Below, one piece after another: positions 1 through 64,000 of a stretch of DNA of 64,000 nt. The DNA is from Podarcis cretensis (taxonomy: Eukaryota). Below the pieces are notes generated by a model. That model saw only the letters and a list, made by a program, of their open reading frames with translations, ran no database searches and was not told the DNA's origin. How positions within the stretch are numbered: position 1 is the first letter of the stretch; the number at the start of each line of letters is the position of its first letter. The stretch spans positions 41,912,001 through 41,976,000 of the forward strand of contig OX638150.1 in the NCBI GenBank assembly GCA_951804945.1, given 5' to 3'. The translations under genes were made by a program, and so were the position numbers.

Positions 1-1917
1 CACTGTGGAGTGAGAAGTGAATGAGGTCTGGCCTTGAGGAAGATTGTATTCGCAGCGTAGCTCATGTGGCAAAAGTTGTTCAACTCTTGCTTTGTTCAGA
101 AAATGGACCCTGTTTAAAATCAGTTGCCGGCTGAAGAACGGTGGGATGTGCCTCCTGCAAAACGCCTGTGAGATGTACCCTTTCAAAGCAGAATTGCATT
201 TATAAACTATTGTTCATTAACACATGCAGACATTCCCCATGGCACCGTGAAGTTTTAATAAACAGTATTGTAGGGGCCTCGAGAGATTTGCTTGAGGGAG
301 TCCAAAATGGCTTTCTTCATTATAAATTCTTGCTCTGGGAGCTTACACGAAGAGATAAACAAACCAGCAGCCCCCTTTTCTTCCCAAAGCAAATATTTTG
401 GAATAATTGTGAATCTGCAACAATAGGAAACATTATGTGGATGGCAGGTGGACTTCGCTAAATGTATCCTCTTTGGAGCAGTAGACTTTTATTGCCTTGG
501 CACAGAGCACAAAAGTTTACAAGCTCTCTCTCTCTCTCCCTTCCTCCCCCCACCCCCTGTTTTGTCTCCTTTCCTCTCTTTAAATTTTAAAGCAAGCTTG
601 AACGGACAGGAGGGGCTTGAGGCGAAGATAAAAAAAATATTTAATGGTGCACCAAATTTTCATGAGGTTTCGTTTTCGTTTTTATAACTGCCATTGCAAG
701 GGAATTTGGGAGAGTAAAAGAAGCCATGTTCCATTCTTGGACATACATTGTCTATACTATAGAAATACATATCTCTAGTTTATTCGCATGCAGTTACACA
801 TAAAAAGTTGGGATTGTGGAAGATGGCATCTCCCATGTTGGATGGGGGTGGAGAAGATGCATTGAGATTTTCTCAATGAGGATTCATCGGAGAGCCAATG
901 TGGTGTAGTGGTTTGAACATCATATTAGCTGTGGTTTAAATCCCTAGCCAAGCAAGTAGCCTTGGACCAGTCTTGGACCTTTCAGTCTAACTTAACTCAC
1001 TGGGTTGTCGTGAGGACAGAAGAGTTGGAGGCAAGGGTGAGATGTAGATGTCATTAATCCTTCACTTACTGAAAAAGCTCCAAAGTATGCTTGACAATCT
1101 TTGAGAAGCTCATGGCTCTTCCCATGTTGCTATCTGTCTATGTACTCCCTGATATCAAACGAGAAAAGAAAGCTCTTTTGTGTGGATGTTTTACATGCTG
1201 AAGAAAATTGACCAAACAGGAAACATTTAGGCATAGGTCAGTGGTGCAGTGGGGGGACAAGATAGGTTTCAAATTTGGGGCTGCTTGCAAAGAAAACCTA
1301 GCATAAAACAGAATGCACATTTGTTATGTAACAGAAGCAAGGTGACAATGCCCCATGGAAGCATTTTGAGCTTGGCTGCACATGTGTACAGGATGCTTGT
1401 AAAAAGGATGCAGCAATAACAAAAGCCCAGTTGCAGGAGTAAAGGAAAAGCACACTGAAAGCACACAATGTCCCAAAAGCATCCTAGAACCTGTAGTTTA
1501 AGTATGCTGGGAACCGTAGGGCTGTGAGGGGGCAAATGAGAATGCCCAGAATCCTTTGCAGGAAGCCTTTCACTTTAAATGTATGCTGTGAATGTTTGTC
1601 ATTATCAGTTCTTGGAAAGTTCATTTTTGAAAAAAGAATTAGTTCCAGTTCTAGTTTGGCCCCTCCAGAAAGGAACTAATTCGGTTGTTCCTGTAAAGAA
1701 TATACTTGAGAAGACTTGAGAATATATGGGACATTACTCACTATCAAAGTCAGCACATTTCTTCCCTAGTTACCTACTTGAAGAATAGAATGCAGGTCAC
1801 ACCATTAACCTAATCTCAGATTGCCAGCTCAGAATAGCTTATTGCAGGAGGAGAGAGGCTGTTTTATGGGGCCCTGACTCCTAGTGCTTGCCCATTTCGT
1901 CAGAAGAGTGAGGAAAA

Positions 1918-2508
1918 GGCCACACTACACCATACATATAAAGCACTATGCTCCCACTTTGAACAGTCATTGTTTTCCTGAAAGGATTTTGGGAGGTGGT
2001 GCTTGTTAAGAGTGTGGAGAGTTGCTTTGTTGTTTAGTCGTTTAGTCATGTCTGACTCTTCGTGACCCCATGGACCAGAGCATACCAGGCACTCCTGCCT
2101 CCCGCAGTTTGGTCAAACTCATGTTAGTAGCTTCCATGGAGTTTTCTTGGCAGGGATACTGGAGTAGCTTGCCAGTTCCTGCTCCAGGTGGATCATGTTT
2201 AGTCAAAACTCTCCACTATGCCCTGTCCATCTTGGGTGGCCCTGCACGGCATAGCTCATAGCTTCTCTGAGTTATTCAAGCCCCTCCGCCACGACAAGGC
2301 AGTGATCCATGAAGGAGAGTTGCTAGGAGACCCCTATTTTCCTCACAGAGCTATAATTCCCAGAATTCCCTGTGAATAGCTCTGGGAGAGGAATAGGGGT
2401 CTCTTAGCAACTCTGTAGCAAACTACACCTTCCCATAATTATTTAGGAGACACCATGATGTTTAAAGTGGTGGCATGGTGCTAGAAGATGTATGGTGTGA
2501 ATGTGGCC
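1918..2508. mobile_element. Old non-autonomous DNA transposon (MITE), interrupted by a BovB derivative
   Basis: Terminal inverted repeats GGCCACACTACACCATACAT (1918-) / ATGTATGGTGTGAATGTGGCC (-2508). Confidence 0.65.
2027..2313 (-). mobile_element. Short BovB (RTE-clade LINE) derivative
   Basis: BovB-type 3' end in reverse (GTTGTTTAGTCGTTTAGTCATGTCTGACTCTTCGTGACCCCATGGACCAG); 11-bp TSD GGAGAGTTGCT at 2016-2026 and 2314-2324. Confidence 0.8.
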
Positions 2509-5199
2509 AAAGGCAGTTCTGGCCTCTTTTTGTCCCTATTGGGTGTCCAATTGTTGAAGTTATTTCTCAGACAGAAAAAACACACGAGTCTGCGAAAGAG
2601 AAAGGCTTGTTTAATTCAGCCTACAGGAGCTGAGAATGCACTCCTAGCTTATTAACTTTAAAAAAAAGCAAGGTGGAATGAAAATTATTAGGAACTACTG
2701 GGCCCCTTCAGAAACTCCAGAACATTGTAGGTATATGTTTTAAAACAGACATTCTATACCAATAGAGTTTTATCTTTCCCAGAGGTGGGGGGAAGGATGC
2801 AAATCCAAATGACAATTTCATTTGTAACCTGGAGGTCTATAAGCTTTTCAACATCAGTTCAGTCAATACACAATTACTGAAAGGGGAGTTGTGGCTTAAT
2901 TGTCTATACAGAGGAGTGGCTGACCATCTTTTATAATGAAAACAATAACACCAACTTGTGAGTGCCATTATCTTTAAGTGTGAAGAATCCCAATTTAATC
3001 ATTTGTTGCATAGCTAAGTGAAGTCTTCATATCATCATAGCCACAAGGATTACAATATAAGTTCTCTCAGACATATGTTCTCATCTCTGTACATTTTTAA
3101 ATTACTATATATCCACACTCATGCTAATGTACTAATCCTATGAATACAAGTTAGTTCTTGTCCTTGTATTTTTCAAAATTCATGTTCACACATTAGATTT
3201 GGTGACACTTCCCCTTGAATTGCTGCACACTCCAACAGCACAGTCCTATAAGCTCCACGAGACTTACTCCAAGGTGAGTATAGGGTTGCAAATTCACTAA
3301 CTTTGCTTGGATTATAGTTTTGATTTTCTGTCTTATGAACTATTTCAAACAAAGCACATTCTTAAATAAGCTCGTAACTTTATAGAAGCATAGCGGTGCT
3401 GTCAAAGTTCATAATCACCTAATTAGGAAGATGAATTTGTACAGTTCATAATACTTGGTAGCATTACAGACTGAGCACCACTTCTTCCCCCTTACTTGGA
3501 AAGTAAAATGAGATTCTGAAAATGGATGGTCAGTGTTCTGCAGACCAGATACCCAAAGTGAGCTGTTTTGGAAGCCCGTGTTATTTAATGTTAAATTCCT
3601 TGTTCCTACTGAAATGCCCACCAGCTGCTGGGAAACTGCATGAACTATGAAGCCTGCTGCTTTATTTATTTTTTCCTGTTCTGCCATTTGACAACAAGAC
3701 CTTGTAGGTGCATTTTACAGAATTTCTTTCATTTATGTTTCTCTTCTCACTGAAACACTCATGGAGTGCTCTGAACAGAACATCCAGGCAAGCAGCCTTT
3801 TATCTGCTGAGCATCTTCTCTGTTTGCTCAGTTCTCTCACTCATTTCTTGTATGCGATTGTTGCCCACCATCACTAACCGCTCTTGGTCATAGAGGTATG
3901 TTTGTGTGTTTGTTTTGAGAGAACAGGTGGTTGAAGTTCCAAGCATCTTTCTACTGCGATGGACATTGGAAACTCCTAAGGGACAAAAGGAAAGGCCACA
4001 TGCATGCAGCAGTGAGCGTATATCAACAGTAAAAGCCTCGCAAGAAAACAGATGACCCCACCCCACCCTGCTCAAAGCACTTCCAAGAATTTGCAGATAC
4101 TATAGAGCTGATTCTGATTTCAACCAAAGGACCTGTCCATCACCACAGCCAAATTGTACAAGAGAGCTATCTCAACAACATTTTTTTTTGTTTAGAGGGA
4201 AGAGGCAGTTGCTTTTCAATAACTTCAATAGTACAAAACCTCTATTCTGTTTCACATTAATTTTGATTGGCTGAAAACTGGGTGTGGTGCAAGATACCCT
4301 CCCCCAATACTGTAAGTGCGTTGCCATAGCAACACACAGCTGCTCCCTGTGCACCTTCATGCTCCCAAATTCCATTTTCCATGGGTGTTGAAAATGGAGG
4401 GTAAGCACATTTCAAGGGATTCAAATCATTATTTACAATTATTTTGGTGAGGCCTCGCCTCTCCAATCAATTATTGCTGGCTAAGCCTAGAGAGGGCAAG
4501 GGAGCAAGAAGGATTTATGGGGCCTGCTTCCCTAACAAGCCCAGCCACAGCAAGGGAAGAGAAGGGGAAGGGAATCTGAAAGGGCATTCTTTGAATGCTG
4601 TGTCACATCAAGGGAAGCAGCTATGGGCTTCCTTCTTTCTTTCTGAACTTACACTGTGGGGGATGAAGAGAAGGGTTGGGGAAGGCTGTGAATGTAAGAG
4701 GAAGAGAGGGTGAAGGGAGGAAGTCACACAGGTGCTGGCATCTCTGAAACAGGAAAGGGTCAGATAGTCGGTGTTATTCCTTGGAAACACATGCATCATA
4801 AGGATCAACCAGGCTTTGTTTGTGTGTATCTGTGTGCTTGGTCTTAGGAAGATTTGCTATATGTTCTATCACATATAAAGGGTTGGACTGGAGATGAAAT
4901 GAAACTGTTTGGCAGACCCTGCCATTTCATAATTAAAAGCTCAGGCTGCATTACAGATAACAGGGCTGCTCTGTATTCATAAGTGTTCTGAAATTCAAGC
5001 ATCACGTCTCAAGAGATGTTGCCACCTAACTCTGCAAAAGCAGAGGCTTCCCAAACACCACCTCCCTCTCTCTCCTTCTGAGAGTGCACCTCAACAAGGC
5101 AAAAAGTCCTGTTCTCGCTACTCTCTCTGCATATGGCACCCATAGTTTTGAGTGAGTTGGTGATGAATTGCAGCAAAGGGTGCCACGAGCACAGACCCT

Positions 5200-5990
5200 C
5201 ATTGGAATGCCAAAACCACTTCCGCCCTGCAGAGGAGGTGGGATTGTGGGCGTCACGACCCCACCATGCGCGCTGCAGCTGGAGCCCAGCCCCCGCATGA
5301 TTGGAGGAATCCCTGGCCGCATCACCCCCTGGCCAGCCAATCGTCTGGCTCTGGGGGTGTGGCCTGCCCTATTTAATGCAAGCGTGGCTGGGGATCTCCC
5401 TCTTTTCCCGCCTACCAGCTGTTCCTGTTTCCCACCCTCCCACCTTTTAAGGTTTTCATTCCTTGACCTTGCTATGGACCTTGGTTGGTCGCTGTTGAGG
5501 GACCTGGTAGGAATTTTCTCACTTGGCAAATTGGCACCAGCCACTTGGTTTTCGCCTACCTCGTAGCAAATCGTCACAACTTTCTTGGTATTGGTGGTTA
5601 GGCATTGGTATTGGTATTGTTTTATAGATGGAAGAGGGGAGGAAGCACATCACCTGCCCTGCATATTGAAGGGTAGTCCAATAAAGTATTCCGGGGGGCG
5701 TGGCCCTGTCCGAAGCCTCTGGAGGTGAGGGCCTAAGGCACACCCCCGAGCGGTGACCCCGGGGGAGTTCCTAGTTGATGTGCATCAGCAGGACTCCCCC
5801 TACTGGTGGTTTACCCTTCCCGGACTTCAAGCAAACAGGCTGAAGCTGGATAGTCTGTTAGGAGCAATGCCTAAGCCAATACTGCTCATCACCTGTAACC
5901 AATAAAGTTGTGGCCTTATTTAGCCCATTAACCTTAATAATTGTGTCATATGTCTTTATTTCCGGGGGGGGGGGGGGACTCGCCACGCAA
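5200..5990 (+). mobile_element. LTR-like terminal-repeat remnant, probably of a DIRS/Ngaro (tyrosine-recombinase) retrotransposon; left boundary approximate
   Basis: CpG-rich; shares ordered blocks with 55987-56839 (GGTCGCTGTT, CGTAGCAAAwCGTCACAACTTT, CAATGCCTrAGCCAA, AATAAAGTTGTGGCC, terminal CCACGCAA); no TSD seen. Superfamily assignment is inference. Confidence 0.55.
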
Positions 5991-8900
5991 TGAACCAGTA
6001 GATGGTGCCAGGGTGGGGTGGGGGCATCTCACTCAGCATTTTGTTCCCCAGTAGCCAGCCAGATGCCTATGGGCAGCCTACAAGCAGGTCCAGAGTGCAG
6101 CAATGCTCCATTGCTCAGCAACTAGCCTTTCAGAGGTCTATCAGCAGTGGAGATACAACAAAGCCATCATAGCTAATAGCCATTGGCAGCATGATCCTCC
6201 ATGAACTTCTCTAATCTCTGCTTAATAAGAACTATCTGCACAAGCTTTTTACATCTTCAACGTCCACATTGTTCCTTCTTTATGTCCACTCGGGGGCTGA
6301 GACCAAAATCAATTGCTTTCTCCGATAATATCCACTCCCTCCCCTGTCAGATGCAAGCCCTTCCCCAATGCTCGATGGTGCAGTGTGATTTCCCAGTGCC
6401 ATCTCTGTCTCCTCCACTTTCCTTCTTCCTTTCATGAACTCATCCGTTGCACTCAGTGGCAAAGTTTTGTTGTGCACCTCAAACAATGTCAGGCTCGGCA
6501 GAGTGCTTTGCATTACACACATATAAAAAATTTCTTCCCTGATACACAAGAGATCGCTCACAACCTGACAGCAGAGAAAAAGATGTGATGCATCTTGCAA
6601 ACAATGGAGTTGTTGGGGAGAGGGGTTGCAGCATCAGCGGAAAGCTTAAATTGGCTCCCTGGTGACAGCGCATAGAGCTGCAAGCGCTGCTCGGCTTCAT
6701 AAGAATTCTGGTCTGGTCTGTCCTCTTCGCATGATGGGGTGAGCGGAGATTAGCATTATGAAGGAATTGCCCCATCCAACACGTCTGCATTCATTACCAA
6801 AGCATTTATTAGGGATAAAGAAACCCAAATGGATATGTTGTGGAATGAACATTCAAAGGGCTCGAGCAGATGAAGTTAGCAGATAAAGATGTATCCCCTC
6901 TCCAGGGCTGCCGTGCAAACACATGTCTGCCCATAGATGGTTCTGCCAACATGGCTTCCAGAACAGATTACACACCTCAGCATCCTGATGGCAGTGAATG
7001 TACTGCCTGTGCTCCATGGGGGTTTGAGACAGGGCACCACTCCCAGAACAACGCCCATGGGATTGGCAGAAACCAGAGCATGGCAGTCAAGGTCTCTGAA
7101 AATGCTCAAAGGGTCCATGATTGCAGTGACAGGAGAAGAATTCAGAGGTCACGATCTGCCAGACCGTAAAAGTGGTCCATTGGGATCCTGCACCTGGGAT
7201 CAGCATCTCTACTTCAACAGGAAGCTTTTGTAGGCAGGTCTTGAAACCAGCATATTGCCTAGCATATAGGGTATTATTAGTCTCTTCCCAGTTAGGAATG
7301 CAGAGTGGATCTGGTGTGGTTTGCATGCACACATGCACATGCACACACACACTTCTTGGTAGCAAACAGTGACCCACATGCAACAGAACTTGGGGAAGAA
7401 TGGGAGAGACTCCTGATCCCAAATCTACAGGTTATCAACACAAATAAGTGGAAAGCGGGTCTGAAACTCAATACTCTGCCTCAATATTTCTTACTTACTT
7501 GCTAATTGACACACTAATTTGATAAAAAGCAAACATTTCTTCTCATTGCTGCAGTGTAGTCTGCTTGCTCAGCGCAACTGTTACTTGTTACTTTGGCCCA
7601 TTAGCAGCATTTTGCAAGGAGTCTAAGGGCAGGGAAGGGCTCTTTGCTAATTGATTTGGGAAATGTGCCTAATGCATGGCAGAGTCAGTGCAACTTAGGC
7701 TGCTGAGCGAGGCATTGGGCAACCCAGGAAACTTTTAGGCTCCCACCCACCAGCCTAATTTTGCCTCCTGCATTGCTTTGCTAGTTTGTTTGAATGCCAG
7801 AGGCCTTCAGAGACTAGGGAGATCTCTAGGTCCACTCTTTCCTTGGTATCACTTTCTTTGACGGCTTCCAGGATGTTGCTGTTTTCTGGTTCCCCCATGT
7901 GCAAAAAAATCCACTTCCCCCTAAAATCAGACATTTTGTGATAAGGAAAGCAAAGGGGAAATGTACTTAAAAGTGTAGGATGACAATTGCTTGAAACAGC
8001 ATTGAGTAGGGATATAAGAAGGTATTGATTTCTGTTCCAATGCATGTAAGTTGCATGCAGCACTGTTTCCATTCCACTGCAGTTTGGCTACTGTCAAAGC
8101 TATGTTACTTGTCTCACCATCCACTGTGGCAGAATCTTAAGTAACAAATTATGTTATTGTGATGTTATTCTACACCATTCATTTCAATGCAAAGGAAATG
8201 CATTTGTGTGCCTTTTGAGGACTGAAAACAGCAACAATAGCCCTGGGAGACCAGGGCACAAATCCATACTCAGCAATGAAGCTCACTGGGTGACCTTGGG
8301 CCATTCACGCACCTTCAGCCTCTGTTAGACACCTTTTGCCCACCCCCATATACGCATATATAGTTGGTGCTTGAGCGCGCATACATATATACACAGGCCT
8401 AAAAAAGTCTCCTTTTTCATTGTTCGTCTCTCCTCTGTTATGGGTAGCCTGGCATTTTATGTTCCACCCCTCCCATAAAGCAGGAAGGAATTACAAAGGG
8501 TTCAGCATAAGTCTTTGCCTGGTGGCACTGGAGACCATTAAATGCATAGCATGGCATTAGGCTGCTGCTTCTGGTAATAAAGAACAAATGTGTGAGAGTT
8601 CTGGCGAGAGCTGGGATTTAGCAAACACAGGGCTGCTAGCGTCACAGGCCTGCTTGGCTATTATGATTCAGGGGTAAATAATTCCCACGAATCATTTGTC
8701 TACATTGTCTGGAGAGAATGCTGTGGAATAATTTGAAGACGGGAAATGTTCAGGATGTGAAGTATGCACCGCCGAGTGCATTGTACCCAGCTTAGCGTCT
8801 TCTCGCCTTTGTTTGGCCCTCGTTACGGAGAGATCTGCATGGTTTGAACTTAAAATATGAGTGTGATTATCCAATCCAAATAAAAACCTCCGCAGAATAG

Positions 8901-9781
8901 GAAATACTATTTCATAGCTGCCTAGGGCAAGGCTATGAATGGCTTCTCTGGAGCTGAAGGAAGGGGTGGGAAAGGGAAGAGGGTCTCACAAGGAAGCGTC
9001 TCCTGCAGAGTCATCAGTGACACTTCAAGAATAGGCAGCACCACATTTAAATAAGCCAAGTCTTGTTTATGCAAAATCAGGACAGAATTGTGTGGCGGGT
9101 CTTTTTTTGCTTGCCACACAGAGCTAATTGGGGATCTATCATCAGTCAGATCTGCTGCATGAGCCTTATCGGTATAATAGCTAGTGAGATTGTCAAAATA
9201 AATAAAGCATTGCCAAAGTGCAAACTCTTTACCTCCATGCTATCAGAAGAAAGTATCCAAAGTAAGAAGGTTCTAAATGGGAGAGAAGTCATCTTTGACT
9301 TCATCTCCTCCTCCTCCTCCCCCTCCTCCTCCTCCTCTTCTTTTTGGTGGGTAGACATTTAAATAGGGGAATGTGGGGAGTGATATCCTGCCATGCCTTT
9401 CACCACATGACCCTGGGAGGGCAGTGCATCAGTCCTGCGGACTTCACACGTCATGGCTGACAGAAGGCATGGAGGCGGGAGGGATGTTTCACCCTTTCCT
9501 TCCTCCTTGGATGTGCAGGATTCTTTTCATTTTCTTCATTATTTTGAACTGCCTTTCTTCTGGGTGGCACTCTAGCAGTTGTCCATATTTAAACAAAAAA
9601 AATCATAGATTCAGCACAAGCATTCTTTGTTGCTGAATCTTTGATTATTAAAACATTGCATTTTTAAGGGTTTCTGTTTTACTAGCTATTTGCTGTTTCC
9701 TCTTCCAAGTCTGTGATCCATCAGAATGTCACGCTACAGACATTCTGACAGAGGAATGGATGTGCAATCTAGGTTATTAAA

Positions 9782-9812
<31 letters not shown>

Positions 9813-11311
9813 CCCCTTTAAAGCCGCAGTGCAATAAAATAAGGAATAACATAGAATTAAACACTGTGAATGGGAAACACCTGTTTGAAGGTGGCTAGTG
9901 GCTAGCAATCTGCTAACTCCCAGCATGGCCAGTCATCTCTATCCACATGGGAAGCTATGAGTGTGCATGTGATTGTCTGTCATAATTTTGCTTCCACATG
10001 TCACTCATCACAACTACAGGGAGTCCTCATAGATTCCTGATTCTAATTTTTCTAAATTAATATCTTTGCAAGGGCAAGGGCAATCAAATTCCATGTTTTA
10101 AAGCTCACTGTTCAGTTTAGATTGTGATGCTGCCTTGAATGGAATAAACCCCAAACTACATTGTCTTCTGCTTAATTTCCAAGACAGATTCAAGTAGCCA
10201 GTTATTGCTTAAATCACTTAGGAGTGAGGCGTTTAAAGGGCACCTTCTCCTATCACTTGTGGGTCCTGGAGAAGCCGCAACACTTACCGAGATGCAGCTG
10301 GTGGATGCTGAGATGCCTGGTCTTCAGCATTCCCTGCTTCATATGCTTCTTTCCTTGTTGACGTTCCAGCATTTGCTAAAGACCATAGTGTTTCAAAGCA
10401 CATTTGAACAATGATTGAACTGCTAACCTCTCTATAATAATGAGGCTGTGCAGATTGCATTGTTTATTTTTGCACTGTTCTTAATGATCTATTGTCATAG
10501 CCTTGAGCATTCCTTAAATGGAAGGGACACTGCAGGATATAAACATTTAAATAAATGGATGGATGGATGAAACCCAGTATTTCAGATAATCTCTTGCGTG
10601 CAGAATGCTGTTCTGAGGAACTGCGAGCACAAGAAATATAATGCAATCAATAAAAGAGGTAGATTTATTCCTGCAACATCACTATGCAGCCACACTGTCA
10701 TATCTAATGCATCAGCTGAGGAAAAGAAGCTGTCACATGGCCAAAGACAGACTTGCCAAATGAGTTTCCATTTGGTACCTTGGACAGTGCCTGCCTTCCT
10801 AGGCATGGGGTTTTCTCTTAGCCACAGGAAGGACACCTGCTGAATGCACAACAACTTCTACTGCCGATAACTCCCCAAAGACTTAGCTTTCTGTCAACTA
10901 ACTCCCTTTAAAAAATACATTTAAGAAGCAAAACTAAAAATATACACTACTGGATTCCTATGGATGTGTGCAGAAGTTTATTTCCATGAGAAAAATGGAG
11001 TGGTTCTCCCTTACCTCTGCCATGGTCCTAGTTCTCACCCTGCACTCATCCCTTGAAATTACCTAATAGAGAAGAGGGACTTCAACAAGGATGGAATAAA
11101 ACTATTCTGGAGTCTATTTCACTCCTAAAGGGAACTCCTCCAGCAGTAGCATATAACTGCAACAACTTAAACAATTGTTCATCCATATATCCTCTGCAAC
11201 TTTGCCAAAGAGAATAGATTTCACATCTTCTGTTGGCAGTTTGTTCCATCGCTGAAATGTTCCCACAGGAAAAAAAGCTGCAAAAATAACTTCCTGTAAC
11301 TGAATGCAACT

Positions 11312-11312
<1 letters not shown>

Positions 11313-11363
<51 letters not shown>
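11313..11363. repeat. (TTAG)n microsatellite
   Basis: About 12 units. Confidence 0.95.
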
Positions 11364-11839
11364 TTGGTGTGGGGGACACAAGTTTGAAATGACCCACCTT
11401 TTGACAGGAAGTCTGGTTAGGGATGTAGAAAACAAAGGTCAGAGGAGCCCGTTCATATAGATTTTCAATGTTAAAAATATGTGACCCTTATAATTTACCA
11501 GAAAGTAAGACCCAGTCAGCTCCATGATGCTTTCCCAGGAAACATGTTTATAATTAAATGTTCTTACTAGAATATTAAAAGCAAAGGCATAGGAGTCAAA
11601 ATTCATGGCAGGTGCAGGCATATGATTGATACCTACCTACAGGTGTGATGATCTCTATTCTTTAATCCAACTGCTCAGGAAACTAAAAGACCAGCAACAG
11701 AACGTTCACTGAGGAAATGCCAGTTTGACTGAAAATCAAACCTCTCTCATACCTGAAGGATGGAAAGAGGCTTGCTGAGCTCTGGGAAACATGAAGTCTG
11801 GGACAGCAGAGAACCAGTCTCTCTCCTCTTAGGCATTAG

Positions 11840-12055
11840 AATAAAGCTGTCGTGTTGCTCTCTCAATCTTCTTTTCTCCAAGTTGAGCATACCCAGTCTT
11901 TGCCATCTTTCTTCAGAAGGCTTTTTTTCTATATTCCTAAGCATTTTTGCTTACCCTTCTCAGGCCCTGTTCCAATTTGTCAATATCCCTTCTTAGCGTA
12001 GGGCACCCAGAAGTGGGCATCGTATTCCTGATGAGGACTTCAGAATGTAGGAATA
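11840..12055 (-). mobile_element. Degraded CR1 ORF2 fragment
   Basis: Minus-strand translation KPSEERWQRLGMLNLEKRRLR resembles CR1 ORF2 C-terminal PYEERLRELGMFSLEKRRLR seen at ~22.5 kb. Confidence 0.7.
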
Positions 12056-12206
12056 AGGGCCATAGAGCATCTGCTTTGCATACAGAAGGTCTCAAGCTTC
12101 AATCTATTGAATCTCCAGGTAGGGTTTGGAGAGACGCCTTCCCTGGAGGACTTCAGTCAGTGCAGATAATATTCAACTCGATGGACCAATGGTACTCAGT
12201 ACATTG

Positions 12207-12453
12207 AAGAAGAAGAAGAGTTTGGATTTGATATCCCGCCTTTCACTCCCTTTAAGGAGTCTCAAAGTGGCTAACATTCTCCTTTCCCTTCCTCCCCCAC
12301 AACAAACACTCTGTGAGGTGAGTGGGGCTGAGAGACTTCAAAGAAATGTGACTGGCCCAAGGTCACTCAGCAGCTGCATGTGGAGGAGCGGGGAAGCGAA
12401 CCCGGTTCACCAGATTACGAGTCTACCGCTCTTAACCACTACACCACACTGGC
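12207..12453 (-). mobile_element. tRNA-headed SINE with (CTT)n tail (Squam3-type)
   Basis: Near-identical to copies at 24127 and 26409; A box TGGTGTAGTGG and B-box-like GGTTCGCTTCC on minus; TSD ACATTG (12201-12206 / 12454-12459). Confidence 0.85.
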
Positions 12454-15400
12454 ACATTGCAACTTCCTATGTTCCTAGAATAAACTGGAAGAGTTTTCAG
12501 CTTCAGTCTTAAACACACCAGGGAGGAACAGCGTGGATCTTACTTCTGAATAAACATTGATAGAATTAGACTGCCAGTGTTTTATGACAAGAGTTGCCAA
12601 TATTTTATGCCCCTAACAGCTGCATCGCAAGCATAAATTAGTGATGGCTTTTTCCATTGCTGAATCTTCATGCAAGGAAAAGCTGCTGTTTTTATGCAAC
12701 TTGTTAAAAGCACAAGAGCTCTGCCAGAAAATAAGTTGGCAAACTCTTTTATGACACAACAGTAGCTCAGGCTATAATGCACCATAAACATGGTGGAAAA
12801 GAGAACACGACAATAAATCATCATCATCTCATGACAGCAAGAAGAAACCAACTCCCTGCGGGGCTATAAAAATTTAAAACATTAAAAGCTAGTCAACTAG
12901 TTTTTAAAAGAACGGGTTGGAGGGTAGGGAAGGCCTCACTCAGAAATGTCTTCAGCATGGTATTGTTTTCTGGATTTGCTTGAACTACAGAACAAACTGC
13001 CAAAACGTGTTTAACCATTAAAACCATTCATGCTGCAATATTTATATGCTCTATTAATCATACATCAATAGATAATGGCCGAGGAGGCTGCATGTTTCTA
13101 GGAGTGAAGGAAGCAGGGAATGTTGCTCCTTCATAAAAGAATGACCTTCATTCATCCGGGAGCATTCATTTATAATCTTGCTATATCCATCGTCAACTTT
13201 AATAAAGTGTATATTTAATTATAAAGAGTAACACCAGCTCTTTGAACTCTCCTTGATTGAGTTATGGCAGACAGCTGATAATCTGAGCACTGCTGAATGG
13301 CTCCTGAGCAGGTCAAAGAGAAGCTTCCCATTGACTTAGGAGGAGCAGGACGGCGTCCTTTCTCTTCAACTTACTGAATTTTACAAGGCAAACTAATCTG
13401 ATTTCAGGCCTAACTTGTCTCCTTAGTGCTCAAATGCACACACACTTATGATCGTCAATGTCAGTTGAAATGGCCTAGACATGCAGCTATTCATACCTTT
13501 TGAAGAAAAATAAATAAATCAAGCACTGTAGGAGAATTCACTAGGCAGAGTGAAAAAGATGCAAGATAAAATGTGAGGATAGCAAAATCCTTTCTTCCAG
13601 AAAAACACTCCATTCTAACTCTCAACGTATTATGTGCCCTCAGTTTGTTACGTTTTGTTTCCAGTTCCAATTTAACCACATCTTCAGTCCACAGGAAGAG
13701 AATAAATAAATCTTCTACTTATTTATTCAAAATATTTTCATCTTGCTCTTCCAGAGTGGCTTACAGATGTCAGTGATAAGCGCCTGCCCTCAAGCTCACC
13801 ACCTGAAAGGCAAAGCACAAGAGGAAAAGGGATTGGGAGGGAGGAGGGGGAAAGTAAACCCAGGCAACCCAGGCAACCCATTCTCAGGGCTTATCCACAC
13901 TTCTGTTTGCAGAAAACCTGCAGTTTAGCACTGAATCTGAAACAGCAACCAGGTTTTCCATGGATTGCCATTTGTTCTGATTTAGAGCTAGAGAGCAAGT
14001 TTTCCAGGAGAAAGTGGCAGGGCAAAGGCAAAGCCACTCGAACCCATGTTTAGAAAGCACTGCTCAGACCCATAGTTTCTAGGCATGCGGCAAGCAGAAG
14101 TTTGAGCCCTTAGTTACAGAGTTTTTATGGTGTCTAGCTGGAATGGAATGAGTTTAAGAAGGGAAAGAGCCAGAAGTTTCTGGTCTCTCACCAAAGTCAC
14201 TGATGGAGTGATTGTAGTAGCGCAATATTGAATGTCACTTTGTATTTCTAACTGGGCAGTGGAGAGCGGAGGAAGGAACTTCTGAAGGACCTTTAGAGAT
14301 CAAAAGCTGTTCTAGCCTCCTCTTTACAAAGAGCATGAATTGCCTACACCCGGTTGTTTCTTTGGTTACATTATTCTTCAGAATTTATCACTATATCCTC
14401 CTCCATTTTGTCTTCTCACCAGCCACGGGATGTAGGTTAAGCTGAGGGATAGACCCAAGGGTAGGTCACTCAGTGAGCTTCATGGCCCAATATGGATTAA
14501 TATTTTGGCCCTCTACATATTTTGGCCCCACAAGCATTCATAAATAAACAAAAGGATAGAGAAACACCCTCTAGCTACTAGATTTCACTAACATGGCAGC
14601 CTTCATAAGTTACTGGACTACAACTCCCATCATTCCTGAGCACTGGCTGTGCTGACTGGGCCTAATGGGAGTTTGAGCCCAGCAACATCCAGAGGGCACC
14701 ATGTTGGCTACCCCGGTAGGAGACCATGCCAAGATGGTGAGCATAGATGTCTTGAGCCATAGTTGGAAAATGGTATCTGATGGCCTTGCGGCCCCTGGGA
14801 ACAAGAAGAGGCAGGACCACAAGGCCCAAGCTCAAGTGAATTACTGACTGTCTTTCTTCTTCCACCCTCATAGCTCCACCACCCAAGCACCCATATAACC
14901 ACTGCCTTTGCCTTTGCCCCTGCCTTTCTTCTTGGCAATTTCTCCTTTGTGTTGAATAAACTGAATATGTAATTTCATTTTCTCTCTTAGAGCATTAACA
15001 ACCTTGGGATTGTTCAGATTCACAATGAAGACAACAAACAAGTAATTACTGACAAACTGATATTGCTGTCGAGAGAAGAATGCAATTGATTTTAATTTCT
15101 TGTCAGTCCTGTTTATACTTCTGTTGCATTAGATATAATAAAGTGCTACGGTAGATTATGGTCTGCAATAAAACAGCGTGTGCACGTTTTTAAATAAAAA
15201 TTAGGCCCAACAAACTGCCTCCCGTACGAAAGAACATGCCTTCCCCCACAGTGTGCCCGCCTCCACTTAATTCACTTTGGAGCAGTACATCCATTTCACA
15301 GGGCTCCTGCGGGAACCACAATTCATACTCAGGCACTGAGATTCTCTCTGGGACAAGAATTTGGCTGAGGTGCAACCCTTTCTGTATTTGCCCTTCAAAT

Positions 15401-16070
15401 ACCAGTGCTCAGCTCCGAGTATGGGCTACTTAAGTCAACTGGTATCTATGGAGGCAAGTACAGTATAACTTCCATCAAGTTACTGTAGAAAAGAGGTTTA
15501 TTTGCATGAGTTCTGCACTGCACCAATCATATTTGTTGCTATAAACTTTGTAAATGGATGCTATAGGAGACTGGAGTACAAAACAAAACTTAGGAGCAGA
15601 TACTTCTCACTACAGTTGATCTCTAAACAGCTCCTCCTCTTGGTTTCTGTTTTTTGTGGTGTCCCCTGTAACTACTTCCCTTCATGCACCCTCTCACTGG
15701 TTCCTTTCTACATGCAATAAGCAATGTGTGGAGTGCCATTTCCTGCAGGTCTGTTGGCATACTTTACCAGATACAGTCTTCAAAACAGACGTAGCTCTGA
15801 ACACATCCATTGACGTTTAACACCTGACTCTCAAAAAAGTATACAGTTTCAGAATTCTGTACACGCTAGCAGTACCATTGGATTCAGTTCCCAAATGTCA
15901 CTCACAGTTGGTGCAGCTGGCAGTTAAACTCTAGGATTAGGAACCAAATCAGCACACATTATAAATCTATTCAAACAGATCTCCAGCAGTGTAAAGTCCT
16001 ACTGTCTCTAACAGTGGTTGAATTACCAGGGGGTGGGGTCCTTTGGTGATGGCCCTCTTGAACAATGTTT

Positions 16071-16112
<42 letters not shown>

Positions 16113-17475
16113 GGAGGAGGGCATGATTTGGGTAAAACTGAAAGGAGGAAGAAAGTGGTGCTTGAGAATTAATTAAGGGCCCCCTATTTAACTTACTCCC
16201 CCTAAACTGAGCACCCTCCTAACTTTGAGGCAAGCAACTCAGATTCAAGAAGGTGAACCTGTCTCCATAGGGGTGCCAAGTCAAGGTTAAGCACTCTAAA
16301 GTCTTACTGATTTCAGTGATTAATTCTCACCTAGGACTCAGCTATACAGATGCAAATATAACATTTTAAGTGTGTTATACAAATGTGACACGATCGTGCT
16401 GATGAGCTAATGGCAAATTCCACATATATATTTACAATGCTTTTTTATATCTGTGTACACCCACCCCTACTGAAGTCAATGGAGCTCAGAGATGCTAACC
16501 TTTTGGCTTGAATTGTGCCTTACATGTGTCTTCATAATGTTTCTGCTTTCAATATCAAGGAAGTCTCGTTGTCCCTATGCTTCCCTCCTCCCTGTGTTCC
16601 AGCATCCTACACATGCATTAGATTTACTTATCTAATATTAAGTTTATGTCTGATACAAGATCGCCAGTATCCTAAGCCCTGTAGTGTACAGTCACTTTGA
16701 AATGCACTGGAAAGTTGTTTATTGTTGCTGTTATTGAAACAAGCATAGTTTCTAATCTGCCAAAACTAATCAGAAGTGAACCAGTCAGTGTAAGAACATT
16801 GAACAAGGTACTGAAATTTTATTGTGACTGAACTGAAACCCAAGCAGAACAAATTTAAGTCGTAGGTGAACTGGAACAGAATCTGAACATCTACTATCTT
16901 GCTCCTTGTGATCTGGAAAGGGTGCTGTTGGAGAGCCAGCCCAAATCCTACAGGGATATTTTCATCAATTAATCAGGATTTCCCCCCTCCCCTATTCTAT
17001 GAGTGGCATTTATTCCTGCCATCCCTACTCCCCATGATCTTTAATCCTAATTAATTTCATTGGCGCTCACTGCGGCCCATGCGATGTGCTGCTGGCATTT
17101 GCATTACACTGTTGGGCTAGAGAGCACACTTCTCACCTGCTGAGACTCCTCCATAGAGAATGGAAACTCTGTGACTCTCCAACCCCATCAAACGGATGTG
17201 TTATTAATTGACCGGGCTTTCTTTGCAGCCGCCCCAGGAGAGCTCTCATCTCGGCTCTGCTAAGGATTGGAGGCTGTTAGAGCTAATGCACTATTGATGA
17301 GGCGGCAACAGGACTACAGAAGTATCTACTTAAGCAAGAAGTATTTTTAGACTCTCACAGGGTCTGGACAGAGGGAGCCACCAAGACATGGAACTTGCCT
17401 GACTGCCGTCTAACATATGCCACTGCTTTCTGGATCCTAGCAACACCAGTGGCTTTGTCTAGAGAGACTGATCCT

Positions 17476-17860
17476 CTCCCCCCTCCCTCTATAATTTTTA
17501 TTACATTTTCTGTTTTACATTTTAGAATATTCATTCAAACGACCTTAAGATGTCAATGACTTCCCTTCTTCTCTTTCCATGGTTCATTTTGCAAAACGTA
17601 AATCCCTGCATATTTTATATAAACTAAACCATTCAGTATTTCATTATTGCACCCATCAAAACTTATTTACACTGTTGAGTTTATCTTAATGCTGCCCACA
17701 TTTTCAAATATTCCCCCAGATATTCAATAAACATTTTCCAATCTTCTTTAAATGCATGTTCTTGTTCTCTTATTCTATAAGTTACGTCCGCAAGCAGCGC
17801 ATATTCCATCAGTTTAAGCTACCATTCTTCTTTCGTTGGGACTTCGCTCGATTTCCATTT
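17476..17860 (-). mobile_element. 5'-truncated L1-clade LINE 3' end
   Basis: Minus-strand KWKSSEVPTKEEW*LKLMEY..FKEDWKMFIEYL resembles an L1 ORF2 C-terminus, followed by an A-rich 3' UTR; 16-bp TSD TAGAGAGAyTGATCCT (17460-17475 / 17861-17876). Confidence 0.75.
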
Positions 17861-19059
17861 TAGAGAGATTGATCCTTGATTTCGTTGGTTTGCGTGTTAC
17901 CCTGAGTGTGTTTGTGTGTGTATATGAGGAAATCTATAACCCTCTTTTCCACTATACATGGTGTCTCACAGAAAATTAAAAGCAAAATAAAGCAATCCCA
18001 CAACATAACTTGATCAAAACAAATACAAAGAAGAGAGTGGCAGCCGGAAAAGAAAAAAACAACCCAGGCAGCATCAACAACAATGAAACAATCTGCTAAC
18101 CCAGCTAAATGCCTGCCTAAAGAACCATGTATTTATAAAGACAATGGAAATATGGCAGTATGGGGGCCATGCAGATCTGCCACCAAGGTGCCACTATAGA
18201 GAAGATTACTTCTTCAGCATTCTCACAAAACACACTTCAGAAAAACATACCAGAGAACCTTTCCAGGTGACCTTGGAGACTGAGAAGGTTCATATGGGCA
18301 GAGGCAGTTAAAGGTGTAATCTATCAAATCCACACTTTCTGAAACAATATATGACCTGAAATGCATGATAAAATGTGCCCTTATCCAAATTTTGCAATGC
18401 AGACCTCCAACCAAACTGTGTTTACAAAAATGCATATATATTAAGTCGGGGTGTGCCTAAAAATTAGTTAAAAGAGCATACAAAACACATTATGTTCTGG
18501 GAAATGGCTTGCAAAAATATGTACGTTAGTCAAAACTGCATGTAAAATGTGATTATTCACACTAGAAAGCTGATGTATTTTCATAAGGATGTAGAGACAC
18601 TTGCAAGTCGCTGCAGAGATATAGAGAACTGAATTTAAGATTGGGTGAAATGAGAAAATGAGAAAACCAACATTCACAGACCCTTCCATCCCTACTCATG
18701 GGAGGCATCTGTGTTGTGGGAGCAACTTTGACATGTGGGCAAAGGGCAAGAAGCAGCCCATGATATTTTCTGAACATAAGTGAACAGGTTGACTGTTTCC
18801 CCTGCAGCCTCCTGTGTGGTCTTCATGCATAGCGCCCAAACAATCCCTGGGAGGATATTGGCAGGAAGGAGCCCAGTTTTGGTGGAAGGCAGAAGCAGCT
18901 AAAGAAACATCTCAAGAGGTGGGTGTTCCTCCTTTCAAAATGACCCCTTCTTCTCCAACCTCATGTTTTATGCTCTGCTGACAAACCATATGAAATTCAT
19001 TTGCAGCTCTCTGTCTTGCTGCAGCACTGTCAGATCAGTTTGCAGCTGTGGATAGATTC

Positions 19060-19102
<43 letters not shown>

Positions 19103-20550
19103 GAGATGGATGGAGAATCTCCCACAAATCTCACAGAGCAGAGAAGGTGTGGAAGTGGCTATAAAATCTGCTATAAAGCAGGTGGAAGTGTACAAAAAGG
19201 GTGCAATAAAGGCAGAGATCGCTTCCATCTGTTACGACACTGGCTGGGTGGTTTATTCAGCTAGAGAACTGGCATGTCAAACTGAATATATGTCAGGATT
19301 CATTTAGGATCCTCTTGTCACATCACATCATGGTTAGTAGGACCACTGTCAATGCCACTGTAGAAGGTGGCCAGGAAGGAAAGATGCTATCCTACCTACC
19401 ACCTTGAGGAAGGTGAACTGGGATGGTGGCAGAATAGAAAACAAGTATGAATTACTTACAATGCCCCAGGGTAATTCCATGAAAGTGTCAATATACAGGC
19501 TCATTTTTCATTTTTATAGTAAATGTGTTCTCTATCATTTCCAAGATAATTTCCCAAAGTTTTATTATCTGGCAACAGTTATTCAAAGCAGCATTTTACA
19601 TGTGAGAAAAACAAACAGAAGCATGGCATGCAAGATGACCCGGAACTTCTCTGTCCCCCCCACCCCCAAAGTTCAATGAAATACCTTTCCAAGAAAATAG
19701 AGAATAGGTTAATGGTGCTTTATTGTATTGATAGTTTTGCTGTCTCATTTGGTGAGCTGGCAAGAAATTTTATGCTAGGAACAAAATAAGATGAGGTTAG
19801 GACAATGACGCTTATGCTGATATATACATTTGTCACAAACACAAAACCACAGACTTTCCTGCCCCCAGTACAAAGAAGGACTTCAGATGATGATTGCTGG
19901 GTCTGCCGTGGTTAAGATGGAGAGAGGCAGTCCTTAAGGCATTGGGAGCTGAAGGTCTCTTGTCTTGTCCCAGAGAACAGTACATCTCTGAAAAACACCG
20001 AAGGCAGTCTTGAATACAAAGTGTAAATAAATGCTAACATGAGTTAAAATAAATACCACACACACAGGGATTAATGTCCCTATGGGAAATGTGATTATAA
20101 GTATCACATGCAGAGCTTCTTGCTTTGGAGGCATTTATTTGTGGGTGTCTTATCAGTAAATTTTCACATATTATATTGGTCATGTTACATTGGTCACAGG
20201 TCATTTGCCAGAAAACATTTTCTGCACGGATAAATTCTTGAGGTTGCAAAACTCTAACATAGGTCATAGCTTTTAAAATGCAGCAATAAGAAAGCATTTG
20301 AACTACTTCTTGAATATTTATGTAGAGGCAATCAAGGCAGTTAACAAACAAATAGTTTAATGTTAATTGGAGTTAAATAATAGAGGCTGAAACACAAAAT
20401 ATTGTGTAAAGAAGCTTAAAATGTTACATTGGTCACTGTGGAATTACCCCACCATCCTATGCAGATGAACTCTGCAGTCTAACAGAGTTCAATCCAGCAT
20501 CTTCCCTGATATGTGTGTATATGATTGTAGCCTTATTTGCACCTACCTCC

Positions 20551-20906
20551 TCTCTCTCTTCTCTTGCTCTCTCTCTTGGAGCTCACTTGTGGCCGAGTAA
20601 GATTGCCTTCCATGAACACAGTCTTAGTAGTGTGTCCATAAAAGACTGGAGGCCAATTCTGGATCCGCACATCGTTCCACAGTAGGGACATAGGTTTCTG
20701 GGCAGGAGTCAGTCATGATGAGGATTTGCCAAATGTGCCTTCCTCTCAGCTCTTTATTCCCTTTTTTCCTGAATTCATGCTTCTTCAAAATCCATGACGC
20801 CTTTGGTAGAGGCTATTCTCCAATTGGTGCGCTCGCAGGCCTGTGTTTTCCAATTATCGGTGCTTGTACTACATTTTTAAAGAATTGCTTTCAGAGTGTT
20901 TTTAAA
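20551..20906 (-). mobile_element. 5'-truncated RTE-clade LINE 3' end
   Basis: Minus-strand C-terminal Cys motif (C..CGTMCGSRIGL); perfect 20-bp TSD CCTTATTTGCACCTACCTCC (20531-20550 / 20907-20926). Confidence 0.8.
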
Positions 20907-21408
20907 CCTTATTTGCACCTACCTCCAAACTATCATTGGTGAGGTGTGAATGCTGCATCAGTAGGGGAAATATTAAGCACTACAAAACTCAACTATTGTG
21001 GCATATTTGTTACAAGAGGCAGTATTTCTGCACAGATGACTCTTGTTTGTTCTGTTAGCAGATCTGTCTGTGTGTCTTGGTGCATCTATTCCCATACGCA
21101 TGTTCACAGAAGCACAAATTTAGCGATCTTTAATCAGGAGACAATTGTGTGTTACAGTGGTTATTGCACTATGTTACTACCGATTGAGACATCACAATAC
21201 TGTTATGCTGACTTGGAGGAATTAGCAAGAACCAACAAATGTCCATATAAATGCAGAAAACATGTTTAATTACACAAAATGGCAGACAGTAAGTAAAACA
21301 GCTTGGGGTGGGGTTGTTGAAACACCGGTACAGAAGTATAAAATAGCAGGATGGCTAGCTGTGAAAAGTTACAAAGGCCACCCCACACCCCTGTTGACGA
21401 AACATAAG

Positions 21409-21807
21409 TGTCAGGGAACTGCCATCGGAGCCCAGGGAGGTGGCGAGGCTCCCAGACGCTGGGGAGGGAACCAGCAGGGGGAGAACTTCCACTGAGGAAG
21501 TAGAGGAGGGGGAAGTGTCGGAGGGAAGGCTCAGAGACGCTTCCAGCGAGAGCAGCGGAGAGAGCTCAAGACCTCCCATTGGGACACCCACTCTGCGCAG
21601 AAAGCTGTCGCGCAGGGAAGCTAGGCGGAGACTCTCAGTTAAGGAGCTTTTATGTTGGAAGAAATTCAGGAAACGCCCACTGACGGATTCTGCCAGCGAT
21701 TAAGACGGCCACTAAGTAAGGGCTGTCCGGCCAGGGAAAGTTTTAGCCAACTACTAAGCTTGGAGCGGTGTGGCGCTTACGCACAAGCAACCCCTTATCC
21801 CATTACA
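21409..21807 (+). mobile_element. Solo LTR (Gypsy/chromovirus-like) carrying a 97-codon open frame (21410-21703)
   Basis: TGTCAGGGA...TCCCATTACA termini; 5-bp TSD ATAAG (21404-21408 / 21808-21812). LTR orientation is inferred. Confidence 0.85.
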
Positions 21808-21986
21808 ATAAGCTTCTATTTTAACAGTCCTTATAACACAGATAGAAGGCCTCAGGTTCTATGTCACAAAAAAGCAGGATAAAAAAATCTAAGAAAATAA
21901 AATACAAACAAATGTTGGGAGTCCTAAAATTAAATATGTGGCCCCCTTTCCTCCTCATATCTAATGCGCTCCTCAGCTTTACCACT

Positions 21987-22925
21987 CTACTTATTCAACA
22001 TCTTTATCAACGACTTGGATGATGGACTCAAGAGCATCCTGATCAAATTTGCAGATGACACCAAACTGGGAGGGGTGGCTAACACCCCAGAGGACAGGAT
22101 CACACTTCAAAACGACCTTGACAGATTAGAGAACTGGGCCAAAACAAACAAGATGAACTTTAACAGGGAGAAATGTAAAGTATTATTGCACTTGGGCAAA
22201 AAAAATGAGAGGCACAAATACAAGATGGGTGACACCTGGCTTGAGAGCAGTACATGTGAAAAGGATCTAGGAGTCTTGGTTGACCACAAACTTGACATGA
22301 GCCAACAGTGTGACGCGGCAGCTAAAAAAGCCAATGCAATTCTGGGCTGCATCAATAGGAGTATAGCATCTAGATCAAGGGAAGTAATAGTGCCACTGTA
22401 TTCTGCTCTGGTCAGACCTCACTTGGAGTACTGTGTCCAGTTCTGGGCACCACAGTTCAAGAAGGACACTGACAAACTGGGACGTGTCCAGAGGAGGGCA
22501 ACCAAAATGGTTGATGCCTTATGTGGAACGGCTAAGGGAGCTGGGCATGTTTAGCCTGGAGAAGAGGAGGTTAAGGGGTGATATGATAGCCATGTTCAAA
22601 TATATAAAAGGATGTCACATAGAGGAGGGAGAAAGGTTGTTTTCTGCTGCTCCAGAGAAGCGGACACGGAGCAATGGTTCCAAACTACAAGAAAGAAGAT
22701 TCCACCTAAACATTAGGAAGAACTTCCTGACAGTGAGAGCTGTTCGACAGTGGAATTTGCTGCCAAGGAGTGTGATGGAGTCTCCTTCTTTGGAGGTCTT
22801 TAAGCAGAGGCTTGACAACCATATGTCAGGAGTGCTCTGATGGTGTTTCCTGCTTGGCAGGGGGTTGGACTCAATGGCCCTTGTGGTCTCTTCCAACTCT
22901 ATGATTCTATGATTCTATGATTCTA
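21987..22925 (+). mobile_element. Young 5'-truncated CR1 LINE (ORF2 RT C-terminal part, 3' UTR, (ATTCTATG)n tail)
   Basis: LFNIFINDLDDG..KFADDTKLGG..HLEYCVQFWAP; a small deletion near 22514 shifts the frame to PY(V)ERLRELGMFSLEKRRLRGD; octamer tail ~22897-22925. Confidence 0.95.
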
Positions 22926-24126
22926 CTTCAGTGTACCAAAGAAGCATCAAAAACAGGGAATGGAACATACAGAGGTGACTGAGAATCTCCTGCACAGAAA
23001 GCACAGGAGAGCTGGAGTCACTATTATGGGGCCTAAACTGACTTGCAGCAGCTCTGGAAACGGGTCTCTCATGCTGCTCTATAAACCAGCCCCAGCTGCC
23101 ATTCTGGGTCAACAGAAGGCTTGCAGGGCTACAAACTGTGCACACCAGCCCTCTACAAGCTACAAATTAAAAGCAGCCTCAAGAGCAGCGCAGTGGCAGG
23201 CTGGCTTCGACTGCTGAGGAGTCTCGAGCAGGCGGAACAAAAGGAGCCGGTGGCGTTGTGCTGATGCCCACAACATCCAAGGATCCGCAGCCATTCTTTT
23301 TCCTGCAGAAGCACTTCCTATCAGAACAATTTGGTGCTAATAAGCTCCATTTATAACAGTAAGCAGTGGTTTGGCAGAATAATTGTCACTAAATACCATT
23401 CAGGGCTTTCTTGCTTTTTTCCCTGCAAGTCACTAATTATTCCGCTGCTGAAATAGCATCCAGAGGAGCCACTGAATACCAACAAATGGGGAGCTCAGCA
23501 TTGATTCAGCGAAGCGGTGGCAGGGCCTGATTAGGAATTATAGCAAGGCCATCATCCCCCGAACAATGCCCCTTGTCGTCCCATGCATGTCACGTGCCGC
23601 ACCCAATCACAGTCCCCTCCACACAAGTGTCTGCTTCAGCTCCAGTTGCAGCTTGAGAAACAGAGCCTTTTAATAGGCTGTGTGACCCAGGGGAAGGAAA
23701 AGGCTGGTGACGAGAGGAGCAGCAGCACCTGGGAGGAGAGCTCCCAGTGCCCTTTATGACTTGGCTGTCGGGGCGTTGCAGCAAGTCCATGACATACATT
23801 TGTATAATATTTGCAAAGCGATAAATGTGCCTCTGGGAAATTAAGAGGGTGGGTGGCTAGGGTCACATCAGCACTGTGCTCTGCCAGTGCACACATTCAC
23901 CCTATAAGCAAAGCAAAACAAAACAAAGCCAAACAAACATTGGGGAAGGGAAAGAGAGCTGCTCCAAAAGAGTCCGGGTCTCCAGTCCTCTGGACCACAA
24001 CCAGCAACACCCCTGCTTGGCTGGCTGTAAAACATCAGTGGGTTCCCCTTGAGGGCCCTCTCAGTAAACGAAGCTCTCATGTTTGGTGCACTTTTGAGAC
24101 ACCGTTCCCAAAGGTAGGTATTAGAA

Positions 24127-24390
24127 GAGCCAGTGTGGCGTAGTGGTTAAAGAGCAGTGAACTCGTAATCTGGTGAACCGGGTTTGCTTCCCCGCTCTTC
24201 CACATGCAGCTGCTGGGGGATCTTGGGCCAGTCACACTTCTCTGAAGTCTCTCAGCCTCACTCACCTCACAGAGTGTTTGTTGTGGGGGAGGAAGGGAAA
24301 GGAGAATGTTAGCTGCTTTGAGACTCCTTAAGGGGAGTGAAAGGCGGGATATCAAGTCCAAACTCCTCCTCCTCCTCCTCTTCTTCTCTT
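24127..24390 (+). mobile_element. tRNA-headed SINE, same family
   Basis: GAGCCAGTGTGGCGTAGTGGTTAAGAGC head through ...GGCGGGATATCAAGTCCAAAC and (CCT/CTT)n tail. Confidence 0.85.
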
Positions 24391-26209
24391 ATTTGTATAT
24401 GCATGCACATTTGAATCTACCCCTTAGCCAAATTGGGCCGGGGGGGGGGTTGAGATACAGTGTTGGGTTTTTTTTTTTTAAGAGCACAAAATTCAGGTGT
24501 GCTAGTTTAAAGTTGGCAGATGGCAGTTCCAGTTGTGGAGTATTCCCTTACTATGACCATCACTACAGCGATGGCGAGTTCCCAGGCAGTTCTGCTTGAA
24601 TTGGTATGTGTTATGAAGTTCAAATTTGTGAAGTTCAAATTATTCAGGCATCCCTCTCCCTCCCCCTACTGTAAACTTATTGATATTTTTCTCTCCTGTT
24701 CTCTACTATAATTTTGCTGCCTTTAAAATATGTTCCCTACAATGCCTTCCTTGTTCCTATGCATATCATAGCAGCTCAGACGATTTCTTGCAATGTGAAA
24801 GCACCTGGTTCTTGGGGAAAGTTACTTATAGATAAGCATTATGATCATATAGTGGGTCATAAACCCTGTAAAGACACACACTTTATGGGGGGCTGCGATA
24901 AGACTGAATTAGGAAGGACACTGTGGATTTATAGGACTGGGGTTTTTTTTCATGAGAGATGAAACATGAGGTCAGAAACTATTTCAAACTGCCCTCAAAG
25001 CTGCACAAATTATCTTCAAATAACCTTTTAAAATAGCTCAAACTATAATAGAATCTTGAGAAAGGATAACACACTACCTTTGGGGAAAATAAAGAATATT
25101 TTATTATTGATTTTAATGCCAGGGGGGACGTTTGTGATTACTTCCTGGTTGTATGACTGCATTAATTTCCTCTGAATTGACATCCACAGCAACCTGAGAA
25201 CTCCTCATTCTAAAAACATGTAATCATTTGAGCTGATAGATCAGACCCTAGTTTAGTTTTTAGTGCCTGTTTATTTTTGATGCCTATGGGTATTAAACAT
25301 TGAAATATCTAGCGCTCTATCTTAGCCGCATGTTGGTTTCTCTTGCCAAAGAAAGGTGAAGTATAGATATTAGGCACAAATCTATTGGTAGCATAATGGC
25401 ATGTCTGTCCTGACATCACATCACCAGACAGCACCAAACCAAAGAGGAAGAGCACCAGAATCCCTCTAGGGTTTCAGATCCAATAAGGAGGAAGGGGGAC
25501 AGATAACAACAAAAAGTCATTTGAAGCTATGCACATTTGTGAATGGGGAAATAATTCACATTTGTAATTGTTCTGGCAGAAAATTAGCTGCAGTTGAACT
25601 TTGCTTTGAATATTCTCTGCCCTCTGCAAGTAATGGTTGAACTCCCCCCCCCCCCCGAGGAGCCCAATTAACAGTGCAATCTTATGCATGCCTACCCAGA
25701 AGTTCAGTGAGACTTCCTGCAAAGTAAATATGTCTGGGATTGCAGCACAAAGAACCCGTCCTGCAAAAAGGTTGAGCACCCTGAATTCCCTCTAAAATGT
25801 ATAACACTTGAGGGCACCGCACATCTCTAGGTGTCACCTGAGAAAATCATTATTACTGCCAGGAATCTCAGGGGCAAAAAGGAGTCAGAGTAGAATAAAC
25901 ATCTGTTTAGACTTCCCTGTGTCAACAACATTTCACCTTTGGATGGTTATGAGAATGATAATATTGCTTACGATTCTACTTATTCAGGTACTACTGTGAA
26001 CACAGTCCCATTGACCCAATCTTTTCTCTAGCAATAAAGCTCTCAGGAGCACACTATCCAAAGAGGAATAACATCTGCATGGCAGGACTCCCTGACAATT
26101 AAATCATTTCTCTTTCTACACCATGCAGAGGTCCCAGTGCTCTGTCTTCCTTGGCTATATAAAAGCCAATAGGGTTCTGTCCGGTAGTCAAACATCTGAC
26201 ACAACTTTT

Positions 26210-26720
26210 GTGGCTCAGGAATTGGTTAAGTAGCAGGAAGCAGAGAGCAGGAATAAATAGACAGTTTTCTGAATGTAGGAATCTAGAAAGTGGAGTCCCC
26301 TAAGGATCGGTTTTGGGACCGGTACTTTTCAATTTGTTCATATACATGCTAGAGTTTGGAGGGAACAGTGAGGTAGCCATGTATGCCAGTGATGCTAAAT
26401 GGTTCAAGAAGAAGAAGAAGAAGAAGAAGAAGAAGAAGAAGAAGAAGAAGAAGAAGATTTGATATCCCGCTTTATCATTACCCGAAGGAGTCTCAAGGCG
26501 GCTAACATTCTCCTTTCCCTTCCTCCCCCACAACAAACACTCTGTGAGGTGAGTGGGGCTGAGAGACTTCAAAGAAGTGTGACTAGCCCAAGGTCACCCA
26601 GCAGCTGCATGTGGAGGAGCGGAGATGCGAACCCGGTTCCCCAGATTACGAGTCTATCCCTCTTAACCACTACTCCACACTGGCTCTCTCAAGGTCATTA
26701 AACCAAAAGGAATTAGTGAA
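26210..26720 (+). mobile_element. Degraded CR1 reverse-transcriptase fragment split by the SINE
   Basis: Translates WLSSRKQRAGINRQFS..SGVP*GSVLGPVLFNLFI..EVAMYASDAKWFK|VIKPK, a decayed GVPQGSVLGP..FADD region. Confidence 0.8.
26409..26688 (-). mobile_element. tRNA-headed SINE, same family, nested in a CR1 fragment
   Basis: (GAA)n tail ~26408-26457; body matches 12207-12453; TCAAG on both flanks. Confidence 0.85.
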
Positions 26721-28368
26721 GAGTGTTAGTGTATAAGAGTTAATGCATGTGGGGGGGAGGACAAGAAAGGGTTAATTTAGGTGTGCTTGACCTGCACGTG
26801 CAGCTAGTTAAGTGTGAGTCAGCAAACTTGTGAGAGTGAGTCAGAGAGTGACTCAGCACAAAAACAAAGTATAAATACCCTTGTGCCTATAGCCACTTTG
26901 CCTGGGTCTCCACTCCTCAGATAGAACCTAATCTGTGTAGGAATGCAGCGTGTTTCTGGAAGCACATTTCATTACTTTGGCTGTAAGGACAGAGGTAGGA
27001 TTACTTGTTTATGCTACAACTGTCCGTAGCTCCTAAGCTTGCACAGCCTAGATAAACTTCCAAGAAATATCTGCCACCACGGCTGGGCCCCTTCCTCATT
27101 TCAGGTGTTAAGTACAAACCAAGTGCCTCCATTCATCCGAACTGGAAGGAAAAACCAATTAGTTGCTGGCCATAACCATATATTGCTACAATAACCTTGT
27201 AATTGACATTTCTGGGGTATTATGGAGGCTGAAAGTCATAAACTTAATGAAAGTATGTTTATTGCACTTCAGCTTCATCTCTGATTAAATCAAATTTGCA
27301 TAATGGAAAGTTATTAAATTTCCATGTTTCTAATTTCCTTTAAAAAATAATTTTAAAAAATAGCAATTCAAAGACTTTGTTTATAGAAAAGCTCGATGGT
27401 GCATAGGGGTGCTAGAGAACACACGCCTTAGCTGAAAAATGTTTTTAATAAATTGCCTCAGGTGGAGCAGGCATGTTGCATTGTTCCATCTTTGAAACGA
27501 TTCTCTCTTTCCAACAAATCGGAAAGTGTCCCTGCTCATGTCGTTAAACTGTTTCTGGGCAAGAGTGTGAAGGTGTGCAGCGCTGGAAAAGTAGTCTATC
27601 AGTGCCAGACGAGCCGTACCTCTGCTCTCCCTCGGCCTTGCCATCCTGCCACATTGGCAAAGAATTTTAAGTAGTAGGCATGTTTATTATTATTTTTTTA
27701 GAAGGGAGCATGTTTTTTCTTTTTGTTTTGTTTTTTTGCCAAAGGGTAAATTATTCCTGCTAAGGGTTGAGTTTGGAGCAGTTTTTAATCGCATATTAAG
27801 CAAAACCTTGTGGGTTGGGAGTGTGTGTGTGTGTGTAGGTGGTGAGATTGCTCCTCTTCCCAATAGAGCATTAATGTAAACTACGGTATGTTCTCTGACA
27901 CAGCAGATCATCAAGCAGCCCCTGTAGAATGAAAGGCATTCTTGTCTGTTTGGAACACAGCATTCAATAACTTTCCAGATTTCCTTGGTTCCCTTTTCTA
28001 TCCTAAGCTGGACAAAGTTGCTGAAACATTTCAGCATCAGTTAGCAAAAAAATGCCCTCATCTGAACCTGTTCTCTCCCTTCCTCCTCTGTGCAGAGCTC
28101 TCAAAGTCTAGCTATTTCTCACATCCCCTTTGCACTGGTGAGTTTGGGATGCTCAGCTAAATGTACCTCACGCAGGGACATGCCCACACCCCTCCAGGTC
28201 TCTAGAATGGAACACTTAAAGAGCTCCCACTAACAACATTCCCATTTGGCACAGAATGAAACAGATGCCCACCTCCATGCATGAGAAGAGGTGCCTTCTC
28301 CATCATGCAGGAATTGTGAATCCAAGCAATTTTCTATAAGCCCACATCATCAAAGTCTGTGTTTAATA

Positions 28369-28611
28369 CAGTGGTACCTCGGGTTAAGTACTTAATTCTT
28401 TTGCGGATGTCCGTTCTTAACCTGAAACTGTTCTTAACCTGAAGCACCACTTTAGCTAATGGGGCCTCCTGCTGCCGCCGCACCGCCGGAGCACGATTTC
28501 TGTTCTCATCCTGAAGCAAAGTTCTTAACCCGAGGTACTATTTCTGGGTTAGCAGAGTCTGTAACCTGAAGCGTATGTAACCTGAAGCGTATGTAACCCG
28601 AGGTACCACTG
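28369..28611 (+). mobile_element. Tigger/pogo-like (Tc1-mariner) MITE, copy 1
   Basis: TIR CAGTGGTACCTCGGGTTA / TAACCCGAGGTACCACTG; TA TSD. Confidence 0.9.
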
Positions 28612-30954
28612 TATATGGATGGCTCTGAAGACCTGGTACATGCACTACAAGTGATTGGTTTTTGTTTTTATAGATTCACTATTTTTATTCCCCCCCTCTC
28701 CTTCAGTAAAAGATTCCAGGGTGGCTGGATAAGATTTATTCAACCACGTGAAGAAGCCCAATCTCAAAGCCTATTAACAGTGCAAGACTATACATGCCTA
28801 CAGAGAACTTAAGTCCCACTACGTTCACTAGGACATGCTCAAATATATAAGATTTCCAGCTTAGCCACCCAACAACAAACTTCTTATTTAAGGGCCCTTG
28901 AATTCAAGGAAAAGATCTCCAGCGTCATTTAAATTCACCAGTGCATCCCAATCTAGGGTGCCAATTTTTCATTTTCATTCTCATTCGCCCACCACTCTGG
29001 GTCTCTGGATCAGAATATAACAAGCAGAGGAAGATTATGACTTTAAGATTATACTCCACTTAATGAAGTAGATATGAAATTGCAATGTACATTTGGTGTC
29101 AATGGAAAGTTTCCATCAGCCTCTAATTTGATGTACCCATTTGTTTATTTCATGCAGCTGAAAATATGAAAAGAGGCTCCAATAAAATATTCAAGTCTTG
29201 AGAGAAATATGCTTTGACTTCTAGCTTTCCGTTCTATCCTTCTTGCACCAGCTTTGCTCCTACTTGGGCGATGCCCATGTACTTACAAGAAAGGATTCAT
29301 TAGTGCTAATCCGAGTGATGGGCACATGTGGTGCATGGTGGCTAACAGGGAATCCATGCCGCTACAGAGTGCAGCTGCTCCTTTTCTACAGTGCTGTGCA
29401 AGCACTAATTTATGAGCCCTGAAGTGGCAACAGGGGCGTTTTTAAGCCAAGCCTTTTATGGCATAGATCATAGCAGGCGGGGCGTATGACAGATGTCTTC
29501 ATTAGGAAGGGCCAGAGAGCAGCCCCGGTCCTAGTCAGTTACGCATGGACATCCATGGCTGAGTGGAGGAAACAGAAGCAATAAAACTTGGGCAGAGCGG
29601 TGACTCAAATGCACAAAGAAATTCTAGGCAGAAATGGAGCAGCTTGCTGGAGGGGCAGCGATGGACTTCATCCTGCTGCTCCAGATTCTTCACTTTAAAA
29701 AGGGAGGAGTCAGCAATGAAACAGAGAATTAAAGGCAGCTTTCTCAAGATGCACGTGCTGCAACGGTAAAGGAAGACAGAATAATCAAAGGAAGAAAGGA
29801 CCTCCCAACTGGATCATAGACCTCCACCTTCTGGCAAAGGACTTCTGGACCTTTCATTGGCAGGCAAAGACCAACCAACAGTCTCAATAGTTACATCTCT
29901 GGCCACCATTTCAATGAGAAGAATACCTGTGTAAAGTTTTTAGTATTGACATGACATAATGAACAAAATGGGTAAGGACAAAATTGCCACTTTGTTGTTC
30001 TCTCCCATCCCCCCCACCCCCAGGTTCTTCCATAATATAAAAGCAATTATTTAATTTCAAATGGCATGACCCTATGAAATGTTTAAAAATGCAAATAAAT
30101 ATGGCCCAAAGGACATTGGGCATTGATTGGGAGAGTGTCTCAGAACAGGAGAAAGGTGGTAGCATCTTCTGAACCCTGCCATCCCTCTGCCTGAGTGTCC
30201 TTGTTTTTTCTAGTCAAATGATATACCTCTGTTCATTCAACACAGATGCTTGCCGAAAGCCTTGTATGAGCTGCAAAGCAAGGCTGAGCACAAAGCCCCC
30301 CCCCCTTCTTCTTGAACGTGCACTGCTGACATATGGATAGCTTTTGCTTGTATCCCCAGTGGTTCACACAGTGGCTGGTTCCTCCTCGGCTGCCCCAGCC
30401 CTAGTATTTATCCAACTCACTGGACAGTCAGATTGTCATTCCCAGCAGGCAAGCTGTTAAGAATCACAAATTTTAGCCTTGCCATGTAAATAGCAAGGGA
30501 CAAGACACCTGGCGCTTCCCAAATTGCTTGGCACAGGCAGAGAAGACGGAAACAGCAGACAAGGAGGTTTGCTCAAATTTCTACATATGAGCTCAGATCA
30601 ATGGCAAGTCATGAATGAACAGCTGCAAGTGGAGGAAATGAAACAGTGGCACTCTGCATACAGAGAGCATCCATGAGAGAAATACACAATATCCAGCAGC
30701 TGAAAAGGATGGGAATTTAGGCTGAACCTAAGAGACAGATACATAGTCACAGAACAATCAACACAGGGGGGAAATTCAGTCGCCATGGCTGTTCCCCACA
30801 TGCAGCCCCCATAACTATGTGCATGGTTCTGAATCCTAGACATAACGTGCAAACATGGCAGCAGTCTTCTGGCTGGTGTGATCACTAGTCTGGGGAGGAA
30901 CAGAATTCAACCAAATCCCTACAAATTCCCTATTCATGAACAGAAGATCGGTAT

Positions 30955-31094
30955 AGCCTGGATAGCTCAGTTGGTTAGAGCATGCTGCTGATAATGCCAA
31001 GGTTGCAGGTTTGATCCCCATATGGGGCAGCAACATATTCCTGCATTGCAGGGGGTTGGACAAGATGATCCTCGGGATCATCTATGACTCTATG
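30955..31094 (+). mobile_element. Short tRNA-head + CR1-tail SINE
   Basis: TAGCTCAGTTGGTTAGAGC A box and GGTTTGATCCC B box, then CCTGCATTGCAGGGGGTTGGAC..CTATGACTCTATG resembling the CR1 3' end at 22849-22925. Confidence 0.8.
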
Positions 31095-32514
31095 TCAAAG
31101 CTATGTTTTATTTGACGCCAATGGGGGATTTCCCCTCAAAGGAAATGAAAGGGGACTGCAGCAGCTGTGTTGGTGCTGGAAAAAGAGACAAAAGCAGGGT
31201 GATTCAGGCTACTTCCCTCCCTTCCCGTGCTGTGAAGCCTGATGTCTATAAAGCACTCCCGAGTCAGATCTGTATTCCCACAAAGACCTCCTGTTGCTCT
31301 GTCGCTTTGCATTTCCATATCTTATAGCTCAATGCTTTCCTGAACTGGCCTGAGTGTGGAGATTACCATTACCAGTCCAAGTTGGTTTGGATTCCTGCCA
31401 TGATATCTTGCCAAGAAGTGCAGACCCAAACTCTGGCAGCTGATTGCTGTGTGTGCGAGTATCATCAGCGCTTGGGTGTTTGGGTCCCTTATGGCTGCAT
31501 ACAAGAAGGATACTATTTCCCCTACCTCTGTGGCTACTACTGCACTCTTAGGATTCTACCCCTTTAATCAGCAGTGCCAAGCAAGCTTAATGTGCTTTCT
31601 GAGATAAAGCACATTAAGGTTATTTATTGCCAATAAAGCAATACACACACGTATAAATTAAAGGCTGCCTGCGCCTTGCTACCTTCCAATCATATCTGCG
31701 AGAGGCGCTCTGTGACCTGTTGTGATTTATGCACTCAGAGAATAGGCTGGCCAATAACCAAGAGGCAAATGGTGTCATGGCCATGATAGCTAAAATGGAA
31801 ACACCACATTCAGCTGATGACCAATGTTGGGAACATACAAGAGAGGGCATCTCACACCCTGCTTGTGAGCTTTTATAGACTGACTTCTGTTTAGGGGGAA
31901 ATGCTAGACTTTGGTGTGATCCAAAAGGTAATTCTTATGCCTTTCAACCCCATTCCTCCTGGGTACCACTGTTCTATCATTACCACTGCCACAACGACTG
32001 TCTCCTTCCCAAGTGACTGCTTCTAGAGATTTAAGGGTATGTCTGATGGGCAACCATTCCTATGGACAGCATCTTTTTGCGATCTCATGCTTTACATGTT
32101 GGGCACAGAAACATCCTCCAGTGTTGTGTAGGATATAGGAAGGTACTGAAAACACTGGGCAATAGCGATTCAAATCTAGACAACAGAAAGATACACCTCA
32201 ACATAATGAAATTTGTGAAACAATCCAGCCTCATTCAGCCGCTCTACTTCTGCAGGCAGAATAAGCAATGTACTATATTAAGCAGAATCAAGCCTGTTAA
32301 TCTTAATGGATTTTCCCACTTATGGAATCCAATCCTCATTGAAATTGCCAATACATTTGCCCTGGGCTTTCAACACCTGACGTGAGAGAACTCTCTCAGG
32401 AGTCTGTGTTATGTAGGCTGCTATGTGGGACCTGGGTTGGTAGCTGATCCTATTTTCCACAAGGAGGTTGGGCTAAAAAGCCTTTTGCTCCCACCCCCAC
32501 CCCCAATCTCTACA

Positions 32515-32715
32515 TACGGCAGCTGTGAAAAAGGCAAATCCCATGCTAGGGATCATTAGGAAAGGAATGGGAAATAAAACTGCCAATATCGTAATGGCAT
32601 TATACAAATATTTGGTGCAGCCGCATTTGGAATACTCTGCAAAGGTCTGGTCACCTTCATCTAATGAAGCTGAATGTTGAAAGATTCAGGGCAGATAAAA
32701 GGAAGTAGTTCAAAG
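32515..32715 (+). mobile_element. Degraded CR1 ORF2 fragment
   Basis: AAVKKANPMLGIIRKGMGNKTANIVMALYKYLVQPHLEY, homologous to AAAKKANAILGCINRS..LYSALVRPHLEY of the 22-kb copy. Confidence 0.8.
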
Positions 32716-33181
32716 GGCACAGTGGATTCTGGTTGACTTCTGAGCACGATTTGCTGGTGCTTAGTTGAAACTTTGAACAGCTTTGGACCTGAAGAACCAT
32801 CTACTCACCTATCAGCCTGACTTGCATCAATATCAAGGTTCTCCCTACCATCTAAAATTAGGTGTGCAGTGATTGGGGAAAGGAATTTATCAGATGGGGC
32901 ATCCTGTTTATTTGCTTCTTTCCCCAGGATCTGGCACCTATGTATTCATTCCCCTGGTCTTAAAACTTGAAGTATCATAGATTGTTGTTTTTTTTATTCT
33001 GCTCTTCTATTGATTGTCATCATGTATTTATTGTTTTATATCTCCTTTCAAAGGGTGATCTACAATTCATTAAATGCATTTTGCCCTCCTCCTCCAAACA
33101 TTTTCCCTTTTTCGTTGCATAATTTAGATAGTAAGCCAGAGGGCAAGGATCACTGGGAGCCACTCTGGGAGCTTTGCTTCT

Positions 33182-33217
<36 letters not shown>

Positions 33218-34062
33218 TTCTTTTGAAGAGCAGGCTAAAAATACTTTAAATAAATAGAATGTAAAACAACCCATTGGAACTGAATTGTTGTGCTGCACAC
33301 CTTTCAGAGTCATACTAATGCAAGCCAATAGAAAAATTACTCTTCCACATTCTATTCAATGGTATAATAACAAGGTTTCTTGGCTGTAGTGATTTTCAAA
33401 ACCCCATATTTTAAAGAGGCAACCACCCTAGCCCTGAAACTTTCCTTGTTTTAGATTTTAGCTCTAGAACCAGATCAGTCAACAAGGGTAAAATAAAAAG
33501 CTTTTTGCAGTCTCCCTAAACAGATATCCCTGGGTTTGTTTTTTTTAAGAGGCTATGATCATTTCCACAAAATTAATAAATATATCCGGTCATTAGTGAT
33601 CTGCCAAGGGAAGGCAGTTGTGGAGGGATGCAGTGGCTAAAGAGGTTTGTCTCAATGAACATCCACCTACGTCCAAAACTGAGGAATCCATTCTGCGCAA
33701 TCTAAGGTCAAAGGCTCCCATCAGCCCCTTTACTATGGGAAATTGATAGACGCAAAGGCAACTGCCTTGTCTCAGGTCAGGCCAGTTGTCCATCTAGCCC
33801 AGCATTTTCTGCAGGCAGAGGACTTTGTTACAATCTGATTCTAAAAGAGAACTGTGCCAGGGTTTGGAATGGAGAAGGATCTTTGTGCATACATGCACGC
33901 ACCTAGGATGCTGAGCAGAAGAGAAGGACATCTTCAACATTTCAGAGAAAAGCTCTATTCTGAGGTACTTATCTTCATCAGGTTCTTCCATTAGTACCAA
34001 CAGGACACACAGCAGTAGCCTGAGTAATCAATGCCCCCTTTCCCTAAACAGCAGCAGCTGTA

Positions 34063-34279
34063 CAGTGGTACCTCGGGTTAAGAACTTAATTCGTTCTGGA
34101 GGTCTGTTCTTAACCTGAAGCACCACTTTAGCTAATGGGGCCTCCTGCTGCCGCCGCCATGTGATTTCTGTTCTCATCCTGAAGCAAAGTTCTTAACCCG
34201 AGGTACTATTTCTGGGTTAGCGGAGTCTGAAACCTGAAGCGTCTGTAACCTGAAGCATCTGTAACCTGAGGTACCACTG
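34063..34279 (+). mobile_element. Tigger-like MITE, copy 2
   Basis: Same TIRs and TA TSD. Confidence 0.9.
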
Positions 34280-36103
34280 TACTGGGAAAAGGAGACACTT
34301 TCTGGATCGCAAAGAAAGAGTTGCTTATTCTAGGTTATTATATCTGCAGGGAAAGAGGAACTCAGTAATGAAAAGCACAAAGCAGACCTCACCAAACCAC
34401 TGCTCTGGACACAAAGCAAAGAGGAGTAACTTGGGAAACATAAAAGCTTGGTGAAAACCTTCCCTTCCCCTGCACTGCTTTCACCCAACATTGCCATTCC
34501 TCTATACTAGTCTGCATCCGCCCTCTAGTGGCCAAGCCTGAAATGGGCTCGAGAGGATAAGAACACCGATGCTTGCTTAGGAACCCTGTTGCCAATAAAG
34601 GACCAGTTATGTTGTTGTTCCTGTTGCTGTTTAATATATACTGCTTATATGTCAAATTGCTTCTCAGTGTTTACAACTTAACATCAATCCATAAGGACAC
34701 TACAAAAAAGCCATGCACAATAAAAGCTGCCTTCTACGAGACATACCAGAAAACCCATTGATCTCCTTCCATAGGTCATGGAATCAACCCCCTGCAATGC
34801 AGGAATCTTTTGCCCAATGTGGTCCAGAGAGTGCAGTTCAGGAGGCAGACTCCCAATGCACCTCTGTGATTCAACAAAGTTCCTTTCAGCTCTCTTTGTC
34901 ACCAGCAGCTACTGGTTATGATAGCTGTACACTGCCTCCAGGGGAAAAAACCAGCATGCTTAAAAATACTAGTCACTGGGGAATGAAGGTGGGAGAGAAT
35001 TACCGGTACTGCCCTCTTGTGCTGCTTGCTGGCTTCTCATACCACCGTGGGAAACAAGGAGGCTGGGCTAGCATCGCCTTTGGTCTGATCCAGCGGCCAG
35101 GCTCTTCCAGTATTCAGCATGCATACACATCCAAGGCCACAAAGTGTGGCAGGCAATCTGCCACGCATTTGCTTGGTGATTTTTCTTTTTCTTTTGCAGT
35201 ATTCTGGAAGAGCTGTCTTATCAGCTGCTGTACAATGCAGGCAACTGATAAGTGGATGCTAAGCTGAAATCTTCACCATATAACTAAATGTTTCTTGAAA
35301 ACTGAAACAGAAAAATGACATGTTTTTACACATTACACACACACCACATTACAAAATATGGTGATGAAAAGAATTAAAAGAAAGCCAAAAGTTGCAAAAT
35401 GCAAATATTAATGAGCCAAGAAGATCATACTGTGTCTGAATGTCCTGGCTTTCCTCATCAGGCTTTAAGGTTTTTAGTTTAGTCTCAGAGAAACAGCATC
35501 GCTCTCGGTCAGTCCACGCACGCCTGGACTTTCTTTGTACCACTTTCACAGGCTTAGCTGGGGCCTGTAAGAAAGCTGGCTTCCCTTTGATGTCAGAGCA
35601 CTGGGGCTCAGGTCACCTGCGAGACTCTGCTTGGCTTGGCTCAGCACCATCCTTTGTAGCTTTTGGCCCAGGTGACTACAGAATGCCAGCACTCTCAAAA
35701 CTGCATTTGTGGGTGTGCACTGTCAAGTCTTTCCCTGAATTGGCTCTTTGTGAAGGCATCAAAGAGGAAGATTTTCTTATCCACTAGTGTTCTATAATGC
35801 AAACAATCTTCTGATATCAGTTCGCTTGAAAGTCAGGCATGCAGTCATTTTAGACAATTCCAATTATTTTAGAAAGCACAATTCAGAGTACTGAAAAGCA
35901 TAAAAGATCACTCAGCTGTTACAGAAAAGAAGAGAATCACTTTTAAACTAGAAAGTTCCTTATAAAGTTGAATTTTGTTACAGAATTTTGTCTCTGCCTT
36001 GCATTATTTACACATATAATGCCTTGTACAGAATTTTTCTCAGTTTGGCATGAATTAGCATGCTAGCGTTTTGGTTCTGCAAAACAAATCCCACTGTTCT
36101 CTT

Positions 36104-36235
36104 TACAGATAGGTAGCTGTGTTGGTCTGCCATAGTCAAAACAAAATAAAAAAATTCCTTCCAGTAGCACCTTAAAGACCAACTAAGTTAGTTCTTGGTA
36201 TGAGCTTTCGTGTGCATGCACACTTCTTCAGATAC
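36104..36235 (-). mobile_element. Penelope-like element terminal fragment
   Basis: Contains a minimal hammerhead motif typical of PLE repeats; flanked by duplicated CCCACTGTTC(TCT) at ~36091-36103 and 36235-36256. Confidence 0.75.
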
Positions 36236-36236
36236 C
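36197..36236 (-). ncRNA. Minimal type I hammerhead ribozyme motif
   Basis: Minus strand GGUAU-CUGAAGA-A-GUGUG(CAUG)CACAC-GAAA-GC-UC-AUACC: stem I GGUAU/AUACC, intact CUGANGA and GAAA core, stem II, palindromic AGCU as vestigial stem III. Confidence 0.8.
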
Positions 36237-36875
36237 CACTGTTCCCACTGTTCTCTGTGAGCCTGGTGTTACCAAACAGTCTGAGGAGTTATTTCATGTG
36301 AGACCACTAATAATACCTTTAGCCCAGCTCCTGATTTAAACCGAGTTTGCAACTCTTAACTAAATTTCCGCTGTTGTATATTCAGCAAGAGTGCTTTAAG
36401 TACCTTGTAGAATATGGCCCACTGGCTAATAAAATCAGATAGAAGTTTGTCTCATATCTTGCGTTTTCAGTAATATCCTCTCCATTATCAAGGCTGTTTT
36501 GGTCCAAAGGACATCACCCTTCCAAATTAAGTACTATGAAATGCTGCATTGTGTGGCTCTTCATTTCAGAAATGCTTTTCCAAAGGTTTCTACATATTGG
36601 GTCACAGACTCCTTACAATTTCATGCATACTTTCCTCTGAAACAGATCTTAACAATTTACAACATGCTTATGCTTGAGCAGATTCTCTAGCCTTTGTAAT
36701 GTAAAACTATGGAGCAAATATGTTTCTGCCTGGAGCATTTATCATGTGACTGTGCCCAACAGTCTGTATGTGTCTACTCGGAGGAAAGCTCCACTGGCTT
36801 CAATGGAGCTTACTCCCAGGTAAGTGTGCATGGAATTCAAGTTTTATATGTGCACACTCAAGTCTTCAGTGGCAA

Positions 36876-36951
36876 CTCCTCCTCCTCCTCCTCCTCCTCC
36901 TCCTCCTCTTCTTCTTCTTCTTCTTCTTCTTCTTCTTCTTCTTCTTCTTCT
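36876..36951. repeat. Compound (TCC)n(TTC)n microsatellite
   Basis: Seen directly; explains the poly-Ser and poly-Leu/Phe ORFs. Confidence 0.95.
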
Positions 36952-37057
36952 TGTGATTCTATGTTTCAGAGGATAGTAAGAGAGGGAGTGCCTGATTTGC
37001 CCCTAGATTATCACCTCCTCTTTATTCATACATCATGTGTCAAGCTACCCTATAAAT

Positions 37058-37233
37058 CAGGCATGTCCAAAGTCTGTTTCGGGCGCCTAATCCTGTTCGA
37101 TTTAATCTGGCCCACGTGGCAGTATATGTCCTGGGGGGAAATTGTAAAAAAAAAGCTCAACAACTTTGGTTGGCCCTCACACATGTTCACGTCATCAAAT
37201 CTGGCCCTCTTTGAAAAACTTTGGGCACCCCTG
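37058..37233. mobile_element. hAT MITE
   Basis: CAGGCATGTCCAAAGT / ACTTTGGGCACCCCTG imperfect TIRs; perfect 8-bp TSD CTATAAAT (37050-37057 / 37234-37241). Confidence 0.85.
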
Positions 37234-38843
37234 CTATAAATCAAACAATTCCCTTGTTGCCTTTTGCCTGCCATTCATCCCCCTTTCCTCTTGCCTCCTT
37301 CATTAATGGGATCCAGGCCCAATGTGGCCCCCTCCTTGCCTGTTGTCCAGAGAGTCAAGATCATGGGCATAGCATTATAGCAGCATCCCACAGATACGGT
37401 AGGCAAAGCAAGCTCTGCTGGAATGGCAGGGGAGGTTGGGGTAGTAGCAGTGCCCAGCTGGTTGAACTATTCTTAGCTAACCATCTCTTCCTCAAACCAG
37501 ATCTATGCCTCTGTGCAGAAATAGCCATGCACTGCCCCCTGAATTGCATGAATTTGTTACTGAAAGGTGTCTGATGACAGTTTGATTCAGCTCAGAATTC
37601 ACTTGCTCTTGTGACTGTGGTGGGTCCCCCCCCCCTTTCCTTTGGTCAGTTTTACCGCAGTGGAGATGTGGGACTGAAGCTGCCTATATTGCAGAACATA
37701 GATACAAAGTGAAGAGGGAATGTGATCTCAGTCACAGAAGAGACATGATGGAGGGGATACTGAACAGTCCCAGCCCAGCCATTAGGCAAGCTGAGGCTGC
37801 ATCCTCAGGCAGCAGAAGTCTCTGAGACAGCACCCCGTGGGTGCCCCCACCTGCCCTGCCACCTTCACCAGTGGCAGAGAAGCAGCACCAGCATCAAAGC
37901 CAATATTGGGTGAGATCGTGTCCATTTTGGGTGAGATCTCACCCCAAAAAGGCTCGATCTTGCCTGAAACCAGCACCAATGGTGTGGCAGCATTTCTCTG
38001 CCAGCAGACTGTGCTCCACCAATGAGTACTGTCCCATGAGGAAGAATACCAGATATAATAAAAGCTCAGAGAAAGCTACCATATAAATAAACTGTGGGGA
38101 AACTTTGGCACACCAGGTGTTGCTAAGCCATTGGTCATACGTTTTGGGGCCGATGGAAGTTGTACTTGTTTATTCATAAAATATTTATATACCACTATGG
38201 GGGGGGGATCAGTGTGTTTTACAACAATAGTATATAAAACCATATGGTAGAAACCATATAAAGTTAAAGTCAGAATTCAGATAACTATTGTAAAGATGTA
38301 TTCTTAATTGCCTGCATAGGCCTGATAGAATAGAACTCTTTTTTCTTTCCTTTTCAGGACTGTGCCAAGACATTTTGCTAGCTGAAGAACATGGTTCTTC
38401 TCCCACTTTTCCAGGCACAGAAGCTGACGGAACTGGCATCTTATTGCAATACTAGCAGCAGAGGTTTCCTCCACCTTACCTGAGGACAGTGGGCACATGG
38501 GACAGGACACACATCGCTCTGCCCTCCAATAGAAGGGTCCAACTGAGGAATTCAGAGAGGAAGTTTGGGAGAACAGCCAGAAAACAGCAGCTGCCTGAGG
38601 CAATAGTCTGCTTAATGGTAGGGTTAGCCTGTTTGTTTGTTTGTTTGTTTGTTTGTTTGCTGCTTTTTTTAATGTGGTGAGAAAAGTAAAGGCAACCAGC
38701 TATCTTAAACATGCTTTTAAACTGCTTTTAATCCAGCTTCTACAGTTCTCTGTTGCTCTTGCTGTACTGTTTACATGATTGTTACTTTATTTTTTAAAAT
38801 CTCACGTAAGCCACTCTAAATTAATTTAGGAAACAAACAAACA

Positions 38844-39006
38844 TACTGTATTTATAAGACGCCTCCATGTATAAGACGCCCCCTATTTTTGGGGACTCCA
38901 AATTAAGAAAACACCCCTCAGCACTACCCGTGTATAAGACGAGCCCCAATTTTAAACCTATCTTTTGGTTTAAAAACCTAGTCTTCTACACGGATAAAAC
39001 ACAGTA
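38844..39006. mobile_element. Tc2/pogo-like MITE remnant
   Basis: TACTGTATTT..(TATAAGACG x3)..AAAACACAGTA; a related right end (..TATAGGGCGAAAAATACGGTA) lies at ~45840-45886. Confidence 0.55.
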
Positions 39007-39442
39007 CCTGGTGGGACTCGGCCATAGCTCCTTCCTGCTCCTTCCTACATACTGCAAATGGATTGAGAAGGTGACATCACCGATAAGGCTGTCTGTAAAT
39101 TCCTTCAGATCCGGTCTAACAGATGGTTGCATCATCAGTTGAGGGAAGCAGCATCTGGACCTATTCTCCACAACAGATCATCACTATGACAGTCTCTGAA
39201 GGGAGCATTATCACAGCATCGATCATCTGTTCACCAAGTTTTGTGAGCTAAACTGCTGTACACAGTCTCATTACCAAGTTTCTGCGCTGTGGTGCTGCAT
39301 GTGGCCTTCCTTAGCACATAGTTAAACAGCCAGTTAAAACATTACAGAAGATAGCAATAGTCTTTCAGTAATAAATATGGTACTAATGTTCTGTGTCAGG
39401 GTCACCCACAGAACCTCCTGTGGTACCTACAATCTCAGTATA

Positions 39443-39657
39443 CAGTGGTACCTCAGGTTAAGATCTTAATTCATTCCGGAGGTCCATTCTTAACCTGAAA
39501 CTGTTCTTAACCTGAGGTACCATTTTAGCTAATGGGGCCTCCCGTTGCCGCCACGCAATTTCTGTTCTCAACCTGAAGCAAAGTTCTTAACCTGAGGTAC
39601 TATTTCTGGGTTAGCGGAGTCTGTAACCTGAAGCATCTGTAACCCAAGGTACCACTG
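39443..39657 (+). mobile_element. Tigger-like MITE, copy 3
   Basis: Same TIRs and TA TSD. Confidence 0.9.
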
Positions 39658-39949
39658 TATATCTATTCAATACACCAGAGATGCTTGGCTTTTCCTGCTC
39701 AGCTGTCTGCACTGACTCAGCCTCTCCTACATTAAACATGCACTCTTAGATTTGCCCATATATTTGCCCTTCTGTACTGAACAAAGGAGGGAAGAGCTTC
39801 TCTTTGTGAGCAAGCACGGTAGTGACTGGTGTAGGTGTCTTTTCCTTTCCCCATCTATGGATGTGATGCCTATGCCTTTTTGTGTTCCTATGTCTTTTTC
39901 TACTCTTTGAGATGTGGCCGCCATTTTGTATTGTGTCATGTTCCTACAC

Positions 39950-40590
39950 TGTCATGAACTGGCAGGACAATGAGTAGGAGGAGGGGGGTAGTTGGGACTG
40001 AGACACACTGGGGCAAGCAGGGGATGGAGAAAGAAGTACTTACAAGGTGATGGAGAATGGTGAGGAGATGGGGGTAATGCACAGGAACCAGAGCAGCAGG
40101 ACCTATCACCAGAGGGGCCGCTGTCTCCATGAACACAACAGGCTATGAGCTGTAGAGAGCAACAGGAGGGGCACTCTAGGAGTCTGAGGCAGGCAAGAGT
40201 CTACAGCCCAGCTCCCTAGCTGGCCAGGTGGGCCTCACTAGCTTTGGGAGGAGGTGTGTGATTTCTCAACTGCAACAGACTTGGAACAGGTGAGGGTCAC
40301 CTGCCTCATCAAGCCCATATGCTGCAATCAGCATGCAAAGTCCCAAAGGGAAGCAGAGCTGAGGTGCTGTGTCTGCTCAAGTGTCCATGTTGATGGATCT
40401 TGGCTTGTATGTTTCTGGGCCTCTAAGGGAATGTGCTTTGGGTTTGATTCTGGACTGCTGGAATTTGGACTTGGCTTAGTTGGACTGACGCTGGACTGTG
40501 TTTCCTGACCTTTGGACTTTGGCTTGCATGGATTGACCCCTGGAGTTTGAACTTTGGACTTGACCGACTGACTTGCTGCCAGGTAGGCCT
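39950..40590 (+). mobile_element. Older decayed LTR-like element; right end not resolved
   Basis: Begins TGTCATGAACTGGC; purine-rich first half; reiterated GGACTT/TGGACTG motifs in the last third; no TSD found. Confidence 0.45.
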
Positions 40591-41407
40591 GGGGTTCAGC
40601 TCTTTTTCAAAAGTCTAAACGGGTCCCAATTAGCAAATCTTGTTCTCTGTAAATAGTATGTTAAGGTTAAAAGATTTGTAAAAAAGATTTTTATCTTAAC
40701 CAAATTTTAGATTGACCAGCACTAATTCAGATACTAACCTCTGTGTACTCTGTCTTTTCTTTATTTTTCCTTCCCCTTGTCTAGAAAAAATACCATCAGC
40801 TTCACTGGGCTGTGTAAAGTAAAAATTAGTCACAATTAAAAAAAAAAGGAAAGACCATTTTGTGTGAGTGACTGATACTACTTTTTCTGTAGCTAATGTT
40901 TATTTTTCTGCATCTCCTGTCATAACCAGATAGTAGTGCCAAAAATCTGAACATAGCAGAAAGCTATTCAAACTGTTGAAGAAAATAGGTCTTTGTTGAA
41001 ACATCATTCAGTGAGATCCAGTGGTCCATTTCACACATAATTAAACAATGACTTAGTGTTTTAAGACTGAGGCACAGGAAACCTTGGGCTTATGAGCTTC
41101 CTTCCCCCATCCTCTGGCAAAGTGCAAGGAGTAGATTGGAAGCTTCAGTCATTTTAAATTAACCACAGTTTAATTTTATGTCTGAATGAAAAATCATGGT
41201 TAACCTTATCCATAGCTTCTTTAATACAAACCACCTTCATAAACTATGGATTGAAGGTGGCTTGTTTCCCCTAACCATAGCTAAGATTAATCAGTTTCAT
41301 ATGCCATGGCAAGCTATGGTTAATCTAAAATGGCAGTAAAATCTTTTGAATCTCTTGCAATAATACCAGAGGAGGAGGGAGGGTTATGCAAGACCATGAA
41401 GAGGGTA

Positions 41408-41732
41408 AAGGTAAAGGGACCCCTGACCATTAGGTCTAGTCGTGGCCAACTCTGGGGTTGTGGCGCTCATCTCGCTTATTTGGCCAAGGGAGCCGGCGTA
41501 CAGCTTCCAGGTCATGTGGCCAGCATGACTAAGCCGCTTCTGGAGAACCAGAGCAGCGCACAGAAACGCTGTTTACCTTCCTGCCGGAGCGGTACCTATT
41601 TATCTACTTGCACTTTGACATGCTTTCGAACTGCTAGGTTGGCAGGAGCAGGGACCGAGTAATGGGAGCTCACCGCCGACCTTCTGATCGGCAAGTCCTA
41701 GGCTCTGTGGTTTAACCCACAGCACCACCCAT
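41408..41732 (-). mobile_element. Sauria SINE
   Basis: (GGTAAA)n tail on plus = (TTTACC)n on minus; head ..GGTTTAACCCACAGCACCACCC; flanked by an 89-bp direct repeat. Confidence 0.9.
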
Positions 41733-42848
41733 GTTAATCTAAAATGACAGTAAAATCTTTTGAATTTCTTGCAATAATACCAGAGGAGGAGGGAGGGTTA
41801 TGCAAGACCATGAAGCGGGTAGATAATGCTAATTATCTAGGGATGTAGGCCTGTCCAGGCAGGTCTTGTACATGGAGCTGAAATCCTTCCGCGCTGTTCC
41901 TGAGGAAGTTGTGATCAGGTAGCACACCTTGTAAAATCCTTTCTTTCACTTTATTTGCGCTCAGAACAAAGTAACATTGTCACAGGTGCACATCAGTTAA
42001 GAGAAGCTGTCCCACACAATGTAAACTGCAGATAATATAAGCTGCACAAAAATGGTTAGACCTGCCTTCTGCTCAATCCTACACAATTGAAAAGAAATTG
42101 CAGTAAGCCGTATCAAATAAACACCTTCATTAAATGCTTAAAGTGAAGCCATCGGGATTAAAACAAGTGTGTCAACAAGTAAAACAAAGACATCCAGATA
42201 TAATCTTGTGGCAGGATGAAGCAATTACTGAGGGGGCACGTAAATAAAGAAATGCAACAAATCCCTTTCCTTTTATGCATCGACAAGTAAGCAGTAGCAA
42301 CGAGAGAACAATTAATTAATGCACAAAAGCTAGCTTCAGCTAGTGGCATATTTTGGCTGCCATCCCAAGAACATAAGCAGAGCCTCAACAGACCCCAGGC
42401 CTAGGAAGCTGGATCACAGCTGGAAGAAAGCAGGCACCTACTTGGTGCTAAAATAGCACTACCAGCTCCAGCAATTTCACCACACTTCTCATAATACCAC
42501 TGTGAGATGAAAGCCCTTGAGGGAGCACTCAGAAGGTGAATGTGGGGCCAGCCCCCCACCCCGGGTGCCAGAGAGGTTTGGTTTCTTGGTTCCCTTGAGC
42601 TTGTGCTGATGCTCTGTGGAGGAGAAAAGTTGATGAAAGATGGGAAGCTCCAGTCAATAACTAGAGTTAAGAACTGTTGTTCACTTTTTCAGATTTTAGC
42701 AGTTGTAGAAAAGATGTTGAGTGGTCACATAGTGATGGTAATATGTAGTTTGGTCCAAAGGTGGCTGGTGCCCATTGTGACTGGTAGAGTGGAAGGCAGG
42801 GAGGCCAACAGTAGGTGGAGCCAGATCCAATGACAAGAAGAGTCAACT

Positions 42849-42922
42849 GTTGTTGTTGTTTAGTCGTTTGGTCGTGTCCGACTCTTCGTGACCCCATGGA
42901 CCAGAGCATGCCAGGCACTTCT
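42849..42922 (-). mobile_element. Severely 5'-truncated BovB 3' end
   Basis: (GTT)n tail plus TAGTCGTTTGGTCGTGTCCGACTCTTCGTGACCCCATGG; 11-bp TSD AAGAGTCAACT (42838-42848 / 42923-42933). Confidence 0.85.
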
Positions 42923-45900
42923 AAGAGTCAACTAAGTCTAGTTTTCTCCCCATCAGCCTCCTTGCTGAGCTGGACAAGGGCAACATTGGGCTTAAGAAGG
43001 AGAACATTGCCAGCAAGGGCCACCTCCCAGTCTAAAAAAGCAGGCAGGGGCTGGCTGAAGGCTGACTGAGCTTGGTGGCGCAGCACCCTATTTATCCTAA
43101 TAGATTAGCCTCCAGGTGTTTGGTCCTGTGTGTGTAACTTATGCAAGTGGTCTCAGCATAATAGTCTGGAATTTTGGGACTCCCATTCATGTTGGGCTGA
43201 ACTCCCAGACTACGGCAGACTCCTACATGACATTTGCTGCCTCCGGCAAAGGACAAGATGGCACCCCTCCCATTTCATAAACAAGTGAACCAGATTGGCC
43301 AGCTCTTATTTCAGCAGTCACAGTGGGGCAGCATCCTGCACTGAATCGGAGGGCAACAGGGCAGCTTAGGGGGCACAGAGCAGGCTGCAATGTGGCATGC
43401 TCATCTCTGTTCCTCCAATGCCTCACCACCACTCCCTGCCCCAGAGCATCTGCTGCCTGAGGCAGCTGCCTCACTCTGCCTAAGGGTAGAGCCAGCCCTG
43501 CAAGCTAAAAAGATTCATATCGACCAGCAACTTACCTGGATTTACACAGAGCACAGTAATGTGAGCTGGAACCCTTAGCAATGTCTTAATTCAAACTCCT
43601 GGCCCGCTTCCCCTCCAGGCAGCATTTACAATGGAAACATTTAACAAGTGTGTGTGTGTGTGTGTGTGCAGCCAAATGTCAACCAAGGTTGAAAGGAGCC
43701 TTTTGTTCAGTGCCTTGGGGCTTTGAGCTCCAATTCTTTACAAATATTTGTTTGATTTTGGTGGAGGAAAACAAGAACATTCCTGATAATGAAGAGGAGA
43801 TAATTATCCCACAATCAGGGAGGGAAAAAACTTCAAAAGGCTCTGCTTGATCTTACATTAGAGTGAGCTGGGCTGGGTAGCTCCCTTGTGGCTGTCTCAT
43901 ATTTACTGCTTTCCTTAAAGGATAATGACAGAAGCATATTGTCCCTGCTAGCTGCGTTTGATTTACTGGACCTGAAAAAGAGTGAAGCTAATGGATGAAG
44001 AAAGGAGCAAAAGGGGTTTTATGGTGCAAGTTTGCACCTTCACATTCCTGCTTCATTTGCTCAACTCATCCTTAGCACAGTTTTCAGCTCTGGACTTGGG
44101 CAATCTTTACTTCGAAAAACACACACAACATTCCTCCCTTTTAGGAAGGCCAGGCCATATGCTTCTCCTTCCCTCATTCTCAGTCTTTGGCTGAATCCCA
44201 GACAGTAGTTCTTGAACAACCATACATAAAAACTGCTCTCTCTTGTGTGGAGTTTATGAAAAATATAAAACTGTGAAAATATGCATGAGTTTTCAGTGCC
44301 TGTTATTGGATAGGCAATACCTAGGTTTTGTGTCCCCATGATGCTTTACCTTCTTCCAAAACATGCTTGCCTCCTACAGAAACACCACTACTCATAGCAG
44401 CTCTGCACTGAAGGAAATAAAACTCTAGCACCTTCAAGGCATGCACATGATGGAGTTTTTATCCCATCCACAGAAACAACAGTGATAATAATAATAATAC
44501 AGCAGATCCCAAATTCAGAGTAGCTCTATGCTTGGCCAGACAGCAGTGAGGTGTGATGGAGCAGCACATCCACTGCCACATCCACAGCTCTACTGCTCAT
44601 GTTAGCCATGGTGCAAGGCAAGGGGGCAGGCAAAACCCTGCTTCATGCTATACCAAGCTGGAGTTGTTACAGCAACTACGTCTCATGGCATCAAGTAGCA
44701 GCAATAGGGTTTGCTTGGGATCCTCCCTTCCAGACCTAGAACAGCTGTTCAGCAGTACTTCTGCATATTCACACTTTTGGCAGGGGGAACAGGAAGCTCC
44801 ATGCTGGAGAAGTGACATCAGCATCACTCCATGGCCAGATGCTGGTGAAACTGTGGGTTGGATGGAAGTAGGTCCCCCATCCTCCACCATCCAGAATTGT
44901 GGGGTTTGGCTGGTTTGCAGCTTATTATTAATATTAAAATGCTAAACAATATTTGAGAGAAATATGGACACTCAGAGGCCTCATAAGTTTTCGATATTAA
45001 CAGGCCTTGCTCAAGACATGTCACTACTTGTGAATGACAAGATGGTGACTTCTGCACCATGCATGGAAGCCAACTGGACCAGCTGTTGAATCTTACCTGA
45101 ACACCACCCCAGCCCTTTCCCCAACATCTGCCACCTGAGGTGGCCACCTCACTCTGCCTAATAGAAGAGCAGGTCAAGGTTCTAAAAACCAAGCCTTGAT
45201 AGCTTGCATGTTATACTCTCTTTTTTACCTTCACCCTTTTCCTTTGAAATTCAGCCACTTCCTACATTCTCCCGGTTCCCCTCTCCCTACTTCCCTCTCT
45301 TTTGTCTCCTGCTTTCCCAATTGTTCCACTCACCCCTCTGTCAGCTCAGGACCTGCCTCTGATTCCTCCACATCTGGCCCTTTGTACTGCTGTAAGGAGT
45401 CTTACGAGGCTTCAAACATCACCCAGCTGCTCTGCAGCCCCACTTCTAGTCTGCCAGGGTCTGTGTCCCGTGGGACCAGGTAGGAGACAGTGCTGCAGCC
45501 AGACATAGGGCTCATCCACACTTACTTTTTGACCAGCGCTTTCTAGGTACAGGTCTGTGCTTTCCTGGTCCATATCTGAGTGCTTCCCCCTGTCCAGCAC
45601 TTTCCCGCGGCTTGCAGAGAGTTGCCTGCATGCCGAAGGCTGGGTGTGGTGAGCTCAGCACACCCAGGCTTCATGCATCTCTCCGCAAGGCGCAGGAGCC
45701 CGGGGCCGGGCTCCCATGGCTTGCGGAGAGTTGCCTGTTCTGGGGGTTGGGGTCGGGGGAAGCTCGGGCTTCCCCCGCCCCAGCCCTGCGCTGGGGGGGG
45801 GGAATAATTTCCCCCCCTTTATTTCCCCCTCAAAAAACTAGGTGCGCCTTATGGGACGGTGCGTCTATAGGGCGAAAAATACGGTAATTATGTAATGCAG

Positions 45901-46379
45901 AGGGCAAGCTAAGCCAATTGCCCTCACTCTAAATGCACACCTTCACTGCTGCCCAACCCTGTGGTGGGCTGCTACACTTGCATACGCTTTCAAGTCACCT
46001 TCAAAGAATTGTCAAAAGTGGAGGCAATTTTCAGTGCTGCTGAAAGTGTCCCTGAACAGCAAACCCCATTCTAAACTCATTTCTAAAAATATTATCCAGT
46101 GGTTTATATGGATGTTATGGAAAGAAAACAGAATAAAAGCCAAGAGAAGTATCACAGTTATTTGACTACCAGGAGTTCCACCCAGATCCCTTTTAGTTCC
46201 CAGCAGCCTAATCAACTGTTCAGATGCCTGGGATTAGACTAAAGAGATTCTTTGGGATTCTATGAAGAGTTCTTAGGCTGGGGTAGCAGTAGTGTCCAGC
46301 AGCCTGAATTGCTTTTGGGTGAGAGTGAAAAGGTAATTAAAGTTACAATTAAGATTACACTTCATAAATTTGTTTAGTA

Positions 46380-46624
46380 CAGTGGTACCTCAGGTTAAGT
46401 ACTTAATTCGTTCCAGAAGTCTGTTCTTAACTTGAAACTGTTCTTAACCTGAAGCACCACTTTAGCTAATGGGGCCTCCTGCTGCTGCTGCTGCGCCGCC
46501 GGAGCCCGATTTCTGTTCTTATCCTGAAGCAAAGTACTTAACCTGAAGCACTATTTCTGGGTTAGCGGAGTGTGTAACCTGAAGTATATGTAACCTGAAG
46601 CATATGTAACCCGAGGTACCACTG
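46380..46624 (+). mobile_element. Tigger-like MITE, copy 4
   Basis: Same TIRs and TA TSD. Confidence 0.9.
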
Positions 46625-48048
46625 TATATTATATCCCCCCCCCCCAGTGTTTTTGAAACGTAGGTGTTAGCATGGACAGTGTCAGTTACCGCTATACATT
46701 TTTCAGTGTTTCACATTATACTGCATAATATATACCTCTCAGCTAAGGTTGACCATTTAAATATTCGTGTCCGAGTTTATATTTTATGTCTTCCAAATCT
46801 GCAGCAGCCCTGAAAAAGTTAAAGCGTTATTTTCCCACCCCCATCATCAAAATGCGCTTGGGCCACTTACAGGTATCAATAAATCATTACCTCCGAGTAC
46901 CAGCTTGAGGCTTTGCCTCTTCTCTCATTCTGTTTAAACCAGCAGGAGGATCTGTGACAGTGACAGGTTTGCCCTCTTGTCATGGATCTGGCCGCTTAGT
47001 CTCCGCTCTCTGCTAACCAAGGACAGTGACAGAGCCAGGCAGAGAAGTTCATAGCTAGTGACATCTCCTGTCGGTGGGAAACAGAATGGCCTTGTTATAT
47101 CGGGGCCAAAGGGAGAGCATCACTGGGGTTAAAGAGTACATGAAATTTAGCAGGGTACCTGGTCCAGGCAAAGGAAGGGAAGGGACACTGATAACATCTT
47201 TCTAGAAGGCAATTGTACCATATGGAAGGTGCACAATAACCTATTTGTCCACCTAGGCAGAGCCTTCCTTGGGCAGAAAAGAGTCTTTTCTGCCATCACA
47301 TGCTACCCGATCCTTTCAACTGTGCTCCCTTACTGAGCAGGGGTGGGGAACCTTTGGCCCACCAGTTGTTGCTGAACAAAATCTCCCATCAGCCGCAGCC
47401 GGCATGCTCAATAGTCAAAGCTGCTGGGATTTGTAGTCCAACAACATCTGGTGCTCCAAAGTGCTATGGAGCCTTCACAGAAAAAGTTCCCAGCAGCCTT
47501 CCATTTTGCAGACTGAATGAACTCCAGGTTTCTTGGGATTTTTTCCTCCCGCCCTCCCGCATGGATCATTAGTCCAGGAGAACAGGAGGGATGGGAAGGA
47601 GACTGCACTCGGAATCTATTGCAAGTGTCCAAATCCAACAATATTCTGGGAGAACCATTCATGTGTAGAGCCAGCCCTCAAAAGCAATACAGATGTTTGG
47701 TAGTGGCTTGCATAGGAATAACTATGTACCCAACCACTGCCTGGAAGTAGCTCAGTGAATAGCACTGAACATAAACGTGTGTGATCAAGACCAGAATACA
47801 AGTGAGATAAGCTAATATGGCACTGTAAACTACTTTGTGTTTTTGTGTTAGAATAACCAGTTTAGTGGTGTAAGGTTTTGAGAGGTTTAGCCTATTTTAT
47901 ATATTGAGAACTGTTGAGCATGTCTAACCTGCAACGCTTGAGGATTAAGCACTCTGAATGAGGCTGTGGTTCCCCATGTTTGGGATGACATACACATTTG
48001 CTCTAGTCCAGCAGGGAGATAGAATGAAGGAGCCACTTCACACAGGCT

Positions 48049-48082
<34 letters not shown>

Positions 48083-48935
48083 GAGATATGCCAGAGATGA
48101 ATATTTTTTGAAATGTGGGGAAAGAAAGTTTCTTACTCCCAAAAGGAATTTTATGAAATTTATCATTGAAAATTAAAGTAAATCGGCTTGTAATCAGTTT
48201 TAGGCATGAGAGTTTGTTCTCCACCAGCACATATTTGTTTTATAATTTACAGACTATTGATCCAGGGCTAATTCGCCATTTAAGAAGATTGGCATTAGCA
48301 AGTTCCATTATAGCATGCTGGGAATTATTATGGGTATTGGCAGCTCTGCTTCATTTACATTTCGCAGACATTCACTTTGATGCAGTGAAAGTTAAAACCC
48401 ATGATATAAGGAAACTATATCAATTTGAAAAGGCAATTAATAATAATAGGTCACAACTAGCCATTCTTTCATGGACATCACTGGACTCATTTTTTCCATA
48501 CCACTAACCATTTTTGTTTCTATTATCCTGTGGGGTGACATTTTTCTCTGGGAAAGAGATATCCTCCACCAATCTACAGAGTCCGTCCCCCTGGGGCAAT
48601 CTGTGTGGTGCACAGGTTGTATGGTCTTTTGCTCATTTTCACTCTATTTAGCTTTGGCTTGTTAGCAGTGTCTTCATTGTTTACTTTTTGCCAGGTGTCA
48701 AATATTAATGTCATAAGCTATCAAATACTGACAGTTCTAGAGATGGTTGCCAAGTACCAAAAAAACAACATGCATGCCAGCAACCTAATATTGCCAAAAA
48801 AGAGAAAATAGTATTGGAAGTCTGTTACCAAATGCTGTCATAAAGACTTAAGAAGAGCCTGCTGGATCAGGCCAATGGCCCGTCTAGTCCAGCACCCTGT
48901 TCTTACAACTGCCAAACAGATGCCTGTGGGCAATC

Positions 48936-49772
48936 TGTGGGATGTGAAACACAGAGCAGTCAAATACAACATCCCTAGATTGGACATAAAAGGGGATGTC
49001 TGGACCAGCCAGTCGGAACTTCCTGTTTCCTCCTGGGCTGGTACAGACTTCCTCTGCATGTGACTAGAGGTGGGCGTGGCCTCACCTGTGCAGGTAACAA
49101 AATACCTCAGCGGAGGCTACCATCTCTCTCTCTTTGACTCCATTCCTTGAAGAAGCAACATCTGCTTAGCCTAAGATGCTCTCTTGGCTTACAGCCAAAA
49201 GAGGACAAAGGAGCTATCTCCTTATGGGATAGTTTCCAGGTATACAGTGATACCTCGGGTTAAGAACTTAATTCACTCGTTCTTAACCTGAAACTGTTCT
49301 TAACCTGAGGTACCACTTTAGCTAATGGGGCCTCCTGCTGTCGCCACACCGCCGCCGCACGATTTCTGTTCTCATCCTGAAGCAAATTTCTTAACCCAAG
49401 GTACTATTTCTGGGTTAGCGGAGTCTGTAACCTGAAACGTCTGTAACCTGAAGCGTCTGTAACCCGAGGTACCACTGTATTTCTTTTGTAACTTAAGCCT
49501 GCCTTCTGGGATCCACCTGTGAACAGAATGAGTGAGTAAACTCTTTATACTTTTATAGAAGTCTGTGTCATGCCTTTCTTTTAATGAGGAACTAAAGGGG
49601 AAATGACCAGGAAACTTATTTTAGAGGCTTATACAAGCCTGGTAAACGCTAGCCGCTGCACAAGTTTAAAAGGGGGAATGTTACTCTGCTAAATTGTAGA
49701 ATTTGTTAACACAAGTTGGAAAGGATATAATTAAACAATATATCGTCGCCTGCCTCCCTGAACATTCCCACA
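48936..49772. mobile_element. Solo LTR of a second family
   Basis: TGTGGGA...TCCCACA inverted termini; 5-bp TSD CAATC (48931-48935 / 49773-49777). Confidence 0.85.
49245..49477 (+). mobile_element. Tigger-like MITE, copy 5, nested in a solo LTR
   Basis: Same TIRs (one mismatch) and TA TSD. Confidence 0.9.
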
Positions 49773-50402
49773 CAATCTCTAAGCGGGAGCTGAGAATAAG
49801 AGCACTCTCCCCTCCTGAAGTTTCTAGAAACTGGTATTCAGAAGCATACTGGCTCCAACTTTGGAGGAAGGGCATAGCCATCATGGCCAGCAGCCTTGTT
49901 GTCCACAAATTTATGTAATCCTCTTTTAAAGCAATAGAAGATGGTGGCCGTCACTGCCTTCTGTGGGAGTGAACGCCAAACTGTGGGAAGAAGCACTTTC
50001 TTTTGTCTGCGCTGAATCTTCCAAAGTTCTGTTTCATTTGGATGTCCACAGGTTCTAGTTTGGGACTTTTTTGTTTATAAAAAAAAAAAGTGAGGAAAAG
50101 GTGACGTTAGAAGTTTATAAAATCACGCCTGGCGTGGAGAAAGTGGATAGAGAAAAGTTTTTCTCCCTCTCTCAAGACACTAAAACTTGTGGACATCCAA
50201 TGGCTACATTCTAGTCTTCCAGTATGGACAATGATCTGAGGGCAAGTTAACATATTTTGGTTAAAAGATCAGCATCTTAACTTTTGAGTTCTTTGATGAT
50301 TTTTTTGGGCGGGGGATGCCAACCACACCCAGTGATTTCAGTTGTTATTTTACCCATTAGGCTTTGAACTTCATTGAATATGAAATACCCTTTTATGCCA
50401 AC

Positions 50403-50806
50403 TGTCAGGGAACTGCCATCGGAAAGACAGGCGGTGGAGGGGCTCTCAGAAGTCAGGAGAGACTCAGCAGCGGCGGAAGGCAGCAGCAGGGGGAGAGTGG
50501 GAGATCAGGGAGAGAGAGAGACGAAGGAATGGCTCAGGGAGTCTTCCAGCGATAACAGCGGAGAAGTCTCAGGTCCTCCCATAGGTACACCCACTCCTCG
50601 CCGGAAACTGTTGCACCGAGAATCTAGACGACGCGTTTCCGTCAAGGAGCTTTTGCTGGAGTAGATTCCGTAAGCGCCCACTGTCAGATGCTGCCAGCGA
50701 CTGAGGGAGCCATGCTTAAGGGCTCCGCTAAAAACAGAGCCTTGCTAAGTTGAGCAAACTCTGAGGGACTAAGCTTTACGCACAAGCAGCTCATCATCCC
50801 ATCACA
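50403..50806 (+). mobile_element. Divergent solo LTR of the same family
   Basis: TGTCAGGGAACTGCCATCGGA...TCCCATCACA; 5-bp TSD CCAAC (50398-50402 / 50807-50811). Confidence 0.85.
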
Positions 50807-51559
50807 CCAACCAAACACAACAACATTTCAACCATTAAATACTCTCTCAACTACCACTGCATGCAAGGAAAGGGAAACTTCAAGTAGGTAGAAAATGCTC
50901 CTAACTAGATTCTCCTTTCTCTAAACAACAGTAGTCTGGCAGTTACAAATCCTTCAACCTCAAAGAAACCACAAAGCTATACCACAGAGTACTAAAACTA
51001 TTACTCTCGCAACTCTTTCATATCCAATCAGACGACAGTGTATCATCCACTAAAGTGAGGCTATTGAAACTGGAATTCAGTTAAGAGAGTTCACAATGAA
51101 ATGCCATTGTTTTGCCAATATTTCACCTTCTGATATAAAATCTGACTACTTCTTTTTCTAGTTTTTTCGGTTTCAGGATTTTGACAAAATATTCTGATAC
51201 CTGGACCACAGGTTTATTGTAGTGATTCTCACAAATAGATTTTTCTCAGTCTTTGAAATAGCAAAGAGATAGTTTCTACTCAGCGAAGTTACCTGGTGGT
51301 CTTTGTTTTGCAGTGAAACTGAAACAGACAAAAATAATTCAAAAATAAAGTGAATGAATAGCAATACTTGCATTGGCCGGCTGCAAAAGTCAAATGCAGT
51401 TTGTTGCTGGATTAAAAGCCCTGATACACTCAAAATATGTGAGGAACATTGCCCATAGGCCTCTCTGATTTTGCTCTAGAATTAGTAAACAGTAAGAACA
51501 TTTTTTCTCCTGTATTTTAGAACCAGCTCACCTTCTTTTTCTCAACAAGACACCTGTTT

Positions 51560-51694
51560 GCTTGATTATTCTGTGCAATGTCAGAGTGCTTAGACCTGTG
51601 AAAAGAAGTTGTAATCATTCATCTTGTTTTTATTATTGATTGTAAGCCGCTCTGAGCCCGGCCTTGGCTGGGGAGGGCGGAGTATAAATAAAAA

Positions 51695-51741
<47 letters not shown>
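51560..51741 (+). mobile_element. L2-type LINE 3' end with (TTA)n tail
   Basis: TTGTAAGCCGCTCTGAG..GGGAGGGCGGAGTATAAATAAA(TTA)n; left boundary approximate. Confidence 0.55.
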
Positions 51742-51742
<1 letters not shown>

Positions 51743-54700
51743 TACCCCTAGCATCAACAACTTGCACATGTTGTGTCAACCTGCTTCTGTGCCTGTACTA
51801 TTCTGATGGGCTTGAGGAATATTGGGATGATACCCCAGCCCAATCAAAATACACACGGAGAAGGCTCAGAGTGGGTGGGGAATCCCCCCCCCCAATGGCT
51901 CACATTTTGAGAACCTGTATCTTAAACATGACCATCTTTCTCCCATCTTTCTTTTTATTCCATACATCCAAACCCCATGGCTATTGCTCTGTTCTAAGGG
52001 TTCCATCTGCCTGCTGATTCACATTGTGGCCATCAAAACCTCTGTAGTGGTGGCTTCCACAGCTGGGACACTTTGCTTTTGGCTTGTCAGATTTTTGATG
52101 TCACAAAAATAACCGGCATATCCTGTGTTTAGGGGATGCTTTCAGTGAAGCGCTAATTATTAGATCACAGCCAATTTGAGAGGAGGTTGCAGGCAGCATT
52201 CCATTGGGGTCTGCTCTGGATGCATTACTGTTCCACAGTTTCATTAATGGCCTAGCTTAAAGAAGTAGCAAGTACGCTCAAATCTGACAATGTCTCAAAA
52301 TGGAGGAACTACAAGCACTAGAGGGCAAGATTAAAGCTCAGTGTGATGTTTAAAATAATTTTTTAAAAGAAAGAAATACAGAAATGTTAACTGAGGGAAG
52401 ACTGTCTGGGTTTAGTATATTCTGTGACAAGCTTGGGAAAGGGACAGTACACAGCTCTTGCGTGTGTGTGTGTGTGTGTGTGTGTGAGAGACACACACAC
52501 ACAAAATCACAAAGTGAAATCACCAGCAGCTTAAGACTCTACAAGCTGCTGTGCCAAAAACAGGCAGAGCAACTCACCTAGACTAAACCTTCTGCTACTG
52601 TCAAATCATCAGGATTTAAATGAAGCCATTTGTGCCCTTTCTTCTACCAGAGTTTGTTCTCTGCCGTCAGAAAAGAGGATAATTTGTCTTGATAAGGGAG
52701 AGATTGGTAGTGGTTCAGTTCATCAGTGTAAATTAATGCTGCCAACCTACACACTGTCTGTTTCATGGACTTGCCTGTGAGAGAACTCAGGAAAGGCATT
52801 TTACAATTTTAAAGTGGGGGTGTGTGTGTGCTCACGCCTGTGGCCCTCCACATGTTATTGGATGATGGGAGATGGAGTGCAACATCTGGAGGGTCATAGG
52901 TCCTCCATCTCTAAGATAAAAGAGTTGGTGCTGAGCTACAAAATCCAGTTCTGAGATCCAATGACTAAATGGGACGAGTGGGCTTGAAATGAATGCATTG
53001 TTGCAACACATAACCATTACAGTTTGGTAAGTGCCCTGTCTATTTCTTCCATTTTAAATTGGTTACTTCTGTTGAAGAATCTTGGCTATGTTTCCATTAT
53101 TTTTCTCACTAGAGATTAACAGAGGTAATCAATAAGGATAGGGTTTGAATCTCTCTCGAGGGTAGTAGGGTAGTGAAGAAGAAATGATTGTTTTATCTGA
53201 GGTACATCACCTGGGCTTCTTCGTTGTAGCTCATGTCTCTGCCTCTCTTTTGGAGTCTATAACCTAAGTCATTTGCTAAAAACTCCCTTGACTGCAGAAT
53301 GCTCCATGAATGACATAAGTATTGATGCACCAGGGAGCAGAACAGGATGCACTGCACAGCGAAAACACCTGAATCTTTTAGCATTACGTGGGACAGAGAC
53401 ACAGTTTGTCTGTTTCAGTTCTGTTTAGAAAAACCAGATGGTATAGTAAAACAATCCCCAGTTCAGTTTTTCAGATATTGAAGTGCTTTGTGTTAAACAT
53501 TGACATCAAAGGACTTTGAAATGGCCATGCTAAGCAGTCACCATGAAATGTCATTGCTTCATTAGTGTCACTTTAAAGGCATAACATTAGATTTCCAGCG
53601 CTGCTGTGTGAGTTCCGTAGCCATATTATGCATAGGGCAGTTTAATTGCCAGCAGCAACAAGTTTCACCCATTTTCTCTTTCTTCTGTGGCTAAGTAGTT
53701 ACGATAGCACAAGTACTAGTGCAATCAGACTTAACATGTTTCCATAATTTCAATATACCCTCTACCAACTCATTCTCTCTCTCTGTGTGTGTGTGTGCGC
53801 GCGCGCGTGTGTTTGTGTGGTGTGTGCATGCACAGCAGTTAAAAACATATGATATTGGGTGTGGAAAATCTTTTAAAAGCCATAGCTACCCATAATAGGT
53901 TTTTCAACTTATTTATGTGTATATGTATGCCACTCAGACTAGTCAGAGACATTGTGCCCAATTTTATTATTTTAAACAATTTTAGGGTGCAAAAGTACCC
54001 ATACTCAGTTGTCCTAAGTTGAACTTTTTTGATACAAAGTAAAGCTTTAAAGACCCCAATCCTGATGCACAATGACACTGAAGTAAATGCAAATCACACG
54101 AACACTAACCTCTTTTATGAATAATTCATTATTATTTTTTACAAAAAAAAACCCAAGTGCAATGGTAATCTTTGTGAAAATTCAATGTCAAAAATAGCAA
54201 GGAAGACTCAAATTCTAAGAACAGTGTGATGATTACTAAATGACTTGCAATGCCCTTGCAGGTAGTAAGGAGAGAGATGGCCCAAATTATTCTAATTAGG
54301 AGTTTTGCTGAGTCAGACAGAAGCTACTGAGCATGAGGTTAACTGGAGGGAGAGTCTTGTTTTCTCTCAGAAAGCTCCAGCTTTGTATTCTCAAGGCTGT
54401 CTAACACAAAACTTTCTTCTTCATGAATATTACCTCAGTGGAGGAAAGCCATGGCATTATTTGCTAACGATGCAGCTGACAATTACCCTGCCCAGACATG
54501 ATATTCATGTAGGAAAAACCATCTTTTATGGAGTGGTGAGGAACCTTTGGCCTGGGGATCAAATCAAGCCCTCAAGGCTTCTCTGTCTGGCCTAATACTG
54601 TGCTCAGACTATGCACCTTTCCAGGCCACACTTCCTCTCCACAGGCTATATTCTTCACTGACCCAGTTCCATCATTGAGAACTTCTGCATAGCTAGAACA

Positions 54701-55303
54701 TGTCCTTGAACTATGATAATGCCCGTTTGCCTGGATGGAGAGGTATGTGTATGTGTAGAAATCACTGGTTTATGCATGGCTGAAATGTAGCCTATTGGTC
54801 AAAGGTAAGAGCCACATCCATTGCTCTGCCCACTTTTGCCACTGACCATGCCCACATTTGCTTTTGGTCCTCACCACTAACAGCTTGAATACCTTTCCCT
54901 CACCCCACCTGCAGCGTGCTCACAAAAGAATGTGGCCCTTGGGCTAAAAAAATATTCCCCATCCCCTCACCTAAAGATAGCCAGATATTATTGGACTCCG
55001 GCTTCCATCAGCCTTACACAGCATGGTCAATGCTCAGGAATGCTGGGAGTTGTAGTTCAACAATATTTAAAGGGCACTACATTGCCTACTTCTGGGACTC
55101 TAGTGTGACCCAAACCTCTGCCAGAGGGATTGTGTTACCAGTGTCCACCCCGCACCCCATGTTGGTCTTTATAGGAAAAGCTAGTGTTTGCTACTCAGTG
55201 AATAATCAGAGCAGAATGGTCTGAAGGCAAATGATGCAGTTCTACTGTGGAAGCTAAACAGGTTTGGCTCTGGAAGATGTCTGGATGGAAAAACAGCCTA
55301 GAA

Positions 55304-55439
55304 CTGGCATCCCCAACCTGTGGCCCCCCAGATGTTTTGGCCTACAACTCCCATGATCCCTAGCTAACAGGACTAGTGGTCAGGGATGATGGGAATTGTA
55401 GGCCAAAACATCTGGAGGGCCGAAGCTTGGGGATGCCTG
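55304..55439. mobile_element. Palindromic hAT MITE
   Basis: CTGGCATCCCCAA / TTGGGGATGCCTG; 8-bp TSD GCCTAGAA/GACTAGAA; older relatives near 14610-14720, 47338-47460 and 54985-55075. Confidence 0.85.
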
Positions 55440-55986
55440 GACTAGAAGCCATTCAGAAGCCACTCTGAGCTTTCTGGAGGAAAAGTGGGATATAGTTTGA
55501 AATATAAAGTAAATCATCAGGAAGTGACCCTTGGACTTTTCAAAAAATCTATGGTATGTTGCCATAGAAACCCCTTTAGAAAGATAGGGCATCCCAAGGG
55601 TCCAAGATTAGCATTTTGTTTGTTGACTTGTAGTCCTAAAATGAAAAAGACATAACTCTTTGCTGCTTTCTAAAATATGCTAAGCAACAATTCTGCACCT
55701 GAGCCACCAGTACAGATGAAAATGTTGGTAACAGACCATGAAGAGAGCATCCCAATGAAAAGAGCATCTGCTGTTATGTTTCAGAGCTTTGACATGTGGC
55801 TGATACAAACTTTGTCAGAGAAATGAAGACTATCCTGGAATAAATAGTAGCCTCTTTCCGTTCTACATTCATTACAGCTTGAATTTATTTATTTAAAGCA
55901 TTCTGCACCACATTTCATAAGATCAGGTTCCACAGTGGAGTACAATATAGAATATTTAAAACAAAATCTAGTACAATAAAATGCTA

Positions 55987-56839
55987 ATGACCGCTCCCCA
56001 CTTAAAACGGGGGGCGCCTTTTGCGTGGACGCGTGCAGCCCTGGATCTGGAGTGGCCCCATCAGCATAGGCTTTGCCTTCCCTCAGGTGGGATACCTGGA
56101 GGTCCCCGCCTAACCCCAGTGAGTTGTCCAATCCCACCTGGGGGAAGCGTTGCCAGGGAAACCAGGCCAGGTAAGGGGAGGGATTACCTGCCCACACAAT
56201 AGAGGGTGGATCTTACTTGTTAATCCTCACTTGGCTCCAGAGCTTCTCCCACCCTACCCACCCTCAGTTAATGTCTTCTTTTGCAGGTTAACTTTTCTTC
56301 ATAGGTTTTGCAGGTTAACCTCTCCACAGGTATGCGGGCGCTGCTACGATAAGGTCGCTGTTAAAGGGCCGGAAAGGAATTTCCCTGCATTGGCAGGTTT
56401 CGCCTTTCCCGTAGCAAAACGTCACAACTTTGGCGGTATCAGGACTTGGGCGGAATCCTTTAGTCCATCTTCCTCTTTGCGGCGGCGATACCAAGGTTCC
56501 CCGTTAAAGGGGTTTTTGAAGGGAGGCTTTGGCCGTACGCCGAAAGGTCGTCATTGCTCTCCCCTGCGGCGGCGTAACGGGGGCGGCTATCTCTGCTTGA
56601 ACATATGTTCTCCAGAGCCGGCCCATCCCCCACACACACACTGGATAGCCCTGATGCTCCCTAGGTCCCCGGCTGGGGACTAGGGAGGGAGAACGCCCAA
56701 TGCCTGAGCCAAGGTCTACCCACATTTGAAATTTAATAAAGTTGTGGCCAATTTAATCCCATAGCACGTTGTCTAGAGTCGTTATTCCACATGACGGGGG
56801 GGACCACTCGGGATCTGGGGACTCCGCCTGTCCACGCAA
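55987..56839 (+). mobile_element. Second, divergent DIRS/Ngaro-like terminal-repeat remnant
   Basis: Same motif order as 5200-5990; AATAAAGTTGTGGCC 56735-56749; 10-bp inverted repeat TTGCGTGGAC (56021-56030) / GTCCACGCAA (56830-56839); no TSD. Confidence 0.55.
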
Positions 56840-57139
56840 CAGTACAATCCTCTCCTCACAATACTTTTTGATGGCTGTGGGTGGGTAGGATACTGCTTAG
56901 TCTCTTCTCCACCAACCTCCACTGGTAGCCAGCAGAAAGCCCTGAAACAGAGTGGGGGTACCATGCTGGTGGCTTTGGATCTACTGGATTCCTGGACCCT
57001 TCAGCTATGCCAGCCTGCAGCTATAGCAGAAGGATGTGGGCAAGGCACTTGGATCAGTGCGGGAGACTACATGGTCTCTAGACCCTTGCCCCTTGTGGCT
57101 GATTAAAACAAGCAAGGAGGCAATAGCCAGCTGAGCTAC

Positions 57140-57480
57140 GGAGGTGATTAACATCTATATGAAACCACTGAGTGGTGTTATCCAGAGATTCAGAGTATGT
57201 TGTCATCAATAAGCGGATGACCTGCCGTTCCATATCTCCTTCACATCTGCTGTATCAATGTCTGGCTGTAGTAACGGACTAGACGAAAGCTAATAAACTG
57301 AAGCTCAATCCGGGCACAGTTAGTGGGAGGTTCTCTAGACCAGATGAGTGGAGTTCAGCCTGTTCTAGAAGGAGTTGTGCTCCCCCTAAATAAGCAGGTG
57401 TGCAGTTTGGGGGTAGTTCTAGATCCACAAGTAGCACAGAGTGCCCTCCATCAGCCTTGGCTGATGTAAACAGATGGTAT
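57140..57480 (+). mobile_element. Degraded L2-type RT fragment
   Basis: INIYMKPLSGVIQRFRVCCHQ*ADD and KLKLNPG motifs. Confidence 0.65.
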
Positions 57481-60400
57481 CTTGACAAATGTGTGTGGCC
57501 CCAACCTCACAATTTCTGATATAATAGGGGATACTATTAAGGGCATTTACTTACAGGAAAGGAGAAGTTGGTGGAAGGGAGGGTAATCAGAACTTCTCCC
57601 ATGACTATTTTGTAAATCCAGTTCATTTTCAGATGTGGTGAGAAAGAAAGAAAATCCAAACCACCTGAAAATTACCTGTAGGGTATTAGCAGCCCCTTAT
57701 GCTAATATTATGAAGGAAAAGTGGACTAAGAGCTGTATGTGTTTCACTCCTAACTTCTGATTTGACCCTCAGACTCCAGTCTTGAACCAATAACAAACTG
57801 TGGGTATGGATAGCTATTGCCATCACAACTTGCTTATGAGCAGAGTGATCTCATTGGCTGCTGCTAAAGACAGAATGCTGAGTTTGATAGACCTTGGTCT
57901 GATCCACCAAGGCAAACCTTATGTTCTTACTCTCATTTTTTTGCTGAGTTGAGGATTATTGATAAAAGAACCAAGACATCAGTCAATATGTTTGTGGGCC
58001 TTGCTTTGACCAAGTGGCTCTTGTTTCTTGGAATGGTAGCTCAAGGTCATAATCTGAGTGAACTAGATCTTTCTGACTGAAAGATCAGCCACATTCAGTC
58101 CATCATTTGGAATATAACTTTAGAAAAACTGAACTAGTCCACTGTTTGCTTTAATTTGCTTTTTCTTTGTCCTTATCTGAGAGAAGCACTTGGGGTCAGG
58201 GCAAAGGCAGAGCTACCAATTCCAAAGCTCTCTCTCCTTCTCCACTCTGTTTCTTCCATATTTTTCTGGGAAGTGTGCCATTTTCCTGGTTCCCTAGATT
58301 TGAGATTTTTTCCCATCATATTCAACCTCTTAAATATCCTATTGAACCTCTAATTTGCTGAACCATTTATTCGAGACCAGTTACTTATTTTGTGTTTACG
58401 GGCCCAGCTCTAATGCAGGTTTTATTTTTAATATTCCTCCTTTCCTCTGAGAAGCTTGAGGTGGCAAACACTTCCCAAATTTATAATAATAAATAGCAAT
58501 CATCTAACAATCCCTTGAGGTATGTTAGGTTGAAAGTAAGTGACCAGCCCAAGGTCATCCAGTGAGCTACATAGGTGAGTCAGGATTTGAACCCTGGTCA
58601 CCCAGGTCCTAGTTCAACATACTAACATACTAACCCAGGGTGGCCCAACTTTTCATACTATGTGGGCCACAACAGTACCTAGGCTGCACACTGTCTTGTC
58701 ATGGGGGGAACAACACACACACAACCCTCCTGCCTTCTCAAAGCTGGCTAAGTGAGGTGCTAGGCTTTAGGAAGGGGGCCCAAGGCTCTGGCAGTGTCCA
58801 AAGCCCTCCCACTTCATTCCCCAAGCTGGGAAAGTGCTAACATGGCTTTGGAAAGGAGAAGGAGGACTCTAGGACCCTGTCAGAGCCTTCGCACCTCCTT
58901 CCCAAAGCCCAGTGGCCTCACTTGCATGGCTTTGGTAAAACGGGGGGGGGGGGGGGCATCATATGTTGCTAAGGGCCACCAAAAATGCTCTTGAGGGCTG
59001 CATGTGTGACCATTATGCTCTAACCACATCACCACACTGCCTAAATGCAAATAAGACTGCAACCTTATACATACTTATGGCATGCCAAATTGGACACAGT
59101 GGGACTTTTTTTTAAAGCATACATAGGATTGTGCTGCATGAGATGTGTTTCAGTTGCATTCTAGCTCATTGGGAGCTAGAATGAACCTCTCTGAACCCGT
59201 TTTGGGGTTTGGGCTCAGACTTGAGATGCCCCCTTGCTCAGTAGCGTAATTTGCATTAGCAATTTGACAAGACCCTCAGATTTATTTATTTTTAACTGGA
59301 TCGTGATGGCAATTGTAGCTATGGAGTTTAAAGCATCCTTCTATTATATGCCTGAATTTGGATCATAATTTTCCAGTATCACTCATTTTCACCATTTATT
59401 TGTTTGGGGTTTGCTGACAGCTGCAAGGCTTCTTCTGCAAGGCCTTGGGAAGCCACTGTCCATGGTGGACATTGCTGGGCTGTGTAGACCAGGACTCCAC
59501 ATTCTCTTATAATAGAGCTTCAGGAAGTTGATGCTGAGAACTTCTCGTTCCAGGTGCATCACATAACACACATAAAACTCTCAGCTCTTGGTAATAAAAA
59601 TGTCACTAAATTCTGACAGAGAGGATTTTGGTTCCTTGTAGAACCACAGAGTTTACCTTGCCCTCTTGACAGCCCTTCAAGTATAACCATACTCCCCACT
59701 CCAATCTTTTCTTTTCCAGGCTAAACGTAGCCAGTTTGTTCGAGATTTCCTCACAAGACTTGCTTTCCAGATCCCTGACCATCTTGAAAGGGATGTTTGT
59801 TACCAGTTGGTTTATAATGCATGCAACATATACTTAAAAAGTTAGAACTCGACAGTTAAATTTAACACAGTAGCGAAGGTTGAGTGATTACAGGTCAGGA
59901 CGGAGTACTGCTGTTGCATACCAGATTCATGCTTCACCGTTACTCCCTGCCTACAGCCTCACATGAAGGAAGATATCAGAGATATGCAAAACCCACCCAG
60001 CCCTCTTCAGAAATTTCACCCATTCATCAAAATTGTTTTAACTTCCCCAATCATACCTGCAAAGGCTGTGAGCGAGCAGAGCAGGACTCTTCAGAATTGC
60101 CTTGGATTTTGTTTTACACATCTGAACTAGATGCAAATGCAACCTTTAGCAGAATCCCAGGATACAAACTCACAAATTAGGTGCTTCGTAATTCATCACC
60201 CTATTGGGCAACAATTCTATCATTCGATGAAATAAGGTGGTAGGCAGAGGTGATGGAATTCTGTATTGTTCCATTTCAGACTATAGTTAGGTAGCAGTGT
60301 GGGTTTTTTATTATTATTAATGCTCCTGGTCCCCTGCACATTAAAACGCTCTCTGCATGAAGCAAAACCATCAAGGAGATGGCTGTGCTAACACACTTTC

Positions 60401-60669
60401 CCTGATGTGCTCATTTACTACATAAAAGGATACCCTTCTCCTTTGCCGTCCTCTTCTGTGGGGAGCATTCAGAAATAGGAGCTCTCACCTGCAGAACGAA
60501 CTGACCCAATGCAGAATACTATCACTTCAGTTTTGCTGCAGTCGTTTTCACACATTCACTGAATGTGGGGAGGGCAGAATTGCATCCCCTGCCTCCACTC
60601 CATGCTAGACTATCAAATGTGAACGAGTGGTATAGGTTCTGTCTGCATAACCAAGAAGGGGGGGGGGAT

Positions 60670-60704
<35 letters not shown>

Positions 60705-61049
60705 CCTCAGTCCAGCGTACAAAGCTATGCCTGCACATTGCTACCCACCTGGCTCTGCTCAGACGTTTCGCTGCATGCATAGAGAGTCTGTCCCTCCACA
60801 GGTTCAGTGAAGTGCTGGCTGTTGTGAGAGCAGGTGTGCATGGTATGTAGGTGGTTAAAACGGGGGGGGGGGGGACCCCGGGTGGCAAATGGGTATCTTT
60901 CCCCACTCTTTCAGAACATGATTGAAGATGAAGTGGGAGGAGTCTCATACCTGCTCCTGAGATTGAGCGGGAAAGTGCAGCGTCTTCATTCACCTGGCTT
61001 GCCAAGGTGTGCTCGGCTCCTGCATACGGCACAGACGCCTCTGTTTCCA

Positions 61050-61735
61050 CAAAACAGGCTCCCCACAGCCACGCCCCGAAGGTCCAGGCCACAGAGCAGC
61101 GCCCAAGACCTCACAGGGCACCTTCTTGGGGCCCTTTAGACCAGCCCTCCCTCTCCCCGCTCCCCTCTTTCAGCTCCGTGACAAACCCATCCCGACATAA
61201 CTTGTGGACACGCGCTCCCCGCCCCGCCCCCATCCCGCGCCGCCTAACTACCATTCAATTAAGGAAGGTGGCTCCGGCGAGGGGGCCTTTTGCCCGCCTC
61301 CGGGCGCTGAGGGGAAGAGGGGGGAAAGGAGCTTCTCTCGCCAGTCCTGCAGAGGGTGGCCTCTGTGTGGAGGGAGCCCGAGAGCGGGGCAGGGCAGGGG
61401 TCTTCGGGCCTCGTCTCCCCTCCCCGAAAAGCGGACTCTGTCCTGAGCCCCCCCACCCCAGCTCCCTCGGCCGTCGGCCCCCGGCGCCGCGGGGCTGCGA
61501 CTCCTTCGCCGGGGGCCGGGACTGGGCGGGCCTAGAGAGGGAGGCAGGCGGGAGAGGCGGCGGCTCCTCGCGCAGCCTCTAGCTGTCCCCGCCCGCTCGA
61601 CAGCAGCAGCTCCTCTCGAGCCCGTGCGAGCAGCGGCGGCGCAGGCAGCTCCGGCCAGCGCTCGGCGACGAGGATGCCCAGCCCGGCGGCACCTCCGCAG
61701 TGCTCCCGCTCCGCCCCGGCATGGTGAGTGAGGGA

Positions 61736-61767
<32 letters not shown>

Positions 61768-61875
61768 GGGCGCGCAGGGTTGGCGGGCAAGGGCGAGGGA
61801 AGAAAGAAAGAAAGAGAGGAGGGGACGGAAGGTGGCCGGTCAGGGCTGCGTTCCGCGCTTCCTGCCAGCCCAAGG

Positions 61876-61918
<43 letters not shown>

Positions 61919-62050
61919 GTGGTAGTGGTGCTTTTTCTCGCCAGAGACGGTGCCAAGGGAATTCCCTGCCCGGTGAGCTTCTGGGAGCTGTTGCTGCCCC
62001 GCTCTCCGCTTCGGCACTATTCTGTCCGGGCACAGCAGCCACACCTGCCC
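61050..62050 (+). promoter_or_regulatory. CpG-island promoter / 5' region of SHISA6
   Basis: Abrupt rise in GC and CpG content; GC boxes (CCCCGCCCCGCCCC ~61217-61230, GGGCGGG ~61524); lies directly upstream of the coding exon. Confidence 0.85.
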
Positions 62051-62268
62051 TCCTCTTCTTCTGTGGCACCCATGCCAGCTTGGGCGGGAGGTTTTCCTTC
62101 CACACCGAAGGCGACCCTCTGCCTGGATCTCTTAACTCTCTGGCCTCTTGGAGTAGGCCCCCTTGGAGGGGCAGCTGCTGCAGCACCCCTGGCACATTGA
62201 CCCCCCCCTTTCCCTTGCTCATTTTCTCCTGGGCCAGGTAGCCTCTAATGTCCTCTTCTCTCTTACAG
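61724..62268 (+). other. Putative 5'-UTR intron of SHISA6
   Basis: Consensus donor ATG|GTGAGT at 61724; branch-like CTCTAAT, polypyrimidine tract and TTACAG| acceptor at 62243-62268; microsatellites inside. Confidence 0.55.
61878..61930. repeat. (CTG)n then (GGT)n tract in the SHISA6 5' region
   Basis: About 12 CTG units followed by GGT units; (GGCA)n nearby at ~61737-61763. Confidence 0.95.
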
Positions 62269-62542
62269 CCTATCACAGGAGGAGCTGTGATCAGATCGGG
62301 ACTTTCCCAGTAAGAAGAGCCCATTCTTGCTCTGAAGCAGCCAAGTCGTGCCTCTTGCTTCTTGCCGGGATGAAGAGGCATCTCCAGAGACGGAGGATGG
62401 ATCTGGGATGCTGCCAGTGAAGCGCCACCGAGGAGCACCTGATTCCTACCCCTGTTCACTATCCATGGAGTGGCAGAGCCGAGATCCTTGATTGGGCTGG
62501 GCAGAGCCCTCTGCCTCCCAACTTTTGCTCCTCCGGCTCACC

Positions 62543-63198
62543 ATGGGGTGGAGGCATCTCCTGTTGCTCCTGCCTCTTGCCCTGTACGCCTTGGCGCTGC
62601 TGCTAACCACACAGGCAGCTGGGCCCCTACGGACACCCAAGGGCAACCGGACACAGGGGGCAGCAGCCCCTCGACGACCTTACAAGCCGGCCAAGGAGCA
62701 ACAGAACCAGACGCTAGCCAACACACCACCATCTCCTGTGGCAGCTGGTAGTGGGGGAAACCGTGGGCGCAGTCCAGCAAGGGTGCCCTCCAATGTCAGC
62801 GCAGGCAGCTCTGTGCCAGCGTATGAGACATGCATGGGCTACTACGATGTGAGCGGGCAGTGGGACAAGGAGTTTGAGTGCAACAATTCCCAGAAGGATT
62901 TCCGCTACTGTTGCGGCACCTGCTATTACCGCTTTTGCTGCAACAAGCGCTCTGAGAAGCTGAATCAGGATAGGTGCCGGAATCAGGGCCCGCGCCCCAA
63001 CACAGATCTAATGACCCCTGCCACCAGTAATGATGGAGCTGGAGGTATACCCAATGGGTATGACCCAAATGAGGACAACACGAATGCCACCGTCTACATT
63101 TCATGTGGTGCCATTGCCTTTGTTGTCATTGCAGGCATTTTTGCCAAGGTGGCCTATGACAAAGCACGACAGCCACCGCAGGAGATGAACATCCACAG
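62543..63198 (+). CDS. SHISA6: First coding exon of protein shisa-6 (CKAMP52)-like: signal peptide, 8-Cys Shisa domain, TM helix; continues beyond the window
   Basis: Kozak ACCATGG at 62540-62546; Leu-rich signal peptide MGWRHLLLLLPLALYALALLL; YETCMGYYDVSGQWDKEFECNNS..YCCGTCYYRFCC..C; TM VYISCGAIAFVVIAGIFAKVAY; juxtamembrane DKARQPPQEMNIHR resembles SHISA6 (DKAHRPPREMNIHR, from memory) rather than SHISA7/8/9; phase-2 donor CAG|GTGAGA at 63198/63199. Confidence 0.9.
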
Positions 63199-64000
63199 GT
63201 GAGAACAGGGTGTGGATTCTGTACCTATTTACCTCTCCCACGACCTATGCAATGAAAATGCATTAGTGAGAGTGAAGTATGAGCACTCAGTAATGACAGC
63301 ATCCTACATCATGGGAAGAATCCCCCTTTCTCACAGAAACACAGCTACTTCCCTTACCGTAGGTGATTAACAGTGGCCCAACTTTTTTCTCCTTATAAAT
63401 GGGTTGGCTGTATTCCTTGATCTTCCATAAATCTCTGCTGTCCTGCAGGGAATGGAAGAAATAGTTCTCTTTAGGACACTTGAGCCAGTCCTTTCACCTG
63501 CTGTACAGCATAGTTCCTTCTGTGTCCCAAGGAGCTAAGTACAGATGTAAAACTCCTTTCTGGAAGAGATTGCCCCATATCCAGGCACCATATAGATCCC
63601 AAAAGAAATTGCTTTACAGCCAAGTAAGAGTAAGGAGTGGAGAGAGAGAGAGCCAATCTTTCTTCCCAGGACAATTGCTTCCTTTGCACAGAATCTTCTT
63701 GCCTCCATATGGAAGTCCATATATACAGTCTTGCATGTTATACCATAAATTCATATTTCTTCCCTTTTGTATTCTTGCTTAGTGAACAAAAAAATAATAA
63801 TATACCATTTTCGTAACAGGGACAGGATATGCTATTGGGAAGTAGGTTTTCATTTCCAATTCTGGAAAAGGAGCTGGCTTAAAACACACACACTTCTCTG
63901 CTCCTTTAGTTTAACACTGGGTTAATAAAACAGACATAATGAACAGAAGTTAATTGGTACTGTAAGTGCAAATGTTTAAAATGGGTCTTCTATTAAGAAG

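Follow-up and report, generated by a model that had tools for sequence, protein, structure and literature searches.

Retroviruses pass a duplicated poly(A) signal by means of folded repeat regions, as described for the polyA hairpin of HIV-1 (PMC2645353) and for the Rex element of HTLV-1 and the R region of foamy virus (PMC3694450). Among tyrosine-recombinase retrotransposons, solo AB repeats of Ngaro elements have been reported (PMC8547959), and in Xenopus DIRS-53_XT an A region of 236 bp and a B region of 152 bp together make up 388 bp (PMC9210276). Integration of YR elements leaves the same trinucleotide at both ends, NTT in 23 of 28 DIRS1-like elements (PMC3266345, PMC7192593). The Ngaro layout holds B twice and would therefore hold the poly(A) signal twice, such that the first signal must be read through if genomic RNA is to be made. 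To our knowledge, no RNA mechanism has been described by which the genomic RNA of split-direct-repeat retrotransposons passes the first B repeat and ends in the second. Nothing on an RNA mechanism for B-repeat read-through was found in a literature search that lay mostly outside subscription papers, nor was a comparable structure in DIRS-order repeats found in a search for which most subscription papers, as well as Repbase and Dfam, were beyond reach.

The locus considered here lies in a stretch of 64,000 nucleotides of Podarcis cretensis DNA (hereafter the window), for which a sequence-only reading had proposed a multi-stem RNA fold shared by two divergent retroelement copies, the second of them at 56 kb. 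The present analysis supports a plus-strand RNA fold, tied to the 3' end and common to two divergent repeats of retroelement type; the architecture is probably real and selected and is larger than had been proposed, its putative function resting on two copies. The 56-kb copy is genuine, with nhmmer E-values of 1.5e-14 for the element and approximately 5e-8 for the motif alone, while the next nhmmer match in the window after the two motif copies has an E-value of 1.3 or worse. BLAST, nhmmer, pattern scans and a covariance model found no further copies in the whole window, leaving just two. Specifically, the covariance model returned 21 other window matches at 16.8 bits or less, against 137-167 bits for the two copies, and its top non-training match is the complement at 5890-5937. 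Two pattern scans of bacterial and archaeal genome contigs gave 0 matches each. The two repeats and the main elements of their layout are as follows.

5206..5991, plus strand: copy 1, a non-coding solo terminal repeat, probably from a tyrosine-recombinase (Ngaro-type) retrotransposon, with AAT at both ends
5337..5376, plus strand: putative promoter of copy 1, with a CCAAT box (5337) and a TATA-like TATTTAA (5370), from a pattern scan
5430..5445, plus strand: pyrimidine-rich island common to both copies, just past the putative start site
5865..5879, plus strand: shared island CAATGCCT(A/G)AGCCAA (b*), paired within the domain II rod, its copy-1 register ambiguous
5901..5914, plus strand: AATAAA poly(A) signal at 5901-5906, its last three bases shared with segment a* (5904-5914)
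5925..5962, plus strand: putative cleavage region and GU/U-rich downstream element of copy 1
55986..56840, plus strand: copy 2, a divergent solo repeat of the same kind, with AAT at the left and AAC at the right end

Both repeats share a common order of promoter motifs, pyrimidine island, fold, CAATGCCT(A/G)AGCCAA, AATAAAGTTGTGGCC, GU/U-rich tract and the end CCACGCAA. CCAAT and TATA-like motifs are present in both copies, the TATA-like box of copy 2 being poor, and in both AATAAA is followed by CA 20-25 nt on and then by a GU/U-rich tract; the sequence of this conserved poly(A) block had no occurrence in the literature searched. The distance from TATA to AATAAA is 515-531 nt in the two copies. 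Within it, the fold lies approximately 100-120 nt downstream of the TATA-like box, a relation that had been missed, and 318-332 nt upstream of AATAAA, in agreement with the spacing of about 330 nt claimed from sequence. The right end of copy 1 is common with copy 2, its 5' 200 nt align at chance level, and its left end is inferred from a short common start and a terminal hairpin alone. Copy 2 is flanked by an 8-bp duplication (55970-55977 / 56841-56848) that permits an alternative left end. Close to the copy-1 poly(A) signal, 5925-5932 can pair with 5907-5913 as an alternative local hairpin.

Several further features of the repeats were observed. Copy 1 only has a second AATAAA (5680), and the surrounding 5678-5703 holds CCAATAAAGT, repeating 5899-5908, followed by TTCCGGGGGG, resembling 5960-5974; this stretch is a compressed mimic of the copy-1 3' end, situated inside domain II. 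In copy 2, a 27-nt tandem duplication of the splice-acceptor-like TTTTGCAGGTTAAC, followed by a donor-like CAG/GTATG, occupies 56279-56335 just 5' of domain I, and is absent in that form from copy 1. A stable hairpin covers the CCAAT region in both copies (5300-5399, z -4.2; 56075-56174, z -3.4) with no common sequence, and a small hairpin stands at the inferred left end of each. Copy 2 also has a short inverted repeat with a 10-nt core between 56018-56041 (position +33) and its right end at 56819-56842, while copy 1 instead carries a complement of its own right end at approximately 5381-5410.

The DIRS/Ngaro-like label given to these repeats stands in part: their ends fit a tyrosine-recombinase (DIRS-order) element, but the family is unproven because coding domains are lacking near both copies, though such a lack is expected of a solo repeat. 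None of the 53 frames of at least 50 aa near the copies matches Pfam, with gag, RT/RNase H and tyrosine recombinase frames not seen among them, and translated searches of both copies gave nothing; a search against all representatives gave two weak multi-stretch matches (E 2e-8 and 4e-4; 38% identity). DIRS1-type long inverted repeats are absent from both copies, the longest terminal inverted repeat, confined to copy 2, measuring 24 nt at 75% with a 10-nt core; a DIRS1-like structure, with terminal inverted repeats of tens to hundreds of bp and an internal complementary region, was rejected, and a Ngaro/PAT-type solo repeat is therefore the sole fitting version within the DIRS order. Only solo units occur in the window, with no long direct repeats inside them. 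The ends, of which the left ones are inferred, read AAT..AAT (AATG) in copy 1 and AAT..AAC in copy 2 and correspond to NTT on the opposite strand, whereas the NTT rule is described for the sense strand of DIRS1-like elements. We take Ngaro-type solo repeats as the best fit for both copies, a reading modestly favored on the strength of the trinucleotide ends, the reported Ngaro solo AB repeats, and the lack of both TG..CA ends with a 4-6 bp duplication and long inverted repeats; weighing on it are the weakly defined left ends, the 8-bp flanking duplication of copy 2 and the 388-bp A+B of Xenopus.

An origin as solo LTRs, from an ERV or Gypsy element of the integrase type and with the RNA module seated in an unusually long R region, would account for the promoter-to-poly(A) layout and for the TG near both inferred left ends; CA is moreover a possible terminus of copy 2, close to whose ends a 10-nt inverted repeat is found. 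Such an origin is nonetheless rather unlikely, given that TG..CA ends come without a 4-6 bp duplication among the best 15 candidates per copy, and that 515-531 nt from TATA to AATAAA compares with R regions of 193 nt in foamy virus and 228 nt in HTLV-1 (PMC3694450). A Troyka LTR (CG..CG termini, 3-bp duplication) was rejected, as the ends of both copies do not fit it. The fold itself, here designated domain I, is composed as follows.

5469..5569, plus strand: domain I of copy 1, a three-way junction of P1, hairpin P2 (5487-5504) and arm P3
5512..5554, plus strand: U-rich internal loop AAUUUU/UUUUCG and a variable apical arm with the invariant AUUGGCA (5530-5536)
56342..56416, plus strand: domain I of copy 2, with P1 56342-56348/56410-56416, P2 56353-56370, P3 56371-56377/56403-56409 and P4 56384-56397

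Helices P1 (5469-5476/5562-5569), P2 (5487-5490/5501-5504) and P3 (5506-5511/5555-5560) were found where the sequence-only reading had placed them, as were the loop strands AAUUUU (5512-5517) and UUUUCG (5549-5554). The minimum-energy fold of copy 1 contains all three helices together with the weak inner UGGC/GCCA that had also been proposed, but this last pairing belongs to copy 1, since copy 2 has a different helix, CCUGC/GCAGG around an AUUG loop. Taken alone, domain I of copy 1 is of unremarkable stability (z -0.9 to -1.4): its P2 and P3 have a pair probability of approximately 0.48, both are lost if folding starts at 5400, and the upper stem above the U-loop consists of only two adjacent pairs (C-G plus U·G). 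Domain I of copy 2 is stable (z -3.4, 2/200 shuffles; pair probabilities 0.9-1.0), and its stem above the internal loop has 5 bp at a probability of 0.96-1.0. A minus-strand reading was rejected, being less stable in 2/2 comparisons of the motif and 2/2 of domain II.

Conservation between the copies is concentrated in this fold. Within the motif, 56 of the 75 aligned columns agree, while the flanks, which had been said not to align by eye, are indeed mostly unalignable, with 0.41-0.46 identity per column against 0.455 in a shuffled control; domain I has thus been kept in two copies while most of the remaining sequence drifted to chance identity. All 17 homologous pairs are kept, with 13 identical, two altered on one side to or from G·U, two altered on both sides and none broken, such that the claim that all helices persist with different bases is right as to persistence but overstates the difference. 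Both two-sided (compensatory) changes are adjacent and lie in P3, and the loop nucleotides GCUGUU, AAUUU, AUUGGCA and UUUCG are invariant across copies although the lengths of the linkers differ. In a neutral simulation with 6 substitutions in the stems, all pairs survived in 0.04-0.7% of trials, the helices having been preselected as fitting both copies. A column-shuffle control for covariation was not significant (128/500), as is expected for n=2, and with two copies only, covariation is not provable. We conclude with considerable confidence that the domain I fold is real and selected.

The 12 invariant bases that directly follow P1 are left unaccounted for by domain I. Eleven of them can form one strand of a predicted long-range helix, designated a/a*, which the sequence-only reading had missed and which is new here.

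5573..5583, plus strand: segment a, invariant in both copies, the 5' strand of the long-range helix, starting three bases past domain I
5573..5914, plus strand: domain II of copy 1, a rod and multibranch fold of approximately 340 nt closed by a/a* (z -5.83, 0/100 shuffles)
56421..56748, plus strand: domain II of copy 2, with a 56421-56431, b 56439-56452, b* 56694-56707, AATAAA 56735-56740 and a* 56738-56748 (z -3.66, 0/100 shuffles)

Segment a (5573-5583; 56421-56431) is complementary to a* (5904-5914; 56738-56748) in both copies over a separation of approximately 320 nt. The resulting helix comprises 11 bp (10 Watson-Crick, 1 G·U) in each copy, and a* overlaps the last three bases of AATAAA. 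When the 23 shared islands were shuffled, a helix as long as a/a* arose in 2/5000 trials, and only three complements of a exist on the plus strand of the window, two of which are the a* sites. As none of its pairs varies, a/a* has no covariation support; a change from U-A to C-G in b/b* was rejected as firm covariation, given that it needs a copy-1 register 13.6 kcal/mol less stable. On the minus strand domain II is weaker (z -2.50 in copy 1, -2.2 in copy 2). Among random 340-nt windows, 2/81 reach z -3.7 and 1/81 reaches -5.8, a comparison to be read knowing that the limits of domain II were picked after helix a/a* had been seen.

Folding predictions differ between the copies. In copy 1 AAUAAA is mostly paired (unpaired probability 0-0.14 at 5/6 positions), the closed state is ahead by approximately 8 kcal/mol, and forcing the hexamer open does not bring about the local hairpin. 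In copy 2 the hexamer is mostly open and, within longer contexts, a/a* has a probability of 0.02-0.27; here the two states are separated by 0.6-1.8 kcal/mol, with the open one slightly favored. The alternative state is one in which a folds back onto domain I, its first bases extending P1 (P0, with 5465-5467 in copy 1), and a* becomes a local hairpin (-5.2 and -6.5 kcal/mol). Because the closed state of copy 1 dominates by so much, a switch between open and closed is energetically supported in one copy only. In our estimation, helix a/a* probably does form in cells.

Since a/a* closes a stable domain of approximately 340 nt that overlaps AATAAA, domain I is most likely half of a 3'-end control module able to mask the poly(A) signal, with its U-loop beside the new tail. 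In the mechanism that we propose, the copies would be solo A-B remnants of a Ngaro-type element (A1-ORFs-B1-A2-B2), and domains I and II, adjacent in the transcribed part of the terminal repeat, would jointly control the 3' end of the element RNA. Helix a/a* would mask the hexamer in the manner of the HIV-1 polyA hairpin, and this masking would be lifted once segment a turns back to pair with domain I (P0) while a* forms its local hairpin, so that domain I, via P0, may help to set the frequency with which the poly(A) site is used. In the closed form the cleavage site would stand 10-20 nt from the foot of domain I, which would put the U-rich loop within reach of the newly made poly(A) tail, or of a 3'-end or export protein. 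We assign the mechanism as a whole a probability of roughly 0.45; pairing potential and conservation are its observed parts, and transcription, duplication in a full element and an effect on cleavage its presumed ones. That these relics keep the same fold, together with a long stem to the transcript-end signal, suggests an undescribed way to control, and perhaps protect, RNA ends.

Compatible with this 3'-end mechanism, in which domain II would deliver the tail, is the view of the sequence-only reading that domain I is an ENE-type stability element, whose U tracts would grip the poly(A) tail by forming a U·A-U triple helix with it. U tracts do oppose each other on both strands of the internal loop (4/4 in copy 1, 3/3 in copy 2), are predicted to be open (unpaired 0.97-1.0 in copy 2), and are closed on the upper side by a C-G pair; at the fourth position of copy 2, both strands have changed together, from U/U to C/G. 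Pairing of the Us with the loop As was rejected, as such registers cost 4.5-4.9 kcal/mol. Transposon RNAs are known to contain ENEs, a fish retrovirus among them (PMC7583470), and one ENE promotes mobility of Evade (PMC12501189). The short tracts and an atypical lower flank nevertheless keep membership from being established: 3-4 Us compare with five triples in KSHV PAN (PMC7583470), and an invariant AA/CG opposition separates the Us from the lower G-C pairs (GG/CC), whereas immediately adjacent G-C pairs are described as essential in Evade (PMC12501189). Double-domain ENEs tolerate an interrupted A-minor stem (PMC7583470). Also against the ENE view are the copy-1 upper stem of only C-G plus U·G, the invariant P2-loop and apical-loop nucleotides that it leaves unaccounted for, and the lack of an Rfam match. 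Moreover, domain I adjoins the polyadenylated 3' end only if a/a* forms, and otherwise lies 318-332 nt from AATAAA. Cofolding of oligo(A) with domain I gave no duplex, in programs that do not model triples. Domain I may thus work like an ENE, which we consider doubtful, and cannot be filed as one.

A compact protein-binding tertiary fold, recognized by the element's Gag, RT or recombinase for packaging or priming or by a host export factor, is in our estimation as likely as an ENE-like function, and thus likewise improbable. The U-rich loop would then be a stack of non-canonical pairs, and a kiss between the P2 loop and the apical loop, in which 4 pairs between GCUG and UGGC are possible in each copy, may add stability. 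The invariant loops GCUGUU, AAUUU, AUUGGCA and UUUCG with their variable linkers accord with such a fold, as do its position near the inferred RNA start and the splice-like signals just upstream in copy 2, but the kissing pairs are invariant, two of them are G·U, they would open part of P4 in copy 2, and a/a* is left unaccounted for. Small ribozymes typically have the size (75-100 nt), the three-way junction and the invariant loops seen in domain I, and ribozymes occur in other retroelements; still, processing of the element RNA by domain I as a self-cleaving ribozyme from an undescribed class is very unlikely, given that window-wide and local scans gave no Rfam match over the motif better than E 7, that the core patterns of hammerhead, hairpin loop B and pistol are absent from both strands of both copies, that a loose twister pattern matched once, outside the motif, that an HDV-like topology could not be constructed by hand, and that an intact poly(A) signal already supplies a 3' end. 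Slightest of all is the chance that conservation acts on DNA (factor or recombinase sites) or is accidental and the folds incidental. In its favor, ATTGGC reads as a CCAAT box in reverse, copy 1 by itself is of ordinary stability, and every one-sided change is a transition, with one of them at a CpG. Against it, both double changes preserve P3, every one-sided change yields G·U on the plus strand where the other strand would have A·C, domain II is more stable on the plus strand in both copies, and complementarity between islands arose in 2/5000 shuffles.

A similar motif had also been proposed for CR1 3' UTRs of turtles and frogs. The motif is absent from the 3' end of the window's own CR1, which has a short 3' UTR, and a literature search for strings of the CR1-type motif returned unrelated occurrences only. 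This CR1 (21934-22925) is 5'-truncated and broken, ends in ATTCTATG repeats and retains part of an RT of CR1 type (Pfam RVT_1, E 1e-7). Elsewhere in the window, 60001-63202 holds a GC-rich island and, at 62495-63202, coding exon 1 of a gene of the Shisa family (Pfam Shisa_N, E 1e-15), approximately 5.6 kb downstream of copy 2 and on the same strand. The RT fragment and the Shisa exon mark the window as vertebrate DNA. An element of approximately 200-250 bp, with CAGTGGTACC terminal inverted repeats and TA flanks, is present in five copies (28368-28614, 34061-34282, 39441-39644, 46378-46627 and 49234-49480), and is presumably a MITE of Tc1/mariner type. Other repeats include a related pair at 21514-21711 and 50517-50712 (approximately 75% identity; possibly solo LTRs), hairpin repeats at 55298-55445, 54984-55073, 14600-14689 and 2316-2414 with sub-threshold mir-5408/mir-1684 matches (probably MITEs), two SINE-like families at 87-95% identity (12206-12453, 24150-24377 and 26456-26684; 2027-2096 and 42853-42922), and an 89-nt direct repeat of 97% identity, its units at 41319-41407 and 41733-41821 being 414 nt apart.

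The two-domain module provides a concrete candidate RNA mechanism for read-through of the first B repeat in split-direct-repeat retrotransposons. A working clamp of 3-4 Us, if true, would widen the definition of ENEs and bring in vertebrate YR elements, and solo copies, having both a promoter and a poly(A) signal, could yield structured RNAs of approximately 520 nt or terminate host transcripts. If the small domain also sits in the CR1 3' UTRs of turtles and frogs, it would have been exchanged with CR1 LINEs. The most far-reaching version is that vertebrate YR retrotransposons carry an undescribed composite 3'-end device, in which a long-range helix masks or releases a duplicated poly(A) signal and, by folding out approximately 330 nt, brings the nascent tail to a minimal ENE-like clamp embedded in the junction, or else to a new ribozyme fold; we regard this version as a long shot. 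Should the mechanism be wrong, what is left is an ordinary conserved fold in a repeat.

Set beside described systems, the architecture is a variant of known retroelement 3'-end control structures and matches no Rfam family. As with the Ngaro solo AB repeats, the repeats here are non-coding solo units with no consistent target-site duplication, a short sequence common to the ends and no long inverted repeats, but they measure 780-850 bp against the 388 bp of A+B in Xenopus DIRS-53_XT and are known from solo units alone; the passages on Ngaro repeats in the two papers concerned describe no RNA structure (PMC8547959; PMC9210276). Like the ENEs of KSHV PAN, MALAT1, plant and fungal TEs and Evade (PMC7583470, PMC12501189), domain I has opposed U tracts between helices, in a retroelement RNA and upstream of a poly(A) signal. 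Unlike them, it has 3-4 Us, an invariant AA/CG and a three-way junction with other invariant loops, and it lies approximately 320-330 nt from AAUAAA in sequence, coming near it only via a predicted long-range helix. The Rex-responsive element of HTLV-1 and the foamy virus R region likewise represent long, heavily folded repeats tied to poly(A) site choice that bridge distant 3'-end signals, and the donor-like splice site upstream of the poly(A) signal, present in copy 2 alone, recalls foamy virus (PMC3694450); here, approximately 500 nt are involved as opposed to 193-228 nt, and the hexamer sits at the 3' foot of the fold. In the HIV-1 polyA hairpin (PMC2645353), a terminal-repeat helix overlaps AAUAAA as it does here, and could repress the first of two repeat copies, whereas in the present repeats the partner strand lies at a distance of approximately 320 nt instead of locally, the shared helix takes in just the final three hexamer bases, and the element that carries it is probably a YR retrotransposon.

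What the first reader, a model, noticed from the sequence alone, without database searches (positions are those of the whole stretch)
21409..21807. Solo LTRs carry a protein-coding frame under purifying selection (partner copy 50403-50806)
Seen: both LTRs have a frame open from nt 2 with no ATG. Copy 1 reads VRELPSE..EEVEEGEVSEGRLRDASSESSGESSRPPIGTPTLRRKLSRREARRRLSVKELLCWKKFRKRPLTDSASD*. Copy 2 reads VRELPSE..WLRESSSDNSGEVSGPPIGTPTPRRKLLHRESRRRVSVKELL(2-bp deletion ~50655)WSRFRKRPLSDAASD*. Over the last 44 codons (21572-21703 vs 50575-50704) I count 19 identical, 14 synonymous, 9 non-synonymous (mostly conservative or CpG-decay), one gapped codon and a TAA/TGA stop swap. Four Arg codons change two bases yet stay Arg (AGA/CGG, AGG/CGA, AGA/CGC, AGG/CGT). 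Inference: about three quarters of this LTR was coding in the active element, either Pol (integrase/chromodomain) reading through the PPT into the 3' LTR or an accessory gene. The product is an acidic/Ser linker, a TPxxRRK phospho-site and an Arg-rich NLS/chromatin-binding-like tail. I do not recognise this domain.
Basis: partly seen in the sequence, partly recalled or inferred. Interest (0 to 1): 0.85.

Follow-up and report, generated by a model that had tools for sequence, protein, structure and literature searches.

The report
LTR encodes the integrase tail
Two leftover end-repeats of a lizard Gypsy-type jumping gene contain the last ~97 codons of its integrase gene, an arrangement already known from plant centromeric retrotransposons but here ending in a different, basic tail.

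Summary
21409-21807 and 50403-50806 are solo LTRs (TG..CA ends, 5-bp target duplications ATAAG and CCAAC). Related species still carry the empty site for copy 1.

A permutation test gives 9 amino-acid changes against 18.4 expected, with 0 of 20,000 shuffles as low.

Hundreds of family contigs from four sequencing runs show the same pattern in codons 50-97 and the stop. Twelve of 15 variable sites are third positions, 14 of 16 variants are silent, and upstream indels are multiples of three.

Four natural database proteins carry this tail (one only its start) at the end of an integrase or chromodomain ORF. P0001 matches at E 8e-18, and P0003 comes from Podarcis muralis. So Pol reads through the polypurine tract into the 3' LTR.

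Selection acted on active elements, not on the solo LTRs; copy 2 already has a frameshift. Codons 1-49 form a fast-evolving acidic linker. Only the basic tail, which fits a bipartite nuclear-localisation pattern, is conserved.

Plant CRM chromoviruses have the same layout, so this is a new variant of a known kind. First readers noted the same thing on other pieces of this genome.

The parts
21404..21408 (.). Left target-site duplication ATAAG of copy 1
   Evidence: Read directly. Contigs of runs X3 and X4 join 21403 to 21808, skipping 404 nt with 5 ambiguous letters. This is an empty site holding a single ATAAG (table 5).
21409..21807 (+). Solo LTR, copy 1 (399 nt, TGT...ACA)
   Evidence: The site is filled in run X1 (record 1 spans 21300-21432 with 0 differences) and empty in X3 and X4. 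Between 179 and 1485 family contigs per run align at 80% or more.
21410..21556 (+). LTR-encoded Pol codons 1-49: junction motif VRELPSE, then a variable acidic/Gly/Ser linker (pI 4.5)
   Evidence: Translation. Aligns to P0001 from residue 373 and to the start of the P0003 tail. Of the family variants listed, 12 are non-synonymous and 2 synonymous, with no third-position excess. Indels are 6, 6, 3, 3, 3 and 1+1+1 nt.
21557..21700 (+). LTR-encoded Pol codons 50-97: conserved basic tail (pI 11.7) with a conserved hydrophobic core and a bipartite-NLS-like pattern
   Evidence: With the stop codon, 12 of 15 listed variable sites are third positions (P = 2.9e-4) and 14 of 16 variants are silent. Pair test. 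Conserved in P0001, and weakly in P0005 and P0006, always at the C-terminus. Pattern match.
21701..21703 (+). Pol stop codon TAA (TGA in most family copies and in copy 2)
   Evidence: The variant 21702 A>G dominates the family and keeps a stop.
21704..21807 (+). Non-coding last quarter of the LTR, with conserved blocks TTACGCACAAGCA (21777-21789) and the terminal ATCCCAT(T/C)ACA
   Evidence: Only 55% identity between the copies here, against 74% in the tail. The 1-nt indels in the family fall here (table 4). Conserved block.
21808..21812 (.). Right target-site duplication ATAAG of copy 1
50398..50402 (.). Left target-site duplication CCAAC of copy 2
   Evidence: Read directly.
50403..50806 (+). 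Solo LTR, copy 2 (404 nt), from a different subfamily (69% identity to copy 1 over ungapped columns)
   Evidence: A copy-2-like variant also appears among the family contigs (loose end of X3 at 21638).
50404..50704 (+). Decayed Pol-tail frame of copy 2, with a 2-bp deletion after about 50653 and stop TGA at 50702-50704
   Evidence: tblastn with P0001 matches it in two pieces, 50404-50658 and 50651-50701.
50807..50811 (.). Right target-site duplication CCAAC of copy 2
   Evidence: Read directly.

Best explanation
Both stretches are solo LTRs of a high-copy, recently active Ty3/Gypsy chromovirus family of a lacertid-type lizard.

In the intact element the pol frame does not stop before the polypurine tract. 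After the integrase core, the Tf2-type SH3 domain and the chromodomain, it runs through about 100 residues of acidic linker. It then crosses the PPT/LTR boundary (protein 'G.EVD|VRELPSE', where the T of the Asp codon is LTR nt 1). It continues for 97-102 codons inside the 3' LTR and stops about 105 nt before the LTR end. About three quarters of every LTR copy is therefore pol coding sequence.

The LTR-encoded part has two modules. The first is a variable acidic/Gly/Ser spacer in which only the reading frame is kept. The second is a basic tail of about 48 residues kept by purifying selection in the transposing lineages.

Shown here: the coding status, the selection, the link to integrase-chromodomain ORFs, and the recent insertion of copy 1.

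Inferred: the tail works as a nuclear-import signal and/or a chromatin or host-factor docking peptide that helps place the integrase on its target. Other integrase C-terminal tails work this way. I give this functional guess about 0.35.

Also inferred: the same DNA serves as promoter in the 5' LTR, so it is under double constraint, and the poly(A) site must lie downstream of LTR nt 295.
For: 1. LTR identity. TG..CA ends and 5-bp TSDs on both copies. An empty site with a single ATAAG occurs in runs X3 and X4, while X1 holds the filled site.

2. Link to Pol. phmmer of the 97-aa frame against 1.84 billion proteins found P0001 (474 aa), aligned at its residues 373-474 with 61% identity and E 7.9e-18. 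P0001 has SH3_Tf2-1 (E 7e-20) and Chromo (E 3e-11) upstream in the same ORF. P0003 (UniRef, Podarcis muralis, 'Gypsy retrotransposon integrase-like protein 1') has Integrase_H2C2, rve, SH3_Tf2-1 and Chromo, and reads 38 residues into the LTR homologue. P0005 and P0006, which are 36-40% identical upstream, keep the 'G.DV(R/T)' junction and end in 'LL(C/N)W'.

3. Selection, from the pair. Nine amino-acid changes against 18.4 expected, 0 of 20,000 shuffles as low, and better than all five other frames. Omega is 0.22-0.32.

4. Selection, from the family. In codons 50-97 and the stop codon, 12 of 15 listed variable sites are third positions (P = 2.9e-4) and 14 of 16 variants are silent, including TAA to TGA. 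Loose-end consensus strings translate by hand to RRLGVKELLC and SVKELLCWR, carrying 4-7 silent changes each, among them TTA to CTT (table 7). Indels inside the ORF are multiples of 3, apart from one 1-nt insertion in a single low-depth contig, and the 1-nt deletions lie after the stop (table 4).

5. Precedent. [quoted passage not shown]

6. Tail features. pI 11.7, and the pattern RR-x10-12-(F/K)(R/K)(K/R)R is conserved in copy 1, copy 2 and P0001.
Against: The PPT/LTR junction is therefore inferred from proteins and from the LTR boundary defined by the empty site.

P0001 comes from a 1528-nt contig assembled from a repeat family, so it could in principle be chimeric.

No RNA data were available, so the transcription start, the poly(A) site and translation of the tail are unproven.

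The table of variants shows only the 40 best-supported of 100.

The antisense frame that shares third positions also looks mildly constrained (11 synonymous to 4 non-synonymous; P = 0.037 in the pair).

The function of the tail rests on pattern matches only. Pfam, PDB sequences and the ESM Atlas gave nothing, and the single-sequence AlphaFold model was uninformative.
Confidence: 0.9

Rival explanations
1. The LTR frame is a separate accessory gene, comparable to retroviral genes that overlap U3. It would be translated from its own start or from a spliced message and would not be part of Pol.
For: Retroviral genes overlapping the 3' LTR are established knowledge (HIV nef, MMTV sag). The GA-rich first half could hide a splice acceptor. 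Nothing here excludes an additional subgenomic use.
Against: There is no ATG in the frame, and it is open from LTR nt 2. Four natural proteins (P0001, P0003, P0005, P0006) read without interruption from the integrase or chromodomain part into it.
Confidence: 0.03
2. There is no coding at all. The open frame would be a by-product of purine-rich composition, and the conserved block a cis-acting promoter, R or att element.
For: The sense strand is 59% purine, so stops are rare. The first 49 codons show no codon periodicity. Contig depth peaks 20-30 fold at 21657-21698, which hints at extra nucleotide-level constraint.
Against: Third-position excess and a 14:2 ratio of silent to replacing variants in the tail. 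Two- and three-base changes that keep Arg or Leu. A conserved stop position, the protein-level match to P0001, and indels inside the ORF that are, with one low-depth exception, multiples of 3.
Confidence: 0.02
3. The constrained frame is the antisense one that shares third positions (about 21699 down to 21355). This would be an antisense LTR gene.
For: That frame is open for about 115 codons in copy 1. It shows omega 0.36, P = 0.037 and 11 synonymous to 4 non-synonymous family variants.
Against: Such a shadow signal is expected from shared wobble positions. The sense frame is better in every test (9 against 14 changed codons; 13:2 against 11:4). The Arg AGR/CGN and Leu TTA/CTT switches are silent only in sense. 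The antisense frame is stopped at 50505 in copy 2. Only the sense frame joins integrase ORFs.
Confidence: 0.02
4. P0001 and P0003 are domesticated host genes (GIN1-like) or captured host exons. The LTR similarity would then reflect a captured host coding fragment rather than the element's own pol.
For: UniRef names P0003 'Gypsy retrotransposon integrase-like protein 1'. Domesticated Gypsy integrases do exist.
Against: That name is an automatic label. The tail sequence is present in hundreds to thousands of contigs per genome, bounded by LTR ends. Insertions are polymorphic between species. Several diverged paralogues exist in one species (P0003 and P0004). All of this is typical of a transposing family.
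Confidence: 0.03

Closest known systems
Plant CRM-clade (group A) chromoviruses, such as CRM and Beetle, and the Bingo elements of Beta vulgaris
   Same: They are Ty3/Gypsy chromoviruses whose gag-pol ORF runs past the PPT into the 3' LTR. The LTR therefore encodes the integrase C-terminus, a putative targeting domain (PMC3059260; PMC3605345).
   Different: In CRM the LTR-encoded part is the CR motif, which sits in place of the chromodomain. Here a bona fide chromodomain lies upstream of the PPT (Pfam Chromo). The LTR encodes an extra linker plus a basic tail with no detectable similarity to any Pfam family. The host is a vertebrate. I found no published description for vertebrate chromoviruses in the paper library, though that search was limited.
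Retroviral genes overlapping the U3 of the 3' LTR (HIV-1 nef, MMTV sag, foamy virus bel/bet), from established knowledge and not tested here
   Same: LTR DNA doubles as protein-coding sequence, so solo LTRs carry gene fragments.
   Different: Those are separate ORFs with their own starts or splicing. Here the frame is the continuation of pol.
Integrase C-terminal tethering and import peptides: the MLV IN tail binding BET proteins, the Ty1 IN bipartite NLS that also binds Pol III subunit AC40, and the Ty5 IN targeting domain binding Sir4 (from established knowledge, a lead only)
   Same: A short, conserved peptide at the very end of an otherwise disordered integrase extension, with basic clusters and a few conserved hydrophobic residues. 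This is what I think the tail works like.
   Different: There is no sequence similarity, and no binding or localisation was tested. None of those peptides is encoded by the LTR.

Membership tests
Solo LTR of an LTR retrotransposon | TG...CA termini | tested here: met
   TGT...ACA in both copies.
Solo LTR of an LTR retrotransposon | Direct target-site duplication of 4-6 bp and a precise empty site | tested here: met
   ATAAG/ATAAG and CCAAC/CCAAC. An empty site skipping 404 nt occurs in runs X3 and X4.
Solo LTR of an LTR retrotransposon | Multi-copy family with the same boundaries | tested here: met
   Between 179 and 1485 contigs per run. Depth rises at 21405 and falls at about 21807-21824 (table 2).
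Ty3/Gypsy chromovirus | Integrase with a C-terminal chromodomain | tested here: met
   P0001, P0003 and P0005 carry rve, Integrase_H2C2, SH3_Tf2-1 and Chromo (P0001, cut at its N-terminus, only the last two). The same ORFs carry the LTR-encoded tail.
Ty3/Gypsy chromovirus | Domain order PR-RT-RH-IN and an RT that groups with chromoviruses | not tested
Chromovirus with an LTR-encoded integrase C-terminus (CRM group A type) | The pol ORF continues past the PPT into the 3' LTR | tested here: met
   Shown at protein level in four natural proteins, against the LTR start fixed by the empty site. The DNA junction itself was not read.
Chromovirus with an LTR-encoded integrase C-terminus (CRM group A type) | The LTR-encoded part is the CR motif that replaces the chromodomain | tested here: not met
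   The chromodomain is present upstream, and the tail has no Pfam match. No direct comparison with CR motif sequences was run. This is not a member of the CRM clade. It shares the layout only.
Retroviral accessory gene in U3 | An independent ORF with its own start codon or splice entry | tested here: not met
   No ATG, and the frame is continuous with integrase.
Classical bipartite nuclear localisation signal | Two basic residues, a 10-12 residue spacer, then at least 3 basic residues in 5 | tested here: met
   The pattern is present and conserved in copy 1, copy 2 and P0001. This is a pattern match only.
Classical bipartite nuclear localisation signal | Importin-dependent nuclear import | not testable with these tools
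   Needs a localisation experiment.

The most novel reading that the evidence does not exclude
This lizard chromovirus family has built a disordered integrase extension of about 250 residues, half of it encoded by its own LTR, that works as a modular host-tethering device. The extension would combine two tandem LEDGF/HRP2-type TND-interacting motifs (helix, acidic linker, FxGF) upstream of the PPT with the LTR-encoded basic import or chromatin-anchor tail. That would make it a retrotransposon counterpart of lentiviral and gammaretroviral targeting through chromatin readers, with the LTR evolving under joint promoter and protein constraints.
Probability: 0.2. Interest if true: 0.7.

Novelty: new variant of a known kind. 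Interest (0 to 1): 0.45.

Why it matters
For genome annotation, thousands of solo LTRs of this family carry an intact-looking, codon-conserved frame. They can be mistaken for genes or for novel conserved domains, and standard rules that pol ends before the PPT would truncate this integrase.

For transposon biology, the finding extends the LTR-encoded integrase tail from plant centromeric chromoviruses to a young, apparently still mobile vertebrate family. It also defines a short conserved peptide, and the neighbouring FxGF units, as testable candidates for nuclear import and integration-site targeting.

The same DNA must serve as both promoter and protein. That makes the family a compact natural case of dual constraint.

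Tried and rejected
- Exact and degenerate DNA pattern scans found nothing in metagenome contigs or viral contigs.
- The search for homologous proteins with the 97-aa frame found nothing. That tool only sees proteins of 53-170 aa, so the blank says little.
- Pfam on both frames gave no family even at E = 10. PDB sequence search of the tail gave 0 hits at E = 10. The ESM Atlas gave no usable hit.
- AlphaFold2 on P0001 without an alignment gave mean pLDDT 39.4. Even the chromodomain did not fold, so the model is uninformative and was not used.
- P0002 is a low-complexity repeat protein and is unrelated.
- tblastn with P0001 and P0003 found no integrase or chromodomain remnant in the window. Only the two LTRs matched, so both copies really are solo.
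- No run on record as RNA held the stretch, so expression is untested.
- The plain three-way count of pair differences by codon position is only marginal (P = 0.035). The permutation and family-level tests carry the argument.
Neither Ser/Thr is conserved in P0001 or in the family variants (G replaces S76), so I dropped both.

Full report
**What is in the sequence**

Window 21409-21807 (399 nt) and 50403-50806 (404 nt) both begin TGTCAGGGAACTGCCATCGGA and end ATCCCAT(T/C)ACA. Each is flanked by a perfect 5-bp direct repeat. Copy 1 has ATAAG at 21404-21408 and 21808-21812. Copy 2 has CCAAC at 50398-50402 and 50807-50811.

I laid the contigs of four public runs from related organisms on 21300-21900. 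In runs X3 and X4 an ~816-nt contig joins 21403 to 21808, skipping 404 nt with 5 ambiguous letters. That is the empty site with one ATAAG. Run X1 has a contig that crosses 21300-21432 without a difference.

Copy 1 is therefore a real, lineage-specific and hence recent insertion. tblastn with the related integrase proteins finds only the two LTRs in the 64 kb, so both are solo LTRs. A SINE-like repeat I recognise from squamate genomes (family D7), and the fact that the closest named proteins come from Podarcis muralis, place the window in a lacertid-type lizard.

The frame from LTR nt 2 is open for 97 codons in copy 1 and ends in TAA at 21701-21703. In copy 2 the same frame is interrupted only by a 2-bp deletion after about 50653 and ends in TGA at 50702-50704. 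The two upstream length differences between the copies are 18 and 9 nt, so they are in frame.

The four two-base Arg-to-Arg changes are also as stated.

**Is it more than chance?**

- The two LTRs are only 69% identical over ungapped columns.
- I re-placed the 31 substitutions of the 42 comparable tail codons at random on bases of the same kind. This gave a mean of 18.4 amino-acid-changing codons against 9 observed, with 0 of 20,000 shuffles as low. Half of the shuffles also created a stop.
The antisense frame that shares third positions gave P = 0.037, which is the expected shadow of the sense signal.
- Nei-Gojobori omega is 0.32 and 0.22 in the two ungapped blocks.
- The plain count of differences by codon position (15/11/23) is only marginal.

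**Family-level evidence**

The read-laying run placed 1485, 664, 690 and 179 contigs (at least 80% alike) from four runs on the LTR, so the family is very abundant.

In codons 50-97 and the stop, 12 of the 15 listed variable sites are third codon positions (binomial P = 2.9e-4). Of 16 listed variants, 14 are silent, including TAA to TGA, which is the majority state. The two replacements are R54G and I57L.

Hand translation of the loose-end consensus strings of table 7 gives RRLGVKELLC, SVKELLCWR, ESRRRLGVK and SRRESRRRVS. Each carries 4-7 silent changes relative to copy 1, including TTA to CTT (Leu) and AGR to CGN (Arg). Those two switches are silent only on the sense strand.

Listed indels inside the ORF are 6, 6, 3, 3, 3 and 1+1+1 nt in one contig. 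A single 1-nt insertion occurs in a low-depth contig. The 1-nt deletions lie after the stop (table 4).

In codons 1-49 the picture is the opposite: 12 replacing variants against 2 silent ones, with no third-position excess. That part keeps its frame and its acidic/Gly/Ser character (pI 4.5) but not its sequence.

**What the frame belongs to**

phmmer of the 97-residue frame against 1.84 billion representative proteins gave one real hit, P0001. It is 474 aa, and its residues 373-474 align to the whole query at 61% identity with E 7.9e-18. The second hit, P0002, is a low-complexity repeat protein.

- **P0001** is one uninterrupted ORF containing the C-terminal part of an integrase core, a Tf2-type SH3 domain (E 7e-20), a chromodomain (E 3e-11) and an acidic stretch of about 100 residues. 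Then comes '...GGPGEEVD VRELPSE...', whose VRELPSE is the first LTR-encoded stretch. It ends in '...LLCWKRFKRRPLSDSASD'.
- **P0003** is a UniRef protein of Podarcis muralis with Integrase_H2C2, rve, SH3_Tf2-1 and Chromo. It reads 'GGEVDVRELTSE...' 38 residues into the LTR homologue before it ends.
- **P0005 and P0006** are only 36-40% identical upstream. They keep a 'G.DV(R/T)' junction and end in an Arg/Lys-rich stretch followed by 'LLCWK' and 'LLNWC' within 10-15 residues of their C-termini (pairwise E 0.005 and 0.001).

With LTR nt 1 being the T of the Asp codon, the purine-rich codons 'GGPGEEVD' just upstream are where a polypurine tract would lie.

**What 'under purifying selection' means here**

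The selection acted on transposing lineages whose 3' LTR is translated. A solo LTR is a dead copy that carries the imprint. Copy 1 is intact because it is young: 157-nt contigs differing at 3 places are abundant in other species (records 10 and 17). Copy 2 has already acquired a frameshift.

**Likely mechanism**

Shown: the LTR encodes a two-part extension, a variable acidic spacer and a conserved basic tail (pI 11.7).

The tail keeps two features in copy 1, copy 2 and P0001:
- a pattern that fits the classical bipartite nuclear-localisation consensus, RR, then 10-12 residues, then (F/K)(R/K)(K/R)R;
- a hydrophobic core, V-K-(E/Q)-L-L-C-W-x-x-F, which a pure import signal would not need.

By analogy with other integrase C-terminal peptides (established knowledge, not tested here), I take the tail to be an import and/or docking peptide that brings integrase to chromatin. 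I rate this at about 0.35.

Contig depth is 20-30 times higher over 21657-21698, the last 14 codons, than over the rest of the LTR in all four runs (table 2). This block is therefore shared by many more, and more diverged, subfamilies. It is the most conserved piece of the LTR. Whether a cis-acting role adds to the protein constraint there is open.

Because the same DNA is the promoter-bearing 5' LTR, it is under double constraint. The poly(A) site must lie in the last ~105 nt. Neither point could be tested, because no RNA run held the stretch.

**Comparison with what is known**

The layout is established for plant chromoviruses. [quoted passage not shown] The same is reported for Beetle and several Bingo elements (PMC3605345).

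The present family differs in four ways. It has a genuine chromodomain upstream of the PPT. Its LTR-encoded part is an additional linker and basic tail with no Pfam, PDB or Atlas match. Its host is a vertebrate. My limited searches of the paper library found no description of this in vertebrate chromoviruses.

It is not a retroviral-type accessory gene, because there is no start codon and the frame is continuous with integrase.

I therefore class it as a new variant of a known kind. It is of moderate interest, mainly for annotation and for integration-targeting biology.

**Earlier notes of this scan**

First readers independently noted the same thing on other pieces of this genome, as Pol reading through the PPT and U3, or as solo LTRs carrying an Arg-rich ORF. 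These notes are s1-836684, s1-837402, s1-835086, s1-837099, s1-837419 and s1-836358. They are unchecked notes, and I could not read those windows.

Three further notes (s1-837397, s1-837092, s1-837754) point to FxGF motifs in the integrase tail. I confirmed the pattern in P0001 and P0003. There are two tandem units of W..F, then an acidic/Ser run, then F.GF. This fits the published description of LEDGF/HRP2-type TND-interacting motifs (PMC9987994). Binding is untested, and the motifs lie upstream of the LTR, outside this window.

**Limits**

- The single-sequence AlphaFold model was uninformative.
- The variant table shows only the 40 best-supported of 100 sites.
The comparison uses natural copies only, and the codon hit by the deletion in copy 2 was read as x.

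Noticed in passing
P0001 residues 274-298 and 320-344; P0003 residues 433-457 and 471-495 (outside the window): There are two tandem units between the chromodomain and the LTR-encoded part. Each consists of W..F, an acidic/Ser run, then F.GF. They fit the published architecture of LEDGF/HRP2-type TND-interacting motifs: a helix, an acidic linker of 8-16 residues, and FxGF (PMC9987994). A search of the paper library found no retrotransposon integrase described with this motif.
   Followed up: partly
window 21657-21698: Summed contig depth of the family is 20-30 times higher over the last 14 codons of the frame than over the rest of the LTR, in all four runs. Many more diverged subfamilies must share this block. 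A nucleotide-level signal (promoter or R) may overlap the coding constraint here.
   Followed up: no
window 21403-21813: The copy 1 insertion is absent from the orthologous site in organisms B and C (runs X3, X4) and present in organism A (X1). It is therefore a species- or population-specific insertion, usable as a marker and as evidence of recent activity.
   Followed up: partly
window 21409-21807 and 50403-50806: Both LTRs keep 19 CpG in about 400 nt at 56-57% G+C. I would have expected fewer in a decayed vertebrate repeat. This fits youth for copy 1, but it is less expected for the frameshifted copy 2.
   Followed up: no
window 2027-2096 and 42853-42922: Two copies (93% alike over 70 nt) of a SINE-like repeat that I recognise from squamate genomes (family D7). 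I used this only as a hint to the host.
   Followed up: no
window 28368-28614, 34061-34282, 39441-39644, 46378-46627, 49234-49480: A dispersed repeat of about 200-250 nt occurs in five direct copies 2.8-7 kb apart, 65-94% alike (families D1-D3). Another repeat of 200-230 nt lies at 12206-12453, 24150-24377 (inverted) and 26456-26684 (D5, I1, I2).
   Followed up: no
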